DNA of 63,609 nucleotides, the filler included, from Candidatus Nanoarchaeia archaeon (GTDB taxonomy: Archaea; Nanobdellota; Nanobdellia; Woesearchaeales; DATDTY01), in assembly GCA_035290625.1 (NCBI GenBank). It is 5 parts of 5 records of this genome, joined end to end, with 100 filler letters (N's around TTAATTAATTAA, not from the genome) between each part and the next. Parts side by side here need not be neighbours in the genome. Positions count along the whole stretch, not along the records: positions 15,599 to 30,735 come from DATDTY010000031.1; 4 more parts are not named here. The stretch is one strand, 5' to 3'. The translations under genes and the position numbers were made by a program. The notes under the pieces were generated by a model that saw only the letters and a list, made by a program, of their open reading frames with translations, was not told the origin of the DNA and made no database searches. This document shows positions 1-63,609 of the stretch, in pieces; the stretch's first letter is position 1, and the number at the start of each line of letters is the position of its first letter.

Positions 1-134
1 AACCCCCCTCAACCGCTGCTTAACAATCCAAACTCTTTTCTCATAAGTCAACTTGTACATGTAGCCTCACCACAGGTGAGGCTATCAGCCGGAAGTAAAA
101 ACGTGACTACCGGAAGTAAAAACGTGATAGCACA
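1..134 (-). mobile_element. Left end of IS481-like insertion sequence, truncated by contig start
   Basis: Exact reverse complement of 15365-15498; terminal TGT, two 18-bp subterminal repeats, SD GGTGAGG then ATG at 60 reading MYKLTYEKRVWIVKQRLRGV off the contig. Confidence 0.7.
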
Positions 135-150
135 ATGGCGCCCCACCTTA

Positions 151-164
151 GAAACATTTAAATA
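151..164 (+). promoter_or_regulatory. Putative BRE/TATA promoter
   Basis: GAAACA-TTTAAATA about 25 nt upstream of the 189 start. Confidence 0.45.
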
Positions 165-188
165 CATGCAAAACTGTTTTAGGGTCTG

Positions 189-1649
189 TTGACCCCCATG
201 AAGCTAGCTCTTGTACTATCAATCCTATTTGTCTTATTTAGCAGTTCAGCCCTTGGTTTTGGTTTTGATGTTACTCTTGAACCTATCAGAGATCAAATAA
301 CCAGAGGCGAGTCAGCCGATTTCACAGTCACTTTTGTGAATAAGCTCCCAAAAACCAATGTATTGCGCCTTGCCTCAGAGGATTTCACCCGCTGGACTCT
401 GCAAACCGACCCACAAAGCGCGAGGCTAAGCGGTGTTATGATACCTTCTGGAGGGACAGCTTCAGCAGTCCTGCAGCTCTTCCCCTCCAAGCAAATCACG
501 CCAGGGAGATACACAATCCAGGTTGAATTCAGGTCTGAAACCAACGGAGATGTGCTGCGCAAAGGCCTGGATGTCAATTACGTCTCCCTTGAGTCAATCT
601 TGAGGAAATATGTTCCCGAGCTTCAGGTGAGCATTAACCTGCCTCACGAAGGCATGCTTGACCCAAGAGGAGACAGAAACGGCGTTACTTCGATTGATGT
701 TGGTGTGAAGAACAAGAATCCCCTCTACTTGGAGAATGTTATCGTGAGGCTCAAATCACAGCTCTTTGATATGGAAACTTCTATTGGAGACCTGCAGCCT
801 CTTGAGCGGAAATTCGCCACATTTGATGTCAAGCTTGATCCCCACGAAACACCAAAGACAGATACCTTGCTTGCAGCTGCAGTCATCGGGAACATCACCT
901 TTGTCGATATCGAGACCTTTGAGATTGCCGGTTATGAGCTTCCATTTGTGGAATCCTCCTCTTCCCAGGAAGCATTTATGAAGACCGCGACTTCTGTGGA
1001 AGTCTCAAATCCCAGCAATGTCGCAAAAGAGCAGGATGTACTCCTGGAAACAAGATTTCTGCAATCTCTCTTCACATCCACCTCCCCCCATGCAACAATA
1101 ACAACACAAGACGGCAAGCGCCTTCTCACGTGGCATGTCACTCTTCCTGCAAGCGGATCGATTATCCTTCGTGCCACTACAAATTACCGGCCATTCTTTT
1201 ATATCCTCATCATCGCCCTGGCGGCGTTAGGAATTTACCTACGCCTGCGAAGTCCGCTTGTAATATTCAAGTCTGTGAGGGAGGTGGCGAAGCACGAAGG
1301 CGGTATTTCGATGTTCAAAGTAATCCTGCATATTAAGAATCGGAGCAAACACAGCCTCCATGGCATTGAGGTTACTGACTCTGTCCCGAGCATTGCTGAT
1401 ATCAGGCCTGGCGAGATGTCAGGCACATTGCCTCCCACAAAGATCCTGACCAATACAAGGAAAGGCTCTATTGCCAAATGGGAACTCCATGCACTGGAAG
1501 GCCATGAGGAGCGGGTATTATCCTATCTTGTCAAGTCAAAACTTTCTATTCTTGGCACACTGGAGATCCCCCTTGCCAAGGCAAGGTTTGTCACAAAGAA
1601 AGGGAGACATATCATCAGCAGAAGCAATGTTGTGAAATTAAATGCCTGA
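189..1649 (+). CDS. Secreted/membrane-anchored hypothetical protein (Ig-like/S-layer-like domains)
   Basis: 486-aa ORF, N-terminal signal peptide, beta-rich ectodomain, TM helix near residue 340; start may be ATG 198. Confidence 0.75.
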   Translation: MTPMKLALVLSILFVLFSSSALGFGFDVTLEPIRDQITRGESADFTVTFVNKLPKTNVLRLASEDFTRWTLQTDPQSARLSGVMIPSGGTASAVLQLFPSKQITPGRYTIQVEFRSETNGDVLRKGLDVNYVSLESILRKYVPELQVSINLPHEGMLDPRGDRNGVTSIDVGVKNKNPLYLENVIVRLKSQLFDMETSIGDLQPLERKFATFDVKLDPHETPKTDTLLAAAVIGNITFVDIETFEIAGYELPFVESSSSQEAFMKTATSVEVSNPSNVAKEQDVLLETRFLQSLFTSTSPHATITTQDGKRLLTWHVTLPASGSIILRATTNYRPFFYILIIALAALGIYLRLRSPLVIFKSVREVAKHEGGISMFKVILHIKNRSKHSLHGIEVTDSVPSIADIRPGEMSGTLPPTKILTNTRKGSIAKWELHALEGHEERVLSYLVKSKLSILGTLEIPLAKARFVTKKGRHIISRSNVVKLNA

Positions 1650-1651
1650 TC

Positions 1652-2524
1652 TCAGCTTGCCTTCTCAGCTTTATTGACTGCAGCAACGGATGCCAGGGCA
1701 ACTTCAATCTGGTCATCCCTGGGATTTCTTGTTGTAATCTTCTGCAGCCAGAGCCCCGGTAGAATGAAAGGCCTCATCAGCGGGTTTTTTTCATGTTTTG
1801 CCGCAAAGCGCAGAATCTCGTAGGAGATGCCTGCGATTACCGGAATAAGGATTATCCTCCCAACAAATTGAGCGAGGATTGATGAGCGGGTCACCACAGA
1901 GAAGACCAGTATAGACAGCAGGAGAACTATAAAAAGAAAACTTGTCCCGCATCTTGGATGGATGGGCGAAAACCTTCTGACGTTAGCGCCCGTAAGCTTC
2001 ATATTAGCCTCATGGCAGTGAACTGCCATGTGCTCTGCACCGTGGTATTGGAAGACCCTCTTCACATCTTTGAATACCGAGATGATGAGGAGATAGAGAA
2101 GGAACACTATAATCCTGAATATCCCATCTATGACGTTAAATGCTATCCCTGGCTTTGAAGTGATGATCTTAGTGAGGACAAGGGGAAGGAAAATGAACAT
2201 TGTGATTGCTGCAACGACTGCGAAGGCGACGGTAAAGAAAATCTCTTTTTTTGATGCCTTCCCTTCTTCCTCTTCTGCCTGGTTGGAACTCCAAATCATA
2301 GACTCCATCCCAATAACCATCATATCATAGAGGTTGATGATTCCCCGGATGAATGGGACTTTTGCTGAAGGCCGGGGCCGCAGCTTTTTTACCATTGTCA
2401 GGATTTTCCCCTTCTTCCGCACAGAGACCGCATAATGGGCAGGGCCTTTGATCATCACGCCTTCAATCACTGCCTGACCGCCCAGAAGAAGCTTTTCCTG
2501 CGCCACCTGGCCAAAAAGTTCCAT
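1652..2524 (-). CDS. DUF1385 (YqhQ-like) membrane protein
   Basis: GGQAVIEGVM, FQYHGAEH and HPRCGTSF motifs. Confidence 0.9.
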   Translation of the reverse strand: MELFGQVAQEKLLLGGQAVIEGVMIKGPAHYAVSVRKKGKILTMVKKLRPRPSAKVPFIRGIINLYDMMVIGMESMIWSSNQAEEEEGKASKKEIFFTVAFAVVAAITMFIFLPLVLTKIITSKPGIAFNVIDGIFRIIVFLLYLLIISVFKDVKRVFQYHGAEHMAVHCHEANMKLTGANVRRFSPIHPRCGTSFLFIVLLLSILVFSVVTRSSILAQFVGRIILIPVIAGISYEILRFAAKHEKNPLMRPFILPGLWLQKITTRNPRDDQIEVALASVAAVNKAEKAS

Positions 2525-2599
2525 GGTCCTTAATAACTTTGTGATTGATAGAAAGTTTTATAAATAGTTACTCTATAGTAGTAATGTATCGGTGGCAAA

Positions 2600-3532
2600 A
2601 TGTATACTACGGAAGAACTTGGAGAGGCACAGGATACCTTTACTGGAAAAAGAAGGTTATCTACCCATGAAGTTGAAATTGTAAGACACGAATTTGGAGA
2701 TAAACAAATACCAAATTACATCTACCCATTCGTTGGACTATTTGCCACTAATCCTGATTTATATAAAAAAATATTCGTGGATGAGAGAGCACAGAACTAT
2801 TCTTTATTTGGATTCTTCCCTGAAACTTTTGAACTGGTTTACGGCAGTGAAGTTTCACCAGCACTATCTTTTGATGGTGGAAATAGGGGTATCGTCGGAA
2901 TTATTAAACACCCTACAAAGAAAGTTGTTATTAAACCTACACAGAACAGCAGAGAACATGAAGTTGCACAGATAGCTGATGAATTGGGAGTTGGTCCAAA
3001 ACAATATGCAAGTTTAGACGGATTTTTGTCTGAAGAATTTATTGAAGGTGATTTATTTTCAAAATTAAGAGGGGATAGAACCTCTGCTGATACTATGTAT
3101 ACTGCGGGAACGAGAATGGGGGAGATTCTGACAAAGCTGCATTCTAGAGAAATTTATTACAATGATACCATCATTACTGATGATTTAGGAAAGTCTCATG
3201 TTATATTCCCAGAAGCCTCAGTTGCAGTTTTATTTGATTACGGTGTTGCATTAAGGCTTGATCAACATCCAAACTTCACTGATGAAGAAGTGTATAACTT
3301 CGCTAGAACATTTCCAATGGTTAGTATGTTCTTAGGACTGCAACCATCACAAGAGCAAATACAGAAACTTGTGAAGCAATATCGTCCGCAATTACAGACA
3401 GCTACAAAAGACCAAATTACGGCTAGAGACATCAATTTTATAAATGAGGGTTTAACATTTGCGGCATATAGGCTAGGGAATCATGTTGTGGAACCATTCT
3501 TGAAAGGATTCAAAGAGACCTATCGCGCATAA
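2600..3532 (+). CDS. Protein-kinase-like fold protein
   Basis: VVIKP lysine, GVGPK, EEFIEG hinge, LHSREIYYND catalytic loop, LFDYG (DFG-like); AT-rich. Confidence 0.7.
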   Translation: MYTTEELGEAQDTFTGKRRLSTHEVEIVRHEFGDKQIPNYIYPFVGLFATNPDLYKKIFVDERAQNYSLFGFFPETFELVYGSEVSPALSFDGGNRGIVGIIKHPTKKVVIKPTQNSREHEVAQIADELGVGPKQYASLDGFLSEEFIEGDLFSKLRGDRTSADTMYTAGTRMGEILTKLHSREIYYNDTIITDDLGKSHVIFPEASVAVLFDYGVALRLDQHPNFTDEEVYNFARTFPMVSMFLGLQPSQEQIQKLVKQYRPQLQTATKDQITARDINFINEGLTFAAYRLGNHVVEPFLKGFKETYRA

Positions 3533-3582
3533 GGCGCCAGAACAACTAGAATTTCTCAAACGCTTCGTAGCCCAATTACAGA

Positions 3583-3605
3583 TAACATTGGAATTCCTGT
3601 TAAAT
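3583..3605. repeat. Short attC-like fold (empty form)
   Basis: TAACA-TT-GGAATTCC-TGTTA followed by AAT, giving a GTTAAAT (GTTRRRY) core. Confidence 0.55.
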
Positions 3606-3631
3606 ACTTTTCCCATACGCAGTGTGGGAAA
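3592..3631 (+). repeat. 40-bp perfect direct repeat, copy 1
   Basis: AATTCCTGTTAAATACTTTTCCCATACGCAGTGTGGGAAA, identical at 4055-4094; contains hairpin TTTCCCATAC-GCA-GTGTGGGAAA. Confidence 0.95.
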
Positions 3632-3646
3632 CCTGCGTCCGCAGAG

Positions 3647-3880
3647 TAAATCTGGAGTCCGTCTATCCAATGAGTGATAGCGATACAACAAGACAAAGTA
3701 TCAGGGGGCAATTTTTACTATGTTTTTACAATAGTCCAAAATCTAATTACAGACTCTTTAGATGCATTACCTGATGCAATCCCCTTATTAGTTGTAATAT
3801 TGATCTTCTGGATATTGTTTAGAGAGAAGAAGGAATAATAAGAAATTGCCCCTATTCTATTCTTTAGGACTCCAGATTTA
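3647..3880. repeat. Two-layer nested inverted-repeat cassette
   Basis: TAAATCTGGAGTCC 3647-3660 / GGACTCCAGATTTA 3867-3880; GGGGCAATTT 3705-3714 / AAATTGCCCC 3843-3852. Confidence 0.85.
3674..3838 (+). CDS. Possible 54-aa membrane peptide or captured gene 3' fragment
   Basis: Open frame ending ...DAIPLLVVILIFWILFREKKE-stop just before the inner right repeat; GTG start uncertain; not in ORF track. Confidence 0.3.
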   Translation: MIAIQQDKVSGGNFYYVFTIVQNLITDSLDALPDAIPLLVVILIFWILFREKKE

Positions 3881-3884
3881 TTGA

Positions 3885-4068
3885 AACTAACATCGGAATT
3901 TAACGAAGTTTTTTCTCCTCCAAAATCCGAGCCTCGAAATTCTCGGCATCCCTGAGAATTTCAGAGTTGCGAGGATTTTGAGAGATGAGAAAAAATTTGG
4001 GAGAGCAGGGGAAAACGCTTGGCGTTTTAGCGTCAGCGACCGAATTTCTCGTTAAATTCCTGTTAAAT
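3885..4068. repeat. Long attC-like branched palindrome (filled form)
   Basis: CTAACATCGGAATTTAACGA...TCGTTAAATTCCTGTTAAAT with two unpaired bases; internal arms TTTTTCTC/GAGAAAAA, CAAAATCC/GGATTTTG, GAAATTCTC/GAGAATTTC. Confidence 0.7.
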
Positions 4069-4094
4069 ACTTTTCCCATACGCAGTGTGGGAAA
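4055..4094 (+). repeat. 40-bp perfect direct repeat, copy 2
   Basis: Identical to 3592-3631. Confidence 0.95.
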
Positions 4095-4273
4095 ATTTCG
4101 ACCGAAAAGTAAAATTTCCATTTCTAATAGATTCTGCCGAAGGCAGACTAAAGTTTAGGGGGAGTTCCGTTCTATCTAGCTCGAAGAGCCTTAGAGAACA
4201 TAAATCTGGGGGACAATTTTAACACATCAAAGGCGAAGCCTCTTTCAGTAAAAGAATTAAGGGGAGTTCCGTA

Positions 4274-6634
4274 TTATAGAGTTGTTATCATTCTAGCTTG
4301 TAAAATAAACGGATTATTATCTTTTATGGCATATTCAATATCCATAGGCATATTGTAATGTTCCTCAATTTGTTTGCCTATTTTTGCCATTTTCAAAATA
4401 AGTTCTGTATCTAGATTAAATAACTCTTTATTTGTATGAATCTTCATATTTTTTTTATCTATCAGATAGCTATTAGGTGTAGTTTTACCAGAAACTAATG
4501 ATTCGCCCAATCCTTGAACAGCCTCAATAAGCATATGTTTCTTATTAACAGGATCAATGGTGAACATAACTCCTGCAAAATCTGCTTCTATCATCTCTTG
4601 GACAACTACTGATATTGAAACGTGTTCATGTTCAAAATTGTTTTTTACTCTATAGTATATTGCTCGTGATGTAAATAAAGAAGCCCAACATTTTTGAACA
4701 GAATTGATAAGGCTTTTTTCATCTTTGACATTCAAATAAGTATCTTGTTGCCCAGCAAAGGAAGCTGATGGCAAGTCTTCTGCTGTAGCGCTGCTCCTTA
4801 CAGCAACATTTTTTGAATTTAATTGTAGATAGTTAGTGATTATATCTTTTTTTAATTGTTCTGGGAAATTTTGTTTGATTATCAATTCTCTAATCTTCAT
4901 AGAAGTATTGTTTAGATGATTGGAATCCTCAACATCTAGATTTTTCAATAACGCAATAATCTGTAGTTTAATATTGGCAGTCTTTAGGAAGGAATCATAA
5001 GCATTAACTGAAATACAAAATCCATTAGGCACAGGAAACAAATTGAACATTTCTCCCAAATTTGCGCCTTTTCCTCCTACTGTAGCAATATCATTTTTTG
5101 AAATGTCCTTAAACCAGAAAATATTTCCTTCCCTAATTGTTGAAATGGCTTCCGCTGTAACTTTTTTTCTGACTTTGACTATGCGTTTTTCTAGCTTTAT
5201 TAACTCGTTAAACTCTTCCTCACTAATTCTAGTAACTATTCCTTTATTTGCATCTAATTTTATTAAGTCGCCGTCATCAAGAATCAATGTTGCGATGCTA
5301 CAGCCTACAATACAAGGCAAACCAACTTCTCTGGAAATTATAGCAGCATGACAGGCTGCCCCGCCCTCATCTGTAATTATTCCTTTAACTTTTTTAACTA
5401 ATATCATCATTGTAGGGTTAGTCATTCCAGTAACAAGAATATCATCCTTACCTAATGTTTCTGCTATTGCAAATAACTTGTTTGGGTCATCTGCTTTGAC
5501 AATTCTTGCCTTTCCTACAACCATGCCTTTATTGGCAATGGTTCCAGTAAAGGATTTAGTATTCTTATCAGGAAGATGCGGATCAAGTATCTCTTTTTTC
5601 ATCAATAATGCACTTTCTCCGCTATAAGACTTAATTTTGCTATCTGAAAAATACAGTAAAAAATAGGCTTTTCTGTTTTGTAGTTCATCTGATGATATTA
5701 TTTTATTATTAATCAGCTCAATAATTTCTTTATATGTATAAAACATGTAGACATCCCTAACAGAACAGTTTGCTTTTTGTGCCATCTTCTTGTAAAATGG
5801 AAGCATATGAAAAACTTCTCCATTCCAACAAGATTTTATGAGGAGCCTGGTCAAAGCGGCGTTTTGTATAAACCATGCCAACTCCTTAATTTCTTGATTA
5901 TTTAAATTAGCAAAAATCTCGGTTTGTTGTTTTTTAATATTGCTCCTTCTTTTATTCGCTTCTTCAATTTCTTTATCTATTTTTTGCTTTGTAGTATGCT
6001 CAACTCTATTTTTTGCCCATTTAAGAGCATCATCCTCAGAAGTGATATTTGCTAATAATATTGAATATTTTTTTGCGTGCTCAAGAATAGATTTTTCATC
6101 AGGATTATCTAATAATTTTCTCCATTCGATTAATTCTTTCAGCAATATATCATTTTCATGAGGTGTAGTTAATATTTGATAATATTCTTCGCTTTTAGTA
6201 GGAGCAGAACTATCTAGTATTTGTTTAAGTTTAGTTTCTACAGCAAGGGTTACATGAGCGGTGGTGGTTACAAAATGTGCATAAATTCTCCTTAGATTGA
6301 AGATGTATGTTTGGTACAAGGTTACTAATTGTTCTCCTTCTTTATCCAGATTTAGTAAGAGGGAATTAGCAGCTTTCCAGTAGTCTGTTACCTCTTTCTT
6401 TTGCCTTTCCAATGTTAATTTCGCAGTTTCGTGATTGAGAAGTTTTTCCCCAGCTGTATTCATTTGTTTTATATCTTCATCAGTCCAAAACCATTGACCA
6501 TATCCATCTTTGTTCCAGAAAATTATATTTTTTTGAACACAACCGATAATATCTTTATCAAAGATGTGCCTTTCCATCTGCAAAATATGCTTATTAATTG
6601 GCTGTTCTCCAGTTGCATAAAGAATGTATATCAT
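4274..6634 (-). CDS. PEP-synthase/rifampin-phosphotransferase-like dikinase with permuted domain order
   Basis: Helical N-domain, His swivel domain (TDEGGAACHAAIISRE), C-terminal ATP-grasp (VGGKGANLGE, AVRSSATAEDLPSASFAGQQDTY); no pyruvate-binding barrel; ATG 6634 preferred over 6724. Confidence 0.85.
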   Translation of the reverse strand: MIYILYATGEQPINKHILQMERHIFDKDIIGCVQKNIIFWNKDGYGQWFWTDEDIKQMNTAGEKLLNHETAKLTLERQKKEVTDYWKAANSLLLNLDKEGEQLVTLYQTYIFNLRRIYAHFVTTTAHVTLAVETKLKQILDSSAPTKSEEYYQILTTPHENDILLKELIEWRKLLDNPDEKSILEHAKKYSILLANITSEDDALKWAKNRVEHTTKQKIDKEIEEANKRRSNIKKQQTEIFANLNNQEIKELAWFIQNAALTRLLIKSCWNGEVFHMLPFYKKMAQKANCSVRDVYMFYTYKEIIELINNKIISSDELQNRKAYFLLYFSDSKIKSYSGESALLMKKEILDPHLPDKNTKSFTGTIANKGMVVGKARIVKADDPNKLFAIAETLGKDDILVTGMTNPTMMILVKKVKGIITDEGGAACHAAIISREVGLPCIVGCSIATLILDDGDLIKLDANKGIVTRISEEEFNELIKLEKRIVKVRKKVTAEAISTIREGNIFWFKDISKNDIATVGGKGANLGEMFNLFPVPNGFCISVNAYDSFLKTANIKLQIIALLKNLDVEDSNHLNNTSMKIRELIIKQNFPEQLKKDIITNYLQLNSKNVAVRSSATAEDLPSASFAGQQDTYLNVKDEKSLINSVQKCWASLFTSRAIYYRVKNNFEHEHVSISVVVQEMIEADFAGVMFTIDPVNKKHMLIEAVQGLGESLVSGKTTPNSYLIDKKNMKIHTNKELFNLDTELILKMAKIGKQIEEHYNMPMDIEYAIKDNNPFILQARMITTL

Positions 6635-6650
6635 CAGAATAAACAAAAAG

Positions 6651-7301
6651 CTACATCTTTTTAAACATTTCGGCAATAGCTTTTTTTCTAGTATCCATAA
6701 AATATTGTACTTGTTTAACTGCACCTGGAAGTCCGCTTTTTAGATTATCTTCCAGATCAGTCTCGCCAACGAGTTGTCCATAAGTCATTAGAGGAATACT
6801 AGTTGAATTCAATACTTTTTTTAATTTTCCTAATGTTTTTTCATCCATTCCTAATACCATTCCCAAATTAGGTTTTTCTTCGAATGGGGTATAAATGCCA
6901 GGATGATACTCTTTAGGTATTCCAGCTTGTTCAAGAGCAATATTACGATATGCTGCTATCATTCCATGAACAATAGGTCTAACTTCAGAATAGAACAATC
7001 CCATCTTAGCTGAATCTTGGTCGCTTAACTCTGAGGAAGTATGATATGCTCCCAATAATGCTTCAATTTCTTTCTTTTTATCTACTCTTACTAATCCATA
7101 ATGTAATCCTGCCTCTAATACGTTAACCATTGTATCCAATGCTACGTTGTTATCAAGAATGTTCCTAACATTTATACCAGCACTTTCTATTGCAATTTTG
7201 TCTGAATCTTGCTCATGTAAGGCATATTTCATAACAGCTTCATAAGTAGGACTACGCTGAACGTTTGCAGAACATACTCCTAATGCAATTTGTGGGTTCA
7301 T
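6651..7301 (-). CDS. Low-molecular-weight PTP/arsenate-reductase-like protein
   Basis: N-terminal VCSANVQRSP (CX5RS P-loop) followed by IESAG. Confidence 0.7.
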   Translation of the reverse strand: MNPQIALGVCSANVQRSPTYEAVMKYALHEQDSDKIAIESAGINVRNILDNNVALDTMVNVLEAGLHYGLVRVDKKKEIEALLGAYHTSSELSDQDSAKMGLFYSEVRPIVHGMIAAYRNIALEQAGIPKEYHPGIYTPFEEKPNLGMVLGMDEKTLGKLKKVLNSTSIPLMTYGQLVGETDLEDNLKSGLPGAVKQVQYFMDTRKKAIAEMFKKM

Positions 7302-7321
7302 AAGAGCACTTATGCAGTTTG

Positions 7322-7337
7322 AGTATATAAATGTTTC
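7322..7337 (-). promoter_or_regulatory. BRE/TATA promoter of cassette cargo
   Basis: Minus strand GAAACATTTATATACT about 25 nt upstream of ATG 7301. Confidence 0.6.
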
Positions 7338-7662
7338 TTTTTTTATTACTAATAAGTAGTATCAATGCCGAACTCCCCCATCAGTTTAAAATTGTCCCCC
7401 TTCCAAATTATATATTTCTGCGTAGCAGACTATATGTGCGAAGCACGGAACTCCCCCGTTTTTTTCGTCTAAGAAATGGAAATTTTATTGTATTTAACTC
7501 CCATTCAACGAAGCAAAATCTCTTTTAATAACCGATTGAAACACAACATGTGCAGTATGTCATTCTAAGCACAGACGGCTTTCATTGGTTGCAGTGGAGT
7601 AACTCTTTTCTGTAAACAATGCTGTGATGATCAAGAAGAGCAACCCGATTCTTTCATGCGCC

Positions 7663-8304
7663 TTACCGCTTCAGTAACACAGCCCTTACAGGAGCTCCGT
7701 TTCCATCCTTAATCTTCATCGGGAAGCCAATAAACGTATAGACTCCTGGCCTGGCTTTTGAGAGGTCCAGCCCTTCAAATACAACGATTCCTTTAGGGAT
7801 CAGGATGTCGTGGGCAGCAGGCTTTGGAGAATGAAACTGCTGCACTGAAAGGTAATCGATGCCAACAGCCTTGACCTTCTTCCTTGCCAGAAATTCTGCT
7901 CCGGAATTTGCAAGAAAAATAAAATCCTTCCTGAATCTATCCAGCTCCAGGCTAGAATTTCTGGTTTTTAGCAGGATAATCTCCCCTTTCTTTATTCCAT
8001 GATCTTTAATGTGCTTCTCCTCAATTCCTTTGCCAAATGGAACTGACGTGGTGTCAATAACCGTGCATCTTCCATAACATCTGGAGAGCGGAATCCTGTC
8101 AACGCCCGGCTTGTTGTTGTTGATATGAAGAGGGCTGTCAACATGGGTTCCGGTATGCGTTCCCATACTGATAAGAGAGGTGTTTGAAGAGTTTCTTGGG
8201 ATCGTGGCTACAGCAGCCATAGAAACCTCGGGATTTCCAGGGTATACTGCCATCCCTGCAGCTATTGCCCTGGTAATGTCAATCAATCTCTTTTCATTTT
8301 TCAA
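7663..8304 (-). CDS. Cyclase-family (kynurenine formamidase-like) metal hydrolase
   Basis: HTGTHVDSPLH, GIDYLS, GNGAPVRA; TTG start after GGAGG, overlapping gnd stop. Confidence 0.9.
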   Translation of the reverse strand: MKNEKRLIDITRAIAAGMAVYPGNPEVSMAAVATIPRNSSNTSLISMGTHTGTHVDSPLHINNNKPGVDRIPLSRCYGRCTVIDTTSVPFGKGIEEKHIKDHGIKKGEIILLKTRNSSLELDRFRKDFIFLANSGAEFLARKKVKAVGIDYLSVQQFHSPKPAAHDILIPKGIVVFEGLDLSKARPGVYTFIGFPMKIKDGNGAPVRAVLLKR

Positions 8305-9190
8305 CAGAATGGCCTCCGAACTCCCTCCGCAGAGCTGCGATCGTTCGCTTGCCCAACGGAAAGCGATTGCTCCTATCCTTCCTGATCTGCGCTGCAACCT
8401 CAAATGCAGGCGCATATCCCTTTACAGACTTTATCGTCTGCTCAAGCTCTTTAATTGTAACGCTCTTTATCATTGTTCCAATTTCGTTGAAATCTTTCCT
8501 GCTGAGCGCATTGTATGCAAGGTCGAGGAGCCAGCTCCTGATGACGCTGGCAGGCTGCCATACCTGGACAGCCTTTTTAATGTCAATGGCGCGGTTCTCC
8601 TTTCCCCACGTATCCAACAGCTCAACACCTTCTGCCAAGCCCTGCAAATACACATATTCGATACAATTATGGACACTTTTCACAAAATGGCCTGCGCCAA
8701 CCTCTCCAAAATATCCGTACCCCTTCTTCGGAGCAAGCGCTTTCAGAGCAGGCTCGATCTTCCTGAACACCTGTTTTGGGCCCCCCACCATCAGCGTAAA
8801 CCCGTTTTTGTTCCCCCATATCCCACCTGAAACTCCACAGTCGAAGTAATGAATACTTCTCCTGGCTAACTGCTTTGCATGCCTCTGTGCATATTTGTAG
8901 AAATCATTTGCTCCGTTGATGATGACATCTCCTTCGCTCAGGCGTTTTCCCAGTTTAGATACCATCTCATCTGTAGGCTGCCCGCCTGGAAGCATGAGCC
9001 ACACAATTCTCGGTCTGGGCAACTTCTTAACCAACTCTTCGATAGAATACGCAGGGATTGCGCCCTTCTTAGCAATCCTCTTAACTTTCTCAGAGCTTCT
9101 GTTGTAGGCAACAACCTTGATGCCAGAGCGCAGAAGCCGGTCTGCCATAGGGAAGCCCATCTTCCCTAATCCAATCAGCCCAATTTTCAT
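8294..9190 (-). CDS. gnd: 6-phosphogluconate dehydrogenase (decarboxylating, short form)
   Basis: GLGKMG, DCGVSGG, GAGHFVKSVHNCIEY, ALRREFGGH. Confidence 0.92.
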   Translation of the reverse strand: MKIGLIGLGKMGFPMADRLLRSGIKVVAYNRSSEKVKRIAKKGAIPAYSIEELVKKLPRPRIVWLMLPGGQPTDEMVSKLGKRLSEGDVIINGANDFYKYAQRHAKQLARRSIHYFDCGVSGGIWGNKNGFTLMVGGPKQVFRKIEPALKALAPKKGYGYFGEVGAGHFVKSVHNCIEYVYLQGLAEGVELLDTWGKENRAIDIKKAVQVWQPASVIRSWLLDLAYNALSRKDFNEIGTMIKSVTIKELEQTIKSVKGYAPAFEVAAQIRKDRSNRFPLGKRTIAALRREFGGHSVEK

Positions 9191-9231
9191 CGTCAAACCC
9201 TTTTATCACACTTAATCATTGCGGATACTGC

Positions 9232-10746
9232 TTACTGCAGGTTATTGTAGATATTTGCGCGCTTAGGCATGATCCATCCTCCGGGTATCATCCTTTCAGC
9301 TTCCTCTGGTCCGAAGGTTCCAGCTTCATAGATTTGCATTCTTTTCCGCTTCCTGCCAGCTGTCTTCAGGATATTGTCTGTAATCCTCCAAGCAGCTTCA
9401 ATTTCTTCCCCTCTTGTGAACAGTGTATGATCCCCATGCATGCAGCTGTAGAGCAAGGCTTCGTATGCTTCAGGGGTATTCACGCCAAACTCGCAGCTGT
9501 GGCAGAAATCCATCGATACTGGATGTAAAAAGATCCGATGCCCAGGAACCTTCGCGCTGAAATTAATAACAATTCCCTCCTCAGGCTGAATCCTGATGCT
9601 GATGATATTTGGTGGCCTTCCCTTACCTTCCTTTCTGAATAAAGGGCCGGCCACATCTTTCATCACAAGATTAATCTCTGACACAGAGGTTTTAAGCCGC
9701 TTGCCTGCCCTGATATAGAATGGAACTCTTTTCCAACGGGGGGTATTCACCGTGAGGCGAACAGCAGCATAGGTTTCAACTTTTGAATCAGGGGCAACGC
9801 CGTGCTCTCTCCTGTAACCCGGCACTTCCTTTCCATCAATCACGCCTGCCTTATACTGCCCTATCACTACATCACCTTCAAATGATACTGCTTTCAGCAC
9901 CTTCAACTGCTCTGCATGAACGTTGTCTGAGCTCAGGGAGGTTGGGGGCTCCATAGCAGCATAGGTCAGCATTTGCAGTGCATGATTCTGGATCACATCG
10001 CGAATTGCCCCTGCCTTTTCGTAATATCCTGCCCTGCTTCCTATTCCCGTTTTCTCAGCCAGCGTAATCTGGACGCTTTCCACGAATTTAGAACTCCATA
10101 TCTGCTCAAAAATTGAGTTGGCAAACCTGAATACCAGAATGTTCTGAACCAGCTCCTTTGCAAGATAGTGGTCAATGCGGTATACCTGATCTTCTGTGAA
10201 AACACTGTTCAACGTCTTATTCAGTGCCTTGGCTCCCCTGAGGTCAAAGCCAAACGGCTTCTCAACAATGATTCTCTTCCAGCCTCTTCCTGAAAGCAGG
10301 CTTCCGTTCTTCAATCCCAGAGATAATGGACCAAACACGTCAGCAGGAGTTGCAAAATAAAATATCCTATTGCCAGCCAATTTAAAATGAATGTCAAGCT
10401 CTGATGCTGCTTTATGCAGCCTCGTATAGCTGTCCTTATCGTTTGGGTCAACAACGACATACTTCAGCGTTGCAAGGAAAGACCCATCATGATCCCCCTG
10501 CTTGCTGACAAAAGAGCGATAACTCTGATCATCAAAAGGCCGCCTTCCTGCGCAGAGAATTGGAGCATCAGCTCTCAGATGGCCATCTCTTTTGAGCCTC
10601 TTCAGGGCCGGAATCAGCTTCTTCAGCATCAAATCTCCTGTAGCCCCAAAGATCACAAACAAGCATGATACGGGTTTCTCCGATTGCATCAACTTGAGGA
10701 GTTTTGCTGTCTCTTTTTGTGGTACCATTGCCATTGAATCACTCAT
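9232..10746 (-). CDS. zwf: Glucose-6-phosphate 1-dehydrogenase (bacterial type)
   Basis: GATGDL, EKPFG, YRIDHYLAKE, DVIQNH. Confidence 0.95.
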   Translation of the reverse strand: MSDSMAMVPQKETAKLLKLMQSEKPVSCLFVIFGATGDLMLKKLIPALKRLKRDGHLRADAPILCAGRRPFDDQSYRSFVSKQGDHDGSFLATLKYVVVDPNDKDSYTRLHKAASELDIHFKLAGNRIFYFATPADVFGPLSLGLKNGSLLSGRGWKRIIVEKPFGFDLRGAKALNKTLNSVFTEDQVYRIDHYLAKELVQNILVFRFANSIFEQIWSSKFVESVQITLAEKTGIGSRAGYYEKAGAIRDVIQNHALQMLTYAAMEPPTSLSSDNVHAEQLKVLKAVSFEGDVVIGQYKAGVIDGKEVPGYRREHGVAPDSKVETYAAVRLTVNTPRWKRVPFYIRAGKRLKTSVSEINLVMKDVAGPLFRKEGKGRPPNIISIRIQPEEGIVINFSAKVPGHRIFLHPVSMDFCHSCEFGVNTPEAYEALLYSCMHGDHTLFTRGEEIEAAWRITDNILKTAGRKRKRMQIYEAGTFGPEEAERMIPGGWIMPKRANIYNNLQ

Positions 10747-10788
10747 GAAGCTCTGCCGGATGCAGTGTAACGGATCTCCGGATTACGA

Positions 10789-11598
10789 TTATCTGTAAAT
10801 GACCTCCTTATATTCCGGCACAATATCTGCAGTGAATCCGAGGATGCCTTCAACTGTCTTCTCATGATGCAGGAGCTGGGCAATGACTGACCAAGGCACT
10901 GTTGCGATGTCAGCTCCGACCATGGCAGCTTCCCTCACTTGCCGTGTGTTTCTCAATGAGGCTGCTAGGACCTGGCTCTTGATGTTGTGCATCCTGAAGA
11001 TTCCAACGATCTTTCTTACGAGATCAATACCTGATACAATGCCATTATCCTCCACTTTCTTCTTTTCCCACCCTCCCATAGGATAATAATCAGCCTTATC
11101 AAATCGGGCCTTCGCTTTTTTCCTCAGATAATCATCAATTCTCCCTGCAAACGGGCTCACTACTTTTGCTCCTGCCTTTGTAGCCAGCAATGCCTGCTCA
11201 GGCGTAAAAATGAGCGTGCAATTCACAGGAATGCCAAGCTGGGAAAGCTCACGAATTGCCCTCACACCGTCAAACCTCACATCTCTGCTTACTGATGGAT
11301 TGATTGGAATCTTGATCATCACATTCCTGGCAATTGCATTGAATTTTTTGTACAGGCTTTTTCCTTCAGAAACCATTTCTTCATAGCTTCGGCCAATCAC
11401 TTCAAGGCTGACGGGCGTGCCTTTTGCTGTCTTGAGAATCTCCCTGATATAATCTGCCATGCTCATCGACTTGAACGAGCTTGCTGCTTTTCGTATAAGG
11501 GAAGGATTTGTGGTAACGCCGTCGAGAATTCCGGCTGCATAACCCTGTTTTATCTCCTCAATTTCTGCGCTGTCAATAAATATCTTCACTGAATCCAC
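10789..11598 (-). CDS. tal: Transaldolase (TalC/FSA-type)
   Basis: IFIDSA, GVTTNPSL, IKIP, NCTLIF, SPFAGR. Confidence 0.92.
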   Translation of the reverse strand: MDSVKIFIDSAEIEEIKQGYAAGILDGVTTNPSLIRKAASSFKSMSMADYIREILKTAKGTPVSLEVIGRSYEEMVSEGKSLYKKFNAIARNVMIKIPINPSVSRDVRFDGVRAIRELSQLGIPVNCTLIFTPEQALLATKAGAKVVSPFAGRIDDYLRKKAKARFDKADYYPMGGWEKKKVEDNGIVSGIDLVRKIVGIFRMHNIKSQVLAASLRNTRQVREAAMVGADIATVPWSVIAQLLHHEKTVEGILGFTADIVPEYKEVIYR

Positions 11599-11651
11599 CT
11601 CCTTGCAGCTTTCATGGCGCTGAATTTAAATAGGTTGTGTTCTGGCAGTGT

Positions 11652-14261
11652 TCACATCCTATGCCTTTTCATCAGCAAGGAATTTGACACAACGCTTACA
11701 GAGCTTAATGCCATCGCAGCTCCGGCAATAATCGGGCTGAGCAGCCAGCCTGTAAATGGATAGAGAACTCCTGCAGCAAGCGGGATCCCGAGACTGTTAT
11801 AGAAAAATGCCCAGAACAGATTCTCCTTAATCTTCCTCATTGTATACCTGCTAAGATCCATGGCTCTTACAACATCCCTCAAATCCCCCCTGATGAGGAC
11901 AACGTCCGCTGATTCGATTGCGACATCTGTTCCAGAGCCGACAGCAATCCCGATATCTGCCTGTGCCAATGCAGGAGCATCATTGATGCCATCTCCGACC
12001 ATCGCCACTTTCTTCCCCTGCTGCTGCAGTTTTCTAATCTCTCTTGCCTTATCCTGAGGCAACACCTCTGCGAGCACATGCTCAATCCCTACCTTGGCTG
12101 TAATTGCCTTTGCAGTCCGCTTGTTGTCCCCTGTAATCATGTACACCTCGATCCCCTGACTATGGAGCATCTTGACAGCCTCCTGCGAATGTTCTTTGAG
12201 TGTGTCTGCAACCGCAATAACCCCTGCTACTTTTTTATTTACTGCAAGGATCATGGCAGTTTTCCCCTCCTCTTCTAATCTCTGCAAGGATGCCTCGACC
12301 CCCTCGATAGATACATTTCTTCCTGCCATCAAAGCCCGGTTTCCAAGCAGAATCGTCTTCCCTTTATGCCTTGCTTCCAAGCCGTGCCCGGCAATTGCGC
12401 TGAATCTCTGCGGATCACTGAGCGGAATCTTCATCTCTGTTGCTTTTTGCAAAATCGCTTCCCCCAAGGGATGCTCGCTTCTCTTCTCTGCAACTCCTGC
12501 GTACATCAACAGGTCTTTCTCGCTAAACCCTTTGCCTGGAAGGATGTCAGTCACTTCTGGCTTCCCTTTTGTCAAGGTTCCTGTCTTGTCAAAAACAACG
12601 ATGTGGGTCTTTTGCGCCCTCTGCAATGCCTCCGCGCTCTTAATCAGGATTCCATTCTCCGCACCTTTTCCTGTGCCCACCATAATTGCGGTTGGCGTTG
12701 CAAGGCCTAACGCACAGGGGCATGCGATGATCAGCACTGCAACAAAGGTTGTCAGGGCAAAGGGAAATCCCATTCCGAGGCTGTACCATACTGCAAATGA
12801 GGAGACTGCTATGACCAGAACTGCCGGGACAAAATATGAGGATACCTTGTCTGCCAGTTTTTGGATAGGCGCTTTGCTTCCCTGTGCATCTTCAACAAGC
12901 TTTATAATCTGGGCAAGTGCAGTCTCTGCACCAACCTTGGTTGCCCGAAATATAAATGATCCCGTCTTGTTCAGTGTTGCGCCGATAACCTTTTCTCCTT
13001 TTTTCTTCTCTACAGGAATGCTTTCTCCCGTAATCATGCTCTCATCCACAGAAGAATCACCCCCAGTCACGATTCCATCAACAGGGATTTTCTGCCCAGG
13101 CTTGACAATCACAAGGTCTCCTGCCTGGACCTCTTCGATGGGAACCTCGATTTCCTTATTTCCTTTTCTCACGAGCGCAGTCTTTGCCTGGAGGCCCATG
13201 AGCTTTTTGATGGCTTCTGAGGTTTTCCCTTTTGCAACAGCCTCAAGGTACTTTCCGAGGAGGATAAATGCAATCAGCAGACCCGCAACCTCAAAGTAGA
13301 GATCATCGGCGGAATATCCGGGCTTTCCGATCCAGACAAGGATTGAGATGATAAGCGAATATATATATGCCGTTCCTGTGCCAATAGCCACTAATGTATC
13401 CATTGTTGCAGTCTTTGTTTTTGCTGCAGCAATGATGCCCCGGGAATAAAACAGGGATCCTGCCATTACCACAGGTGTTGCTAAAAGCAACTGGATCACA
13501 ACCATGTTTTTTAGTATTGGTTCAGGAACAGGCAGACCAAAGGAGGGGGAAAGCATTGCAAGGTACAATAGAGGAATTGACAAGATTATGGATACTGTTG
13601 TGCGAAGCCTGAGATTGCGAATCTCTCTCTCCCTGGCTATCTTCTCGGCATCAACCGGAGCAGCCTCATCAATAGGCTCATAACCGATACCCTGGATTGT
13701 TTTCTTTATCTTCTGGACAGATACTAATGCAGGATTGTACACAATTGTTGCTTTCTCACTCACAAGCAATTCCTTTGAGACAATCCCTTTCAGATTTGCC
13801 AAAGCTCCGGAGACTGTGCTTACGCAATGAGGATTGTCCATTCCGATAACCTTGAGCTGTATCGTTCTGCCTCCTCCTTTTGATTCAGGCACTACCCCAT
13901 ACCCTGCATCCTGGACAGCCTTCTCAAGCCGCTCTCGTGAAACCTTCTTCGGGTCAAACTCAACCCTGGCTGTGTCTGCAGCAAAGTTCACTGCAGCAGC
14001 CTTTACTCCCTGGGTTTCCTTTAGGGATTTTTCTATGGCGCTGACGCAACTGGCGCAGGTCATGCCTGTAATCTTGATTGTGCATGTTTGAGAACCCTCT
14101 TTTTGCATCAGGCGGCTGGCTGGCTTGTTTTTCCCTGCAAACTCATTATGGCATTGCTTGCTGCAGAAATAATATTTTTTTCCTTGCCGCCGAGCAGTCA
14201 ATCTTTTTGCTTCAGCTTTCTTCGGATCAATCTTCATTCCACAGATCGGGTCTTTTGGCAT
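11652..14261 (-). CDS. copA: Cu(I)-exporting P1B ATPase with YHS and two HMA domains
   Basis: DPICGM YHS, GMTCASC, TGES, CPCALG, DKTGT, GDGIND, YN and MALSS motifs. Confidence 0.95.
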
Positions 14262-14262
14262 T

Positions 14263-14439
14263 TCAGTTTTTTATTGCATGTTTCGTTATTTCAAGACTGC
14301 AGCTCTGGTATTTCCTGCAATACTCTTCACATCTCTCAGCAAAACTTTTTACTTTGTACAAAAAACCACACTCATTGCATCTGAAATACAGTTTTCTGGA
14401 TTTCATTATCTTAGCCGGCATTTTCTTGGTCGCCGTCAT
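14263..14439 (-). CDS. Small Cys-rich putative metal-binding protein
   Basis: 58 aa, not in ORF track: ...[41 protein letters not shown]; stop 1 nt before copA start. Confidence 0.7.
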
Positions 14440-14478
14440 CTGAACTGCAGTTGATACTTCCTATCATCATTTCTGGGT

Positions 14479-14679
14479 TTACTGGTCCTCATTGCGGATG
14501 CCAAAAGCATCGTGCAGCCAGCACCAGCCCAAAAAGCTCTCAGCCAAGGCAATCCATCCTATGACAAATATTGCCCAATTTATCCATTCAATGCTGTATT
14601 GCGGAGCCCATGGCCCAAGCCACCAAAAGGCAAGAGCAAACCGTAATCCCCTGTCCATTTTTCCCAGGTTTGTCTTCAT
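14479..14679 (-). CDS. DUF2892 (YgaP-like) membrane protein
   Basis: NLGKMDRGLR...two TM...GWCWLHDAFGI. Confidence 0.8.
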   Translation of the reverse strand: MKTNLGKMDRGLRFALAFWWLGPWAPQYSIEWINWAIFVIGWIALAESFLGWCWLHDAFGIRNEDQ

Positions 14680-14708
14680 TTTTCCCCCCTTTCAGCTTTT
14701 CCTCTTTA

Positions 14709-15014
14709 TTAATCTATCAGGTTATGCTCGCAATAGTTCTTCATATGCTTGCTCATTAATATGAGCAAAGGCTTTATTGTGCCTTTGTTGAGCTCGTATA
14801 TCCTTTCCTTTCCTCTCGCCTTGACAAACACATAGCCGCACCTCTGAAGCCTCTGGAGGTTATGCGAGACTGTCGGCTGGCCAAAATTTGTTTTCCTGCT
14901 TATCTGGGTCACATTCATCGGCTTTTCCATCAGGGCTTCAATGATATCCAACCTGTACTGGTTTGCCAGTGTTCCAAAAAAGGTCTTATAGGGCTGCCGT
15001 AGTTCGGTCTTCAT
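14709..15014 (-). CDS. ArsR/SmtB-family transcriptional regulator
   Basis: LANQYRLDII, QPTVSHNLQRL, GKERIY winged HTH; heads the copA cluster. Confidence 0.9.
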   Translation of the reverse strand: MKTELRQPYKTFFGTLANQYRLDIIEALMEKPMNVTQISRKTNFGQPTVSHNLQRLQRCGYVFVKARGKERIYELNKGTIKPLLILMSKHMKNYCEHNLID

Positions 15015-15138
15015 CTCTCATCAATAACATATGTTATTAGTGACATATATAAATGTTTTGATTCTGCGGAGCAGTTTCGGGAACGCCTGCGCCTCTTCAG
15101 CAACGGCGCGTGCATCCAAAACACAGAACAGCGCCATC

Positions 15139-15357
15139 GGCTCGATTGCAAGTTAACTCGAGAGGAATTGAATAAATGCTAAACAGGGTCCATAAAGCTA
15201 AAAGCTCTAAATTTCGCTCTTTTGGATTGCAGTATCAGACGGGAAGATCCAACCCAAGAACCCCCGGATTATGGAACTTGATGAAGATGCCTATGAGCGT
15301 CGCGACCAATCTTAGATATGTCTTGACGATTTTTATATAGGAACTTGCAATCGAGCC
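15139..15357. mobile_element. Non-autonomous IS5-family element (MITE/internal deletion)
   Basis: 16-bp TIR GGCTCGATTGCAAGTT 15139-15154 / AACTTGCAATCGAGCC 15342-15357; flanks GCGCCATC/GCGCCATT; same TIR at 56565-56580. Confidence 0.85.
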
Positions 15358-15364
15358 GCGCCAT

Positions 15365-15498
15365 TGTGCTATCACGTTTTTACTTCCGGTAGTCACGTTT
15401 TTACTTCCGGCTGATAGCCTCACCTGTGGTGAGGCTACATGTACAAGTTGACTTATGAGAAAAGAGTTTGGATTGTTAAGCAGCGGTTGAGGGGGGTT
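15365..15498 (+). mobile_element. Left end of IS481-like insertion sequence, truncated by contig end
   Basis: Starts TGT; TCACGTTTTTACTTCCGG at 15372-15389 and 15393-15410; ATG 15439 opens a transposase-like N-terminus. Confidence 0.7.
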
Positions 15499-15598
15499 NN
15501 NNNNNNNNNNNNNNNNNNNNNNNNNNNNNNNNNNNNNNNNNNTTAATTAATTAANNNNNNNNNNNNNNNNNNNNNNNNNNNNNNNNNNNNNNNNNNNN
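15499..15598. other. Artificial contig linker
   Basis: N-run, TTAATTAATTAA, N-run. Confidence 0.99.
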
Positions 15599-15738
15599 AT
15601 ACTAACACGGGCTATTTTCCTCGCTTGATAGGTTGTCCAGCCATCATTCTTGCGCCTTATGGTCTCCATAAGCTTCCCTCTGGTGAGTTTCATGCTCCAA
15701 TGTAACTCACCGTAGGGAAATAGTTTCGGGATAAGACA
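15599..15738 (-). mobile_element. Left end of a second IS481-like element with transposase N-terminus (ATG 15693)
   Basis: Minus strand begins TGTCTTATCCCGAAACTATTTCCC; MKLTRGKLMETIRRKNDGWTTYQARKIARVS is HTH-like and runs off the contig. Confidence 0.65.
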
Positions 15739-15766
15739 GAAAAAAATAATGTAAACGCTAAGAAGT

Positions 15767-15994
15767 CTAGGGCAAAGGCCGCTTGACTGTGAGAGGAATG
15801 ACTCCTGCCTCAAATTCCTTCTTGGCTATCTTCACGGGGTCGTAGCTGAGCTCTTCAAGATCCTTCTCGCCCAATGGGATGCAGAACGGAGCTCCCATAG
15901 AAATCATCAGTGCTCGGCTCCCTATCATCCTGGCCTTTTCGTATCTCGTATACTTCTTTACCAGCCGAATCCTCTTAAAGCTTTTCTTTGCCAT
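15767..15994 (-). CDS. rpoK: RNA polymerase subunit Rpo6 (K)
   Basis: YTRYEKARMIGSRALMISMGAP. Confidence 0.95.
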   Translation of the reverse strand: MAKKSFKRIRLVKKYTRYEKARMIGSRALMISMGAPFCIPLGEKDLEELSYDPVKIAKKEFEAGVIPLTVKRPLP

Positions 15995-15996
15995 GG

Positions 15997-16770
15997 TTAG
16001 ATGAGTTTTCTGAGTTCCTTGCTTTTCTCCACTGCAAGGTCAATCATCGCATAAATATCTTCCTCTACGAGGGGAAAATCTCCGCCTTTCTGGAGCGCGC
16101 AAAGATCCCCTTCTTTTGTGACCGCAACCGTAAGCCTGGCTTCAGACAGCTGTTCCTCTGCCAGTGACGGGTCTATAAAAATAGTGCCTCCTATCTTATG
16201 GACTGTAACCTCCACAGACTCTTCGTTTAATGGAAGCTTTTCCTCTGTGGTGCTCTTGTAATCAATCACTCCGTCAGAAATTTCAGGAAATCTGCAGTTC
16301 TTTACCGCAGCTATGGCTGCCAGGGCAGCAGCGTCAAAAAGGTTACCATCATCATTAACTGAGATGATATCAATCACGACAATCCATGCCTTTTCTCCAG
16401 GCGTGATGCACAATCTCTTAAAATCAATAACTGCAGCCTCCCTAATCCCCCGATCAACGACGCGGGCGAGCTCAATGGCTCCAATCCCTGGAGGCCCTGC
16501 CTCGAAATCCGGGCTTGACAAGGGCAGCAATTCAGCTCCCACCATGATCGTTCCTTCATCCGGCTTGTCAGGATAGGGTGTGCCAAGCTCCAGCTTCACG
16601 CCTGCCAGCACTTCTGTGTCCCCAATTTTCACGCGGCTAGAGCCCTCGGCATTCGGCGATATCCCTGTCTCGACCTGGACGTTCCGGAACTCATTAAGCT
16701 TCCTCCCATCCAGCCGGAAGCCTTTTGCAAAAAATTCAAGCATACGTTGCTTTGAGGTTTTCACTACCAT
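15997..16770 (-). CDS. rrp42: Exosome subunit Rrp42
   Basis: RLDGR, RNase PH fold, ELARVVDRGIRE. Confidence 0.95.
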   Translation of the reverse strand: MVVKTSKQRMLEFFAKGFRLDGRKLNEFRNVQVETGISPNAEGSSRVKIGDTEVLAGVKLELGTPYPDKPDEGTIMVGAELLPLSSPDFEAGPPGIGAIELARVVDRGIREAAVIDFKRLCITPGEKAWIVVIDIISVNDDGNLFDAAALAAIAAVKNCRFPEISDGVIDYKSTTEEKLPLNEESVEVTVHKIGGTIFIDPSLAEEQLSEARLTVAVTKEGDLCALQKGGDFPLVEEDIYAMIDLAVEKSKELRKLI

Positions 16771-17462
16771 CTTCCGTATTTCTCCTTCAGCGCTTTCTGC
16801 TGAACCGTGATGATCTTCTTACATGCCTCTTTTGCCAGCATAATGGCCTTCTTCAGCTGATCCTTCGGCATAATTCCATCCATCTGCAAGAGTGTAATCT
16901 CCCCCGTGCGTGGCAGGAGCGCAATCGGAATGTCTGCCATGCCTCCGGCATAATCCTCTTCCTCCTTTGAGACATCAATCAGGGCGGTTCCGCCTATATA
17001 TCCTGCTGCAATCGCGCTCACCATATCCCTCATGGGAATCCCGGCGTCTGCCAATGCTATAGAGGCAGCGCAAATCCCTGCGCATCGTGTTCCTGCATCA
17101 GTCTGCGGAAGCTCGATAAAAACATCAACGACTGCATTCGGAAATTCAGTCAAGTCCAGGACCGGAAGCAGCGCTTTCTCGGTTACATGCGAAATCTCGC
17201 GCGACCTTCTGTTTGTCCCTGGGCGCACACGCTCCCCTGAGCCTGAGAATGGCATCATGTTATAGCTGCACCGCAGGATCCCTTTTTGGGGGTTCTGAAG
17301 AAACCTTGGATACAGGTCTCTTGGCCCATAGACTGCTGCGTATGCGACAGTCTTTCCAATCCTGAAGTAGCCGCTTCCGTCTGCGCGCTTGATGATGCCT
17401 GCTTTGGCCTCGATATCCCGAAAATCGTTCACTTTCCTATTGTCTGGACGTGTAAATGCCAT
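16764..17462 (-). CDS. rrp41: Exosome subunit Rrp41
   Basis: ADGSG, RRSREIS, DAGTRCAGI. Confidence 0.95.
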   Translation of the reverse strand: MAFTRPDNRKVNDFRDIEAKAGIIKRADGSGYFRIGKTVAYAAVYGPRDLYPRFLQNPQKGILRCSYNMMPFSGSGERVRPGTNRRSREISHVTEKALLPVLDLTEFPNAVVDVFIELPQTDAGTRCAGICAASIALADAGIPMRDMVSAIAAGYIGGTALIDVSKEEEDYAGGMADIPIALLPRTGEITLLQMDGIMPKDQLKKAIMLAKEACKKIITVQQKALKEKYGRW

Positions 17463-18158
17463 TTATACCTTCTTTGCCTCCTTCTTGATCTCGTTCACGT
17501 AATCCTCGATCTTCTTGGTGAGTCCAGGAGTGTGGGCCTCCTCTTCCACTTTCTTTATTATCTTGATAAGGCGCACCTCAGCATCGGGCTCGCCTTTGAT
17601 CCACACAAGCCCGTTTTGGCCTATATAGATCCTGCAGCCTGTTCCCTCCATCAGCGTAACCATGCTGGCATTCTTTCCAATAAGGCGGGGGACTTTATTG
17701 GGGTCGACAGAGATGATGGTGCCGCCTTCGAGTTTCCTCAGCTCAGGCCCCCTCATGCTCAAATCAATCAATTTCTGGCTTGTTACGTTAAAAATCTTCG
17801 TGAAGATAATATCTCCTATCTTAAAGAACCTGGTTAAATCCGCGCCTTTGCTGACAAACTCAGAGGTTGCATCCTTGACATTCAGCATGGCAGAGTAGGC
17901 AGAGTTTGTATCAATCCTCCATCCGGAAAAACTGACATCAGCAACTATCCCGATAATGGTGTCGTCCTTTTTTGGCGCATACTTTCCGGTCAAGGGGATG
18001 ATATGGGCTGTCCTTCCGCTGAGGCTCAGCAATCCGAAGCGCTGGCAAACGACTGAGTCCTTGTCGCGGTATGTACCGCTCCCTGGGATATAGTCCATGC
18101 CTTTGGCAATCTCCTCTCCTGGAACCAGGATATCTTTTTCTTTTGCAAGCAGCGCCAT
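17463..18158 (-). CDS. rrp4: Exosome RNA-binding subunit Rrp4
   Basis: LVPGEEI, S1 and KH (VPRLIGKNASM, GQNGLVW); start MALLAKE coupled to psmA stop. Confidence 0.93.
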   Translation of the reverse strand: MALLAKEKDILVPGEEIAKGMDYIPGSGTYRDKDSVVCQRFGLLSLSGRTAHIIPLTGKYAPKKDDTIIGIVADVSFSGWRIDTNSAYSAMLNVKDATSEFVSKGADLTRFFKIGDIIFTKIFNVTSQKLIDLSMRGPELRKLEGGTIISVDPNKVPRLIGKNASMVTLMEGTGCRIYIGQNGLVWIKGEPDAEVRLIKIIKKVEEEAHTPGLTKKIEDYVNEIKKEAKKV

Positions 18159-18889
18159 TACTTCTTCTTCAGCTCCCGAATTGCCTTGTCGATCTTCTGC
18201 CTTGAGATCTTCGTGAATTTCCGCTCTGCTGTTGTGATATAGGCTGCATCTATCCTGTCTGCATTCAGATTCTTGTCTAATATCTTCCGAAGGCTCTGCA
18301 AACACAACATGAACCCCTCCTCAATTGTCATCTTCTCAGAATACTCTTTATGGAGGATCGGCTCAATCTCAGCTTCGCCTTCACCAATGACGCTTGCCTT
18401 GTATTGGAAGAAGATCCCTGTTGGGTCAGTCTCAAACAGCTTTGGCCCGTCAGGATCTATGCCTGCAATCAGCAACGCAACCCCAAAAGGCCTCAAACCG
18501 CCTGACTGGGTGCAAATCTGGCATAAATCAGAAACCTCCTTGACGACTGACTTGACGTCAATCTCTGAATCGAATGTAATCCGGTTCTGGTGCGCCCTCA
18601 ACTGGGCGCGCTCAATCAAGACCCTGGCATCAGACAAAATCCCCGAGGCACTTGTGGCAATGTGGTCATCAATCTGCCAGATCTTGTCCACAGATTCAGG
18701 CACAATCAAAACGTCAACAATCCTCTTGTCTGTAACCAATAATACGCCGTCGGAGCATACCATGCCGATGGCTGTAGAGCCCTGCTTCACGGTTTTTTTG
18801 GCGTACTCCACCTGGAGAAGCCTTCCGTCCGGGCTGAACATAGTTATTGCCCTGTCATATCCCATAATCTGATGTGGCATTGGCTGCAT
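18158..18889 (-). CDS. psmA: Proteasome alpha subunit
   Basis: GYDRAITMFSPDGRLLQVEYA. Confidence 0.97.
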   Translation of the reverse strand: MQPMPHQIMGYDRAITMFSPDGRLLQVEYAKKTVKQGSTAIGMVCSDGVLLVTDKRIVDVLIVPESVDKIWQIDDHIATSASGILSDARVLIERAQLRAHQNRITFDSEIDVKSVVKEVSDLCQICTQSGGLRPFGVALLIAGIDPDGPKLFETDPTGIFFQYKASVIGEGEAEIEPILHKEYSEKMTIEEGFMLCLQSLRKILDKNLNADRIDAAYITTAERKFTKISRQKIDKAIRELKKK

Positions 18890-19227
18890 TATCTCACCCC
18901 CTCTGTCCTCTGGATTGCTTTTTGTACCATACCGCTAACTCCTAGTGACCTGCAAATAACCTCTTTTCCCTGAATCCTGACGAAGCAAAAGCCTGCCTTG
19001 AGATGGTCTACAAACCTGTGCCCAATGCGGATAACTCCTCTCTGGTTTTTCCAGACATCTATAAATTGCACTCCAAACTTGCTTGCTCCTGCAACCCCGA
19101 ACAGGCTGTGAAGGCTCTGCAAAATCGCTCTCTGGGCATCTCCGAAGCGGGCCGGACTCGCAGACATAATCTCAAACGCCACATATCGCTTCTTTTCCCG
19201 CAAACTTGGCTGCAAGGCCTTAATCAT
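18889..19227 (-). CDS. rnp2: RNase P protein Pop5/Rpp14
   Basis: PSLREKKRYVAF, SLGVSG; canonical position before psmA. Confidence 0.88.
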   Translation of the reverse strand: MIKALQPSLREKKRYVAFEIMSASPARFGDAQRAILQSLHSLFGVAGASKFGVQFIDVWKNQRGVIRIGHRFVDHLKAGFCFVRIQGKEVICRSLGVSGMVQKAIQRTEGVR

Positions 19228-19289
19228 CTGTCCTCTCTGAGAAAACAGTGTTCTGCTTCTCTCTCATTCACCTACTGCGGAATCCATGA

Positions 19290-20894
19290 TTATTTATAAA
19301 TCTTTGGGTTTCGAACAGCCAGATACGCAACTACACCTAAAACTCCCAGCAGGATGATGTTTATTGCGGCAAAAAGACGGCTTGTGGAGCCTAAAAGCCA
19401 GCCTTTTGTTTCCCACGATGACGAAATACTATCTGTCTCATCTGGTTCAGCAGGCCTGGATTCCTGGCCTAATTGAGGGGCTTCAGCAGCTTCTTGAGGA
19501 ACAGCTTCCAGAGAAGGGCTTTCTTCTTGGGCTATTCGCTCTGCCTCTTCAACCATCTCCTCAACCACAGTCTCATATTCGAATCTTTGTGTTAGACGCT
19601 CCCCAAATTCTGTGGCATACGCTATCTGGACAAGATAGCTGTACACCCCCCTCTCAGCAGTGTAGGAGAAGCTTGCGATATCCTTATCCTCAATGAGTTC
19701 TCCCAATGTGATTTGCGCTGGCTGAATTCCAGGGATTGATGTCTCGGTTGTGATCTGTACATCCCTCATCTTTTGTGATGATGGATTGTATACTGTTGCT
19801 GCGAAATCAACCCTCTCGCCTGGCTGCGCTCTTTCTTTTGCCTGGAACCTGATGCCTGGTTCAGGTGCAAGTACGGTGAGTGGGATCTCAATGTTTTGCT
19901 CTTCTGCGAATCCATTGATGCGGCTCTCAATAACTGCTTTTATAGGCGTCCTGCCTGAGCGCGTTCCTGAGAAATTGACAACAAGCAGCTCTCCCTTTTT
20001 GCTATCGAGAGATATCCTCTTTGTGAGTTTTGTGCCGTCCTTCTCGAAGCCGTGGCTTCGCATTCCAAATACAGTCCCTGGCGGAAACATAAGCTCAATG
20101 GCTCCGCTGGACTCATGTTCCGGGTTGGTATTGGTGATGTTGATCTCAAGCCTGTTTGACCTTCCGATACTGCTTGCATTCTCTGCAAGCCTAGGGACAG
20201 CCTGTATTGCTGCATTGAATACCTCGATCTTTGACTTCAGCGAATCAGTTTTTGCGCTGCTGCCATCAAAATAGACAACTTCTGCAACACTGTCATTTTT
20301 TCCGCCGGATTTTCCAGCAATAGTGTATCTGCAGGCATGCTCCTGCCCAGCCTCCAACGCTCCTTCCCACTTGTATACGCTGCCTGAAAGCGAACAGCCT
20401 TCTACATTGATGGTAAGTCCTATTGTCGAAGGATACCTGTCAACAAAAACAACGTCTGCTGCTTTCCAGTCTCCGGTATTCTTTAGTGCAACAGCAACAT
20501 CAGTCTCCTGGCCAATAAGCAGTGCGGCATCATCGATTGTCTTGGTGAGCTGGACTGATGCGGTTTTTGAATAGATGCTGAGCGACGCCTCCCACACATT
20601 TTTGTGCGTGGCATTCGGATAGGTGAAATAGATCGAGTTCAGGCAGAACTGGATATTGCCCTCCTCTTTGCACGAAGCATTTCCCACAATCATGCTCTTC
20701 CCAGCAGATTCAAGAAGAACCTCAGCAGGAGCAGCATATCTGTCCTGGTCTGAGAACCTAATCCTATACGCAGTGCCATCAACAGTAATGTTGTTGCCTG
20801 ATGCATAGGTTCCTGTGGAAATCAGCTGGGCTCCGAGAGCCGTTTGAGCCAATGTCAAAAACATCCAACCCAGAAAAAAGCACCTCTTGAGCAT
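19290..20894 (-). CDS. Secreted, C-terminally anchored surface protein (DUF11/Ig-like)
   Basis: Signal peptide, LKNTGD-type strands, acidic linker, C-terminal TM. Confidence 0.7.
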   Translation of the reverse strand: MLKRCFFLGWMFLTLAQTALGAQLISTGTYASGNNITVDGTAYRIRFSDQDRYAAPAEVLLESAGKSMIVGNASCKEEGNIQFCLNSIYFTYPNATHKNVWEASLSIYSKTASVQLTKTIDDAALLIGQETDVAVALKNTGDWKAADVVFVDRYPSTIGLTINVEGCSLSGSVYKWEGALEAGQEHACRYTIAGKSGGKNDSVAEVVYFDGSSAKTDSLKSKIEVFNAAIQAVPRLAENASSIGRSNRLEINITNTNPEHESSGAIELMFPPGTVFGMRSHGFEKDGTKLTKRISLDSKKGELLVVNFSGTRSGRTPIKAVIESRINGFAEEQNIEIPLTVLAPEPGIRFQAKERAQPGERVDFAATVYNPSSQKMRDVQITTETSIPGIQPAQITLGELIEDKDIASFSYTAERGVYSYLVQIAYATEFGERLTQRFEYETVVEEMVEEAERIAQEESPSLEAVPQEAAEAPQLGQESRPAEPDETDSISSSWETKGWLLGSTSRLFAAINIILLGVLGVVAYLAVRNPKIYK

Positions 20895-20937
20895 AGGGTG
20901 TTTTGAAGAATTGGGTTATATATAGTTATCGATGTCT

Positions 20938-21384
20938 TCACGGCACAACCGTAATCAACTGGCCTGTGGTAGATTTTGCTAATCCAGCAGAGCCGACAGA
21001 ATAGTCCACTGCCAGACTCCCTTTTATCTTCTGTTTAGGATTAAGGCCTGCGGAGCATTCCAGTATAAAATCCGCCTCGCTGTCAGAACCAACAACTCCT
21101 CCTGCAGCAGCAGCGCAAGAGGGATCATCCAATGTTATGCTGCTCACAGAAACAGGATCAGGAAGGATATTCCTAAGCCTCAATGTAACTGTATCTGCAC
21201 TCGAACTCGTAGAAAACTCCTCGCAAAATATCCCGGAACTGGTCGCAATCAAGCATTTCTCAGGCAAAAACTGCTCGGCCTTGTTCACTCCGAAATATGC
21301 AAGCGCACCGATAGAAATAAGGACAACCAAGATGGCCCAGCCATAGGTCATCAAGAACTCCATGGCAGCCTGTCCTTTTCTCAT
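20938..21384 (-). CDS. Class III signal peptide pilin-like protein, paralogue 2
   Basis: MRKGQAAMEFLMTYGWAILVVL. Confidence 0.85.
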   Translation of the reverse strand: MRKGQAAMEFLMTYGWAILVVLISIGALAYFGVNKAEQFLPEKCLIATSSGIFCEEFSTSSSADTVTLRLRNILPDPVSVSSITLDDPSCAAAAGGVVGSDSEADFILECSAGLNPKQKIKGSLAVDYSVGSAGLAKSTTGQLITVVP

Positions 21385-21416
21385 AACAACTCACACCACG
21401 TGCTGTATAGTATCCA

Positions 21417-21491
21417 TCAATTGATATACCTCAATTATATGTCTCAAATTATATATCTCAATTATGTACTGTATACTTAATCAATTATTAA
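21417..21491. repeat. AT-rich imperfect tandem repeats
   Basis: TCAATTGATATACC, TCAATTATATGTC, TCAAATTATATATC, TCAATTATGTAC, then TCAATTATTAA. Confidence 0.65.
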
Positions 21492-21562
21492 TCACTTTTA
21501 TATCCTCATTATCAATCATACTAAATAAACCTTCTTAAAACAAGAATAAAAAGAAAAAAAAT

Positions 21563-22021
21563 TTATGGAACCGTAGTCACAATCTGCCCTGTCGCGCTCT
21601 TTGGAAGCCCAGACCCTGCCGCTGAACCGGCATCAAAAGCAACGGTGATTGCTCCTTTGATCTTGTCGCCTGATGTAAGGCCTCCTGCGCATGCAAGCAC
21701 AAAGTCTGCGGTTGCATCAGCCGCAATCTGCGTGTCTGCTGTTGCGAAGCTACAGCTTGGAGCGCTTATCGTGATAGAATCAACCCAGGCACTCTCAGTG
21801 AGGATATTATGGATCCTCAGCGTTACAGTATCTGCGGATGCGCTTGAGGAGAACTCATCACAGAACAGCCCAGATCCTGTGCTAATCACGCATTTCTCTG
21901 GCAGGAATCTATCAGGGCTCAGCACTCCGAAATAGGCAAGTGCCCCAATCGCAACAAGAACAACCAAGATGGCCCAGCCATACGTCATAAGGAACTCCAT
22001 GGCAGCCTGTCCTTTCTTCAT
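21563..22021 (-). CDS. Class III signal peptide pilin-like protein, paralogue 1
   Basis: MKKGQAAMEFLMTYGWAILVVL; SD GGTGA; similar along its length to 20938-21384. Confidence 0.87.
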   Translation of the reverse strand: MKKGQAAMEFLMTYGWAILVVLVAIGALAYFGVLSPDRFLPEKCVISTGSGLFCDEFSSSASADTVTLRIHNILTESAWVDSITISAPSCSFATADTQIAADATADFVLACAGGLTSGDKIKGAITVAFDAGSAAGSGLPKSATGQIVTTVP

Positions 22022-22257
22022 ATCATCACCTCTCCTCTTTTTGTAAATAGCATTATTCCTATTCTTGGCAATTCCCCTATTTAAATCTTTTGATTAAAAC
22101 GAGGCGTTTTTGAGTCCGGCGCCAACCGAGGCTCCATTTTCCATAGGACCGAGCATCCAGACCTGAGCAACCTGGGTCGCTCGGATGAAACGAATTCAGG
22201 CAGCAAAAAAGAAACACTTAAAAAGAGCAGGAAATCTTTACCCTCAGGACATACGAA

Positions 22258-22974
22258 ATGATTCCACGAAAAATATTCTTTACCAAGGGCGTTGGTGTCC
22301 ATAAGCATTATCTGCAAAGCTTCGAGCTTGCGCTACGCAATGCAGGCATTGAAAAGGCGAATATTGTGAACGTGTCGAGCATTTTTCCGCCCAATGCCGA
22401 GGTTATCTCCAAAGAACAGGGGGTCAAATACGTGAAGCCCGGTGCAATAACCTTCTGCGTCATTGCACGGAATTCCACAAATGAGCCCAACCGACTGATT
22501 GCCGCTTCCATCGGAGCAGCGATCCCGGCTGACAAAGGGACATACGGCTATCTCAGCGAGCACCATCCAAACGGAGAGACAGAGGACAAGGCAGGGGACT
22601 ATGCCGAAGACCTTGCGGCAACGATGCTTGCAAGCACGCTTGGCCTCGAGTTTGACCCTGACAAGGCATGGGATGAGCGGAAGCAGGAATTTATGATGTC
22701 GGGGAAGATTGTCAAGACGCGCAATATCACCCAATCTGCGCAAGGAAATAAATACGGCTTGTGGACATCCGTCGTTGCTGTTGCAGTGCTCGTCACAGAC
22801 CAGATGATTGCAGACTATGCTGCAATGCAAGAGGCAGCCCAGGCAAATTCTGAAAACTTGGTGAAGGAGGATGCTCCCAAGGACAGCGCATTGAAGAACA
22901 GCATCAAGAAGCCCTTTTCCCTTGCCCGCTCTGTTTTTGGAAGGAAAAAGGAGCAGCAGCCAAAGCCGGCGTGA
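22258..22974 (+). CDS. pdaD: Pyruvoyl-dependent arginine decarboxylase
   Basis: [19 protein letters not shown] self-cleavage site, YGYLSEHH. Confidence 0.92.
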
Positions 22975-22977
22975 ACA

Positions 22978-23182
22978 ACGCCCTTGAAAAGTTGCTCGCT
23001 TCGCTCGGCAGCGCCAGTACTCAAAAATGCTTCGCATTTTTGGTCGCTTCTGCGGAGCAGTTCGCCATGTGCAAATCAAGCAGAATAGCGACATTCTCCG
23101 AAGGCGCCAACCCTCTTGTCGTTGCGCCGCATCGCCTTTATGATGGCTCACAAGAGGGCGCCGCATGACTTTTCAATGGCGT
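22978..23182 (+). repeat. Folded intergenic element, copy A (with about 45-bp hairpin insert)
   Basis: Terminal IR ACGCCCTTGAAAAGT/ACTTTTCAATGGCGT; homologous to the reverse complement of 53309-53468. Confidence 0.85.
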
Positions 23183-23227
23183 CGCTTGAACAAAAGCTTA
23201 ATAAACACACTTTCTCTTATTGGCTGA

Positions 23228-24904
23228 ATGCAATTCTTTGAAGAGCATATCAGGAAGATCCTTGCAAAGCATACGAAGGCTGCTCCAGGGGCCTTCAGGC
23301 TTGAAATTCCTCCGTCACAAGAATTCGGCAACTATGCACTGCCCTGCTTCTCTCTTACAAAGATTGCCAAGTCTGCTCCGAGTGCGATAGCAAAGGATCT
23401 GCATGAAAAGATACTCCCCGACGAAATTATCGAACGGACTGAAGTCAAGGGGCCTTATCTTAACTTCTTCATACGCCAGGCATTGTTCGCTGAGAAGATC
23501 ATCCAATTGATTCAGACCAATGAGTTTAGGAGAGTGCCTCGTAAAAACAATACGGTTATGGTTGAGTTCTTCCACGCAAATACCCATAAAGCGGTCCATA
23601 TCGGGCATATCAGGAATATCTGCCTGGGAGAGTCTCTTTCGAGGATCCTGGAACAGAGAGGCTCTACGGTAATTCGAGTTAACTACCAGGGCGATATCGG
23701 CCCCCATGTAGCAAAATGCCTTTATGGGCTCCTCCACTCAAAGGAAAAGCCGCCTTTGCGCCATAGGGGTGTCTGGCTTGGAAAGGTCTACAGCCGGGCC
23801 CATGAGCTGGCAAAAGACCCAAAAGTCCAGGAGGAACTCCGCACCATCAACAAGAATCTGTATGCAGGCGACCCGAAGATCATCAAACTCTGGAAAAAAA
23901 CCAGGAAGTATTGCCTTGACGATTTTGAGGAACTTTACCGCGAATTTGACGTCAAATTCAAGCGGCTGTATTTTGAAAGCGAGGTTGAAAAACACGGAAT
24001 CGAGCTTGCAAAACATCTTTTGGCGGAAGGGATTGCTAAAGAAAGCGAAGGCGCTGTCATTGTTGACCTCAAGAGCTATGGGCTCTCCGTCTATGTGCTG
24101 CTGACAAAAGACAAGCATGCCGTGTACCACACAAAAGACCTTGCCCTTGCTGAGCTCAAGGCAAAGGAGTACCCTCGCGTTGACCTTTCGATCCATGTGG
24201 TGGGAAAGGAGCAGGAGCTTTACTTCAGGCAGCTCTTCAAGACCTTTGAACTCATCAATTCTCCGATGAAAGGAAAGTCGCATCATGTGATCTATGGCCT
24301 GGTCATGCTGCCTGAGGGAAAGATGTCTTCCCGCGAAGGAACGGTTGTGCTTTATGATGATCTTATTCAAACCATGCTGAAGAGGGCTTCCCAGGAGGTT
24401 GCCAAGAGGCACTCGTGGACAAAGAAAAAGATTGACGCGTCTGCCAAGGCTATAGCATTTGGAGCGCTCAAATACAGCATGCTCTCACGTGAGAACAACC
24501 GGGAAATTATCTTTGACTGGGATACCGCATTGTCTTTTGAAGGCGAGACTGGGCCTTACATCCAGTATGCCTATGCGCGGATATGCTCAATCCTCAGAAA
24601 ATGCAAAAGGGGCGCTAAGCCCAACTTTGGGTTGCTGAACTCTGAGAAGGAGCTGGGCCTGCTCTCTGCACTGGCTGGATTCCCGGGAGCGGTTGAGCAT
24701 GCTGCCCAGAACTACTCTCCCCACACTGTAGCAAATTATGCCTATACTGTGGCAAAAGCATTCAGCGAATTTTATACCAGCAATCGGGTGATCCAGGAAG
24801 ACAAGGCCTTGGAGGCAGCAAGGATAAGCCTCATCACATCAACAAAGGCAGTCCTTGAGGAATCTCTCCGCCTGCTTGGCATCACAGCACCGCAAGAAAT
24901 GTGA
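23228..24904 (+). CDS. argS: Arginine--tRNA ligase
   Basis: HIGH, KMSSR, GETGPYIQYAYAR, C-terminal PQEM. Confidence 0.97.
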   Translation: MQFFEEHIRKILAKHTKAAPGAFRLEIPPSQEFGNYALPCFSLTKIAKSAPSAIAKDLHEKILPDEIIERTEVKGPYLNFFIRQALFAEKIIQLIQTNEFRRVPRKNNTVMVEFFHANTHKAVHIGHIRNICLGESLSRILEQRGSTVIRVNYQGDIGPHVAKCLYGLLHSKEKPPLRHRGVWLGKVYSRAHELAKDPKVQEELRTINKNLYAGDPKIIKLWKKTRKYCLDDFEELYREFDVKFKRLYFESEVEKHGIELAKHLLAEGIAKESEGAVIVDLKSYGLSVYVLLTKDKHAVYHTKDLALAELKAKEYPRVDLSIHVVGKEQELYFRQLFKTFELINSPMKGKSHHVIYGLVMLPEGKMSSREGTVVLYDDLIQTMLKRASQEVAKRHSWTKKKIDASAKAIAFGALKYSMLSRENNREIIFDWDTALSFEGETGPYIQYAYARICSILRKCKRGAKPNFGLLNSEKELGLLSALAGFPGAVEHAAQNYSPHTVANYAYTVAKAFSEFYTSNRVIQEDKALEAARISLITSTKAVLEESLRLLGITAPQEM

Positions 24905-24905
24905 G

Positions 24906-25169
24906 TTATCTCCTCTTCTGAACATTCTTCGGAGTATCCCTCCATTCAAGGCTTCGCCTTTTGATCGCATCTGAGTACACTGCCATAAGAAACAGTGCGT
25001 AGCCAAGCAAAAAAATACCAAGCGATTGGATAAGGCCATTTCCTCCTGGCGAAAGAAACTCTCCCCGAAAAGCAGGCTGTGGCTGGGCCAGAAGATACCC
25101 TATCCAGAGGAAGGCGAGCACAAAAGGAGAGAACAGAATGCAATGCTTCGTGATACTTTTCCTTTCCAT
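24906..25169 (-). CDS. Small hypothetical membrane protein
   Basis: Two hydrophobic segments; TTTTATA-like element upstream. Confidence 0.5.
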   Translation of the reverse strand: MERKSITKHCILFSPFVLAFLWIGYLLAQPQPAFRGEFLSPGGNGLIQSLGIFLLGYALFLMAVYSDAIKRRSLEWRDTPKNVQKRR

Positions 25170-25230
25170 AAGCACAAGCCTCGGTTAACTGCAGTATCTT
25201 GTTCTACTATAAAAACGTTTCATTACATAC

Positions 25231-25393
25231 GGCTGCGGTGAAAATCAATGCTGCCGCCTCTTTGCGAGGCTCTTAAAGAGTACTATGACCTGAGTTGAGG
25301 GGGACGCCCCATCGGAGGATATGTCGCTTTACGCTAAAACATGAAGAGCCGAGCCCGGCACTGCCTGCGAAGCAGAATGATTCCAGCAGAGCC
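25231..25393 (-). repeat. Folded intergenic element, copy B (degenerate)
   Basis: Imperfect IR GGCTGCGGTGAAAATCA/TGATTCCAGCAGAGCC; collinear blocks with 53309-53468 (TCTTAAA, ATGTCGCT, GCGAAGC). Confidence 0.65.
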
Positions 25394-25444
25394 ATTACCC
25401 GCCAAAGCCGCAACCATTAAATATCCTTAGATAACGGTTTCTCC

Positions 25445-26239
25445 ATGCTCAAGCCGAACATCACTCCTGACAGCAAGATGGCGGAACTGCAGGAGAAGCT
25501 CAAGAAGATGTCTCCGGAGGAGCTTAGGGAGTTCCAAAAGAAGCAGTGCGTATTCTGCCAGATCATCTCAGGAAAGATTCCATCAAAGAAGGTGTATGAG
25601 GATGCAGTCAGCTTTTCTGTCCTGGATATCAACCCTGCAAATCTCGGCCATATGCTTCTGATGCCCAAGGAGCATTACTCGATCATGCCTCAAGTCCCTG
25701 ATGCGGATCTCAAACATCTATTCAAGGTTGCGAAGAGCCTTTCCTCAATTGCCCTTAAGGGCCTGAAGGCAGAGGGCACAAGCATCTTTATAGCAAACGG
25801 AGCAGCAGCGGGCCAGCGCGCCACCCATTTTATGGTCCATATCATCCCAAGAACGCAGGATGATCATGTGCCGCTTTCCATCCCTCAAAAAAACGTTCAA
25901 AAAGAGAGCCTGGAGAAGATCCGTATCCAACTCTCCAAAAAGGTTGAAGAGCTGCTCGGACCGGGCTATACAGAATTCGATACAAAGAGTGTACAAGAGC
26001 GTGCACAGGCAAAACCTGAATCAAACCGCTTTGAGCAGCCGATCCTGGAGGCAGAGTATACTGAGCCAAAGGCTGAGCCGAAGCAACAAAAAGAACAGCC
26101 AAAGACAGAGCTCAAGAAAGGGCATCTGAAATCGCCTCGTAAAAAAGAATCCAAAGAATTCAAAAAGGGCGAGCCCAGGAAAGAAACTACGGGAGAATCC
26201 TCCCTTGACGAAATCGCCCGGGTCCTGGGAGGAAACTGA
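25445..26239 (+). CDS. HIT-family protein with degenerate triad and low-complexity tail
   Basis: CVFCQI, LDINPANLGHMLLMPKEH, AGQRATHFMVHIIPR. Confidence 0.88.
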   Translation: MLKPNITPDSKMAELQEKLKKMSPEELREFQKKQCVFCQIISGKIPSKKVYEDAVSFSVLDINPANLGHMLLMPKEHYSIMPQVPDADLKHLFKVAKSLSSIALKGLKAEGTSIFIANGAAAGQRATHFMVHIIPRTQDDHVPLSIPQKNVQKESLEKIRIQLSKKVEELLGPGYTEFDTKSVQERAQAKPESNRFEQPILEAEYTEPKAEPKQQKEQPKTELKKGHLKSPRKKESKEFKKGEPRKETTGESSLDEIARVLGGN

Positions 26240-26766
26240 TGGGCTGCGTCTATTGTGAACTGAGGGATGGCCAGCGCGGAATTAAAAAGGTCTATAAGGA
26301 CGAGAGCACCTTTGCGGTCCTGCATCCAAATCCGGCAGTGCCTGGACATGTCGTTGTGATGCCCAAAGAGCACGTCACCATCCTTGAGCAGCTCTCTGAT
26401 TTTGAGGTTGAGCAGCTCTTTACAACAACCAACGCGCTCTCAAAGCTTCTCTTTGAGGCTCTGCCTATCCAAGGAACAAACATTATTATCCAGAATGGAT
26501 CCACTGCCGGGCAGGAGATTCCACATGTTGCAGTCCATCTTATCCCAAGATTCGAGGGAGACGGGCTCAGCTTTGAGTGGGAGCCGAAAAAGTATTCGGA
26601 TCAGGAAATGTCGACGGTAGAGGTCCTTTTCCGGGAACTTGCAAAGCAGCTTACCTTTGATCATGGTACGAAAAAAGAGGTTAGGCTGGAGCCAAAAAAG
26701 GAGGTTCTGAAGGAAGAGCCCGGAGCAGAGAATGTTATGCTGCGGCACCTGAACCGGATACCTTAA
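26239..26766 (+). CDS. HIT-family protein with degenerate triad
   Basis: CVYC, PGHVVVMPKEH, AGQEIPHVAVHLIPR. Confidence 0.88.
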   Translation: MGCVYCELRDGQRGIKKVYKDESTFAVLHPNPAVPGHVVVMPKEHVTILEQLSDFEVEQLFTTTNALSKLLFEALPIQGTNIIIQNGSTAGQEIPHVAVHLIPRFEGDGLSFEWEPKKYSDQEMSTVEVLFRELAKQLTFDHGTKKEVRLEPKKEVLKEEPGAENVMLRHLNRIP

Positions 26767-27071
26767 AAGCGGCGGAGCTTTCTCTCAAAATCAACAATCT
26801 TCCCTTTCTTTATGGAAATGCCTTCATTCTCTAAGAGCCAAATCTTTCCTTCCACTCCGCCTCTTCCACTGAATCTTCCAACACTTCCATCGCTCCGCAC
26901 TACACGGTGGCAAGGCACTTCAGGAGCATAGGGATTGAGCCTCATTGCGGTTCCAACAGCTTGGAAAGCCTTGCTGCCGACAGCCTTGGCAAGATCAGCG
27001 TAGGTTGTGACATTTCCTTTTGGCACCTTTCTGAGCTTTGCATAGACTTTTTCTTGGAAGCGGGTTGGCAT
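26763..27071 (-). CDS. MGMT-family O6-alkylguanine DNA-binding/methyltransferase protein
   Basis: VTTYADLA, AVGTAM, VPCHRVV. Confidence 0.9.
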   Translation of the reverse strand: MPTRFQEKVYAKLRKVPKGNVTTYADLAKAVGSKAFQAVGTAMRLNPYAPEVPCHRVVRSDGSVGRFSGRGGVEGKIWLLENEGISIKKGKIVDFERKLRRF

Positions 27072-27072
27072 G

Positions 27073-27702
27073 TTATTCCCGGAGACCTTTGGCAATTTTT
27101 ATAATCTCTTCTGGCTTGTCAGCTATAAAGTCCGGTTTTGCTCTCTCTAAAATCTTTCTCGAATTGAACCCCCAGGTTACTGCAATGATGGGGACCTTTG
27201 CTTTTCTGCATGCCTCTATATCTCTCACTTCGTCTCCGACGTAGATGGTCTCTGCTGGCTGAAGGCGATAGGTTTTAAGCAGTTTTTTCAGGGAGCGGTG
27301 CTTGCCGAACACCGAACTGTTTGAGAAGATGAAACTGAATGATGTAACGCCCTCTTTGACAAGAACCTTCTTTACAATCTCATCGCTGTTGGACGTGAGG
27401 ATTCCAAGACGAAACTGTCTTGAAAGCATTTTCACAGTGCTTGGGATTCCTTTAAAGAAGCGTATGCTGCTGGCCTTCGCTTCCATGATCTTCCTCGCCT
27501 TCCTCACATAGTAAGGAACCCTATAGACTGAAACCCCCAGATCCTTGGTAAAGATCTGTAATGCTGTTTTCTCCCTGAGCGATTCATTTGCTTTCAGCTG
27601 CGGCCGGTTTTCCTGCTTCGCAAGCTCATTCATGCATTCGATCATGATTCTGCCTGTGTCTGCAAGCGTTCCGTCGAAGTCGAAGATGATGGTGGTGAGC
27701 AT
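27073..27702 (-). CDS. HAD-superfamily hydrolase (phosphoglycolate phosphatase-like)
   Basis: FDFDGTL, LTSN, YVGDEVRD, VTWG. Confidence 0.92.
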   Translation of the reverse strand: MLTTIIFDFDGTLADTGRIMIECMNELAKQENRPQLKANESLREKTALQIFTKDLGVSVYRVPYYVRKARKIMEAKASSIRFFKGIPSTVKMLSRQFRLGILTSNSDEIVKKVLVKEGVTSFSFIFSNSSVFGKHRSLKKLLKTYRLQPAETIYVGDEVRDIEACRKAKVPIIAVTWGFNSRKILERAKPDFIADKPEEIIKIAKGLRE

Positions 27703-27756
27703 GCAGATATTGATTCCTTATTTATTTATATACTTTGACAAAATACCCCTATTAAA

Positions 27757-27828
27757 GGGCTCGTAGTTTAGTAGCAGAACACACCCCTCGCACGGGTGAG
27801 ATCCCGGGTGCGATTCCCGGCGAGTCCA
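27757..27828 (+). tRNA. tRNA-Ala (anticodon CGC)
   Basis: Acceptor GGGCTCG/CGAGTCC with G3:U70, anticodon arm CACCC-CTCGCAC-GGGTG, T arm CCGGG-TGCGATT-CCCGG, discriminator A, no encoded CCA. Confidence 0.93.
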
Positions 27829-27894
27829 TGACGAGCCGGACCAGGAACGCAGTTCCGCTGCCCGGCGAGTCGATCGAGCCAATAAATTCTCCCT

Positions 27895-29238
27895 TTACAT
27901 TATCTCCTGCAATATATCTTTTCTACTTTCTCCTCTCAGTTTTCTCATTGCCTTGGCCTCGATTTGCCTCACTCTTTCCCGTGTGACGCCAAAACGATTG
28001 CCGACTTCCTTAAGACTATGTGTTCTCATCGGAAGCCCATGAAGCGGAATTCCGTATCTGAGCCGCATCACGGTCTCTTCCCTCTCTGTCAGCGAAGAGA
28101 GCACATCTTCTATTCTGGCAAGGCTCTCCTCATCTGAACCGATATCTGAGGGATAGCGTATGGTTGTATCGGGGATACAATCCTTCAGCTCTGCCTTTTC
28201 GTCCCTTCCACATTTTGTGTGGATTGAGATCTCTCCCTTTTTGTATTTCACTACATCAACCTCTTTGGGTTGTATGCCCAGTCTTTCAGCAACCTCTTCA
28301 GGACTTGGAGATCTTCCTAACTGTTTCATGAGATCATCCTGTGCACGGTTAATCCTTCTGATTTCCACTTGTTTTCCGACAGGCACTCTGACGTTTTTCG
28401 CGTGGGTATCAATTGCCCGACCTATCGACTCCTTGATCCACCAGGTTGCATACGTGGAAAATTTATACTCTTTCTCCTGCTGAAACTTCTCAGCAGCCCG
28501 CATCAGGCCGAGGTTGCCTTCCTGGATAAGGTCATCCATATCCATGCCTTTTCCTCTATATCCTTTGGCAATAGAAACTACCAGACGCAGATTTGGCAGA
28601 ATAAACCCATTCACAGCATCCCGATACTCGTCAAGATTCATCCTCAATGTTGCATACTTCTTTGAGATCCCCCTATGCTTTTTGGCAAGCGAATCCGATT
28701 CTTTTGAAGAACATCGCTCTAATCTCTCTTGATACCTCTGCTTCTGGGACGCAAATCTCTCCAGCAGCATGTCTGACATCTCTGCAACCATGCCGAGTGC
28801 AAGCCATTTTCCACGAAACGCTTCCCTTGCTTTTTGCCTGGAATACCCGTTTAATATAAATTCCATATCTGAGTAGAACTCACGATAATCCTGTTCTTGT
28901 GGATCACCTATCTCTGTCGCATCCTGAAACAGCCACCCGAGTTGCTTAACAAACCCAGCCTGCTTTGGAGGTGATATGCTTTCTGCAACAGACATCCCTA
29001 CCTTTTGATACCCCACAGGATTATGCAGATACCCTCCAGAAATATACTCTCCTGCGCAAAAAATCAAGGGCATATAATGCCTGACGAGTTCATCCAATCC
29101 AACCTCAATCACGGCCTCCTTGAGCCTTAGCCCGGCACTGTCTTTTTTCTCTCCTAGCTCAGCCTCCTGTTCCCGGGTAAGAAGCTGTTTGCTTGCTGCG
29201 AAATACCAAGGAAGGCTGTACACATCTGATGGTAGCAT
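27895..29238 (-). CDS. Sigma-70 family (RpoD-like) factor, paralogue 1
   Basis: Region 1.2 [10 protein letters not shown]; region 2 [39 protein letters not shown]; region 3 [11 protein letters not shown]; region 4 [28 protein letters not shown]. Confidence 0.93.
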
Positions 29239-29255
29239 GCAGCAAAGTAATAGAA

Positions 29256-29278
29256 TTTATTATATTAATCTATCTTTC
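29256..29278 (-). promoter_or_regulatory. Putative archaeal BRE/TATA upstream of sigma paralogue 1
   Basis: Minus strand GAAAGATAGATTAATATAATAAA; TTAATATA lies 23-30 nt upstream of ATG; no SD. Confidence 0.45.
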
Positions 29279-29320
29279 TCCTGGCCATTTGCGCTCAAGA
29301 AAGCAAAATCTGAAACAGCA

Positions 29321-30688
29321 TCACAGGCAGTTTTCCAGCATCTTTAGTCTGAAGGGCATATGTAAAGAATTCATTGCCTCACTTTCAATCTGCCGGATCC
29401 TCTCACGCTTTAATCCAAATCGCTGGCCTATCTCCTCTAATGTACATTGTTTGAGGGGCTTCCCGGGATACCCCAGCCCCAATCGGAATCTCATCACCAC
29501 TTCCTGCCTGAAGGGCAATGTGGAAAGGGTTTTGTTGAGATACTCGTCGGCTTCTGCATCAAGCAGACCTTTACCAATCGGCTCACGTGAAGTGTCCTCA
29601 AAAAGATCCCCAATCTCAGAGCCTTCTTCAACCATCTCGTTGAGAGATACACACTTTGGAAGCATCTGGAGCTTTTGAACCTGATCCTGGCCGATTCCCA
29701 AAGCAGCAGCAAGCTCTTCTTCTGTGGGCTGTCTAAGCTTTCTGGCGGTGAGCTCTTGAGTCACCCGATGCAAGCGCCGATTCAATACCCTCTTTTTTTG
29801 TGGAACATGGATTGTTGAGTATCTCTCGTCAGCTGCCCGGGAGATTGCCTGGCAAATCCACCAGGTGCCATAGGTAGAAAATCTTCCAAGGGTATGATCA
29901 AATCTCTCTGCTGCGCGTATGAGGCCTATATTTCCCTCTTGAACCAAGTCCAGCAAAGGGGCTCCTGTTCGTTGGTAGCCTTTTGCCGCATCTACAACCA
30001 GCCTCAAGTTGTGGTTTATGAGGGCATCCCTCGCATCAAGGTATCCTTGCATGCCAATCCTGATTCTTTCATATTCAACCTCCCCATTTCCATTCTTTGT
30101 GACCCGGGATCCAATATCGAAGACAGCCTTTGCAGGCATCTTTAAGAGATACTCTGAAATCTTTCCAGAATCGGTACTCGCACTCTGAAATGCCTGATAA
30201 AAGTCCTGCATTCTGGCAACAAGATCATCTTCTGCTATATCTCCTTCATCGCAGTCAATCCCTATTGCATCAAGAAACATCCCTGTAACCTTTTTTTCAA
30301 ACTCTTTCCTAGTCTGATCAGTGATCTTTTTGAGGCGGAGCCCGATCTCCTGATATGATTCAGGTTCTGTAATATACCTCTTTGAGAGATAAGTATTTAT
30401 TCTGGCCGCAAGCCGTTCATAATACTCGCGAACGGCAGCAATTCCTGGCTTTATCCTGACCAGGTTCTCTCTTATGATGCCTGTATGCTCCTTCTTCTGC
30501 TGGCTCAGCTGTGCCTCCTGCTCTGCTGTCAGCAGCGGAAACTGGCTTGCCTCGTGTAGATATGACAATACAAGATTGCTCTCTGAATGAGATCCGGAAC
30601 CCTCTTCATTCCCCAAATCCATCTCAGAGAAAAACAACAGGCTGTTTAATAAGATTTCTCTATTTTCCTGTCCATCTTGGCCATCCAC
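29321..30688 (-). CDS. Sigma-70 family (RpoD-like) factor, paralogue 2
   Basis: SYLHEASQFPLLTAEQE; NLRLVVDAAKGY..DLVQEGNIGLIRAAERFD..RFSTYGTWWI; TLEEIGQRFGLKRERIRQIE; start uncertain near contig end. Confidence 0.92.
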   Translation of the reverse strand: MDGQDGQENREILLNSLLFFSEMDLGNEEGSGSHSESNLVLSYLHEASQFPLLTAEQEAQLSQQKKEHTGIIRENLVRIKPGIAAVREYYERLAARINTYLSKRYITEPESYQEIGLRLKKITDQTRKEFEKKVTGMFLDAIGIDCDEGDIAEDDLVARMQDFYQAFQSASTDSGKISEYLLKMPAKAVFDIGSRVTKNGNGEVEYERIRIGMQGYLDARDALINHNLRLVVDAAKGYQRTGAPLLDLVQEGNIGLIRAAERFDHTLGRFSTYGTWWICQAISRAADERYSTIHVPQKKRVLNRRLHRVTQELTARKLRQPTEEELAAALGIGQDQVQKLQMLPKCVSLNEMVEEGSEIGDLFEDTSREPIGKGLLDAEADEYLNKTLSTLPFRQEVVMRFRLGLGYPGKPLKQCTLEEIGQRFGLKRERIRQIESEAMNSLHMPFRLKMLENCL

Positions 30689-30735
30689 TGCTTTAGCTCA
30701 AACTTGTTGAAGAATTCCTGAGCCTTCACGCTAAA

Positions 30736-30835
30736 NNNNNNNNNNNNNNNNNNNNNNNNNNNNNNNNNNNNNNNNNNNNTTAATTAATTAANNNNNNNNN
30801 NNNNNNNNNNNNNNNNNNNNNNNNNNNNNNNNNNN
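30736..30835. other. Artificial contig linker
   Basis: N-run, TTAATTAATTAA, N-run. Confidence 0.99.
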
Positions 30836-30928
30836 TAACAGTATATAACCTAAAGTCTTTAGATTTTAAGGCTATAAGACTTAATCCTGCTGAATTTGGA
30901 TGCCCATAAGCGGAAAATCCGTTATGAC
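30836..30928 (-). repeat. Possible attC-like site truncated by contig start
   Basis: Minus strand GTCATAAC...CTGTTA at the contig edge, downstream of the 62-aa gene; local hairpin CATAA-G-CGGA-AAA-TCCG-TTATG. Confidence 0.3.
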
Positions 30929-30954
30929 TGATAAATAAGGAAAAAAAGAAAAAA

Positions 30955-31143
30955 TCAGGATTTGAGCTTTTCCTGAAGCTCTTTATCCTGTTCAATGAGT
31001 TTTCTTAGAAAACGGGCATACATGGCTTCCCAGTAGCCGCATTTCTCATACCATGGAATGCGCCATTTCATAAGGTCTCTGACATCATTCTGGAGCTTGT
31101 CCAGCATTTCTTTTCTTTCTAACCATATTTTATCTAGTTTCAT
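30955..31143 (-). CDS. Small hypothetical protein (candidate first cassette gene)
   Basis: 62 aa, SD GAGGTGA, divergent from the integrase. Confidence 0.6.
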   Translation of the reverse strand: MKLDKIWLERKEMLDKLQNDVRDLMKWRIPWYEKCGYWEAMYARFLRKLIEQDKELQEKLKS

Positions 31144-31471
31144 TTAATCACCTCAAATGTTTTTAATATTCCTAAAGGAAGGAAATCAATGAAGTTTTGT
31201 ATGCAATGGAAAGCTCAATTAATCTCCTGACTGTCACTAAGGCATTTGAGGTTATGAAACTGAGAAATTGGAGGAAGATAAAGAATTGGGCATTGACCAC
31301 AGAATAAGATGTTGGAGGTGAAATGGCAGAATGTGGCATTAATTTCGGATGGAAATTTTGTATGTAAGGCTAAAACTATTCTTTTCAATATCGCAAATAA
31401 CCACAGGACACTGGACATCTTCGCGTGAAGTATTTAAACTAATAATTGATTATCATAACAATGTGATTCAA

Positions 31472-32302
31472 ATGGACGTACCGGAATTGATAAGGAAAGA
31501 AGGGCTAAGGAGAGGGTTAAGCCACAAAACAATAAGGACTTACAGGCAATGCGTCAGGAAGTTCTTCGGCTGGTTCAAAAAGGAGCCGAATGAAGCAAGC
31601 AAAACTGACATTAAAGATTATCTGGACCTGATGATTGAGAAAGGCGCATGCGGCAGCACCATTAATGTGAACTTGAACGCATTAAAGTTTTTTTATGGCA
31701 ATGTTTTACGCAAGCGGCTGATGATCAATATAAGATACTCAAAAACGCCTAAAGCGCTGCCAATCGTTTTGACTAAAGAAGAAGTTGCAATGCTGATAAA
31801 TTCAATAAGCAATCCCAAGCACAAGCTTATGGCAAAGCTTATGTATTCTGCCGGGCTTAGAGTAAGCGAGCTTGTTCATCTCAAGCCGGAAAATCTTGAC
31901 ATCAGGAACGGCTATGGATGGGTAAGGCATGGCAAGGGCAACAAGGACAGGATGTTTGTAATAGCGGAAAGCATTAAGGAGGAGCTGGCTTCGTACATAG
32001 CAAAAGAATGCGTGTCTTCCGATTCTTATATCTTCAGAGGATTCAGCGGGCACATCACCACAGCAACTGTAAGGTCTGTAATAAAAAATGCAGTGAAGAA
32101 TGCCAAACTATCCAAGCATGCCCACCCGCACACTTTAAGGCACAGCTTTTCAACGCATCTTATAGAGAACGGAAGCAGCGTTGCAGAAGTCCAGTCATTG
32201 CTTGGGCACAGCAGCGTAGAAACAACAATGATCTATCTCCATATCGCCTCTCCCAAAATGATTGGCGCAAAAAGCCCGATTGACAGCCTGCCTATCCTCT
32301 AA
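31472..32302 (+). CDS. Tyrosine recombinase, integron-integrase/XerD-like
   Basis: SAM-like N-domain (SHKTIRTY), GLRVSE, GKGNKDR, HPHTLRHSF, LGH, TTMIY, C-terminal KSPIDSL; no IntI-specific insertion. Confidence 0.93.
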   Translation: MDVPELIRKEGLRRGLSHKTIRTYRQCVRKFFGWFKKEPNEASKTDIKDYLDLMIEKGACGSTINVNLNALKFFYGNVLRKRLMINIRYSKTPKALPIVLTKEEVAMLINSISNPKHKLMAKLMYSAGLRVSELVHLKPENLDIRNGYGWVRHGKGNKDRMFVIAESIKEELASYIAKECVSSDSYIFRGFSGHITTATVRSVIKNAVKNAKLSKHAHPHTLRHSFSTHLIENGSSVAEVQSLLGHSSVETTMIYLHIASPKMIGAKSPIDSLPIL

Positions 32303-32347
32303 TCCGGGAGATCAATCCCAGATTATGATCCTCCTGAGCAGCTTGCC

Positions 32348-33142
32348 CTAATACACCTTCATCAGCTTCCTCAAGACAAGGCTGAACACCAACGAGAATA
32401 TGATGTACGTGCCAAGCCAGCCGAGCTTCCAGCCGAAGAGATTCATGACAACCGCTTTCTTATTGCCGATGCTGAGCGACTGGATCCCTGCATCTTTCAA
32501 TGAAGGGGTTCCCTGATATTCCTTTTCTGTGATGATGGGAGTTTTTACCCTCCTTTCATTGGTTATCAGGATCTCTGCCTGGAATTCCTTTCCATCCACT
32601 GTGAACTCGATGATGAATTCGTCTCCTTTAGGATTCTGCAGCTTCTGAGGCGCAATCACATTCCAGGCAATCTGCTTTGTTCCTGTTCTTTCCTGGGTTT
32701 CCTGTGTTCCAAAAGCAAATCCCTGAGGAAGGCTTAAGGCAGCTGCATGCTCAGCATCATCAAGGAACTGCACGCTGACCTGGAACTCCTGGCCAGGCTT
32801 AATGGGATCTGCTGCATAGGCGCTGCTCAGCCAGCCGAATATGAGGAATACAGGAATCAACGTGAATATCATCGGCTTGAATGACTGCATCATATATTTC
32901 ATATTTACTTCCATTGCCTTCTTCTGGAGCTCTATGGCCTTCTTTGGGTCTTCCCGAGATGCCTTCATATCCTTCTGGTGCTGCTTGATCTCTTCCTTCA
33001 GCTGCTTCATCAAGACTTGGTCAGTTGTCCATTTGTATATGAGAATGATAAGCAATGAGATTGCAAAGCTGATGACCCCTATGCCGACCACTGGAGGAAG
33101 ATTCAGAACAGGAGACATCATTGCATCTATCCATTCAAACAT
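32348..33142 (-). CDS. DUF106 / EMC3-TMCO1 (Oxa1 superfamily) membrane protein
   Basis: TM-coiled coil-MMQSFKPM, C-terminal GWLGTYIIFS; follows secY. Confidence 0.88.
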   Translation of the reverse strand: MFEWIDAMMSPVLNLPPVVGIGVISFAISLLIILIYKWTTDQVLMKQLKEEIKQHQKDMKASREDPKKAIELQKKAMEVNMKYMMQSFKPMIFTLIPVFLIFGWLSSAYAADPIKPGQEFQVSVQFLDDAEHAAALSLPQGFAFGTQETQERTGTKQIAWNVIAPQKLQNPKGDEFIIEFTVDGKEFQAEILITNERRVKTPIITEKEYQGTPSLKDAGIQSLSIGNKKAVVMNLFGWKLGWLGTYIIFSLVFSLVLRKLMKVY

Positions 33143-33151
33143 TGCATGGCC

Positions 33152-34543
33152 TCATTGCTGCATAAATCTCCTCATCATCGGATGCATGTCCATGACATGC
33201 TGCTGCGCAATCTCTTCGTAGAGCCTGTAGACAATCATGACCGAAAGCAGGATCCCTGTGCCTGAGCCAAATGCGCCGGTGAGGTCAGCCAATGATGCGA
33301 GAAGGGCTATGCTAATCCCGCCCATAATCGTGAGCGGCCAGATATACCTGTTCAGCATGCGCTCCAGGATGCGCTCATCTTTCCGAAAGCCAGGGATCTG
33401 AAGCCCTGAGGCCATGATCTGCTTTGCCTGCGACCTGGAGTCCATCCCTGAAGTCTGCACCCAAAAGACTGAAAAGACAGCACAGCCGACAACAAAGAAG
33501 AGGATATAGACGATGCTGCTGACAACATCAAACCCCCTGAAGCTTCCTGTAATCACCTTGCTGAGCACGTTTGGAGCAGAGAGCCACAAGACCAGGCCTG
33601 ATGCAGGGCTATTGCCGACAAATGTTCCAAGAAAGGGGTGCCCCCAGTTCTGGAGCAGCCGAGCCCAGAGCTGAATGTTTGCAATAAGCGCAGCTACAAG
33701 AATCACCGGGATGTTGCTGGTGTAAAAGAAGTTCAGCGGCCATCGAATGCCATACCCTCTGATCCTTCCAAATGAAAGCGGAACCTCAACCTTGATTGAC
33801 TGGCCATACACTGCAATGACAAAAACTATTATTGTGGAAAGGATGCCTGCCAGCATAAGCGCAGCAGTGGTAGGGTCTCCTGAAGCCAGGCTCTGGAAAA
33901 GCGCAGGGATTGCGCCTACCATAATCCCCGGGTTGGTGGGAGAAGCCAAGGGAGAGAATGCCCTAATAAATATATTCTGGGAGACTCCTGCCACAATGAA
34001 CAGGCTGATTCCAGAACCAAACCCCCATTTTGAGACAATCTCATCCATAAACATGATAAGGATTCCGCCTAAGCAGAGCTGGAATATCAGCAGCAGCTGG
34101 AGCTGCAGGAACAGGCCGGTTCCCTGGAACTCCACCGCAGGAGACAGGCCGCCCATGAAAACGTAGATTGAGGCTTCAAAAATGATAAACACAAACGCCA
34201 GGAGCTTCTGGATTCCCTGGAATTTCTTTTTTCCTTCTGAGGTGGTAAGGTCAAACTTAACAATGCCGGATCCGTTCAGGAGCTGCAGCACAATCGATGC
34301 CGTAACGATTGGGCCGATACCCAATGAGATGATGGATCCGAAGCTGGCTCCGAGGATTATCGAAAGGAATTCAAACTGCTGCAGCGCGTTCTCCCCCAGG
34401 CCGAAGAGCGGAACAAGCCCAAGCACATAGAACAGCACCAGGCAGATCCCTGTCCATTTGAGCTTCTCTTTAAATGAGACCCGTTTATGTGTCGGGCCTA
34501 CTACTTCCGGCAAATTTGAGATAAACCCTTCCCAGAATCCCAT
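33152..34543 (-). CDS. secY: Preprotein translocase SecY
   Basis: LGIGPIVTASIVLQLL, YTSNIPVIL, GTGILL. Confidence 0.98.
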   Translation of the reverse strand: MGFWEGFISNLPEVVGPTHKRVSFKEKLKWTGICLVLFYVLGLVPLFGLGENALQQFEFLSIILGASFGSIISLGIGPIVTASIVLQLLNGSGIVKFDLTTSEGKKKFQGIQKLLAFVFIIFEASIYVFMGGLSPAVEFQGTGLFLQLQLLLIFQLCLGGILIMFMDEIVSKWGFGSGISLFIVAGVSQNIFIRAFSPLASPTNPGIMVGAIPALFQSLASGDPTTAALMLAGILSTIIVFVIAVYGQSIKVEVPLSFGRIRGYGIRWPLNFFYTSNIPVILVAALIANIQLWARLLQNWGHPFLGTFVGNSPASGLVLWLSAPNVLSKVITGSFRGFDVVSSIVYILFFVVGCAVFSVFWVQTSGMDSRSQAKQIMASGLQIPGFRKDERILERMLNRYIWPLTIMGGISIALLASLADLTGAFGSGTGILLSVMIVYRLYEEIAQQHVMDMHPMMRRFMQQ

Positions 34544-34548
34544 TGTCT

Positions 34549-35016
34549 TCAGCCTTGGGATGCAGGCGCCTGTTTATTTAAATCTTTCTTTAGGATGACC
34601 TGGCCACCGGATCTCTCTACCTTCTTAACAGCGCCGCCGGATGCAGAATCAGCTATGATCCTATACTTCCTGGTTGGCGTACCTTTGCTGAGAAGCTTAC
34701 TGAATCCAAGCTTGGTGATATCAATCTCTGTGCGTTCTTCTTTCTCGCTGGCAAGGTGAGAGCCAAGGAGCCCCTGATATTTTTCTTCTATCCAGAGGAG
34801 GTTGACTGTTTTCTCCCTCACCATCCCCTGATGATAAAACCCTTTTGGAAGGGGAATCTTCCAGTAGCTTGGCTTCTTTGCATCCCCGCGCTTTCCGGAG
34901 CCGGCCCTTCCGCGGCCTCCGCGGTTTCCTGCTCCCCGATGCTTCTTCTTTGCCCCCCAGCCATGGGTCTTGCTTCCCCGCAGGCGGACAGCTTTCTTAC
35001 GCTTGAATCTCATCAT
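34549..35016 (-). CDS. rpl15: Ribosomal protein uL15
   Basis: RGSKTHGWGAKKKHRGAGNRGGRG. Confidence 0.95.
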   Translation of the reverse strand: MMRFKRKKAVRLRGSKTHGWGAKKKHRGAGNRGGRGRAGSGKRGDAKKPSYWKIPLPKGFYHQGMVREKTVNLLWIEEKYQGLLGSHLASEKEERTEIDITKLGFSKLLSKGTPTRKYRIIADSASGGAVKKVERSGGQVILKKDLNKQAPASQG

Positions 35017-35449
35017 GCACCATCCGCCTGATCAGCGAGTTTATCTCTTTTCCGCGGTTTCCAAGGCTGCCGCCGTTCTGATAGCTTACTTTCAGGCCTT
35101 TGCGCTCAAACCCTCCTAAGGGGTTGTTCAACCTGAAGAACGGCTTTATCTTCCGCTCGTCTTTTCCGCGCCATCTGCTGGTGTAGGACATCTTTCCTTT
35201 CCTATCAGCTTCCCTGCCAGCCCATCTTTCTCCTCTCTTCTCGATCAGGAACTTGAATGTTTCAGGGTCAATCTCGCCAAAGGTAACATAATCCTTCACT
35301 TTGTGGATCATCCCCATGATGCTCGGGCTCTTTTGGCAGACGGCGCAGTAATTCCTTGCATAGAGATGCAGCATGTTCAGAGTTTCATCCACGCCCCTCT
35401 CGATGCTGGCCTTTCCTCTCAGCCGAATTACTGCGATGTTGTCACTCAT
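34997..35449 (-). CDS. rpl30: Ribosomal protein uL30
   Basis: IAVIRLRG, VKDYVTFGEI, FRLNNPLGG. Confidence 0.93.
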   Translation of the reverse strand: MSDNIAVIRLRGKASIERGVDETLNMLHLYARNYCAVCQKSPSIMGMIHKVKDYVTFGEIDPETFKFLIEKRGERWAGREADRKGKMSYTSRWRGKDERKIKPFFRLNNPLGGFERKGLKVSYQNGGSLGNRGKEINSLIRRMVHDEIQA

Positions 35450-36284
35450 TGGCGTCTCCCTCATTCGGAACTTCCGGAACTTCTATTACCTCTTCTGCAA
35501 TCCCAAGCGCCTTAGCCTCCTTCTGGCTCACTTTCATATCAGACATCCGCAGCAAGGCATTTCTGCATGCAAAGACCACATTCATCTTCGATTTCTGGTG
35601 GCCTACTATCTTTGACCACACATCACGTATGCCTGCCAGCTGCAGCATTGTCTGCACATCTGAAGTTGTCTTCAGGCCTGTTCCTTTTGGCGCAGGAATC
35701 AACCTGAGGATGACGCTCCCGCACTTGCCCTCAATCGTGTATGGAATGCTATGCGGATTCGCGCATCCGCACTGCCAGGAACCGCATCCTCGCTTCACAT
35801 TCATAATGTTAAGCTTAGCGTTCCGAGTTGCCTTCTCTCTTGCCGGCACAGTCTCCTTGCTCTTGCCGTGCCCCAGCCCAAAGTGCCCGTTCCTATCACC
35901 AACTACTGCAACAATTGTAAAATGAGGCTTGTTGCCCTCCTTGGTCTTTTTCTGCGTCTGCTTAAAGATCCGCTTCTGGCCTCCACCGAACTTTCCTTTT
36001 GCCTGACCAACAAACAGCAGCTCAGTTTCCAACCCGGGCATCAGGATATCAGTTATCTCGGATTCCAGAATCCTATGCCCGCTCTCAATAATCTCTCCGA
36101 TATTCGTGATCTCCCCTTTCTTTACCTTAAGTCCGAGAAGAGTCTTTGGCTTCCACATCGCAGTATCAATCCCAGTCTCCTTCCCTTTTAGGGGCTCTGC
36201 TTTCACTTCTACCTTCACCTCTGCTTTCACGTCTCCCTCCTTTATATGAGGAAGAGCCTCGGCATCCTTGCGTTTACTTGGCAT
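35442..36284 (-). CDS. rps5: Ribosomal protein uS5
   Basis: WKPKTLLG, RGCGSWQC, PAPKGTGL. Confidence 0.95.
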   Translation of the reverse strand: MPSKRKDAEALPHIKEGDVKAEVKVEVKAEPLKGKETGIDTAMWKPKTLLGLKVKKGEITNIGEIIESGHRILESEITDILMPGLETELLFVGQAKGKFGGGQKRIFKQTQKKTKEGNKPHFTIVAVVGDRNGHFGLGHGKSKETVPAREKATRNAKLNIMNVKRGCGSWQCGCANPHSIPYTIEGKCGSVILRLIPAPKGTGLKTTSDVQTMLQLAGIRDVWSKIVGHQKSKMNVVFACRNALLRMSDMKVSQKEAKALGIAEEVIEVPEVPNEGDANE

Positions 36285-36846
36285 TTTGCCCCTCGTTTAT
36301 AGCTTCAATGGCTTTCCCCATATCCTCTATCTTCAGACCCTCTTTCTCGTATCTGGAAAACTGTTTTTTGTACTTTTCAACACCTTTCTGCTTCAGGAAA
36401 TCCGCATACGCCTTGATCAAGCTGCCATTTACAACCTCTGCTTTCGGGAGCACAGATTCCCCGCATGCAACATCGATTCCCGCGTCTCGAGCGCCTTTTA
36501 CTGCAGAGAAGATCCTCAAGCTCGGGCGCTGCTTGCCGATATCCACGACTGCTTCCTTGATGCCGCCGGCAATCCCTTTTCTGCCGACCCTGATCCCGGC
36601 GATATATGCCGAAACAGCGTTGCCGGTGCTGTACTTCCAGCCGGTTTTTACAAGGTCTCTCGTAGATGCTGCAGCCACAATCCTATCCCCTTGTTCTCCA
36701 TACTCGGCAATCTGGACGATGGTATTGTTTAGCGTCCGCCTCACGACAAGCCGCGGCTTTCTTGAAAGCAGAATCTTCAGGCGCTTCTTGTAGTCAGTCT
36801 TTCCTTTCCGTTTCCTCCTAAACCCGATCACTTTATGGCTTGTCAT
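36274..36846 (-). CDS. rpl18: Ribosomal protein uL18
   Basis: RRKRKGKTDYKKRL, PRLVVR. Confidence 0.95.
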   Translation of the reverse strand: MTSHKVIGFRRKRKGKTDYKKRLKILLSRKPRLVVRRTLNNTIVQIAEYGEQGDRIVAAASTRDLVKTGWKYSTGNAVSAYIAGIRVGRKGIAGGIKEAVVDIGKQRPSLRIFSAVKGARDAGIDVACGESVLPKAEVVNGSLIKAYADFLKQKGVEKYKKQFSRYEKEGLKIEDMGKAIEAINEGQNAK

Positions 36847-36859
36847 ATCATCTCCAGCA

Positions 36860-37309
36860 TCATTTCTTCAAGAGCTTGTTCTCCTCAAGGTAGAGGTTCA
36901 TGTGCCTCTTGCTTCTGAAAAAGCCGCCCTTTGCCCTCTTATACATCGTCCGGTATACTTCGCCCTCAATCTTCTTTCCGCTTTTTAACCCCTTCAGTAT
37001 CCCTCGCTGAAGCCGAATCCGCTGCATCCAGCTCAGCTTTTTCTCTGTCCTGGCTGTCTTTTTGCCCTTTCGGTGGCCAACACCTCTCCGCCTTCCCTTC
37101 CGCTTTTGGAGCATGTTCTCTCTTATCCTTCCCCTGGATATCCCCTTCACCCTCCTCTTTTGGATAACCCCCTGAGCTATCAAACTCCTGATATCAGTCT
37201 TTGTCACAGCTTCCTTTATCTGCTGGGCTTTTGCAGGATCCATCCATACCCTTTTTCCCGAGCATCCTAAAACAGAGGCTGCCAGCCTCCTTTGCATACC
37301 TGTCCTCAT
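36860..37309 (-). CDS. rpl19e: Ribosomal protein eL19
   Basis: QRRLAASVL, RVWMDP, KGGFFRS. Confidence 0.95.
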   Translation of the reverse strand: MRTGMQRRLAASVLGCSGKRVWMDPAKAQQIKEAVTKTDIRSLIAQGVIQKRRVKGISRGRIRENMLQKRKGRRRGVGHRKGKKTARTEKKLSWMQRIRLQRGILKGLKSGKKIEGEVYRTMYKRAKGGFFRSKRHMNLYLEENKLLKK

Positions 37310-37866
37310 GATTGGTTCCCCTTTGTCAGCACTTTATCCTTCTCCAGCTTTTCAGCAGCTTTCCTGTCCTTGCTCTCGTCCTCTTTTTGGTCTTTCTTTG
37401 CCCTGACTGGAGCCTGTTCCGTCTTTGTTCCGCTCTTGACTGTTTTTTTCTCCTTCTTTTCCTTCTGGGCTGCTTCGGCTTTCCGGAGGAACTCTTTCGG
37501 GTCTTTTATATTGACTATCTGCAACCCCGTCTCGAGAGCCTTCTGCACAATCTCCCTGCGCGCCTTCATACCGACCCCACTGCGGATTATCACCGCCTGC
37601 CGGGATGCATCAAGGCTGCCAAGGCTCTCAAGATTTGCAACCAGAACAGCCTCTTTTCCATCTTTCGTGAGCCCCCTCACGTCTTTAGGCGACCGATACC
37701 CTTTCTTGACAATTCTCCTGTATCCCTTGAGATGCAGCCTCATCTTTGAGGTTATTCCCTTGGGTCTTCGCCATTTCCAGCCGAGCCCCGGCTTCTTATG
37801 GGCGTCCTGCCTGATAAACTCAGGCTTCTTTCCCTTCATCTGGGCCCGAAGAGCAAGATGATTCAT
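37306..37866 (-). CDS. rpl32e: Ribosomal protein eL32
   Basis: PEFIRQD, WRRPKGITSKMR, GYRSP. Confidence 0.95.
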   Translation of the reverse strand: MNHLALRAQMKGKKPEFIRQDAHKKPGLGWKWRRPKGITSKMRLHLKGYRRIVKKGYRSPKDVRGLTKDGKEAVLVANLESLGSLDASRQAVIIRSGVGMKARREIVQKALETGLQIVNIKDPKEFLRKAEAAQKEKKEKKTVKSGTKTEQAPVRAKKDQKEDESKDRKAAEKLEKDKVLTKGNQS

Positions 37867-38411
37867 TCTTGCCTCCTGGTCCCCTTGTTTACTATCCAGA
37901 TTCCATCCTGAAAGATGCGCCGGTCCCTGTTGGTGATCCTGCAGAGCTGCTCGATGGATGCTGCTGTCTGTCCTGCCACTTCTTTGTCAGCTGATTCAAC
38001 CACGATTTCAAATCCGTCCACCCGAACACTTGCAGCTTCAGGTATCTTTATGATGCGGGGAATCTTCTCACCGTAAAAATTCTTGACTGTCAGATCTGTC
38101 CTGCTTGAGGTTACATTCATCGGGAAGTGCCCTGAACAGATCCTCAGCGTGTACCTGTACTTTTCTCTCACTCCAGCCATCATGTTCTTTATATGAGCCT
38201 GCAGCGTACCAGCCACCTTCCTTTCACGCCTGCTATTCCTTGCGGCTGCAATCACCACTACCTTGCCCTTCACCTCAATCTTCATTCCAGGATTAATCCT
38301 TCTTCGTTCCACCTGACCCTGCGCGCCCTTCACTACAATCTTCTCCGGAGTTGCCTCTACCTGAACCCCTTCCGGTATCGGAATCTCCATCACAAGCTGG
38401 TCAGTAGACAT
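37863..38411 (-). CDS. rpl6: Ribosomal protein uL6
   Basis: HFPMNV, DRRIFQDGIWI. Confidence 0.95.
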   Translation of the reverse strand: MSTDQLVMEIPIPEGVQVEATPEKIVVKGAQGQVERRRINPGMKIEVKGKVVVIAAARNSRRERKVAGTLQAHIKNMMAGVREKYRYTLRICSGHFPMNVTSSRTDLTVKNFYGEKIPRIIKIPEAASVRVDGFEIVVESADKEVAGQTAASIEQLCRITNRDRRIFQDGIWIVNKGTRRQE

Positions 38412-38793
38412 ATGCTATCAGCCTTCCTCCTATCCGCTTCTTCTTTGCATCCTCATGCGCCATAATGCCCTGGGATGTTGAAACAACCAGCATACCAAAC
38501 TCCCTTGCAGGGAGGTATCTCTTCTCAAACTTCTCAAACTGCCCTTTCTTTACCGAGTGCCTCGGCTTGATTGCATTGCACCCATTAATCCTCCCTATCA
38601 GATCTACCTTGAGGAAGTTGCCCTTCCCGTCCTGATGCTCAGTTATCCCGCCAATATACATCCTCTCATTCATAATCCTGAGCACTTCCTTGAGCGTCTT
38701 TGAGAACGGCTTCACCACGCAGTCGCGCTTGGTAGCCTTTTCAGCATTCATAATCTTAGACAATGCGTTTGAGACTGGGTCGTTGAGTACCAT
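38401..38793 (-). CDS. rps8: Ribosomal protein uS8
   Basis: DPVSNALSKI, VSTSQGIM, GGRLIAYVY. Confidence 0.95.
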   Translation of the reverse strand: MVLNDPVSNALSKIMNAEKATKRDCVVKPFSKTLKEVLRIMNERMYIGGITEHQDGKGNFLKVDLIGRINGCNAIKPRHSVKKGQFEKFEKRYLPAREFGMLVVSTSQGIMAHEDAKKKRIGGRLIAYVY

Positions 38794-38801
38794 GGTTCAC
38801 C

Positions 38802-39032
38802 TTAATCATATTTCTTAAATCCTATCTTCTCAGCAGTATCCCTGAAACACTGGCGGCAGAGATGAATATCATACTTCTGTACATGAGCCTGTATCCTGCC
38901 GCACCTCCGGCAGGGGCGGAGCGCAATGCCGCATGTCCTCTTTTTAGGGGAGTTATGCTTCAGATACTTCCTCATCTTTACAGGCTTTGCACGGAGCTGC
39001 CTGAACATCTTTTGGTATGATGATGCTGTCAT
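38802..39032 (-). CDS. rps14: Ribosomal protein uS14 (Zn-binding, N-terminally extended)
   Basis: CRRCG...LCRQCFR...GFKKY. Confidence 0.93.
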
Positions 39033-39544
39033 TCTTCTTCCTCTTTCAATTTCAGGCTGAACTCTTTTTTCATGAACTCGATCGCATCTTCCTGTGTTAT
39101 CTGATGCCTCTTGCCGACCCTGCTTCCGTTTTTCCGCCGCTTAACACGAAATCCTGGGCGCTCGAGTGTCACTGCAACTTCCAGCCCCATGACTCCCACC
39201 TTTGGATCATATTTCGCATCGGCAATATCTATATATTCAGGAATTCCGAATGAAACATTTCCGCTGCTGTCAAACTGGCGCCGCAGCAATGTGTTCTCCT
39301 TGCTCGCCATGAGCCTCTTCAGCAGCTCGGCTGCAGCGCCTTTTCGCAGCGTGATCTTGCACCCAATGGGAAGCCCTGGCCGAAGGCCCCATTCCGGAAT
39401 CCTTCTTTTTGTCTTTGTCTTTACAGGGTCTATCCCTGTAATATTCTTGAGCAGCCGAATTCCTTTTTCCAGTTGTGCCTGGTCTTTCCCAGCGCCGACA
39501 TTCAGCGTGACCTTCTCGAGCCGTATCTGCCTCATAGGATTCAT
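39029..39544 (-). CDS. rpl5: Ribosomal protein uL5
   Basis: [26 protein letters not shown]. Confidence 0.96.
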
Positions 39545-40251
39545 TCTTCAGACTCCGTGACAATCGCAACCGGATGCTCCCTCCCGCACACCAGGCTGTA
39601 TTTCTTCAATGTCTCACCAGTCTCTCCTTTCCCGGTCCTGATGATTATCCTCTTGCCCCTGATTGACTGGACTGCAGCAAGGCTGCCTTTATACTTCCCG
39701 CCCTGAAGAAGCACGGTCATCCCTTTCTCAAGAGGAATAAACTCCATAATCTCCTGCGTTGGAAGCTTCAACACAACAGAGCCTCCTGTCTTGTATTGCT
39801 CCGGGGCCTGCTTTGCGATAAAATTCCTTCCGTTACTGAGATTTACCTGTATGCTGCCGCCCCGCACATTTGTTTTATTTAGCACCTTTGCAATCATGAT
39901 CGTTGCCTCTTTTTCTGGGATCTCCCTGGCAGCAATCTTACCTTTTCTGTTCATAACGATCCGATAGTATCTCCCGAGCTTCGGGATTGAGACGACGTCC
40001 AACAGGCCGACCAGATCCTTCTTATCCTGCAGGCGCTTTCCATTGCACAATATTTCGTTATGCAGCAGGATCTTCCTCGCCTCTGCGCCAGTTCCAGCTT
40101 CATGGATAACCTCCTTGAGAAACGTGGCTATGGCCAAACCGTGCTCCATCTTGTGGGATCCCGGATAGGGCCGAAGCGTGAACACCTCTTCCTTCCTCCT
40201 TATCGGCCATGACACCGGCATGGCAATCCTCTTTAAGTGACGCTTCGCCAT
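39541..40251 (-). CDS. rps4e: Ribosomal protein eS4
   Basis: HLKRIAMPVSWPI, VGLLDVV. Confidence 0.95.
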   Translation of the reverse strand: MAKRHLKRIAMPVSWPIRRKEEVFTLRPYPGSHKMEHGLAIATFLKEVIHEAGTGAEARKILLHNEILCNGKRLQDKKDLVGLLDVVSIPKLGRYYRIVMNRKGKIAAREIPEKEATIMIAKVLNKTNVRGGSIQVNLSNGRNFIAKQAPEQYKTGGSVVLKLPTQEIMEFIPLEKGMTVLLQGGKYKGSLAAVQSIRGKRIIIRTGKGETGETLKKYSLVCGREHPVAIVTESEE

Positions 40252-40252
40252 C

Positions 40253-40633
40253 TTATTTCCTCTTCAGGCCTTTTAGCCTGGCTTTGTCTTGACTGCTCAA
40301 TTCCATGATCATGACATTTGACGAATGAATCCTGACAAAGGCTTTGGCGCCATCTCTCCTGTTCCTTTCGATCCCATCGATATAGACTCCCTGCCTTTTC
40401 CGGTCAACAAGGTTAACCTTTCCGATCTTTCCAGCAAATTCGCCCCTCATAACCTTTACCTTGTCGCTTTTCCTTACCCCCATTGATCTCTTCCCGAATT
40501 TTTTCCTCAGCTCCTCGGACATGGCCGCGCGGATCAGCCTCTGCTGTATGTGCAATGGTGCATTTTTCAAATACTTTCTCTGCTTTCTCGGCTGTTTGCT
40601 CGCCTTCCAGCATCCTGAAAATTTTGATCTCAT
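40253..40633 (-). CDS. rpl24: Ribosomal protein uL24
   Basis: SKQPRKQRK, VKVMRGEFAG. Confidence 0.95.
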   Translation of the reverse strand: MRSKFSGCWKASKQPRKQRKYLKNAPLHIQQRLIRAAMSEELRKKFGKRSMGVRKSDKVKVMRGEFAGKIGKVNLVDRKRQGVYIDGIERNRRDGAKAFVRIHSSNVMIMELSSQDKARLKGLKRK

Positions 40634-40688
40634 CTTCTCAGTTCCATCCTTTTTGATATGCGATATGCGGCGTTCATCGTATACATCC

Positions 40689-41090
40689 TTACACTATGTT
40701 GCCAGCTAACTTTGCGATTCCGGGCCACCGCTCAGTCACTTCCTTTGCGATGGCTCCTTTGAGCATCGTCCCTTTTGGATTTCCCTTATCGTCCTTGAGG
40801 ACAACGACTGCATTATCTGCGAACTTAATCCGCATCCCATCTCTTCTCCGGTACTCTTTTCTCTGGCGCACAATCACCGCAAACATCACCTGCTTTCTCA
40901 TGTCCGGCTTGCCTTTCTTTATCGAGACAGTCACCATGTCGCCAACGCCGCCGGTCGGAACGCGTCCTTTTGAGGTCTTCTTCCTCTTAAATGATGTAAT
41001 CTTCACAAGCTTTGCACCTGAATTATCGCATGTGCTCACGAGTGAACCCACCAAGAGCCCATTTGTTATCGTTGATTTCACTGCCAGCAT
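40689..41090 (-). CDS. rpl14: Ribosomal protein uL14
   Basis: CDNSGAK, AVIVRQRK, FADNAVV. Confidence 0.96.
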   Translation of the reverse strand: MLAVKSTITNGLLVGSLVSTCDNSGAKLVKITSFKRKKTSKGRVPTGGVGDMVTVSIKKGKPDMRKQVMFAVIVRQRKEYRRRDGMRIKFADNAVVVLKDDKGNPKGTMLKGAIAKEVTERWPGIAKLAGNIV

Positions 41091-41092
41091 GC

Positions 41093-41503
41093 TTATTCAT
41101 CCCTCGTATCCTTATTTGCTGTATCTTCTGCAGTATTCACGGCGGCTTCCGGCCCATCTTCTCTCCGTGTCAGGGATTCTTTTCTTCTTTCCAGCTTTTC
41201 CTGGAACAGCTCGTCTTTTCCTGCCTTCCTGATGATCACCGTCTTCTTTGATTTGCTCAACGGCCTGCATTCAGAGACTACCACATGATCCCCTATCTCA
41301 GCATTCATGCATGCGGGGTTGTGAGTTCTCAGCCGCGTGAATCCACGGAGATACCTCTCATATTTCTGGTTAAAGATCATTCTCTGAAATTCGATCGTCG
41401 CTGAGCGATGGAGATCCTTCGCAATGACCACTCCTTCGAATGTCCTTCCCCTTGTGCTTACCTTCCCATGCACCGGGCATTTCCTGTCTTCACATGTTTT
41501 CAT
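41093..41503 (-). CDS. rps17: Ribosomal protein uS17
   Basis: CEDRKCPVHG, ECRPLSKSK; ATG 41503 preferred. Confidence 0.94.
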   Translation of the reverse strand: MKTCEDRKCPVHGKVSTRGRTFEGVVIAKDLHRSATIEFQRMIFNQKYERYLRGFTRLRTHNPACMNAEIGDHVVVSECRPLSKSKKTVIIRKAGKDELFQEKLERRKESLTRREDGPEAAVNTAEDTANKDTRDE

Positions 41504-41567
41504 TCTGCCTGTTCCTCTTGTATGGCTGCTCCTATCACTTTGGTCACGCTCTATCCTCTCGCGAGCA

Positions 41568-41876
41568 TTATTTGACAAGTATCGTTTCTGGCGCAAAGCC
41601 CAATGCTATCAGGGCACCCTTTGCCCTTGCTTTGTGGTTGCCCTGGAGTTCGATGTTGCCTTCCTTCGCAGTCCCTCCACACGCAAACTTCATCTTGAGC
41701 TTTTTTGCTATGTCTTTGAGCCCTATCTCCTTCTCATCAATGCCGGAAATGATTGTGTATTCCTTTCCGAACTTTTTCTTGACAAGGGAAACGATTATCT
41801 TTTGACCTTCTTTTGCGATTGTCTCGCACATGCAGAGTTCCTTTGGAAGTCCGCATTTCGGGCATATCTCACTCAT
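41568..41876 (-). CDS. sui1: Translation initiation factor SUI1/aIF1
   Basis: CPKCGLPKELCMCE, KFACGGT, IELQGNH. Confidence 0.95.
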   Translation of the reverse strand: MSEICPKCGLPKELCMCETIAKEGQKIIVSLVKKKFGKEYTIISGIDEKEIGLKDIAKKLKMKFACGGTAKEGNIELQGNHKARAKGALIALGFAPETILVK

Positions 41877-42079
41877 CCTTGTTTCGCCACCTCCATTTCT
41901 TTAAGGATCGTCATCATCTTTGCTATCGCCCTTCGGGCAGTCCTGATGCCTTTTGTATTCTTCGCAGACGCCCCTGTTCGTGCGCCGGAGCGGAGCCTCA
42001 TCAACTCAGAGCAGAGCTCGGCCACCCTTCCTTCGAGCTCTTTCTTACTGCTTTGCCTGATCTCTTTGATCTTTACCAT
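41873..42079 (-). CDS. rpl29: Ribosomal protein uL29
   Basis: KEIR...ELMRLR...RRAIAKMMT; between rps3 and sui1. Confidence 0.9.
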   Translation of the reverse strand: MVKIKEIRQSSKKELEGRVAELCSELMRLRSGARTGASAKNTKGIRTARRAIAKMMTILKEMEVAKQG

Positions 42080-42728
42080 CGCCTGATTTCTCTGCAACCT
42101 TCTCCACTGGCGCTTCTCCTGCCTTCTCAGCCTTCGCACGGAGCTTGATGTTGTCCGGGAGTTGCGCGTCTCCCCTCATCACCCGTACTTGGATCCCTAC
42201 AGTCCCGGTCTTCAGCTGCACTGCTGCGTAGGCTTTTGCGACCTGGGTCTTCGCCACATCACCGCTCTTTTTTAGGTATCCCTGGTAAAATCTCCATCTC
42301 TTCGCACGCGCGCTTGGTATCTTTCCTGACATGATAATCTCGATACCGAGGGCGTTCGCCTGCATCGCGCTGCTCATAGCCTTGTGGCCAACAGCTTTGA
42401 ACTTCGATATCCCATACCTCTCGATCGAATTCGCGATTGTGTCTGCGATGATTTGAGGATCAGTCCATACATCTTTCACTTCGCTTATCTCAATCTGCGG
42501 GTTCTCAAGATTGAATCTCGTCTTTAGCGTTCGGGTCAATTTTTTGATGCTTTGCCCCTTTCTCCCGACGATGATGCCGGGGCGGGAGGCATAGACAACA
42601 ATCTTTTCACCGAGCGGGGTCTTCTGCATCTTCACCTGGCTCAGCCCCGCCCTCTTCAACGTCCCTATCACATACTCCTGAATCTGGAATTCCTTGATAT
42701 TTTCTGAAACAAACTGGCGCTCGATCAT
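42045..42728 (-). CDS. rps3: Ribosomal protein uS3
   Basis: RPGIIVGRKG KH domain, SGKIPSARA. Confidence 0.96.
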   Translation of the reverse strand: MIERQFVSENIKEFQIQEYVIGTLKRAGLSQVKMQKTPLGEKIVVYASRPGIIVGRKGQSIKKLTRTLKTRFNLENPQIEISEVKDVWTDPQIIADTIANSIERYGISKFKAVGHKAMSSAMQANALGIEIIMSGKIPSARAKRWRFYQGYLKKSGDVAKTQVAKAYAAVQLKTGTVGIQVRVMRGDAQLPDNIKLRAKAEKAGEAPVEKVAEKSGDGKDQRDQAKQ

Positions 42729-43207
42729 TTTTTCTGTTCCGCCTTGACGGCCTGCTCCTGCTGGAGCTCTGCGCCAGCATCCTGGCCAATAACAATCTCG
42801 ATATGGCTTCGCTTTGCCCGCCTTCTCCGCTGCCTGCCGAACCTGAACGGGCGTGAGGCCTTATTCACGCAGATATGCCTCACTGCAAGCTTGCTTGCGT
42901 CGAGCCCTTTGAATTGCGCGTTTGCCTCAGCCATGCCCAGCAGCTCCAGGAAGAATCCTGCGGCCTTCTTTGGAAACCTTCCTGGCCCGATGCCAGGCTT
43001 ATGGCCTATCCCTTTGTTGAACCGTGTAATCCTGACAGGAGTTTTTCCAGCTATGACCCTGGCCAGGAGATCTCTGGACCTTGGCACAGTCTTATGCCGG
43101 ATACTCCTTGAAACCTCTATCCCCTGCTTTGCGGAGATTGGAGCATCACGTATCTGGGCCCTGGCCATCGTTTCCTTATCCCACTGCTGAAAAGCGTACT
43201 TTCTCAT
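42725..43207 (-). CDS. rpl22: Ribosomal protein uL22
   Basis: ISAKQGIEV, GRFPKKAA, HIEIV. Confidence 0.95.
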   Translation of the reverse strand: MRKYAFQQWDKETMARAQIRDAPISAKQGIEVSRSIRHKTVPRSRDLLARVIAGKTPVRITRFNKGIGHKPGIGPGRFPKKAAGFFLELLGMAEANAQFKGLDASKLAVRHICVNKASRPFRFGRQRRRRAKRSHIEIVIGQDAGAELQQEQAVKAEQKK

Positions 43208-43209
43208 TT

Positions 43210-43593
43210 CTACTTCACACTCAAGTTTGCGCTTGAACGGGTTGCGCCTACTCCTGGAGCATTGTGCTGGACCCTTTTCCGTGTCAGGCTAAACTCGCCG
43301 AGCCTATGGCCCAGGAACTCATTCTCAATGCGAACATTCTCGAATGCCCTGCCGTTATACACCCGTATCTGCAGCCCCACCATGTTCGGCAGGATGACCA
43401 TATCCCTGCAGTGGGTTTCAATGTTTTTCTTCTTCATCTGTATATTCTTCAGGAGGATCTTCTCCTGTTCGGTAAAGCCACGCTTGACCTTTCTGCGCTG
43501 GACTGAGGGAAGGAGTTCTGCAAAGGAGCTGAAATCCATCGCCTTCATCTCTTCCAGCGAATGGCCCCTGTATGCAAACTGTTTTTTTACCAT
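43210..43593 (-). CDS. rps19: Ribosomal protein uS19
   Basis: THCRDMVILP, GHRLGEF, GATRSS. Confidence 0.96.
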   Translation of the reverse strand: MVKKQFAYRGHSLEEMKAMDFSSFAELLPSVQRRKVKRGFTEQEKILLKNIQMKKKNIETHCRDMVILPNMVGLQIRVYNGRAFENVRIENEFLGHRLGEFSLTRKRVQHNAPGVGATRSSANLSVK

Positions 43594-43601
43594 TGCGTTG
43601 T

Positions 43602-44315
43602 TTACCCTCTCCTGCGGCCTGTCCTCCTCGGCGCGATCTTCCCGACCTTCCTTCCTGGGGGCGCATTACGATCCGACTGCGTCGGCCTTCCCTTATGGTG
43701 GGAGCTTGACCCTCCAAAAGGATGATCAACAGCATTCATGGAAACTCCGCTCACTTTTGGATACAATTTGCCGCGGGCGTGCATCCTATGATATTTATTT
43801 CCTGCTTTGTAAAACGGCTTCTCGAGCCTGCCTCCTCCGGCCACCACTCCTACCGCTGCCCTGCACTTCCCCAAAAAATCATGGGTCTTCTTTGATGGAA
43901 GCATGACAACAACCTTTCCATCCTTCTTTGCAAGGATTCTGCCAAAGGTTCCTGAGCTGCGCACAAATTTCCCTCCGTCTCCGGGCTGCACCTCTATGTT
44001 ATGGATGAGGGTTCCTTCGGGCATGTCCTTCAGCTCCATGATATTCCCTTCTTTGACCTCTGCATTGGGGCCTATACTTACGCTCTCCCCTTCCCGAAGT
44101 GACTCTGAAGCGATGAGCAGCGACTCTTTTCCCTGAATGCTTACCTTAGCAAGAGGAGCTGAATGCCCGGGATCCTTTATGATCTCAACAATCAGGCCTT
44201 TTTGCCCGAGAGGCAGCTGGCTTGGGAACTTTGCGGCTCCATAGAACCGATGCCCGGGAGACCTGTATCTGGGGGATCCCCTTCCACGTGCCTGTTGAAT
44301 AAGATTCTTTCCCAT
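43602..44315 (-). CDS. rpl2: Ribosomal protein uL2
   Basis: MGKNLIQQARGRG, MNAVDHPFGG. Confidence 0.97.
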   Translation of the reverse strand: MGKNLIQQARGRGSPRYRSPGHRFYGAAKFPSQLPLGQKGLIVEIIKDPGHSAPLAKVSIQGKESLLIASESLREGESVSIGPNAEVKEGNIMELKDMPEGTLIHNIEVQPGDGGKFVRSSGTFGRILAKKDGKVVVMLPSKKTHDFLGKCRAAVGVVAGGGRLEKPFYKAGNKYHRMHARGKLYPKVSGVSMNAVDHPFGGSSSHHKGRPTQSDRNAPPGRKVGKIAPRRTGRRRG

Positions 44316-44316
44316 A

Positions 44317-44589
44317 CTACATCATCCCCAGTTTTGTTGCAATATCAATAGCAGGCGTCTCTTTGCTGAACCTGATAAATGCGCGCTTTTCACCTTCCGG
44401 GCTTATCATCGTCCGTACGCTTGCAACCTTAACTTTAAACATCTCCTCAGTAGCATCCCTGATGCCTTTTTTGTCAGCTTTCTTATCAACTACAAATATG
44501 AGGGTGTTCTCTGATTCCATCAGCCGTATTGACTTCTCTGTCGATAAGGGGAACTTGAGGATCTTCCGCGTTGCTTCTTTTTGGCTCAT
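44317..44589 (-). CDS. rpl23: Ribosomal protein uL23
   Basis: PLSTEKS, NTLIFVV, IATKLG. Confidence 0.95.
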   Translation of the reverse strand: MSQKEATRKILKFPLSTEKSIRLMESENTLIFVVDKKADKKGIRDATEEMFKVKVASVRTMISPEGEKRAFIRFSKETPAIDIATKLGMM

Positions 44590-45398
44590 TTTTCCATGTA
44601 GAGTTTTTCTTTCTGCATCTTTTCAATAGCGGCTTCTGTGAAAATGGTAAGCCTGCCGGGATCTCCGCCAGGGGCGAGGAGCCTGCAATTGAGGCTTGAG
44701 GCCAATGTGGCTTCCACCCCTCTGATGTTCGCAACTGCCCTGAGCAGGGGGCAATCTCCTGAAACCACGATGAGGGGGCCTTTCTTTATCCTGTACTTCC
44801 TCCCTCTCGTCTTTCCTTTTCCTGCCCGGATTTTTGCGGATCTGGTCCGTGACATCTCTGCTGCGAGACCTGCAGCCTCCAGCATACTTATAACCTCTTT
44901 TGTTTTTCCGAGCTGCTCTGCTTTTGCTTCAAACGCAAATGGATACTCCGCAGGAACCTCATGCCCCCGGGAAGCGACTGCGGCCGAATTCATGGCAGAG
45001 GCAAGCGCGCTTCTAATCGCCTTTTTCCGCTCTTTCTTGTTCAGCTTATGGGTCCATTTCTTCTCAGCTTTAGGAGGATGCGCGCGCCTCCCGCCCACCA
45101 TGCCTGGAGCGAATGCGCCTACCCAATTGAACCGCGTACCGCGCCGGCTCATGATCTTCCTCGGCACTCTTGATATCCCAAGGCCATACGATCCTTTGTA
45201 TTTTCTTCTCCTTCTTGATATCTTGGCAGATGTCCGCATTCCTGCCTCAGGATCAGCGCCATAGGGTTGCCTGTCATGACCCCTGATCACAAGAAACGCC
45301 CTCCTCACCAAATCAGGACGCATTTCCTCGTTAAACTGCTGCGGGAGATTTGTTTCTCCAACCTTCTTTCCCTGAGCGTCTTTTATTCCTATTTTCAT
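44586..45398 (-). CDS. rpl4: Ribosomal protein uL4
   Basis: RPDLVRRA, GGRRAHPP, LAPGGDPGRL. Confidence 0.96.
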   Translation of the reverse strand: MKIGIKDAQGKKVGETNLPQQFNEEMRPDLVRRAFLVIRGHDRQPYGADPEAGMRTSAKISRRRRKYKGSYGLGISRVPRKIMSRRGTRFNWVGAFAPGMVGGRRAHPPKAEKKWTHKLNKKERKKAIRSALASAMNSAAVASRGHEVPAEYPFAFEAKAEQLGKTKEVISMLEAAGLAAEMSRTRSAKIRAGKGKTRGRKYRIKKGPLIVVSGDCPLLRAVANIRGVEATLASSLNCRLLAPGGDPGRLTIFTEAAIEKMQKEKLYMEK

Positions 45399-45441
45399 GT
45401 GCTGTTTTCCAATCGTGCTCACTGCGGCTTCTCTTTGGTGA

Positions 45442-46374
45442 TCACTGCACCGACAGTATCGACGGAGCCTTTGCTTCGGTTTTTCTCAGGCTTCGCGAAA
45501 GCCGAATCAGCCTCTTTGCAGGCCCGAGCACAGACCCCTTTACCAGCAGATAGCTGTTCTTCATTATGCCGTAATGCTCAAATCCACCCTTCCTGTTTAT
45601 CTCCTCAGGTTTTGAGGATAGCTTTAGGACCCACTTATTCGCTTCGGTTCTTGTGTGGTATCCCATCTGGCCGGCATGTGCAACCCTGTACATCATGTGC
45701 TGCTGGGCCTTCCAGGCCCCTAAGCTCCCCGGACCGCGGATAGTCTTCTCTGATTTATGGCTTCTCTTGCTGACCCCGAATCTCTTAACAGGCCCCTGCA
45801 CCCCTTTGCCTTTGGTCACTCCATGAATATCCACAAACATCCCTTCATGAAGCACATCCTCGACCTTCATCTCCTTCCCAAGATGCTCTTTTGCAAACTT
45901 GAGCTGATCTTCTTTTGACCCGCCAACTGCAATCTCGAAGATTTCGGGCTTCTTCTTCCCGATTCCTGTTTGCCTGGGCTGCGTATACACCAACAAGCGG
46001 ACATAATCAAAATCCCTTATTTCCTTTTCTGAAGGCTCCTTTTTGCTGAGACTTATCTTCCTTCCAAGGGCGTCTTTTTCAGGCACCTTTGCATTGAGCT
46101 GGGCTATTACCCTCCGGTTTCCAGAGATCTCCTTGTAGATCCTTACTCCTAGAACTTTGATCGGAGGGCATTCGATTATTGTAACTGGGATAGCTGCTTT
46201 CTCTTTTGATTCCAGCGCCATCACATGCGTCATACCAACTTTATAGCCCGCAAACCCCAGAGGCTTTGCCTCCTTAACAGCCCTCCAACTCCTAATCTTT
46301 GCATATTCCCTCCTGGCCCTCTTTCTTGGCCAGAATTGCATTGACCCTGATCGCGGTTTGTGTACTCTCGGCAT
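45442..46374 (-). CDS. rpl3: Ribosomal protein uL3
   Basis: PRSGSMQFWPRKRA, GYKVGMTH, GQMGYHTRTE. Confidence 0.97.
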   Translation of the reverse strand: MPRVHKPRSGSMQFWPRKRARREYAKIRSWRAVKEAKPLGFAGYKVGMTHVMALESKEKAAIPVTIIECPPIKVLGVRIYKEISGNRRVIAQLNAKVPEKDALGRKISLSKKEPSEKEIRDFDYVRLLVYTQPRQTGIGKKKPEIFEIAVGGSKEDQLKFAKEHLGKEMKVEDVLHEGMFVDIHGVTKGKGVQGPVKRFGVSKRSHKSEKTIRGPGSLGAWKAQQHMMYRVAHAGQMGYHTRTEANKWVLKLSSKPEEINRKGGFEHYGIMKNSYLLVKGSVLGPAKRLIRLSRSLRKTEAKAPSILSVQ

Positions 46375-46548
46375 TGCTGATCGGCGCTAAACAACCTTTT
46401 GACGGCATCTTTTGTAAGAAACAGTTATCATAACTGTACTGAAAAAGATGCTTTTTCAGGCTTGTTATGTGGTATTTAAAGTCCTTTAAATACAACCTAT
46501 ATGTGCATTTGATGCACACACGCTTCTCAAGGTAGAACCGGCATCGGT

Positions 46549-47850
46549 TTATAAAGGTTTCTTCTTTCCGGTTCCAGCCTTCCTCATGCTGTACTGCACA
46601 GGGTTTTTTATTTTAGCGCAGAGATTGTCCGGATGGCATACTCCTATCCCCACATAGTACATGTCGTTGCTGCAATTCGGAGGGAGAATGGACTTCTTCC
46701 TCTGCTTGTGGTACCGTATCTGGGCAACAATCGAAGACTCTCTCAACGGCTCCTGATTTGTTTTGTTCCACTCCCTCATCTTTTTTTCAATCTCCTCATG
46801 GCTCCAGCCAACGCTTGTGAGGAAGTTCACTGCTACAAAAAGCGCCCGTTTTCTTCCGTCGCGAATCCCCTGAAATATGCGCTTCATGCAAGGCGGGAAG
46901 AACTGTTCCGGGATTGCAGTCTCACTGGCTTTGAACTCTCTCTGTTCCGGCTCCTCACTTTGCAGCCCCTGGACATAATCAAATGCCTGGATAAACAATT
47001 GTTTGGCCTCATTTTGCCTTGCGCTCCCCGCTTCAAGAAACCCTCCGCTGATCTTCACGTTCTCGGGCTTCGCCTCATCTTTGCTGAACCGGAGAATCCT
47101 GTTGCTGTCTATGGGGATGGATACCAGGCCAGACTTTTCATTGAACGAATACGCGCTCCGGTATAGATGGCGCGATGATATCAGGATGGTGTCGATGCTG
47201 AGCACTGCAAACGGGTCAAGCTTTCCATCTTTCACAAGCTCGCTGAACGGCTTTTCCACGCTCTGCGCTATTTCTTTTATAGGACTGGCCTTCAGCAGGC
47301 AGCCCGCAAGCGGATCCCTGATCATCTCGGCAAGATACACTGCGATATTCTTTGGGCCTTGAGGGAAGAGCTGCGCGGTTTCCTTTCCATGCACAGTCTT
47401 CGGAAATGCTTCGAACGGGATGCCGATATGAAATCCATGGTTTCCAGAGAACTTCACGCTCACACTCTTTATGTTATGCCGCTCAATTGCCCTTACAATA
47501 AGGTCAGCAGCAATCTTTGAGTACTCGAGAATCTTGCAATCGATGTCGATAATAAGGTCCCACCCTTTGCGGAGGGCATTCAGGTCAGCCTTTTGCAAGG
47601 CGGCATCCAGCGCAAGAGGGTTTTTCCATCGCTCCTCGCTGATGTGGAACGAGGATACTCCTGACTTGACAAGCTCAATGATGTCATTCGGGTATTGCAG
47701 GATATCCGGCCGCTTCCCAAAACCACCCTCTCTAAACCGAACTCCAACTTCCCTGCCCTCTGCACTCTTGAGTATCTCCTGCTGAACGCCTCTCTGCTTG
47801 TAGAATCTCAGCAAGGTTCCCTTATCCAGTTTCGGTGCTTCTATGCCCAT
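46549..47850 (-). CDS. Fused DNA primase (PriS catalytic domain plus PriL C-terminal Fe-S domain)
   Basis: WDLIIDID and FSGNHGFH AEP motifs; FPPCM...PPNC...C...C...KNPV. Confidence 0.88.
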   Translation of the reverse strand: MGIEAPKLDKGTLLRFYKQRGVQQEILKSAEGREVGVRFREGGFGKRPDILQYPNDIIELVKSGVSSFHISEERWKNPLALDAALQKADLNALRKGWDLIIDIDCKILEYSKIAADLIVRAIERHNIKSVSVKFSGNHGFHIGIPFEAFPKTVHGKETAQLFPQGPKNIAVYLAEMIRDPLAGCLLKASPIKEIAQSVEKPFSELVKDGKLDPFAVLSIDTILISSRHLYRSAYSFNEKSGLVSIPIDSNRILRFSKDEAKPENVKISGGFLEAGSARQNEAKQLFIQAFDYVQGLQSEEPEQREFKASETAIPEQFFPPCMKRIFQGIRDGRKRALFVAVNFLTSVGWSHEEIEKKMREWNKTNQEPLRESSIVAQIRYHKQRKKSILPPNCSNDMYYVGIGVCHPDNLCAKIKNPVQYSMRKAGTGKKKPL

Positions 47851-47961
47851 TGATGCCCTCCGATTAGCACACTTCGATGAAGCTCAACAGCCTTATATGA
47901 TTTGTGATTTGGAGCTCGCACTTTCACAAGATTTTTAAAGCCTTTTCCCTTCGCTTTATCC

Positions 47962-48810
47962 ATGCTCGGAGGCCAATTTAAGACAGTCATCCTGCTTGCG
48001 CTCCTTACGGCACTGCTCCTCTGGGTGGGGTCGCTTTGGAGCACGACCGGGCTTGTTGTTGCAGCAATCTTTGTCCTTCTTATGAACCTCGGATCCTATT
48101 GGTTTTCTGATAAGGTTGTCCTGATGATGTACAGGGCTCGCGAGGCAAAAGAGCCAGAGTACTCCAAGCTCCATAGCATTGTTTCTGAAGTAGCCCAAAG
48201 GGCGAATCTGCCAAAACCAAAGGTCTATGTCATTGACTCTCCTGTCGCAAATGCGTTTGCTACTGGCAGAAATCCGAAGCACGCAGCAATTGCCGTTACC
48301 AAAGGGATCATGGATCTGCTGACAGCAGATGAGCTGAAAGGGGTGCTGAGCCACGAGGCAGCCCATATCAAAAATAGGGATATCCTGATATCAACTGTTG
48401 CAGGAACCATTGCGGGGGTCATCTCCTATGTCGCAGCAGTTGCCAGGTGGTCTGCAATCTTCGGCTTCGGTGGGAAGGATCGGGACAACAACCTCCTTGA
48501 ACTCCTTGTCCTTGCGATCATCACCCCGCTTATAGCCACGCTTATCCAGCTTGCCATCTCAAGATCCCGCGAGTACATCGCGGATGCCACTGGCAGCGGA
48601 TTCTTGCATTCAGGCCTTGGACTTGCGTCAGCACTTGAAAAGCTGCAGTCCCATTCCAAGAGATTCTTCTTTCCCTTAACCGGAAGCACACAAGCAACTG
48701 CGCATCTCTTCATCACAAACCCCCTCAAAGGTTCTGGGCTCATGCATCTGCTCTCTACCCATCCGCCTACTCATGAGAGGATCAGGCGGCTTCGCAGCCA
48801 AACATTTTAA
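47962..48810 (+). CDS. htpX: Zn metalloprotease HtpX (M48)
   Basis: NAFATG, HEAAH, SRSREYIAD, STHPP. Confidence 0.95.
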   Translation: MLGGQFKTVILLALLTALLLWVGSLWSTTGLVVAAIFVLLMNLGSYWFSDKVVLMMYRAREAKEPEYSKLHSIVSEVAQRANLPKPKVYVIDSPVANAFATGRNPKHAAIAVTKGIMDLLTADELKGVLSHEAAHIKNRDILISTVAGTIAGVISYVAAVARWSAIFGFGGKDRDNNLLELLVLAIITPLIATLIQLAISRSREYIADATGSGFLHSGLGLASALEKLQSHSKRFFFPLTGSTQATAHLFITNPLKGSGLMHLLSTHPPTHERIRRLRSQTF

Positions 48811-48826
48811 CAAGAGGTGGTGCTCT

Positions 48827-49072
48827 TTGGAGAAACAAGTCATGTACTTACTTATTCAGGCGCGGTTTGGCAGGGTCGACCGCGTTGCCACAAAGCTTCT
48901 CAAGTACAAGTCCATCCAGGACGTCCATGAGCTGCTTGGGCAGTGGGACATCATCTGCAAGGTCAATGGGAAGGATATGAATGAGATCACTTCTTTTCTT
49001 GAAGGCGAGATTCTCCCAAATGCAGACATCGCAGGAGTGGAAACGCTGATTGTAAGCGATACCATCTCATAG
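48827..49072 (+). CDS. Stand-alone Lrp/AsnC ligand-binding (RAM) domain protein
   Basis: VHELLGQWDII...VETLIV; TTG start after GAGGTG. Confidence 0.8.
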   Translation: MEKQVMYLLIQARFGRVDRVATKLLKYKSIQDVHELLGQWDIICKVNGKDMNEITSFLEGEILPNADIAGVETLIVSDTIS

Positions 49073-49184
49073 CTGCAGGTTTTACTAAGCTGGGTTATTC
49101 TCGCTGGGTAGAATTCAACTTCTGCATTACAGTTTCAACATTTTCTAAAAAACAATCAGCCTTGCGCCCATTCCGCGATCATGC

Positions 49185-51316
49185 CTACTTTTTTTCATCA
49201 CTGTTGCCTGCCTGTCCCGATGAGCGCAGATCTTTTGGAGGAGCGTCATCAGCGTACTCTGCTTCAACAACCTCTTTTATCCTTCGTGCTTTCTTTTCGC
49301 CAATCTTCTCAACTTTCTTCAGTTCCTCTTCTGATGCATTGATCAGATTTTTTATACTCCTGAATGCCCTGAGAAGAGGCCTTGCAAGCGCAAGGCCGAT
49401 ATTTGGAAAGCTGCTTACAATATACTCCTGCTGCTCTTTGAGCGTTGAGGTCTTTTTCTCAGGATGCGGGGAGAATGAGGAATCCTCCTCCTGCTCCCTC
49501 TTAGCAATGATGTGGATGAGCTTTGCAGTCTCCTTATAATTTTTCGTGAAGAGCAGAGGCACCTTATACGAGACTGCGATCGTGGCAAGCATGCCAACCA
49601 CAGCATTCGGGTGGATATTCCTTATGGAGAAAAGGTCCTCTTCGCCCTCAATAACCACCAGGGGGGCCTCAAAATTCCTTTTGAGTTCCTTAAGCTGGCT
49701 GAGGAGCCTTCCGTCAATTATTGAGTCGACGAAATCCCTCCTTGTCTTGAATTCGACGCCAACCCTGCCTGTAATGAAATCGGCTGAAATGAGGCTCTGC
49801 ACATGAATCCTCGCTCCATTATCGACAAGCTCTTTGATTACAGGATTTCCCTTCTCTCTGCTATCAGCAAGAATCCTGACCTTATCTTCCTCAGGTATAA
49901 ACTTCTCAAGCGGCGGCTGCGCCGAAAGCCGCCTTGTCTGGAGCTGCTTTAAGATCTGCACCATCCTTTTTTCTTTCCTGTTTGCGGCCCAGCGGTAGCC
50001 TTCATCCAATGTGCCTTTCGTCATCAGGACAAGGACCTTCCCTTTCTCCTGCCTGCCAGTTCTCCCTCTCCGTTGGATGTGCCGGATTACAGAGGGAAGC
50101 GGCTCGAAAAAAATCACGAGGTCAACCTTTGGGATGTCAATCCCCTCTTCTCCAACAGAGGTCATGCACATCACATTGAACTCTCCTTTGCCAAATCTTT
50201 CCAGCAGCGCTTTCTGCTCCTTCTGCGAGATGCCAGTCCCTCCTTTCTTGGCCTGACCGACGAAGAGCTGTGCCCGCATCCCATTCTGGCTCAGGATAGA
50301 GGCAATGTTCTGCGCGTTGTCGCGGTATTGATTAAACACGATGATCTTTGCCTGTGGATTTGCTTTGATTTCTGAGCTGACGATGTTCTGCAGCTCAATA
50401 AGCTTCGGATGCTCGACCTTCTGCTCTGCCAGCTGCTGAACCTTCAGGCCCGCAACCTTGAAGTTGATATCCTGCACAACGCTTTTTACCGCTTTAACCG
50501 ACGTATGGCTCGCTTCAGAGTTTACCTTTGAGATGTATTTGTTCAGCGCTTCTATCCCCTGCGTTTCGAGGAGCTCTAATGCATAGCTTACCTTCATGAT
50601 CTCTGCAAGCACCGAGATTGCATTCCAAAGCAGGAAATCCTTCTCTCCTGAAGCTGCTCTTCCCCTGAGCTGGGCCTGAAGCATGAGCAGATCCTTTCTG
50701 GACAGGTTTGTGGTGTCTTCTCTCTGCAAGATCCCCCAATGCTTGAGTTTCTGGGCGCGCTCCTTCAGAAATTCCTTGAAGTGCTGCTGAATCTCAATGA
50801 AGGGCTTTGGCAGCTCCACCTTTACCCATCTGATTTCAATCTCCTGGATATAGGGCCGGACATCTGCGTCTTCATCAGTCCTCACTTCAATATTCTCGAT
50901 GAAGAGATTGACCAGGACTTCGTTAATCTTTTCAAGGTCGGATCCCGGGGAAGCAGTAAGGCCAGTTATCAGCGGAAATCTGGCAGCTTTCATGAATTGC
51001 CTGGCAAGAAACACGTATGCATAATCTCCAACTGCCCGATGCGCCTCATCAAATCCGAGCAGGCAGACTTCCTCAAGCCTAATCCTTCCTGAGATGATAT
51101 CATTCTCTATGCCCTGAGGCGTTGAGAAGACCACTTGGGAAGATTTCCACAGCTCGGCCCTTTTCTGCGGAGCTACAAAACCTGTAAATATCGCAAGCTT
51201 CTCTTGGTCTATCTGAAGATGCTTCCTGAAGACTTCGTAATACTGCTCGATGAGCGGCCGGGTAGGGCCAAGGAACAGCACTTTAGAATCGGGATAGAGC
51301 GTGAGGCGGTGCGCGG
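49185..51316 (-). CDS. hef: Hef helicase/ERCC4 nuclease, 5'-truncated by contig end
   Basis: DEAHRA, TASPG, QRRGRTGR, ADSRE...VEFKT nuclease, HhH repeats. Confidence 0.93.
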
Positions 51317-51416
51317 NNNNNNNNNNNNNNNNNNNNNNNNNNNNNNNNNNNNNNNNNNNNTTAATTAATTAANNNNNNNNNNNNNNNNNNNNNNNNNNNN
51401 NNNNNNNNNNNNNNNN
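51317..51416. other. Artificial contig linker
   Basis: N-run, TTAATTAATTAA, N-run. Confidence 0.99.
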
Positions 51417-51423
51417 CCGATTG

Positions 51424-51654
51424 TTACATCCTGGCATAATTTCTTCTTGTCCACCAAAGGAAGAATACGAGAACAATAATTCCAGATACAACGCTTATTA
51501 TTTTTGTTTGAAAAGCCCAATCACTAAAAACAGGGTAGACGATGAGGGTTGCTCCCACTGCAATGCCAGTCAACCCACGCCAGAATTGATCCCAGTAACG
51601 ATGCCTATCAAGTTTTTTAAGGAAAGGTTCTCCTCTTTTTTCTGGATCCCTCAT
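51424..51654 (-). CDS. Small hypothetical membrane protein
   Basis: 76 aa, two TM segments, starts 7 nt after the PRC-barrel gene. Confidence 0.55.
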   Translation of the reverse strand: MRDPEKRGEPFLKKLDRHRYWDQFWRGLTGIAVGATLIVYPVFSDWAFQTKIISVVSGIIVLVFFLWWTRRNYARM

Positions 51655-51660
51655 GATAAG

Positions 51661-51924
51661 TCAGATAATGTCCTCTTCAGCAATCACCATAAAGTCGCCT
51701 ATTGCCATAACTGCAGAAAAGGGGATGAGGATATTCCCTTCCTTGTCCTTCTCAAGCTCAAGCTTTTCTGTGTAGGAGGTTGGATTTCGCAGCATCATAT
51801 GGATGAGCTCTCCTGATCTGGCCTCAAAGATAATATCCGCAACCTCTCCAAACCGTTTCCCGGTCTTTGAAACAATGGTTTTTCCGATAATGCCCCTTGC
51901 GAATTTCTTTTCTTCTTCAGCCAT
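51661..51924 (-). CDS. PRC-barrel domain protein (CdpB-like)
   Basis: IGKTIVSKTGKRFGEVADI...IPFSAVMAIGDFMVI. Confidence 0.85.
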   Translation of the reverse strand: MAEEEKKFARGIIGKTIVSKTGKRFGEVADIIFEARSGELIHMMLRNPTSYTEKLELEKDKEGNILIPFSAVMAIGDFMVIAEEDII

Positions 51925-52036
51925 GTCCTTCCTCCGCTTTTTTACTCCCGAATAGCAAACGTGATAGGATAAAGAGGGCAGGCTTATATTTAAATTTTGT
52001 GGTTATGCTGAGGATATTTTCAAGACAGGCTTAAAG

Positions 52037-52200
52037 GGCTCTGTAGAAAATCTCACTTCGTTCGGGCAGCATCGGGTTCGCCATGTACCTATCATAAACA
52101 GGAAAAACGACATTTCCCGTATGGAGCAACCCCTTTGTCGCTGTGATGCCGTCTGTAAATATGGCTCACGGATGATGCTGCCTGCATTTTCTACAGAGCC
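52037..52200 (+). repeat. Folded intergenic element, copy C
   Basis: Perfect 15-bp terminal IR GGCTCTGTAGAAAAT/ATTTTCTACAGAGCC; shares GTTCGCCATGT, CGACATT, TTGTCG, ATGGCTCAC with copy A. Confidence 0.85.
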
Positions 52201-52245
52201 AGGTTAAAGAATAAATATAAATAGCCAAGAATTACCTATAAGCGC

Positions 52246-53274
52246 ATGGACGCTGCGCAGAAGATCGGGCTTATAAAGCAGGGAACTGCAGAGATCGTGA
52301 CTGAAGAAGAGCTGGCTCAGCTTATCCAGGACAATCCCCACCCAACAGCGTATTTTGGCGTTGCGGTTACTGGAAAGGTCCACATTGGGTATTTTGTTCC
52401 GTTGGTCAAGATCAGGGACTTCCTCGGAGCTGGGCTGAAGGTAAAGATCCTGCTTGCTGACATCCATGCGCATCTCGATGACCAAAAGACCCCTTTTGAG
52501 CTTCTTGATAAAAGAGTCAAGTACTATAAACAGGCGATAGCAGCTCTCCTCACTTCCATAGGGGCTGATGTGCAGCGAATCCAATTCGTCAAAGGCTCAG
52601 ACTTCCAGCTTTCAAAGGAGTACACAACAGATATGTACAGGCTGGCTGCAAGGAATACCCTTGAACGGACAAGGCGGGCAGCTTCTGAAGTTGTGCGCTT
52701 TGGAAGCCAGCCAAAGCTTTCCGGATTCATCTACCCGATTCTCCAGGCGCTGGATGAACAGTATTTAGCCGCAGATATCCAACTGGGCGGCCTCGATCAG
52801 CGGAAGATATTGATGTTCTGCAGGGAAAACCTGCCCCGCATCGGCTACAAAGCCAGAATCGAGATCATGACTCCTATGCTTCCTGGCCTCACCGGAGAGA
52901 AAATGAGCGCATCCCGGGAATCAACAAAGATAGATATTCTGGAAGATGAAGATTCGATCAGGAATAAGGTTAAAAGTTTTTATTGCCCTGAAGGCAAGGT
53001 TGAAAACAACGGCGTGCTTGCATTTGCAAAGCAGGTGATTTTCCCGCTCAGCGAAGGCCCAATAACCGTCGAGCGCCCGGCAAAGTTTGGAGGGCCCCTC
53101 ACATTTGAGACATACGCTCAACTGGAGGAATCCTTCACAAAGCTGAAGGTCCACCCGCTTGATCTCAAAAGCTTGGTTGCTGATCAGGTACAGGAAAGGA
53201 TGAAGATAGTCAGGAAACAGTTTAAGGGAAAAGATAATCTCATCCAAGAGGCGTTTCCTGAGAATGCAGCCTAG
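52246..53274 (+). CDS. tyrS: Tyrosine--tRNA ligase (archaeal type)
   Basis: HIGY, YPILQALD, GGLDQRK, KMSAS, HPLDLK. Confidence 0.96.
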   Translation: MDAAQKIGLIKQGTAEIVTEEELAQLIQDNPHPTAYFGVAVTGKVHIGYFVPLVKIRDFLGAGLKVKILLADIHAHLDDQKTPFELLDKRVKYYKQAIAALLTSIGADVQRIQFVKGSDFQLSKEYTTDMYRLAARNTLERTRRAASEVVRFGSQPKLSGFIYPILQALDEQYLAADIQLGGLDQRKILMFCRENLPRIGYKARIEIMTPMLPGLTGEKMSASRESTKIDILEDEDSIRNKVKSFYCPEGKVENNGVLAFAKQVIFPLSEGPITVERPAKFGGPLTFETYAQLEESFTKLKVHPLDLKSLVADQVQERMKIVRKQFKGKDNLIQEAFPENAA

Positions 53275-53308
53275 CCAAGTTCTGCCGAGGATTGCCGAGT
53301 CGGCGTCA

Positions 53309-53468
53309 GTGCCATTGAAAAGCCATGCAGCGCCCTCTTGTGAGCCATCTTAAATAGGACAGCAGAGCGACAAGGGAGTTGCCCCCTTCGGGGAATGTCG
53401 CTCTACTCCGGCACATTTCTAGGCGAACTCGGCGCTGCCGAGCGAAGCGAGCAACTTTTCAATGGCAC
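53309..53468 (-). repeat. Folded intergenic element, copy D
   Basis: Perfect 14-bp terminal IR GTGCCATTGAAAAG/CTTTTCAATGGCAC; close homologue of copy A. Confidence 0.88.
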
Positions 53469-53514
53469 ACCGCTGTCGCAAGATTTAAAAAGAATTCAAA
53501 GATGACGTATCACG

Positions 53515-54930
53515 ATGAGTGTTGCGGCGCTGGCAGACTTTGCCCTGGCATATGCCCAAAAAAAGGGTGCAGCCTATGCAGAGGTCCGCCTCGAGCAGGT
53601 TGAAGGAAACTCCTTTCTCGTGAAGAAGCAGAATGTGGAGGCCTCAGGAATCGACATCAAAAGCGGGATCGGAATTCGTTTTCTGGTTAACAACAGGCTG
53701 GGATTTGTATCGACGAATGTGCTTGATAAGGATTCTCTCAAGAGGATCATTGACAGGGGGGCGTCCTTTCTTCTGCACAAGACAAGGTTGAGGGAAGCGG
53801 TAAGTCTTGCGGGTGAAAGCGCGCATAAAGAAGTATATGAGGTAAGACAGAAGCAGCCTCTCCAGGACATTGATCCGAAAGAGAAGGTTCAGCTCCTGCT
53901 TGATGCAGATAAGGGAATTGCCAGTCTCCATTCGAATGTTCCTGGGAGATGGTATTCGCTCTCCACCAGCATATCAAAAGAGACCTTGCTGACATCAGAA
54001 GGGACCCGGATTGAAGCCACGATACCGCGCGTCGGCGGGTATTATATTATTACGATGAAACAGGCAGGGAGGAGTTATCAAAGGAGTTGGCAATTCGGAG
54101 CAACTGCGGGTTGGGAGGCAGTCTCTGGCTGGCATCTTGCAGAACGTCTGAGAGCAGAGGTCAAAGCAGGGCTGCATAACCTCTCCAATGCTGTGAAGGC
54201 TCCGAAAGGGAGCATGGATGTTGTTGTCGGTCCAGAAGTTGTCGGGATTATGTGCCATGAATCTGTCGGCCATCCTTTCGAGGCTGACAGGATATTAGGG
54301 AGGGAGGCTGCTCAGGCAGGAGAGAGCTTTATCACGCCTGGGATGATCGGATCGAGGATAGGGAGCGATGTTGTGACTGTAGTTGACGATCCTACAGAAG
54401 AAAAAGGATACGGATATTATTTATTTGACAATGAAGGGGTTAAGGCAAGAAGGAAATACCTCATTAAGGGAGGGATGATTAATGAATTTCTCCACAACCG
54501 GCAGACAGCAGCGAGCATGGAAACGAAGAGTAACGGAAGCTCGCGCGCAGTTGACTATGATAAAGAGCCTATTGTTCGAATGTCCAATACCTTCATGCTT
54601 CCTGGAGAGTATTCCGAAGATGAGCTGATCGAGGGAGTAAGAAAAGGCGTGTTTATGAAGAACTTTATGGAATGGAATATCGATGACCAGCGCATGAATC
54701 AAAAGTATGTCGGAGCAGAAGCTTTTTTGATTAGGAATGGAAAGCTTGCCGAGCCTGTCAGGAATCCTGTCTTGGAGATAAACACAACAAAGCTTTGGCA
54801 GTGTTTTGATGCTGTTGGAAAAAAACCAGAGTACGCAGCAGGAAGCTGCGGAAAAGGCGAGCCCATGCAGCCCATTCCTGTCTGGTTCGGGGGCCCCTCT
54901 GCCAGGCTAAGAAGAGTGGATATGAGATGA
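53515..54930 (+). CDS. tldD: TldD metalloprotease
   Basis: HESVGHPFEAD, RMSNT, CGKGEPMQ. Confidence 0.93.
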   Translation: MSVAALADFALAYAQKKGAAYAEVRLEQVEGNSFLVKKQNVEASGIDIKSGIGIRFLVNNRLGFVSTNVLDKDSLKRIIDRGASFLLHKTRLREAVSLAGESAHKEVYEVRQKQPLQDIDPKEKVQLLLDADKGIASLHSNVPGRWYSLSTSISKETLLTSEGTRIEATIPRVGGYYIITMKQAGRSYQRSWQFGATAGWEAVSGWHLAERLRAEVKAGLHNLSNAVKAPKGSMDVVVGPEVVGIMCHESVGHPFEADRILGREAAQAGESFITPGMIGSRIGSDVVTVVDDPTEEKGYGYYLFDNEGVKARRKYLIKGGMINEFLHNRQTAASMETKSNGSSRAVDYDKEPIVRMSNTFMLPGEYSEDELIEGVRKGVFMKNFMEWNIDDQRMNQKYVGAEAFLIRNGKLAEPVRNPVLEINTTKLWQCFDAVGKKPEYAAGSCGKGEPMQPIPVWFGGPSARLRRVDMR

Positions 54931-56261
54931 ATATGGATCCGCAAGAAATGATCATGAAGAGTTTGCAGGAGTATGCCTCTGATGCGGTGGTGATCATGGA
55001 GACTGATGACCACGATCTTGTGAAATTTTCCAATAACCGTATCTCGATCACCAAATCTTGGCAAAGCCAGGAGGCGCTTGTTTTTGCATCAATCCAGAAG
55101 AGGAATATCCTCACGAGCATGAGAGATTTCTCAGAACAGGCGATCGAGAATTCTGTTAAGGGTATCGTGGCTTTTGCAAAAAACCTGGTTCCGAATCAGG
55201 AATACGCCGGGATTGCCGCAGGCCCGTTCAAATACAGGCCAATCCAGGAAACCTTTGATCCGAGAATTAAGGAGATGAAAGATAAGTCTATTGATCTTGT
55301 AGAAGGAGCAATCCAAGCAGCGCTTAATGAAGGCGCGCAGCGCACAGCAGGAACATTTGAAATTCGGTCAGGAGAGATCGCTTTACTCACCTCAAATGGG
55401 TGTGAAGGAGGAGAAAGAGGCACAAGCGCATATTTCTCCCTGCGCGCGCTAGCTGAGAAAGACGCATCTGGCCATAAAGTGGCAGTCTCAAGGATGATAA
55501 GCAAGATGGATATTGAGGAGGCTGCAAAGGCTGCTGGCCAGATCGCCGTAGATGCCAAGGACCCAAGGCCGGGAAAACCTGGTGTGTACGATGTGCTCTT
55601 TGATCCTTTACCCGCCGCAAACCTTCTTGAGAATTTCGGAAACAATTTCTGCATCATGAATATTGAGTCTGGCTTGTCCTGCCTGGATGGAAAGCTGGGA
55701 AAAAGGGCGGGGTCTCCAGAGATGACGTTCTATGATGATGGAACCTATCCGAATGGGATGTCTTCATCCAAGTTCGATGCCGAGGGAGTCCCAACAAGGA
55801 AAAACGTCCTTGTGGAAAACGGAACGATAAAGACATTCCTCCACAACACCTCAACAGCTAAACGGCATAATACGAAGACGACGGCAAACGCAGGCCTTAT
55901 CGCTCCTGAGCCGACCAACTTGATCGTGGAACCGGGCAAATACAGGAAAGAAGAGATGATTGAGAGGATAAAGCATGGCCTGTATATCACCAACCTCTGG
56001 TACACCCGCTTCCAGAACTACAAGACGGGGGATTTTTCCACGATCCCCAGGGACGGTATATTCTTCATCAGGAATGGGCGTATCAGCTATCCTGTCAGGA
56101 ATATGCGCATTTCAGAGAATATTATGAGAATAATGGGGAATATCGAAGCTGTTGGCAAGGTGCCTGAGCAGGTGAGAGGATGGGAAGTTGAGACTCCGGT
56201 AATTACCCCTCCGATTCTTGTGAAGAATATAAGGATTACAAAGCCTGTTGAGGGGGGATAG
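54927..56261 (+). CDS. pmbA: PmbA/TldE protein
   Basis: FDAEGVP, TGDFS; overlaps tldD stop; lacks HExxxH. Confidence 0.9.
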   Translation: MNMDPQEMIMKSLQEYASDAVVIMETDDHDLVKFSNNRISITKSWQSQEALVFASIQKRNILTSMRDFSEQAIENSVKGIVAFAKNLVPNQEYAGIAAGPFKYRPIQETFDPRIKEMKDKSIDLVEGAIQAALNEGAQRTAGTFEIRSGEIALLTSNGCEGGERGTSAYFSLRALAEKDASGHKVAVSRMISKMDIEEAAKAAGQIAVDAKDPRPGKPGVYDVLFDPLPAANLLENFGNNFCIMNIESGLSCLDGKLGKRAGSPEMTFYDDGTYPNGMSSSKFDAEGVPTRKNVLVENGTIKTFLHNTSTAKRHNTKTTANAGLIAPEPTNLIVEPGKYRKEEMIERIKHGLYITNLWYTRFQNYKTGDFSTIPRDGIFFIRNGRISYPVRNMRISENIMRIMGNIEAVGKVPEQVRGWEVETPVITPPILVKNIRITKPVEGG

Positions 56262-56339
56262 ATTGATGCCCCTGGCAATTGTGTGAAGACCTTAGCATAA
56301 CCGCACAGTGGGTTATCCTCAGGAGCTCTGCGTGGGGGG

Positions 56340-56439
56340 NNNNNNNNNNNNNNNNNNNNNNNNNNNNNNNNNNNNNNNNNNNNTTAATTAATTAANNNNN
56401 NNNNNNNNNNNNNNNNNNNNNNNNNNNNNNNNNNNNNNN
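56340..56439. other. Artificial contig linker
   Basis: N-run, TTAATTAATTAA, N-run. Confidence 0.99.
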
Positions 56440-56580
56440 ACTGCGAATAGCATGCTCAAACGAGGCATGGGAGAAACCTTACGGGGGAAGTCCGTCGGCA
56501 TGCAGGCAAGGCACTTCTATATGAAGTGCTTTACGCATAATATGTTGGTGAGGGGTTAAGATGGAACTTGCAATCGAGCC
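56440..56580 (+). mobile_element. Right end of IS5-family element with transposase C-terminus (stop 56559)
   Basis: TANSMLKRGMGETLRGKSVGMQARHFYMKCFTHN resembles the IS5/DDE_Tnp_1 C-terminus; TIR AACTTGCAATCGAGCC 56565-56580. Confidence 0.8.
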
Positions 56581-56733
56581 ATCCAACCAAAAAACCTTAA
56601 ATTATAGATAAAGGGGATATCTTTGGGGTGTCGCGGCAAAAATGGAGTTTGTCTTGATGATTTCTGATTAGGAACTCACACTCGAGCCGCGGAATCACAA
56701 TTTTTATAAACATGGTATAGTCCTCACCGTGAA

Positions 56734-58584
56734 ATGGAGATTGTTCCGTTACTATTCTTTATTGTACTACTTTATTGCCTCGGCTATACGGCAACCTCCT
56801 TTGTAAAAAAGCCAGAACCTTTCGAACTCTATCTTGTACATTTCATGATTGGTCTGGCAGTCCTCCCAATACTCACAGTCCTTCTTAACCTCTTTAGGAT
56901 TCCCATTTCATGGTGGATACTTCTTTTTATTGCCATCATCAAGCCCGCTTGGGACGTTTCTAAATTAATTCGGCCAAAATCAATCCAATCGCTCACTCTT
57001 CAAAGAATAAACTGGAATCTTTCCACGATCATTATCATACTACTCTTCATCATAACCTTCTACATGTACCACAAGGGAGCATTCTCCTATCCCTACCTCG
57101 AAGATGATGACCCCTGGGGCCATGCGGTTGCAATGAAATATATTGCTTTAGAGCGTGATTTATTCCAACCAAACATCTTTCTACCAAAAGAATTTGATCC
57201 AAATAACCGACTTCGCCAAGAACTTGGCTATTTTCATTACCTAGACCCGTACCCTCCCGGCTATGACGTCATCTTCGGCATCCTGCATCAGCTCAGCTCA
57301 TCACTTAATTGGACAATAAAATTCTTCAACGCATTAATAATCTCCCTTGGAATCATCTTCTTCTATCTCTTTGCAAAAGAGTTTACACAAAGCACAAAAC
57401 TTGCCCTGGCTGCCGCATTTGCCTTGTTCTCAATTCCCTCCTACCTCACTCACTTTATCTGGGCCCACGCATTAATCCCTACTCTTATGTTCCCTGCATT
57501 CTACGCAATGGAAAGGATAAAGACAGACAAGAACTGGTGGATCATAGCTGCCTTAGCCACAGGCTCAATGCTTGTAATTCAGACAGATCAGAGCATCAAA
57601 TTCGGGGCATTCTTCATCATATACGGACTAGTAACCCTTTTCTTCAGCAAGAAAACAGCAATCTACACGATTGGGGCAGGACTTATAGGCTTAGTACTTT
57701 CAATGGCCTGGTGGGGAGCCTTGATAGCAAGATATGGCGGAATCTCAAACCTTGCCTTAAAGCTTGGCTATGGCAACCGCGGCCTCAATATCGCCGGAAC
57801 AGCAGACCGTGCCTACACCGTCTCAGACTTCTTCATTGCAAAATCCCAGAACCTCATCAATAACCCGACAGGGATAGGCATAGCCCTCTCAATCCTGGCC
57901 CTTGTTGGCCTTATCGCGATCTTCCTCCAGAAAAAGCCATGGAAAGACAGTCAATGGGCAATTATCACGTTAGGATGGCTCCTCTTAACCTTGTTCCTCG
58001 TCAATGGAGCACGATTTCCAATTCGCCTTTTCCCATTCCGATCATGGATGCTTCTGGCAATACCAATATCATTGCTCGCAGGCCTCGGCATCTTATTTAT
58101 TTTGAATGTGTTCTCAGATAAGAAACTAAAAATAGGAATACTAACACTAATCATCATTGCAGTCTTCTTCACCTCATTCGTGCAAAAATACGCAGTCAAC
58201 ACCGCTCAATGGTCTCCCGGCGGCTCCTGGAACTCAAATGAAGAGCTTTCAGCTTATCTAAGCCTCCTCCAACTGCCCCCCGAGGCCAGAGTAGTCACTC
58301 TGGCAAGATCAAACCATGAGTCTCACCTGATTGGTTTGGACAAACTTATTTGTACGTATTGTGATGATGAGTTTGATTTTAGGGAAAATATAGAGAATAA
58401 AACCACGTTGGAGATTTATTCGTTTTTTAAGGGCAAATGGTATGAGTATGTGATACTTGATGCTGAATATGCAAAAATATACGGGATGAATGCGACTAAC
58501 CAGAGATTAAAAAAAATGGCAGAAGGTGACCTCTTTACCCCAATTTTGCAAACACAGGGCATGGTTCTTTTCAAGATTAATTAA
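56734..58584 (+). CDS. Polytopic membrane protein, GT-C glycosyltransferase-like
   Basis: Many TM segments, EDDDPWGH loop and YPPG motif; lies in a glycosylation cluster. Confidence 0.7.
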   Translation: MEIVPLLFFIVLLYCLGYTATSFVKKPEPFELYLVHFMIGLAVLPILTVLLNLFRIPISWWILLFIAIIKPAWDVSKLIRPKSIQSLTLQRINWNLSTIIIILLFIITFYMYHKGAFSYPYLEDDDPWGHAVAMKYIALERDLFQPNIFLPKEFDPNNRLRQELGYFHYLDPYPPGYDVIFGILHQLSSSLNWTIKFFNALIISLGIIFFYLFAKEFTQSTKLALAAAFALFSIPSYLTHFIWAHALIPTLMFPAFYAMERIKTDKNWWIIAALATGSMLVIQTDQSIKFGAFFIIYGLVTLFFSKKTAIYTIGAGLIGLVLSMAWWGALIARYGGISNLALKLGYGNRGLNIAGTADRAYTVSDFFIAKSQNLINNPTGIGIALSILALVGLIAIFLQKKPWKDSQWAIITLGWLLLTLFLVNGARFPIRLFPFRSWMLLAIPISLLAGLGILFILNVFSDKKLKIGILTLIIIAVFFTSFVQKYAVNTAQWSPGGSWNSNEELSAYLSLLQLPPEARVVTLARSNHESHLIGLDKLICTYCDDEFDFRENIENKTTLEIYSFFKGKWYEYVILDAEYAKIYGMNATNQRLKKMAEGDLFTPILQTQGMVLFKIN

Positions 58585-59785
58585 AGCCCCCTCTTTTAAT
58601 CTCTTCATAACATTTTGAAACTTTCTTTGCTATAGTTTCATAATCAAATTTACCGATTACACATTTTCTGGCATTTTTGCGCAGCCTCATGTTTATTTTA
58701 TCATCATCAAGAATCTTTTCTATCCAAAAGATATAGTCTTCTAATTCCTCAGCGATGATGATATCTCTTTTATGGGTATAGTATAACCCCCTGGCTCCGA
58801 ACTTCGTTGCGATAGTTGGAATCCCCGCTCCAAGATACTCAAATAGTTTGATATCCGTACCGGAACCGTACCTGACAGGATTTAGGGCAACATCAGCCAT
58901 CCTGAAATAAGTAAGAATGTCTTCATGCTGAAGCCTTCCCGTAAATACAAGGTTGCCCCTGTTGAGATACCCACCCCCTATAGAGCCGGCAATGACGAAG
59001 ATAGTATCCTTCCTCTTCATCTTTCCTGCCACCTGGAATATAAACTTCATTGCCTCGACATTAGGTGCATGAAGCCCTGATGAATAGAGGACAATCTTCT
59101 TCCCGCGAAAACCGAATTTCTCTTTAAGGCGCTCCCTTTCAGAATCGGATGAAGGAGTAATAACGGTTGCATCTATCCCATTGGGGATAAGGCGGATCTT
59201 GGCCGTATCGATATCATAAATCTCCTGCATTTTCTTGGTGTCATAATCACAGCAGGAGAATATAAGGTCAGACTCTTCCAGATATCTTTTCTCAATGCGG
59301 TACGTCTTTTCAATTATCTTATCTCTAAAGATAGACTTATACTGAAAATTGTTTTTGTCTGAAACTAAAAGATACTCAACATTATGTGCAGATGCTATGT
59401 AGGGATGCTCAAATCTCTGCCTTACCCAATCAAATAGCCAAGGTTCCTCTATCTGAACAACATCCCAATTCTTACCTAACCTCTTATGGATCCGTGAGAA
59501 CGCGAGTATCTGAGAAGAAATTGCGTATGGAGAAATGTTCAGCTTATGCAAAAGAAATGATATAAAGAGTATATGCAATCGAGAATAATTATATTCCGTA
59601 TAATTTGCATTAAAACAATTCCTCCAGGAGTGAAGCGGAATCTTGCCGTCCTTTAGAAAGAGATTCAGTGAAAACTGGTTAATCGTGTGATGCCTTGAAA
59701 GACACCTATTAAGGTAGTAGTTCCGTATCTTCCCTCCATTATCCAAGGGGAGTGTGGGGAAGGGGGAGATATTAAGAACTCTCAT
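58577..59785 (-). CDS. GT4 family glycosyltransferase
   Basis: AHNVE, IPNGID, GSGTDIKLFEYLGAGIP. Confidence 0.92.
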   Translation of the reverse strand: MRVLNISPFPTLPLDNGGKIRNYYLNRCLSRHHTINQFSLNLFLKDGKIPLHSWRNCFNANYTEYNYSRLHILFISFLLHKLNISPYAISSQILAFSRIHKRLGKNWDVVQIEEPWLFDWVRQRFEHPYIASAHNVEYLLVSDKNNFQYKSIFRDKIIEKTYRIEKRYLEESDLIFSCCDYDTKKMQEIYDIDTAKIRLIPNGIDATVITPSSDSERERLKEKFGFRGKKIVLYSSGLHAPNVEAMKFIFQVAGKMKRKDTIFVIAGSIGGGYLNRGNLVFTGRLQHEDILTYFRMADVALNPVRYGSGTDIKLFEYLGAGIPTIATKFGARGLYYTHKRDIIIAEELEDYIFWIEKILDDDKINMRLRKNARKCVIGKFDYETIAKKVSKCYEEIKRGGFN

Positions 59786-60854
59786 GTAGCCTCAGTAACT
59801 CTTGGATAATCTTCTCAGCGGCATTTCCGGCACCATAAGGGTTATTCCACTTACCCTCCTTCCTCATCATTTTCCCTGTAGAAAAAACAATACTCCCTTT
59901 CTCAATACCTGCAAGAATGTTGCATCCTTCTTCGATTGTCTCGGGCCTTTCAGTACTCGTACGTAAAGTGACGCAAGGAACTCCAAGAGTGCAAGCTTCC
60001 TCCTGGATTCCCCCCGAATCAGTCAATATAATCCTTGCGTTCTTCTGTAGATCAAGAAAGGGAATATACCCGACAGGTTGGATTATTCTAACGCCTTGCG
60101 GAATATCAATATCAAACTCGAGAATCATTTTCCGTGTTCTTGGATGCAAAGGGAAAACTATAGGAAGTTGATACAGGTCAAAAACGTAACCAATAGCTGC
60201 AAAAATTTCAGCAAGCCGAGCCTTAAGGTCTACATTTTCAGGTCGGTGAAGCGTTAGGAGCATATATCTTTTGCTCTCCAATTTCAAAGAATTTAGAACA
60301 GAATTGTTCTCTTTTTTCATGAAAACATGCACAGCATCAACAATAGTGTTCCCTACCACAAATATTGATTCCCGGTTGATTCCTTCCTCCAATAAATACT
60401 TCCGTGATGTTTCGCTTGGAGCAAATAGATACTGCGAAATATGATCTGTGATTATTCTGTTTGTTTCTTCGGTCATCTCAATTTCATGGCTCCGCAAACC
60501 CGCTTCGATATGGACGAGAGGAATACGAAGTGCATGGCTTGCAAGACCTCCAGAAAGTACTGAATTTGTGTCTCCAACCACAAGTACAAACTCCGGTCGG
60601 TCTTTCTTAAGGATTTCTGTAATTCCATTCTTCATAACTCCAACTTGCCTTCGGAAATCATTTGATCCGATCTTAAGGTTGTATTTAGGGGCAGGCAGGT
60701 CTAATTCCTCAAAGAAGACCCTATCCATTTCATAGGAGTAATGTTGCCCCGTGTGTAGAATATAATAATCAATATGGCGTTTTTCACAGATTTTTGCAAT
60801 CGACCACATCTTTATAATCTCTGGTCGAGTGCCTATTAGCAAACAGAGTTTCAT
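59772..60854 (-). CDS. wecB: UDP-N-acetylglucosamine 2-epimerase (non-hydrolysing)
   Basis: GTRPEIIK, HTGQHY, HIEAGLRS, TDSGGIQEE. Confidence 0.96.
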   Translation of the reverse strand: MKLCLLIGTRPEIIKMWSIAKICEKRHIDYYILHTGQHYSYEMDRVFFEELDLPAPKYNLKIGSNDFRRQVGVMKNGITEILKKDRPEFVLVVGDTNSVLSGGLASHALRIPLVHIEAGLRSHEIEMTEETNRIITDHISQYLFAPSETSRKYLLEEGINRESIFVVGNTIVDAVHVFMKKENNSVLNSLKLESKRYMLLTLHRPENVDLKARLAEIFAAIGYVFDLYQLPIVFPLHPRTRKMILEFDIDIPQGVRIIQPVGYIPFLDLQKNARIILTDSGGIQEEACTLGVPCVTLRTSTERPETIEEGCNILAGIEKGSIVFSTGKMMRKEGKWNNPYGAGNAAEKIIQELLRLHESS

Positions 60855-60926
60855 AAAACCACCGGAGCCCCACTTTCTCGTAGGAATTGAACTCCTTTTA
60901 TTAATCTTACTATACTGCGGCAATCC

Positions 60927-61020
60927 CAAGTTAAGTGTCAAAGCTTAAATTTCTCTCATTCTTAAAGAACATCGAAGGATACCCAAAAAGCGCTGAAGCA
61001 GTGCGCTATCCTCCGGAGAA
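60927..61020. repeat. About 94-bp imperfect direct repeat with hairpin, copy 1
   Basis: Aligns with 63478-63570 (TTAAGTG...TTCTTAAAGAA..CGAAGGATA.CCAAAAAGCG.TGAAGC...GCTATCCT.CGGAG). Confidence 0.8.
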
Positions 61021-61051
61021 AAAATAATTCTCGATTCTCGGATGACACCAG

Positions 61052-61513
61052 TGACCTCCTCCCCGCCCTAAAGGGCGGGGCTTCCTGCGCTAACTGAACA
61101 CCACGTTGTGGTGTGCTTCCTGATTCGTGATATAGGCCTCGCAAGCGGCAAGATCATTCACTCCTACCGTCGCTGAATAACTGCTCGGCGCCCAGAAATG
61201 CCTCTTGGGGTAGCGCAAGGCAACGTGCTCGTGTGCTGCCTTGCGAATCGCAGCAGCCACAAGATTTTAATCTCCAGCCTCTGCATCATCTTGTAGCGAT
61301 ACTTCGTGCACCACTCAAAGTGCCAGAGATTCATCGTCACCTTATGGCTCAACCGCTTCATGCTGTTCATGCTCTCGTCCTCCGGCAGACGAGAGCTCAC
61401 ACTACTTTGGATTGGTAGTGCGTGCGCAGTTTCGTCCGCCAGCTTGCTGGCGGCGAAGCCGCCACAAAAATGTTTCTATAGAGAAACGCCCTAAAGGGCG
61501 GGGGTTTAAACCC
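61052..61513 (-). mobile_element. Defective IS200/IS605-family element
   Basis: Subterminal hairpins CCCCGCCCT-AA-AGGGCGGGG 61061-61080 and CGCCCT-AA-AGGGCG 61487-61500 flank a tnpA remnant; exact ends uncertain. Confidence 0.8.
61090..61370 (-). pseudogene. tnpA: IS200-type TnpA pseudogene
   Basis: WHFEWCTKYRY, frameshift near 61265, then KRHFWAPSSYSATVG...YITNQ; central HUH segment missing. Confidence 0.85.
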
Positions 61514-61576
61514 TAGCTCGCTACGCTCACGCTAAATCGTAGAATTTATAAACGAATCCTTATTATAAAGTTAACT

Positions 61577-63160
61577 ATGGCGAAGATCCTCATTATCTAC
61601 CCATCATCATCTCCGGATATTCCTGGGGGGGAAGTGGATTGGGAGAGGTATAAGAGTATCCCCAATGGGCCTTTAGCAATCGCAACGTTTCTTCATCATA
61701 AGGGCCATGATGTAAAGATTATTGATGCGCGGCCACTTCCAAAAGAGACTACCTTAAAGCTTGTTGAGGATAGTCTCTCTGGCACAGATCTTGTTTGCGT
61801 AGGTGCAAATACAGTTCAGCTTAAACATGGAATAATCTTAAGCGACCATATTAAAAGGATTAATAGAGATGTTCCTATCTTATTTGGAGGGATACATGCG
61901 ATCATGTACCCCAGCCAGACTGTTGCTGACAAAAGTATAGACTATGTGGTTCATGGTGAGGCTGAATATACTATATTAGAGCTTATAGAATATCTGGAGA
62001 AAAAAGATAAGAGATTGGAAGACATCAAAGGACTTGCATTTAAGCAGAACGGGAAAATTATTATAACTCCTGCTGCGCCAGGTATTGATCCCAATGAGCT
62101 TCCGCTTCCGGATTATTCCCTTTTAGAGGATGTTGAGAAATACATCAATAGAGAGTTTTCTACAAATCTTGGTAAGATCAGGAAAATGAGAGGGCTTGAT
62201 ATCCATACAAGCAGGGGCTGCCCTTATCGTTGCACATTCTGTCCGATGACTATGCCTGAGTTTAGAGGATATCGAAACTTAAGATTGGAGAAGGTTTTTG
62301 AATTGATTGATATCGCAGTCCAGAAATATAATGTTGGTCATATCTGGTTCAGCGATGAGCTTTTCTTCTCTAACAAATTAAAAGTTAAAAGGATAGCACG
62401 ACATATAATTGATAAAGGGTACAAAATAACATGGGAATCAAATGCACGTGTAGAGCAGTTCCGTGAGAGTCTCCTCGATGATGAGACTCTCCGTGTCATG
62501 AAGGAGAGCGGCTGCTATGCGCTGCGTATGGGGATGGAGTCTGGGTCCAATCGGGTACTAAATCTTATGAAGAAGGACAGTTGTGTTGATAACACTATTC
62601 ATGCTGTGAGGCAATGCGAGAAATATGGCATCATCCCTGTTGGAAACTTTATTTGCGGTTTTCCAACAGAGACTAAAGAAGAGGTCCTTGATACCGCAAA
62701 ATTGATATTAACCCTTAAAGAGATCTCGCCCAATGGGCTCTTTTTTTCTCCTGGTCTTTTGCGGCCGTATCCAGGGACTGAGATGTATGAGTTATGTAAA
62801 AGATACGGTGGCTATGAAGAACCTCAAACCCTCAGGGAATGGGCAAACAGGAAGATTGATGTCGGGCTGTTTGCGAATCCAACAGATCTTAAATGGGTGA
62901 AATATCCAACCTGGCTTCGTAATTTTCAGGTTTATTTTTATATCATCACAGTTTTGAAAACGCACGAAAAAACCGGAACAAAACTTTCTCCTACATGGAA
63001 ATTTTTTGCAAAACTTGCTGTGAAACGCCTCTATTCCAATTTTTGGGGGGTCGCTTTTGAACCTCCGCTTTTGATACATGTAAAGAATTTCTTAGATAAG
63101 AAGAGTAAAATTGCTGAGTTTTTAAAGAGTACATTACGGTTGGATCTTTCTCAGATATAG
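61577..63160 (+). CDS. B12-binding radical SAM protein (class B methyltransferase-like)
   Basis: N-terminal cobalamin-binding domain (GGIHA, GEAE), TSRGCPYRCTFC, GMESGS. Confidence 0.92.
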   Translation: MAKILIIYPSSSPDIPGGEVDWERYKSIPNGPLAIATFLHHKGHDVKIIDARPLPKETTLKLVEDSLSGTDLVCVGANTVQLKHGIILSDHIKRINRDVPILFGGIHAIMYPSQTVADKSIDYVVHGEAEYTILELIEYLEKKDKRLEDIKGLAFKQNGKIIITPAAPGIDPNELPLPDYSLLEDVEKYINREFSTNLGKIRKMRGLDIHTSRGCPYRCTFCPMTMPEFRGYRNLRLEKVFELIDIAVQKYNVGHIWFSDELFFSNKLKVKRIARHIIDKGYKITWESNARVEQFRESLLDDETLRVMKESGCYALRMGMESGSNRVLNLMKKDSCVDNTIHAVRQCEKYGIIPVGNFICGFPTETKEEVLDTAKLILTLKEISPNGLFFSPGLLRPYPGTEMYELCKRYGGYEEPQTLREWANRKIDVGLFANPTDLKWVKYPTWLRNFQVYFYIITVLKTHEKTGTKLSPTWKFFAKLAVKRLYSNFWGVAFEPPLLIHVKNFLDKKSKIAEFLKSTLRLDLSQI

Positions 63161-63477
63161 GTATTGTTGCTGTAATCACCGAGATTTTTGAATAATTCCC
63201 GCAAAGGCCTTCAGCCTTACATATGTAAGCATATTCTGTCTTAGCCCTCTAAGCAATCCGTTCTTTGCCCTTTTGTCATCTCTTCTGCTCTGAGTGTGGA
63301 TAAGCCCGGATCTTATATAAGCACCATAAACACCCCCTCAAGTACCAGCAAAACGTCATGGTCGAGCAGTACGAGCGGCAGTTTGAGGCTTGATGATGGC
63401 CATACTCCTTTTTTATGAGACGAAAGAATTTAGAGGGTAGGTGATGCTTCGGAGATGCTGGCTAGTAACGGTTAAGT

Positions 63478-63570
63478 CAACTTAAGTGGGAAAACATAAA
63501 ATCTCCTTTTTCTTAAAGAAAACCGAAGGATAGCCAAAAAGCGTTGAAGCTGTGCTATCCTTCGGAGGAA
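63478..63570. repeat. About 94-bp imperfect direct repeat with hairpin, copy 2
   Basis: Perfect 12-bp stem CCGAAGGATAGC/GCTATCCTTCGG at 63523-63565. Confidence 0.8.
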
Positions 63571-63609
63571 GATCAAATGATACAGACAGATCTGAGTAGC
63601 TTTAGCTAT

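Follow-up and report, generated by a model that had tools for sequence, protein, structure and literature searches.

Organization of the cassette and its cargo

The window (the whole stretch of DNA analyzed, 63,609 nucleotides) comprises several joined contigs of a Candidatus Nanoarchaeia archaeon. Contig C30 carries a 3,607-bp cassette, coincident with a low-GC island, that has an attC-like hairpin at its left end (Table 1). The original prediction described four nested inverted-repeat pairs around a single transcription unit. All four pairs (arms A to D) were present in nested order, but the innermost is complementary at only 13 of 15 positions; the TATA promoter and both genes were found inside it. 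Arms B and D are one motif. The collinear chain of arms contained 53 exactly complementary nucleotides, whereas 300 shuffles averaged 11 and never exceeded 34. Also as predicted, neither a transposase nor a target duplication was found at the cassette. The last stop codon (4274-4276), said to overlap the innermost arm, is 4 nt away from the exact D arm; the overlap is with the extension of that arm. A fifth, outer pair of arms (layer 0), the attC-like hairpin, and a second, small cassette went beyond that description.

Table 1. Features of the cassette, its neighbors, and the candidate recombinase, in positions of the window
Feature	Position	Strand	Remarks
Whole cassette	3891..7497	+	Predicted crossovers at 3890/3891 and 7497/7498; bounds inferred from own-end core complementarity in relatives
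attC-like hairpin	3880..4070	+	Neighbor's arm 3880-3890, inner arm 3899-3909; from comparison with other long sites and fold
Layer 0 arms (recombinase core)	4063..4070 / 7490..7497	+	Paired with each other
P and Q hairpins	4071..4109	+	Bulged between layer 0 and A; P loop cGNAg; near-copy at 3608-3646
Arms A/A'	4110..4125 / 7472..7487	+	16/16 complementary
Module X1	4126..4157	+	GNA hairpin 4133-4147
Arms B/B'	4158..4170 / 7445..7457	+	13/13 complementary
Module X2	4171..4207	+	GNA hairpin 4179-4189
Arms C/C'	4208..4222 / 7386..7400	+	15/15 complementary; C is the rarer variant and covaries with C'
Module X3	4223..4260	+	GNA hairpin 4231-4241
Arms D/D' (innermost)	4261..4275 / 7364..7378	+	13/15: 9 exact, one G.T, one mismatch
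Cargo gene 2	4274..6724	-	816 aa from GTG or 786 aa from ATG; PEP-utiliser mobile domain, then PPDK_N
Cargo gene 1	6651..7301	-	216 aa; weak LMWPc (PF01451) match at N-terminus
TATA box and A-rich upstream stretch	7323..7345	-	Probable promoter of the cargo; motif recurs on many contigs
Module X1'	7401..7446	+	Two GNA hairpins, 7417-7429 and 7436-7446; 5' of B' as X1 is 5' of B
attI-like double-stranded site, 11-6-11	7487..7514	+	Arm 7487-7497, spacer 7498-7503, arm 7504-7514
Second cassette	3586..3890	+	305 bp; minimal hairpin 3583-3602, P/Q, X2-like module
Probable third, decayed cassette	2600..3585	+	Degenerate right end; left end not recognised
Candidate recombinase	31472..32302	+	Contig C33; XerA-like, without I2 insertion, cassette-associated clade

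Homologues of cargo gene 1 were identified in two of 400 other genomes, where no wrapper surrounds the cargo operon; no other cassette in the genomes and metagenome loci searched carried this cargo. Cargo gene 2 reached none of 25 NCBIfam cut-offs among the matches listed.

The attC-like hairpin has an 8-nt spacer with a 2-nt bulge (3891-3898), a variable cloverleaf (3910-4045), and a returning strand (4046-4070) with a 6-nt spacer. The second cassette, to its left, has private arms (3647-3660/3867-3880) and inner arms (3705-3714/3843-3852), and the probable third cassette carries a gene for a kinase-like protein of 310 aa with a weak Bud32-like match. A genome-wide hairpin detector returned four sites in the host genome and zero to four in shuffled sequences, so its count alone is not significant.

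DNA-type hairpins and pairing of the ends

Of 105 hairpins in spacers between arms, 86 have cGN(N)Ag loops and none has the complementary loop; these mini-hairpins are of a DNA type and lie on one strand. The computed fold of the circular form paired all five arms, and its energy barely differed between the strands (-119.5 versus -116.3 kcal/mol). Module sequences recur in conserved form in many families, and this strong conservation of G-rich arms and modules suggests a putative binding protein. A profile of the P/Q module gave no match across the host genome.

The long-range pairing, with its compensatory changes, would also suit ends that act as structured RNA (a leader, an intron-like element, or a retroelement). 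We consider this very improbable: the loops are GNA triloops and GNNA tetraloops whose third positions do not follow GNRA, and Rfam gave no match at its cut-off (a single hit, E 0.93). Units of the A type carry up to seven ORFs, with 52 ORFs on one strand and 25 on the other, so that no single transcript bears the GNA strand.

Related cassettes and covariation of the arms

Similar end DNA was found in 92 of 301 genomes of the order. Thirty-five distinct complete units share the layout, with lengths of 0.25-9.7 kb, varied cargo, and one to six layers; the variable depth and cargo that the original prediction proposed to look for among relatives thus exist. Pairing of arms with their own end scored 709 versus 428±33, a value reached in 0 of 100,000 permutations, and in 23 of 24 typed units arm C was of one type at either end (p=5e-4); the first comparison covered 24 units, and as units are related, permutation p-values overstate the significance. 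At five loci (L073, L125, L085, L109, and L237) the arms are wholly different yet complementary. The core was perfectly complementary to that of its own end in 14 of 28 cassettes and to that of the neighbor in 1 of 28, with some of the 14 imperfect cases arising from missed sites in between. Private first arms paired over 9.96 nt with their own end versus 5.58 nt with the neighbor. Pairing was poor in several A-type units (L081, L092, L110, and L129).

These units bear on whether the locus could be an assembly artefact or the decayed remnant of a single long inverted repeat, an explanation that we regard as close to excluded. Unitigs do break at repeats of the cassette ends, and none of the four sequencing runs yielded a single contig across the whole stretch. 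The inner 3.2 kb, however, formed one unitig (from 4209 or 4216 to 7443, spanning C, D, the cargo, D', and C') in all four, and a shared layout in 35 distinct units argues against both possibilities. Opposed spacers could not be aligned in inverted orientation (177, 727, and 1000 of 1000 shuffles matched their scores). The spacers are not unrelated, however, as the earlier description had it: the one on the left at 4126-4157 repeats the one on the right at 7401-7444 in direct orientation (no shuffle among 1000 scored as high).

Tandem cassette arrays were found at L085/L089, L095, L107, L123, and L125, with dif-like hairpins carrying a 2-nt bulge between cassettes. The detector, which required that bulge and left other forms uncounted, identified 47 long sites (78-178 nt) with a paired 6-bp spacer and one 2-nt bulge; folded sites also exist in minimal forms of 19-21 nt. 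The cassette common to L080, L116, and L122 ends at the site.

The original prediction proposed two origins for the nesting, namely successive insertion of elements into one another or one giant single-stranded stem that loops out its cargo. The stem is favored by arms that covary within a unit, hairpins of a DNA type on one strand, and five arms that pair in the computed circle. Successive insertion is opposed as present-day mobility by the constant context of arm A, the missing target duplication, and an exchange unit set by the outer Xer-type core, but may survive as history, given the variable depth, some repeated modules, and the same cargo in different wrappers.

A stronger form of the insertion model would have the layers be separate non-autonomous transposons (MITE or Tn3-like, with G-run ends), nested and still singly mobile. 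In MITEs and in Tn3- or Tn7-like ends, repeated short inverted motifs serve as binding sites, cargo varies, and no enzyme lies inside; the cassettes resemble them in the inverted short motifs repeated at both ends and in lacking an internal enzyme. The range of depths is compatible with such nesting, as are the resemblance of X2 to X4 (z above 3, in only three of six five-layer units), the repetition of right-hand modules in four of six, a common cargo and inner arms in two outer wrappers (L125 versus L132), and a bare inner piece without outer layers on another host contig (C67:25202-25312). We nevertheless judge independently mobile layers distinctly unlikely. Layer order and register are fixed across units, and arm A is flanked by the P/Q hairpins and TTG..TAAC in all seven complete units, which were found from the left end alone, the right flank not being a criterion. 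The arms covary and in many cases occur in a single unit, a tyrosine-recombinase core marks the outer boundary, and the layer absent from L116 relative to L080 resembles a deletion between repeated arms. Of 62 loci, just one had a Y1 (HUH) transposase. A non-exhaustive search has so far revealed no target duplication around a B..B' or C..C' unit outside a core-bounded cassette.

Alternatively, the outer core may serve the recombinase and the inner G-arm/GNA modules a second enzyme or DNA-binding protein that captures cargo at the innermost stem (an HUH/RAYT-like enzyme or a cassette-building activity). This division of labor is quite unlikely in our estimate, and it is compatible with our main reading (below) rather than exclusive of it. 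Conservation of the modules across families and the two-fold symmetry created by X1 lying 5' of both B and B' speak for it, together with innermost arms that are often private and, at 13 of 28 gene ends, a stop codon within 10 nt of the innermost pair. Against it, cassettes without G-arm/GNA modules are common and no linked candidate gene was found; the Y1 genes of the host resemble IS200-type elements with their own ends. REP/REPIN and IS200/IS605 (HUH) ends form strand-specific single-stranded DNA hairpins with very stable loops, a property that the cassette ends share; the cassette ends differ in lacking a linked HUH gene and in having kilobase cargo and an array and recombinase context.

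Recombinases associated with the arrays

Arrays end at a site with a 6-bp spacer just upstream of an Xer-like recombinase gene that points away from the array, as at L085/L089, L095, and L120. The spacer was 6 bp in 26 of 27 recombinase-adjacent sites, the geometry of the attI-like site on C30, which no recombinase gene adjoins. A same-strand recombinase gene followed 9 of 62 right ends at a distance of up to about 310 nt. Conversely, 18 of 89 recombinase loci had a core upstream, compared with none on the opposite strand. In a quick version of the recombinase tree, these were 0 of 40 loci in the dif-linked XerA clade versus 18 of 49 others; the remaining 31 of these 49 unselected loci had no core upstream. 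In the top 30 recombinase loci, the GNA/hairpin count was 9 upstream on the same strand and 3 on the opposite strand with no hairpin sites, which is nearly uninformative. This association is one of gene neighborhood, and the acting enzyme may differ.

None of 25 array-adjacent recombinases reached the TIGR02249 cut-off of 265 bits (best, 213.5), and the two host paralogs scored 196.5 and 180.2 bits. A host paralog has 16 residues in the I2 region where IntI4 has 58. The paralog on C48 is a candidate at least as good as the 31472 gene. End profiles gave no match upstream of either paralog (C33 and C48), and the end profile did not bear out an apparent likeness between arm A' and the DNA upstream of the 31472 gene.

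The housekeeping XerA could instead move the cassettes, as it does IMEX, at chromosomal dif or close to it, with the adjacent recombinases incidental. In support, dif-like palindromes upstream of XerA genes have arms that closely resemble the inner arm of the folded site, and many cassettes, including the one at 3891-7497, have no recombinase alongside. We consider this unlikely, since cores were confined to loci outside the XerA clade, none of the 89 loci combined dif with a cassette end, and the host assembly yielded neither an XerA-clade gene (among three PF00589 matches) nor a convincing dif palindrome.

Searches for excised forms and carriers

Among the joints listed for contigs of the four runs, no excised circle or empty site of the cassette was found; contigs drop rare forms, so this absence is weak counter-evidence. 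Joints 4133>7418 and 4116>7416 were rejected as circle junctions, being short-sided and fitting the X1 direct repeat or other organisms. No terminal repeat or redundancy was found in 34 metagenome loci, and the queries used gave no matches in viral contigs, plasmids, or phages. No RNA data set containing the sequence was among those listed, a result that carries no information about expression. Literature searches, with most subscription papers out of reach, returned no description of the system.

A probable stranded, integron-like array

Sequence comparison establishes tandem arrays, dif-like bulged hairpins, array ends with a 6-bp-spacer site before an Xer-like recombinase gene, own-end complementarity, and cGN(N)Ag loops on one strand. 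The cassette at 3891-7497 is probably the first in the stranded, integron-like array of an archaeon of Woesearchaeales type, moved by an Xer-driven single-strand zipper, and the gene-capture system seems to run on a plain Xer-type recombinase. In the proposed mechanism, the GNA strand would become single-stranded during replication or DNA uptake, and a dedicated Xer paralog without the I2 helix would cut the TAA/C core, releasing the cassette as a circle. Five helices formed between the cassette ends (layer 0, A, B, C, and D) would lengthen the stem of the hairpin; the GNA modules would bulge from it, the loop would contain the cargo, and the attC-like hairpin would cap the branched stem. The folded site would then enter a double-stranded attI-like site by one strand exchange and replication. 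Layers would be gained by capture and lost by deletion between repeated G-rich arms. With ends that pair and excision bounded by the core, the matryoshka would be one split recombination site uniting the ends of a multi-kilobase cassette.

The attC core consensus is GTTRRRY/RYYYAAC; the layer 0 pair fits such a core and is complementary within the cassette. The claim that no named class has this layout stands only in part: integron cassette arrays are laid out in this way, although the present system is not a member of the integron family. Integrons, including the archaeal integrons of Ghaly et al. 2022 (PMC9668308), likewise have tandem cassettes parted by folded imperfect palindromes, GTT/AAC cores complementary between a cassette's own ends, extra-helical bases, strand asymmetry, and a recombinase gene beside the array end that points away from it (here in relatives, no such gene being adjacent in the window). 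The present array-adjacent recombinases, however, lack the IntI-specific (I2) insertion. The unpaired central spacer that lies between the R and L boxes of attC, which also has extra-helical bases (PMC8946536), gives way to a dif-like 8/6 spacer bearing a 2-nt bulge, and the stem is continued by as many as six additional helices, divided between the two ends of the cassette. Integron cassettes hold short ORFs, generally in one orientation (PMC9668308), whereas those described here are often multigene, reach 9.7 kb, lie in either orientation, and have their own promoter. Eight archaeal attC sequences taken from Data S9 of that paper are unlike the present sites, as is the one Nanoarchaeota attC sequence compared, which is of the classical type; some of the Nanoarchaeota attC clusters in that paper could overlap the present system.

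Xer/dif systems, archaeal XerA, and IMEX such as CTX phage, with its folded single-stranded attP, share the 11-6-11 geometry and the I2-less recombinase, and IMEX also build a recombination site by folding distant arms of one strand. The CTX phage stem has no extra-helical bases and borrows the host XerCD (PMC4792948), whereas the present system has a bulged stem, its own recombinase paralogs, and arrays not tied to an XerA-linked dif palindrome.

Significance

How integron cassettes are created is, to our knowledge, still an open question in the field, and the end zipper offers a handle on it. A second question is how either the I2 domain or attC sites could have arisen before the other, CTX phage integration being the only comparable reaction (PMC4792948). 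Bulged folded sites in arrays beside I2-less recombinases make this accessible to experiment, with short oligonucleotides and a protein of 270 residues. A more far-reaching reading, possible but doubtful, is that of a living proto-integron lineage with a cassette-building platform at the innermost stem. An I2-less Xer paralog would already recombine bulged single-stranded sites, as the missing I2/attC intermediate, and nested G-arm/GNA modules would capture DNA at the innermost stem, each capture writing a new complementary arm pair so that depth would count capture rounds. The system may reveal the origin of integrons. If our interpretation is true, roughly one in three genomes sampled from this archaeal order would carry pieces of a gene-capture platform that IntI-based screens would miss and that transfers multigene units as long as about 10 kb.

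Anatomy of the window cassette and its neighbors

The window consists of several contigs linked by runs of N, and the nested repeats lie on contig C30 of the source genome (G000), in a low-GC island at 2500-7500 (GC fraction 0.31-0.38, versus about 0.46 around it). The original prediction described four nested inverted pairs; arms A (16/16), B (13/13), and C (15/15) proved exact, but D matched at only 13 of 15 positions. In the nested chain, 53 nucleotides were exactly complementary; 300 shuffles averaged 11 and never exceeded 34. The spacers had been called unrelated. Opposed spacers indeed could not be aligned as inverted copies, which argues against a single decayed long inverted repeat, but left spacer module X1 repeats, in direct orientation, the right spacer that precedes B' (a match reached in 0 of 1,000 shuffles). 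When each arm was searched genome-wide, as had been proposed, A and C were restricted to the window locus, but the B/D motif was found repeatedly.

Features of the window array and its surroundings
Feature	Position	Remark
Small cassette, 305-bp	3586-3890	
Second small nest	3647-3880	
Open frame of ~41 codons, no start	3713-3839	inside small cassette; hydrophobic stretch and stop just before inner arm
Main cassette, 3.6-kb	3891-7497	
Fifth inverted pair	4063-4070/7490-7497	outside A
attI-like site	7487-7514	plain 6-bp spacer
Short broken frame	7540-7680	just past attI-like site; CxxCH-like motif

A third, decayed cassette is probably also present in the window. The open frame in the small cassette looks, from its sequence, like a captured 3' gene fragment, and the short broken frame is perhaps a gene remnant. 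Relatives of the 216-aa cargo gene, at 36-40% identity, turned up in 2 of 400 other genomes, and no cassette ends were found around them. Summed contig depth over window positions 3500-4260 and 7270-7520 exceeded the depth over the cargo by a factor of about 6-50, indicating that many other organisms in those samples carry these ends.

Putative recombination sites and pairing of the ends

Cassettes are separated by long hairpins of 78-178 nt (47 distinct sites, from input that included loci of G131 and G209) or by minimal forms of about 20 nt. When folded, a long site has a first arm of 11 nt, then a 6-bp spacer carrying a 2-nt bulge, and finally a second arm that resembles the dif-like palindromes upstream of XerA genes (the housekeeping Xer clade). 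At recombinase-adjacent sites the 6-bp spacer was plain in 26 of 27 cases. The five variable core positions were a perfect match to the far end of the same cassette in 14 of 28 cases and to the adjacent end in 1 of 28, which places the crossover at TAA|C and indicates that circularization rejoins the two ends of one cassette, as happens in integrons. The homology that locus L080 shares with loci L116 and L122 stops at this hairpin/core site.

Left and right ends of the same unit paired with a score of 709, compared with 428±33 when permuted (24 units; 0 of 100,000 permutations, a p-value overstated because the units are kin). Own-end pairing was poor in L081, L092, L110, and L129. The C-arm variant of the window tended to be present at both ends of a unit together (4 C/C, 19 G/G, 1 mixed, and 11 untyped units), and in several units inner arms of very different sequence were still complementary. 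Among 28 cassettes lying between two hairpin sites, the first arm was usually private (9.96 nt own versus 5.58 permuted).

End-region hairpins had cGNAg or cGNNAg loops in 86 of 105 cases, all on one strand, and none had the complementary loop. Loops of this kind have exceptional stability in DNA and are distinct from the GNRA loops of RNA. Joined in silico, the window ends folded into a single stem with a hairpin capping layer 0 (the outermost pair), A, B, C, and D, and formed 78 cross-end pairs, versus 41 with the neighboring cassette. The opposite strand folded almost equally well.

Recombinases associated with cassette ends

A tyrosine recombinase gene followed 9 of 62 right ends on the same strand within about 310 nt (two of the nine, L101 and L131, are from one genome); none adjoined the window array. 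We examined 89 of 134 recombinase matches, namely the best-scoring ones and the C48 paralog of G000, leaving out G111 and one truncated match. The core was present within 450 nt upstream at 18 of the 89 loci, never on the other strand, and a dif-like palindrome at 15; the two never occurred together. The core was lacking upstream at 31 of 49 non-XerA loci, several of which have little upstream DNA.

In a quick tree, one 40-row clade (SH-aLRT 97) took in every one of the 15 dif-linked genes, and no cassette end was found at its loci. Cassette-linked genes lay outside this clade, split over several groups, as did both G000 paralogs (31472, on C33 of the window, and C48). The C48 paralog is sister to L121, and by eye a similar 6-bp site precedes its gene. 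These associations point to the paralogs, rather than housekeeping XerA, as the likelier cassette enzymes. Neither a dif-linked XerA-clade recombinase nor a clear dif palindrome was found in the whole G000 assembly; C10 encodes a PF00589 protein of 415 aa that is divergent. The repeated motif CACTGG[A/T]CA (9 nt), possibly a binding site, precedes many recombinase genes in the 31472 group as well as some outside it (including L133-L140, L146, and L152). For 25 proteins with adjacent sites, none reached the integron-integrase cut-off and five just passed the archaeal XerA model.

Distribution of the cassette family

Of 301 genomes in the order, 92 contained a match to the left nest; this count includes G000 and two unpublished genomes, G131 and G209. 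In GTDB genomes, a right-end pattern of 26 nt occurred at 61 loci, with titles mostly Woesearchaeota, Nanoarchaeota, or Pacearchaeota; several differently titled loci were the same contigs as our G-numbered genomes of the order. The pattern had no loci in viral contigs, and a related pattern gave 34 metagenome loci. With the window included, 23 of 62 right ends had a left partner within reach. Adding L047 and the metagenome set, we obtained 35 distinct complete A-type units (cassettes with arm A) of 247-9,724 nt. Cargo varied, with a few units sharing genes, and the 30 units yielding a chain had 1-6 paired layers. Module order was constant: hairpin site, core, small hairpins P and Q, A, X1, B, X2, C, X3, D, X4, E, cargo, and the partners reversed.

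Other cassettes or remnants in G000 lie on C75, C50, C43, C67, and C15. The C75 cassette (about 20550-22760) is complete, with three private arm pairs, a degenerate 6-bp site at its end, and two convergent genes resembling a restriction-modification pair. A stranded X2-arm-X3-arm piece (C67:25202-25312) sits directly 5' of a gene resembling methionyl-tRNA synthetase, and the 3.2 kb read downstream showed no partner end. L057 (G020:C4), at 109 bp, is an empty cassette: it has the core, P/Q, and a single pair of arms, and lacks any gene. At L097, two adjacent A-type cassettes hold similar genes that share an N-terminus and face opposite ways. A second G000 repeat family, two GNA hairpins 20 nt apart, has at least eight copies (C9, C14, C18, C27, C53, C56, C75, and C79).

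Comparison with known systems and proposed mechanism

The system behaves like an integron but falls outside that class. Circularization reunites a cassette's own ends in both. Unlike integrons, this system has recombinases in which the IntI-specific I2 domain was not found (16 residues in 31472 where IntI4 has 58), sites in which attC geometry was not found, and large cassettes with genes in both directions (52 versus 25 ORFs). The attC comparison rests on eight sequences of PMC9668308, which counts 539 attC sites and whose Nanoarchaeota attC clusters may overlap this system. Folded dif-like geometry is shared with IMEX (Xer-using elements of the CTX phage type), but this system has a bulge and recombinases of its own. 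Sources for comparison were PMC9668308, its preprint (10.1101/2022.02.06.479319), PMC8138268, PMC8946536, and PMC4792948.

Comparison among loci establishes the anatomy, covariation, boundary, gene association, and strand bias, and we regard integron-like cassette recombination as the probable mechanism overall. A dedicated recombinase paralog would excise the cassette as a single strand, giving a circular intermediate with its ends zipped together that would insert into a 6-bp-spacer site and be resolved by replication. Against this mechanism, contigs of four runs contained no excised circle or empty site of the window cassette, and the 34 metagenome loci had no terminal repeat. Least certain is the role of the inner layers, which may keep the ends of long cassettes together, shield single-stranded DNA, or serve as binding sites for a second protein. 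Nesting depth changes partly through what looks like deletion between repeated arms (L116 versus L080), and wrappers are exchanged around one and the same cargo (L125 versus L132). At 13 of 28 gene ends the stop codon lies no more than 10 nt from the innermost arm; this figure, which has no control, hints that cargo is captured there. Searches of mainly open-access literature turned up no description of this system. We conclude that the cassette system is genuine and widespread and seems to be unpublished.

Follow-up and report, generated by a model that had tools for sequence, protein, structure and literature searches.

A Woesearchaeota-type DPANN archaeon carries, side by side in its chromosome, two sigma-70 family genes, here termed sigma1 and sigma2, and we put the probability that they are genuine, intact, tandemly duplicated and resident in that chromosome at about 95%. 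They were found in a window (the whole stretch of DNA analysed, 63,609 nucleotides) that consists of five contigs of one genome joined by N spacers. Both genes are located on a 15.1-kb contig (C31, window positions 15599-30735) which also encodes rpoK, exosome genes (Rrp4/41/42), psmA and argS, and they are placed at its terminus, the contig stopping 47 nt past the sigma2 GTG codon. The SecY gene, ribosomal genes and integrase rightward of the pair belong to a separate contig (C33), and hence the gap-free linkage to psmA, the exosome genes, rpoK and argS described in an earlier note on this DNA holds within C31 and does not extend to the window as a whole. The genome has a size of 1.37 Mb and a completeness score of 100%, and the nearest named relatives of its psmA product are from Candidatus Woesearchaeota and Nanoarchaeia archaea (71-77% identity). 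The features of the locus are as follows.

27757..27828, plus strand: tRNA-Ala(CGC), identified with ARAGORN, convergent with sigma1; the junction suspected in the earlier note
27816..27871, plus strand: 45-nt direct repeat, which begins with the tRNA 3' end (CCCGGCGAGTC)
27895..29238, minus strand: sigma1, a 447-aa sigma-70 family ORF with region 1.2, a helical non-conserved insert and regions 2, 3 and 4
29260..29268, minus strand: TATA-box-like sequence TTAATATAA, starting 30 nt upstream of the sigma1 ATG
29321..30688, minus strand: sigma2, a sigma-70 family ORF, 455 aa long if it starts at the GTG (30688) and 433 aa if at the ATG (30622)
30646..30735, minus strand: 3' part of a zinc-ribbon ORF (72 aa, four cysteines, CPYC...CSSC) immediately upstream of sigma2

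Domain structure and family placement

Neither ORF contains an internal stop, and in both proteins regions 2, 3 and 4 score over the curated Pfam cut-offs for the sigma-70 family: Sigma70_r2, r3 and r4 reach 71.7, 59.8 and 63.7 bits in sigma1 (cut-offs approximately 24-25) and 56.7, 40.5 and 46.3 bits in sigma2. The superfamily model TIGR02937 is likewise passed by both (123.7 and 91.9 bits vs 42.9). Region 1.2 is recognized by Pfam in sigma2 (26.5 bits; cut-off 22); the same model gave no match to sigma1, residues 7-25 of which match the region-1.2 columns of a 70-protein alignment. ORFs, Pfam and alignment thus agree with the earlier description of two intact genes with regions 1.2, 2, 3 and 4. 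Region 1.1 (PF03979), which is present in nearly all of the bacterial homologues matched, was absent from sigma1 and sigma2 in the Pfam search, and region 1.2 is preceded by 15-45 residues only. All scores against the NCBIfam RpoD and RpoS equivalogs fall under cut-off (263.5 vs 555 for the best RpoD model; for RpoD_Cterm, 255 in sigma1 and 182 in sigma2 vs 354). The closest non-self matches are bacterial RpoD proteins, with 49-51% identity across regions 2-4, and among the sigma-like proteins of this genome sigma1 and sigma2 most resemble the primary sigma; judged by their sequences, the two are close to primary sigma factors.

The likeness extends to the fold. Sigma1 aligns with E. coli sigma70 (3iyd_F) with an E-value of 3.9e-63, its residues 199-445 corresponding to 364-609, and an AF2 model (made of sigma1 alone, not of sigma2) has a pLDDT of 81.9. 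When this model was searched with Foldseek, the best matches were E. coli sigma70 chains in holoenzyme (E 1e-19), and the helical domains σ2, σ3 and σ4 are all present. A word-based search with the N-terminal part (residues 1-205) found sigma1 itself as the sole match. Using the same residues, HMMER returned three matches at E ≤ 0.001 from 1.84 billion representative proteins: a 138-aa fragment with 74% identity is the single clear relative, and the other two, giant proteins with many short stretches, are probably due to composition. In the ESM Atlas the clusters closest to this part carry Sigma70_r1_2 or Sigma70_ner (best score 0.91, a lead only). A contig scan with sigma1 returned bacterial RpoD loci alone, and it showed no archaeal relatives because the region 4.2 pattern saturated the scan.

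The GTG start of sigma2 overlaps the small upstream ORF, and a cluster member (P0127) has a length of 433 aa, like sigma2 from the ATG at 30622; from this comparison the ATG is the more likely true start. TATA-like hexamers peak genome-wide at 25-35 nt upstream of start codons, and sigma1 appears to have a candidate archaeal TATA-type promoter of its own.

Residence in the archaeal chromosome

An independent 34,371-bp metagenome contig reproduces the sigma locus, has identical flanks on both sides of the tRNA and continues into a further contig of the genome (C17), the independence being unproven since the two assemblies may share reads. The tRNA-Ala(CGC) on this contig scores 60.7 bits with the Rfam tRNA model. 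The suspicion of a chimeric junction at the tRNA is not upheld, because the independent contig crosses it, and neither do the proteins nest within a bacterial clade at high identity: the best bacterial identity is the 49-51% given above, and archaeal homologues are plentiful. Closely related DNA was found as 100% identical copies only, and the proteins occur on 15 and 13 contigs. Ranked among 852 genome windows by tetranucleotide distance to the genome average, the sigma region stands at the 43rd percentile, and the codon-usage correlations of the two genes lie at the 38th and 72nd percentiles. The transcription set of the genome comprises one TFB, one TBP, one Rpb2_6 match and one Rpb1_1 match, both of the latter on contig C40, where the Rpb1_1 gene has archaeal Rpo1N features; in a search of the genome for the bacterial alpha subunit, no alpha-CTD was found above cut-off. 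Bacterial core RNA polymerase (RNAP) is absent, and a single archaeal RNAP is encoded.

At one flank the neighbouring genes encode HAD, Ogt and HIT proteins, and at the other stand the zinc-ribbon ORF and genes for an FTR1 permease, DapB and DapA (Pfam). The zinc-ribbon ORF is cut by the end of C31 and is whole in the independent contig (L106:9825-10043). It has no Pfam, NCBIfam or PADLOC match, and it was rejected as a conserved sigma partner, being present at one of the 42 sigma ORFs examined. The direct repeat at the tRNA has a period of 45 nt, 3.2 copies and 98% matches by TRF; the 11-mer CCCGGCGAGTC occurs twice here and four times in the independent contig (4 matches vs 0.15 expected).

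Duplication and distribution

Sigma1 and sigma2 share 32% identity over 445 columns in a single BLASTP HSP (E 5e-58), and residues 14-115 of sigma1 alone match the sigma2 gene (33%, E 2e-6). The stretches quoted in the earlier note for the resemblance of the N-terminal non-conserved regions align within that HSP, and the resemblance is confirmed. The proposed origin by duplication is also supported, the two being paralogues: a tree with sigma1 and sigma2 constrained as sisters was not rejected (p-AU 0.879), and stood 33.6 log-likelihood units above the free quick tree. The phylogeny was built by a quick method from 70 rows and 313 columns, with bacterial rows that are near-primary sigmas only and no group 3 or 4 references. 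Its backbone is without resolution, and the archaeal rows do not form one clade: the starred branches require at least three label changes, and six archaeal rows (from four genomes, two rows being the same gene) fall inside the bacterial primary-sigma cluster. Sigma1 and sigma2 are on long terminal branches (1.15 and 1.62, respectively), neither within a starred set.

The pair is part of a larger complement. Seven sigma-like genes are present in this genome (seven Sigma70_r2 matches on six contigs, one of them a 102-kb contig with the ribosomal operon), 17 of 40 same-order genomes carry sigma genes, including one single-contig and one three-contig assembly, and at least one sigma-like gene was found in 128 of 300 genomes sampled across the phylum. 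The sole PolX, Nre, MutS-domain-V and Ogt genes of the genome each lie one to two genes from a sigma-like gene. At the PolX loci of relatives, 0/28 have a sigma-like gene within ~1.5 kb, and the link between sigma genes and DNA repair is probably coincidental.

Archaeal sigma-70 genes were reportedly described by Rinke et al. in 2013. A later study places sigma-70 genes in many DPANN genomes, especially those of Woesearchaeota, as family fam00359, excludes mis-binning, and records no anti-sigma factors found with them (Castelle 2021, PMC8204110). The premise of the earlier note that Archaea have no sigma factors is outdated in the face of that study and of the 128 sigma-bearing genomes. The novelty that it implied does not stand, and the locus is another case of a published oddity. 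No functional study of archaeal sigma factors was found in a literature search.

Proposed mode of action

The Rpo1N clamp coiled coil of archaeal RNAP corresponds by homology to the beta-prime clamp helices of Bacteria. Conservation was assessed, in E. coli sigma70 numbering, over 45 archaeal sigma proteins on long branches; the rows entered the set for matching the region-2 model or sigma1 well, so the counts are biased to conserved members. We take D403, Q406, E407 and N409 to contact the clamp helices, Y430, W433 and W434 to act in melting, and Q437, R584, E585, R588 and Q589 to read the -12 and -35 elements. Among the 45, the clamp-helix-binding residues are kept in 44 (D403), 38 (Q406), 43 (E407) and 37 (N409), the melting residues in 44 (Y430), 39 (W433) and 44 (W434), and the reading residues in 40 (Q437), 34 (R584), 39 (E585), 40 (R588) and 39 (Q589). 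In sigma1 itself, positions that read the -12 and extended -10 elements are substituted (E at Q437, G at T440, G at H455 and V at E458).

We tentatively favour the reading that sigma1 and sigma2 act on the archaeon's own RNAP as initiation-type factors, because the clamp-, melting- and -35-residues are retained across the archaeal copies. The two proteins would be RNAP-associated promoter-specificity or promoter-opening factors: the coiled coil of the archaeon's own Rpo1N clamp would receive region 2.2, whilst regions 2.3/2.4 and 4.2 would contact DNA; for a small gene set the proteins may act in initiation as auxiliary or alternative factors, or compete with TFB and TFE for the clamp site. 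A wider form of this reading, in which DPANN sigma-like proteins in general would be working initiation factors of archaeal RNAP, region 2 binding the Rpo1N clamp coiled coil and opening a lineage-specific promoter class, is rather unlikely. Docking would then take place where the TFB linker, TFE and Spt5 otherwise bind; if true, bacterial and archaeal initiation would be combined in one system, in this archaeon with as many as seven specificity factors. A complex prediction for sigma1 residues 1-290 (69-row alignment) and Rpo1N residues 1-400 (30-row alignment), run twice without controls, returned 0.00 both times, a score that weighs neither for nor against such docking.

Promoters were sought with the canonical sigma-70 consensus, TTGACA-N16-18-TATAAT. 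Such sites were not enriched in the extended locus (28 vs 24.1 ± 5.6 in shuffles), and in 864 upstream regions across the genome, compared with a first-order Markov control, there were 16 sites at ≥ 10/12 (vs 13 ± 2.9) and one at ≥ 11/12 (vs 1.1), with no regulon visible. When the k-mers of 419 upstream regions lacking a TATA-like box were contrasted with those of 357 that have one, nothing coherent emerged. On the side of the polymerase, the Rpo1N clamp coiled coil (residues 253-301) is invariant at 45 of 49 positions among 30 genomes of the order sampled regardless of sigma; with 17 of 40 same-order genomes carrying sigma genes, the polymerase therefore shows no sign of adaptation to sigma.

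Alternative explanations

Many bacterial-type regulators control the archaeal basal machinery, and sigma1 and sigma2 could be stand-alone DNA-binding regulators, with the region 4.2 helix-turn-helix (perhaps together with regions 2.4/3) acting on operators in repression or activation without contact with RNAP. The polymerase clamp without adaptation and the lack of enrichment of two-box promoters are in keeping with this, as are the conserved recognition residues of region 4.2 and the missing region 1.1, which masks DNA binding in bacterial sigma70. It leaves unexplained, however, why the region 2.2 surface and the region 2.3 melting aromatics are nearly invariant among archaeal copies that diverged long ago: a protein that binds duplex DNA and nothing else would have no use for residues that bind the clamp or melt DNA. 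We therefore consider this explanation doubtful.

The conservation pattern fits action on a bacterial RNAP equally well, and the proteins might be effectors delivered by cell-cell contact to a bacterial partner, where they would redirect host transcription in the manner of phage sigma factors. Neither N-terminus carries a secretion signal (by eye), no secretion genes are adjacent, and there is no sign of a bacterial host for the lineage; the genes are embedded among housekeeping genes, sigma1 has a candidate archaeal promoter, and seven paralogues that differ so much in architecture are not what one would expect of a delivered effector. Such a role is improbable on these grounds, even though all bacterial-core determinants are retained, the -35-reading residues are identical to those of primary sigma, the top non-self matches are bacterial RpoD (49-51% identity) and the genome of the archaeon itself shows no enrichment of the matching promoters.

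A mobile element or anti-phage system, such as an MZA-like system with its sigma-70 family protein MzaA, is suggested by several matches: NCBIfam MzaA is the top match of sigma2 and the second of sigma1, PADLOC MzaA matches too, the locus abuts a tRNA with a duplicated 3' end, and MutL-like ATPase genes stand beside sigma genes at 3 of 37 loci in relatives. The MzaA scores are nevertheless 261 and 210.6 bits vs a cut-off of 800, the PADLOC match covers the generic regions 2-4 only, the neighbours (HAD, Ogt, HIT; zinc-ribbon ORF, FTR1, DapB, DapA) are without PADLOC match, no second copy of the tRNA 3' end was found within 20 kb and the composition is host-like, all of which makes this very improbable.

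An assembly chimera or binning contamination, with a bacterial fragment joined at the conserved tRNA gene, has the least to commend it: the genes do lie at a contig end, just past the tRNA, and the copy number of the tRNA-adjacent repeat differs between assemblies, but this explanation is very unlikely because the second, longer contig (from an assembly that may share reads) runs through the tRNA, matches both of its flanks exactly and goes on into another contig of the genome, composition and codon usage are host-like, and TBP, TFB and a single archaeal RNAP are encoded without a bacterial alpha subunit, to which are added seven sigma-like genes on six contigs including that of the ribosomal operon, sigma genes in one-contig and three-contig relatives, and the candidate archaeal TATA box at sigma1.

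Significance and comparison with known systems

Sigma factors on the one hand and TBP/TFB on the other are the textbook markers that divide bacterial from archaeal transcription. Long-maintained sigma genes in archaea without a bacterial polymerase pose a mechanistic question, and this locus is good test material, offering compact, intact paralogues in a genome for which the single RNAP, TFB and TBP are identified; the conservation pattern predicts that function depends on residues of the region 2.2 surface. The locus adds to a phenomenon already in print, and as a discovery is incremental.

Three known systems bear comparison. MzaA (NCBIfam NF041931, PADLOC PDLC02203) is the profile whose match reaches furthest into the N-terminal half (residues 18-445 of sigma1 and 31-453 of sigma2), but the scores of both proteins are far under the family cut-off and there are no partner genes nearby. 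With bacterial group 1/2 factors (RpoD, SigA, RpoS) the pair shares region 1.2, a non-conserved insert, regions 2, 3 and 4 and the fold, and the core-binding, melting and -35 residues are kept; in contrast, the archaeal proteins are without region 1.1 and sit on long branches in a genome with no bacterial core RNAP, and the positions that read the -12 and extended -10 elements are altered in sigma1. The third is the DPANN sigma-70 genes described as fam00359 (Castelle 2021, PMC8204110), compared here by description: the genome is of Woesearchaeota type, archaeal markers adjoin the genes, TBP and TFB are present and there is no evident anti-sigma factor. What sets this locus apart from those genes is that the pair is in tandem with a common N-terminal region of ~200 aa, in a genome unusually rich in sigma-like genes, with seven in 1.37 Mb.

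The two sigma-70 genes and their contig

Runs of N at 15499-15598, 30736-30835, 51317-51416 and 56340-56439 show the window to be five contigs and not a single molecule, namely C30, C31 (15599-30735, 15,137 bp), the first 20.5 kb of C33, C36 and C41, taken from a source genome of 84 contigs and 1.37 Mb. Genes on either side of a spacer are not to be taken as neighbours. The sigma locus is found at the 3' end of C31:

27895-29238, minus strand: sigma1, intact open reading frame (ORF), 447 aa
29321-30688, minus strand: sigma2, intact ORF, 455 aa

Elsewhere on C31 are rpoK (window 15794-15958), psmA, argS, three genes of the exosome and one for a pyruvoyl arginine decarboxylase. The contiguity claimed in the earlier note therefore stands for rpoK, the exosome genes, psmA and argS, but does not extend to genes right of C31: the integrase, EMC3-like, SecY and ribosomal protein genes are on C33, so their adjacency to the sigma pair cannot be claimed. 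C33 opens with a low-GC stretch (~39%, window 30836-32302) that contains a gene for a tyrosine recombinase (31349-32302), and the EMC3-like gene and SecY follow shortly after; in a relative, G160, the position adjoining the EMC3-like gene and SecY is occupied by a sigma gene (locus L133).

The observation of two sigma-70 genes is confirmed. Both ORFs run without interruption and match Sigma70_r2, r3 and r4 well over the Pfam cut-offs, whilst region 1.2 is matched by Pfam in sigma2 (Sigma70 r1_2) and, in an alignment of 70 proteins, its columns are occupied by residues of sigma1; region 1.1 is absent from both. The top solved-structure match of sigma1 is E. coli sigma70 (3iyd_F; E 3.9e-63, residues 199-445 against sigma70 364-609), with primary sigmas ranking above SigB and RpoS (1e-47 to 1e-39) and RpoH (2e-22). 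Its AlphaFold2 model has a mean pLDDT of 81.9, falling below 50 only at residues 1-4 and 69-112, and is matched by Foldseek to sigma70 chains of the holoenzyme (E 1e-19). In NCBIfam only the superfamily model is passed by sigma1 and sigma2, every RpoD and RpoS equivalog score being under its cut-off, and by those rules neither protein is an RpoD or RpoS equivalog.

Flanking elements

Two elements flank the pair, with second positions on L106, a separate metagenome contig carrying the same locus:

27816-27871 (L106:12818-12963): 45-nt tandem repeat beginning with the final bases of tRNA-Ala(CGC)
30646-30735, cut (complete at L106:9825-10043): 72-aa four-cysteine zinc-ribbon ORF directly upstream of sigma2

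The tRNA-Ala 3' end is present in two copies in this assembly and four in L106, with no further copy within 20 kb; possible readings are a collapsed repeat or an att-like remnant. The zinc-ribbon ORF overlaps the GTG start of sigma2 and has no family match, and was rejected as a conserved sigma partner, being present at 1/42 sigma ORFs examined and absent next to the sigma genes of relatives. Two families of dispersed repeats (~200 nt, 86-93% identical; window 22894-23088 and L106:9545-9748) were also observed, the first with copies on contigs C34, C18, C53, C27, C9 and C14, the second lying immediately upstream of the zinc-ribbon/sigma2 unit and recurring on C81 and C72. The latter, ~200 nt from the C31 end, may be the cause of the assembly break there. 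An Rfam scan of L106 at gathering thresholds gave no family at the dispersed repeat.

Residence in the archaeal genome

The nearest named relatives of the C31 psmA are Candidatus Woesearchaeota, Nanoarchaeia and Nanoarchaeota archaea (71-77% identity). For TFB, TBP, Rpb2-type and Rpb1-type genes the genome gives one match each, the last being Rpo1N (887 aa), and no bacterial alpha C-terminal domain is found over cut-off. The earlier note had named a chimeric junction at the tRNA as one result that would overturn its claim. Such an assembly artefact is very unlikely, the least probable of the explanations weighed: L106 (34,371 bp) matches at 100% identity along the stretch compared, spans the tRNA-Ala junction with unchanged flanks and runs past the C31 end into C17 (FTR1 permease, DapB, DapA and MetRS genes), although both assemblies may share reads; the exact sigma1 and sigma2 proteins recur on 15 and 13 contigs respectively, whose maximum length of 35,225 bp is also that found for the exact psmA protein; and the sigma region is host-like in tetranucleotide distance from the genome average (43rd percentile of 852 genome windows) and codon-usage correlation (38th and 72nd percentiles for the two genes). 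The pair is genuinely archaeal-resident.

Paralogy and phylogeny

The duplication proposed earlier is supported by several comparisons. Sigma1 and sigma2 share 32% identity across their whole length (E 5e-58), and their N-terminal parts match each other (E 2e-6) with no bacterial match for either; the single clear relative of the N-terminal ~205 residues among 1.84 billion representatives is a 138-aa fragment at 74% identity. Constraining the two as sisters raised the likelihood above that of the unconstrained quick tree, and the constrained tree was not rejected (p-AU 0.879); the sister placement could also reflect long-branch attraction. Tandem duplication in this lineage is the simplest reading.

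The quick maximum-likelihood tree (45 archaeal and 25 bacterial rows, 313 columns) has an unresolved backbone, on which the archaeal label requires at least three changes. The primary sigmas of bacteria group tightly in one starred cluster, within which also fall six archaeal rows; these come from four genomes, and one gene accounts for two of them. Sigma1 and sigma2 sit on long end branches in no starred set, and their best identity is 49-51% to bacterial proteins over regions 2-4 and 45% to archaeal ones; hence the pair is not nested at high identity within a bacterial clade, the second outcome by which the earlier note could have fallen. Nor does the tree show the single DPANN-specific clade for which that note proposed a phylogeny.

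Conserved residues, promoters and mode of action

Residues are numbered as in E. coli sigma70 through a computed alignment, and their roles are those in bacteria. Among 45 archaeal proteins, a row set biased to good matches, retention was seen at the positions that bind the clamp helices (D403 44/45, Q406 38/45, E407 43/45, N409 37/45), the melting aromatics (Y430 44/45, W433 39/45, W434 44/45), the -12 reader (Q437 40/45) and the -35 readers (R584 34/45, E585 39/45, R588 40/45, Q589 39/45), the extended -10 positions being looser (H455 25/45, E458 23/45). Both sigma1 and sigma2 retain the residues that serve clamp binding, melting and -35 reading; T440/H455/E458 are changed to G, G and V in sigma1 and S, K and V in sigma2, and Q437 is E in sigma1 and kept in sigma2. 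Retention of this kind on long branches argues, within so biased a row set, that selection has acted on a DNA-opening function linked to RNAP.

There is evidence on the other side. In the Rpo1N clamp coiled coil (residues 253-301), 45/49 positions are invariant across 30 same-order genomes sampled regardless of sigma, which would count against the RNAP-linked reading. Canonical two-box sigma-70 promoters are not enriched in the extended locus (28 versus 24.1 +/- 5.6) or in 864 upstream regions genome-wide (16 versus 13 +/- 2.9; 1 versus 1.1 at a stricter threshold), and this also counts against it. Promoters in this genome have an archaeal appearance: upstream of genes, TATA-like hexamers show a 5- to 7-fold enrichment that peaks 25-35 nt before start codons, and TTAATATAA is found upstream of sigma1 at exactly this distance.

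We tentatively favour, at a probability of roughly 0.35, the reading that sigma1 and sigma2 use the clamp coiled coil to act on the RNAP of the archaeon itself. Stand-alone DNA binding by the two proteins is possible but doubtful, and action on the polymerase of a bacterial partner is improbable. That the pair belongs to a mobile or defence element is more improbable still, and this and assembly artefact together take a very small share. The matches to MzaA-type models are generic, with the partner genes missing. The remainder falls to something not yet considered.

Sigma-70 genes elsewhere in the archaea

The genome holds seven Sigma70_r2 matches on six contigs. Beyond the pair, these are:

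C9: sigma-like gene, 529 aa
C28:14859-16715, C33:84871-86700, C70:1-1556: ~610-aa sigma-like paralogues, with an extra N-terminal part of ~190 aa and C-terminal part of ~150 aa
C81: ECF-type gene, 177 aa

The sole MutS-domain-V, PolX, Nre and Ogt genes of the genome are each 1-2 genes from a sigma-like gene, at sites on C9, C28, C33 and C31 (loci L168-L170; window 26763-27095), and an AP-endonuclease-2-like gene adjoins the sigma gene on C9. A conserved PolX-sigma link was rejected, with a sigma gene at 0/28 PolX loci in relatives; PolX itself is present in 49/151 genomes (48/150 without the genome under study, 45/147 without the unpublished G355, G359 and G364 also). MutL-like or HATPase_c_3 genes directly adjoin sigma genes at 3/37 relatives' loci (L123, L124, L125), an arrangement reminiscent of how MzaA and MzaB are paired in the MZA defence system.

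Matches to a sigma1 query are found in 17/40 other genomes of the order, each from a different family, the bearers including a one-contig and a three-contig assembly and a genome with a tandem of four sigma genes. Four genes of the sigma-70 family stand head to tail in a relative from the order (G039:C3:16372-20151; L009, L109). Rinke and colleagues reportedly described sigma-70 genes in these archaea in 2013. No functional study of archaeal sigma factors was found in the literature searched. Across the phylum, the Pfam region-2 model matches in 128/300 other genomes, all at least 90% complete (127/299 without the unpublished G261), against 0/4 archaeal and 10/10 bacterial controls. Castelle et al. 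2021 (PMC8204110) describe sigma-70 genes, as family fam00359, in many DPANN genomes, Woesearchaeota especially, with mis-binning excluded, anti-sigma factors not found and the mechanism left open. Going by that paper and the survey counts, the premise of the earlier note that archaea have no sigma factors does not hold: sigma-70 genes in archaea are a known phenomenon, and sigma1 and sigma2 are new only as further members.
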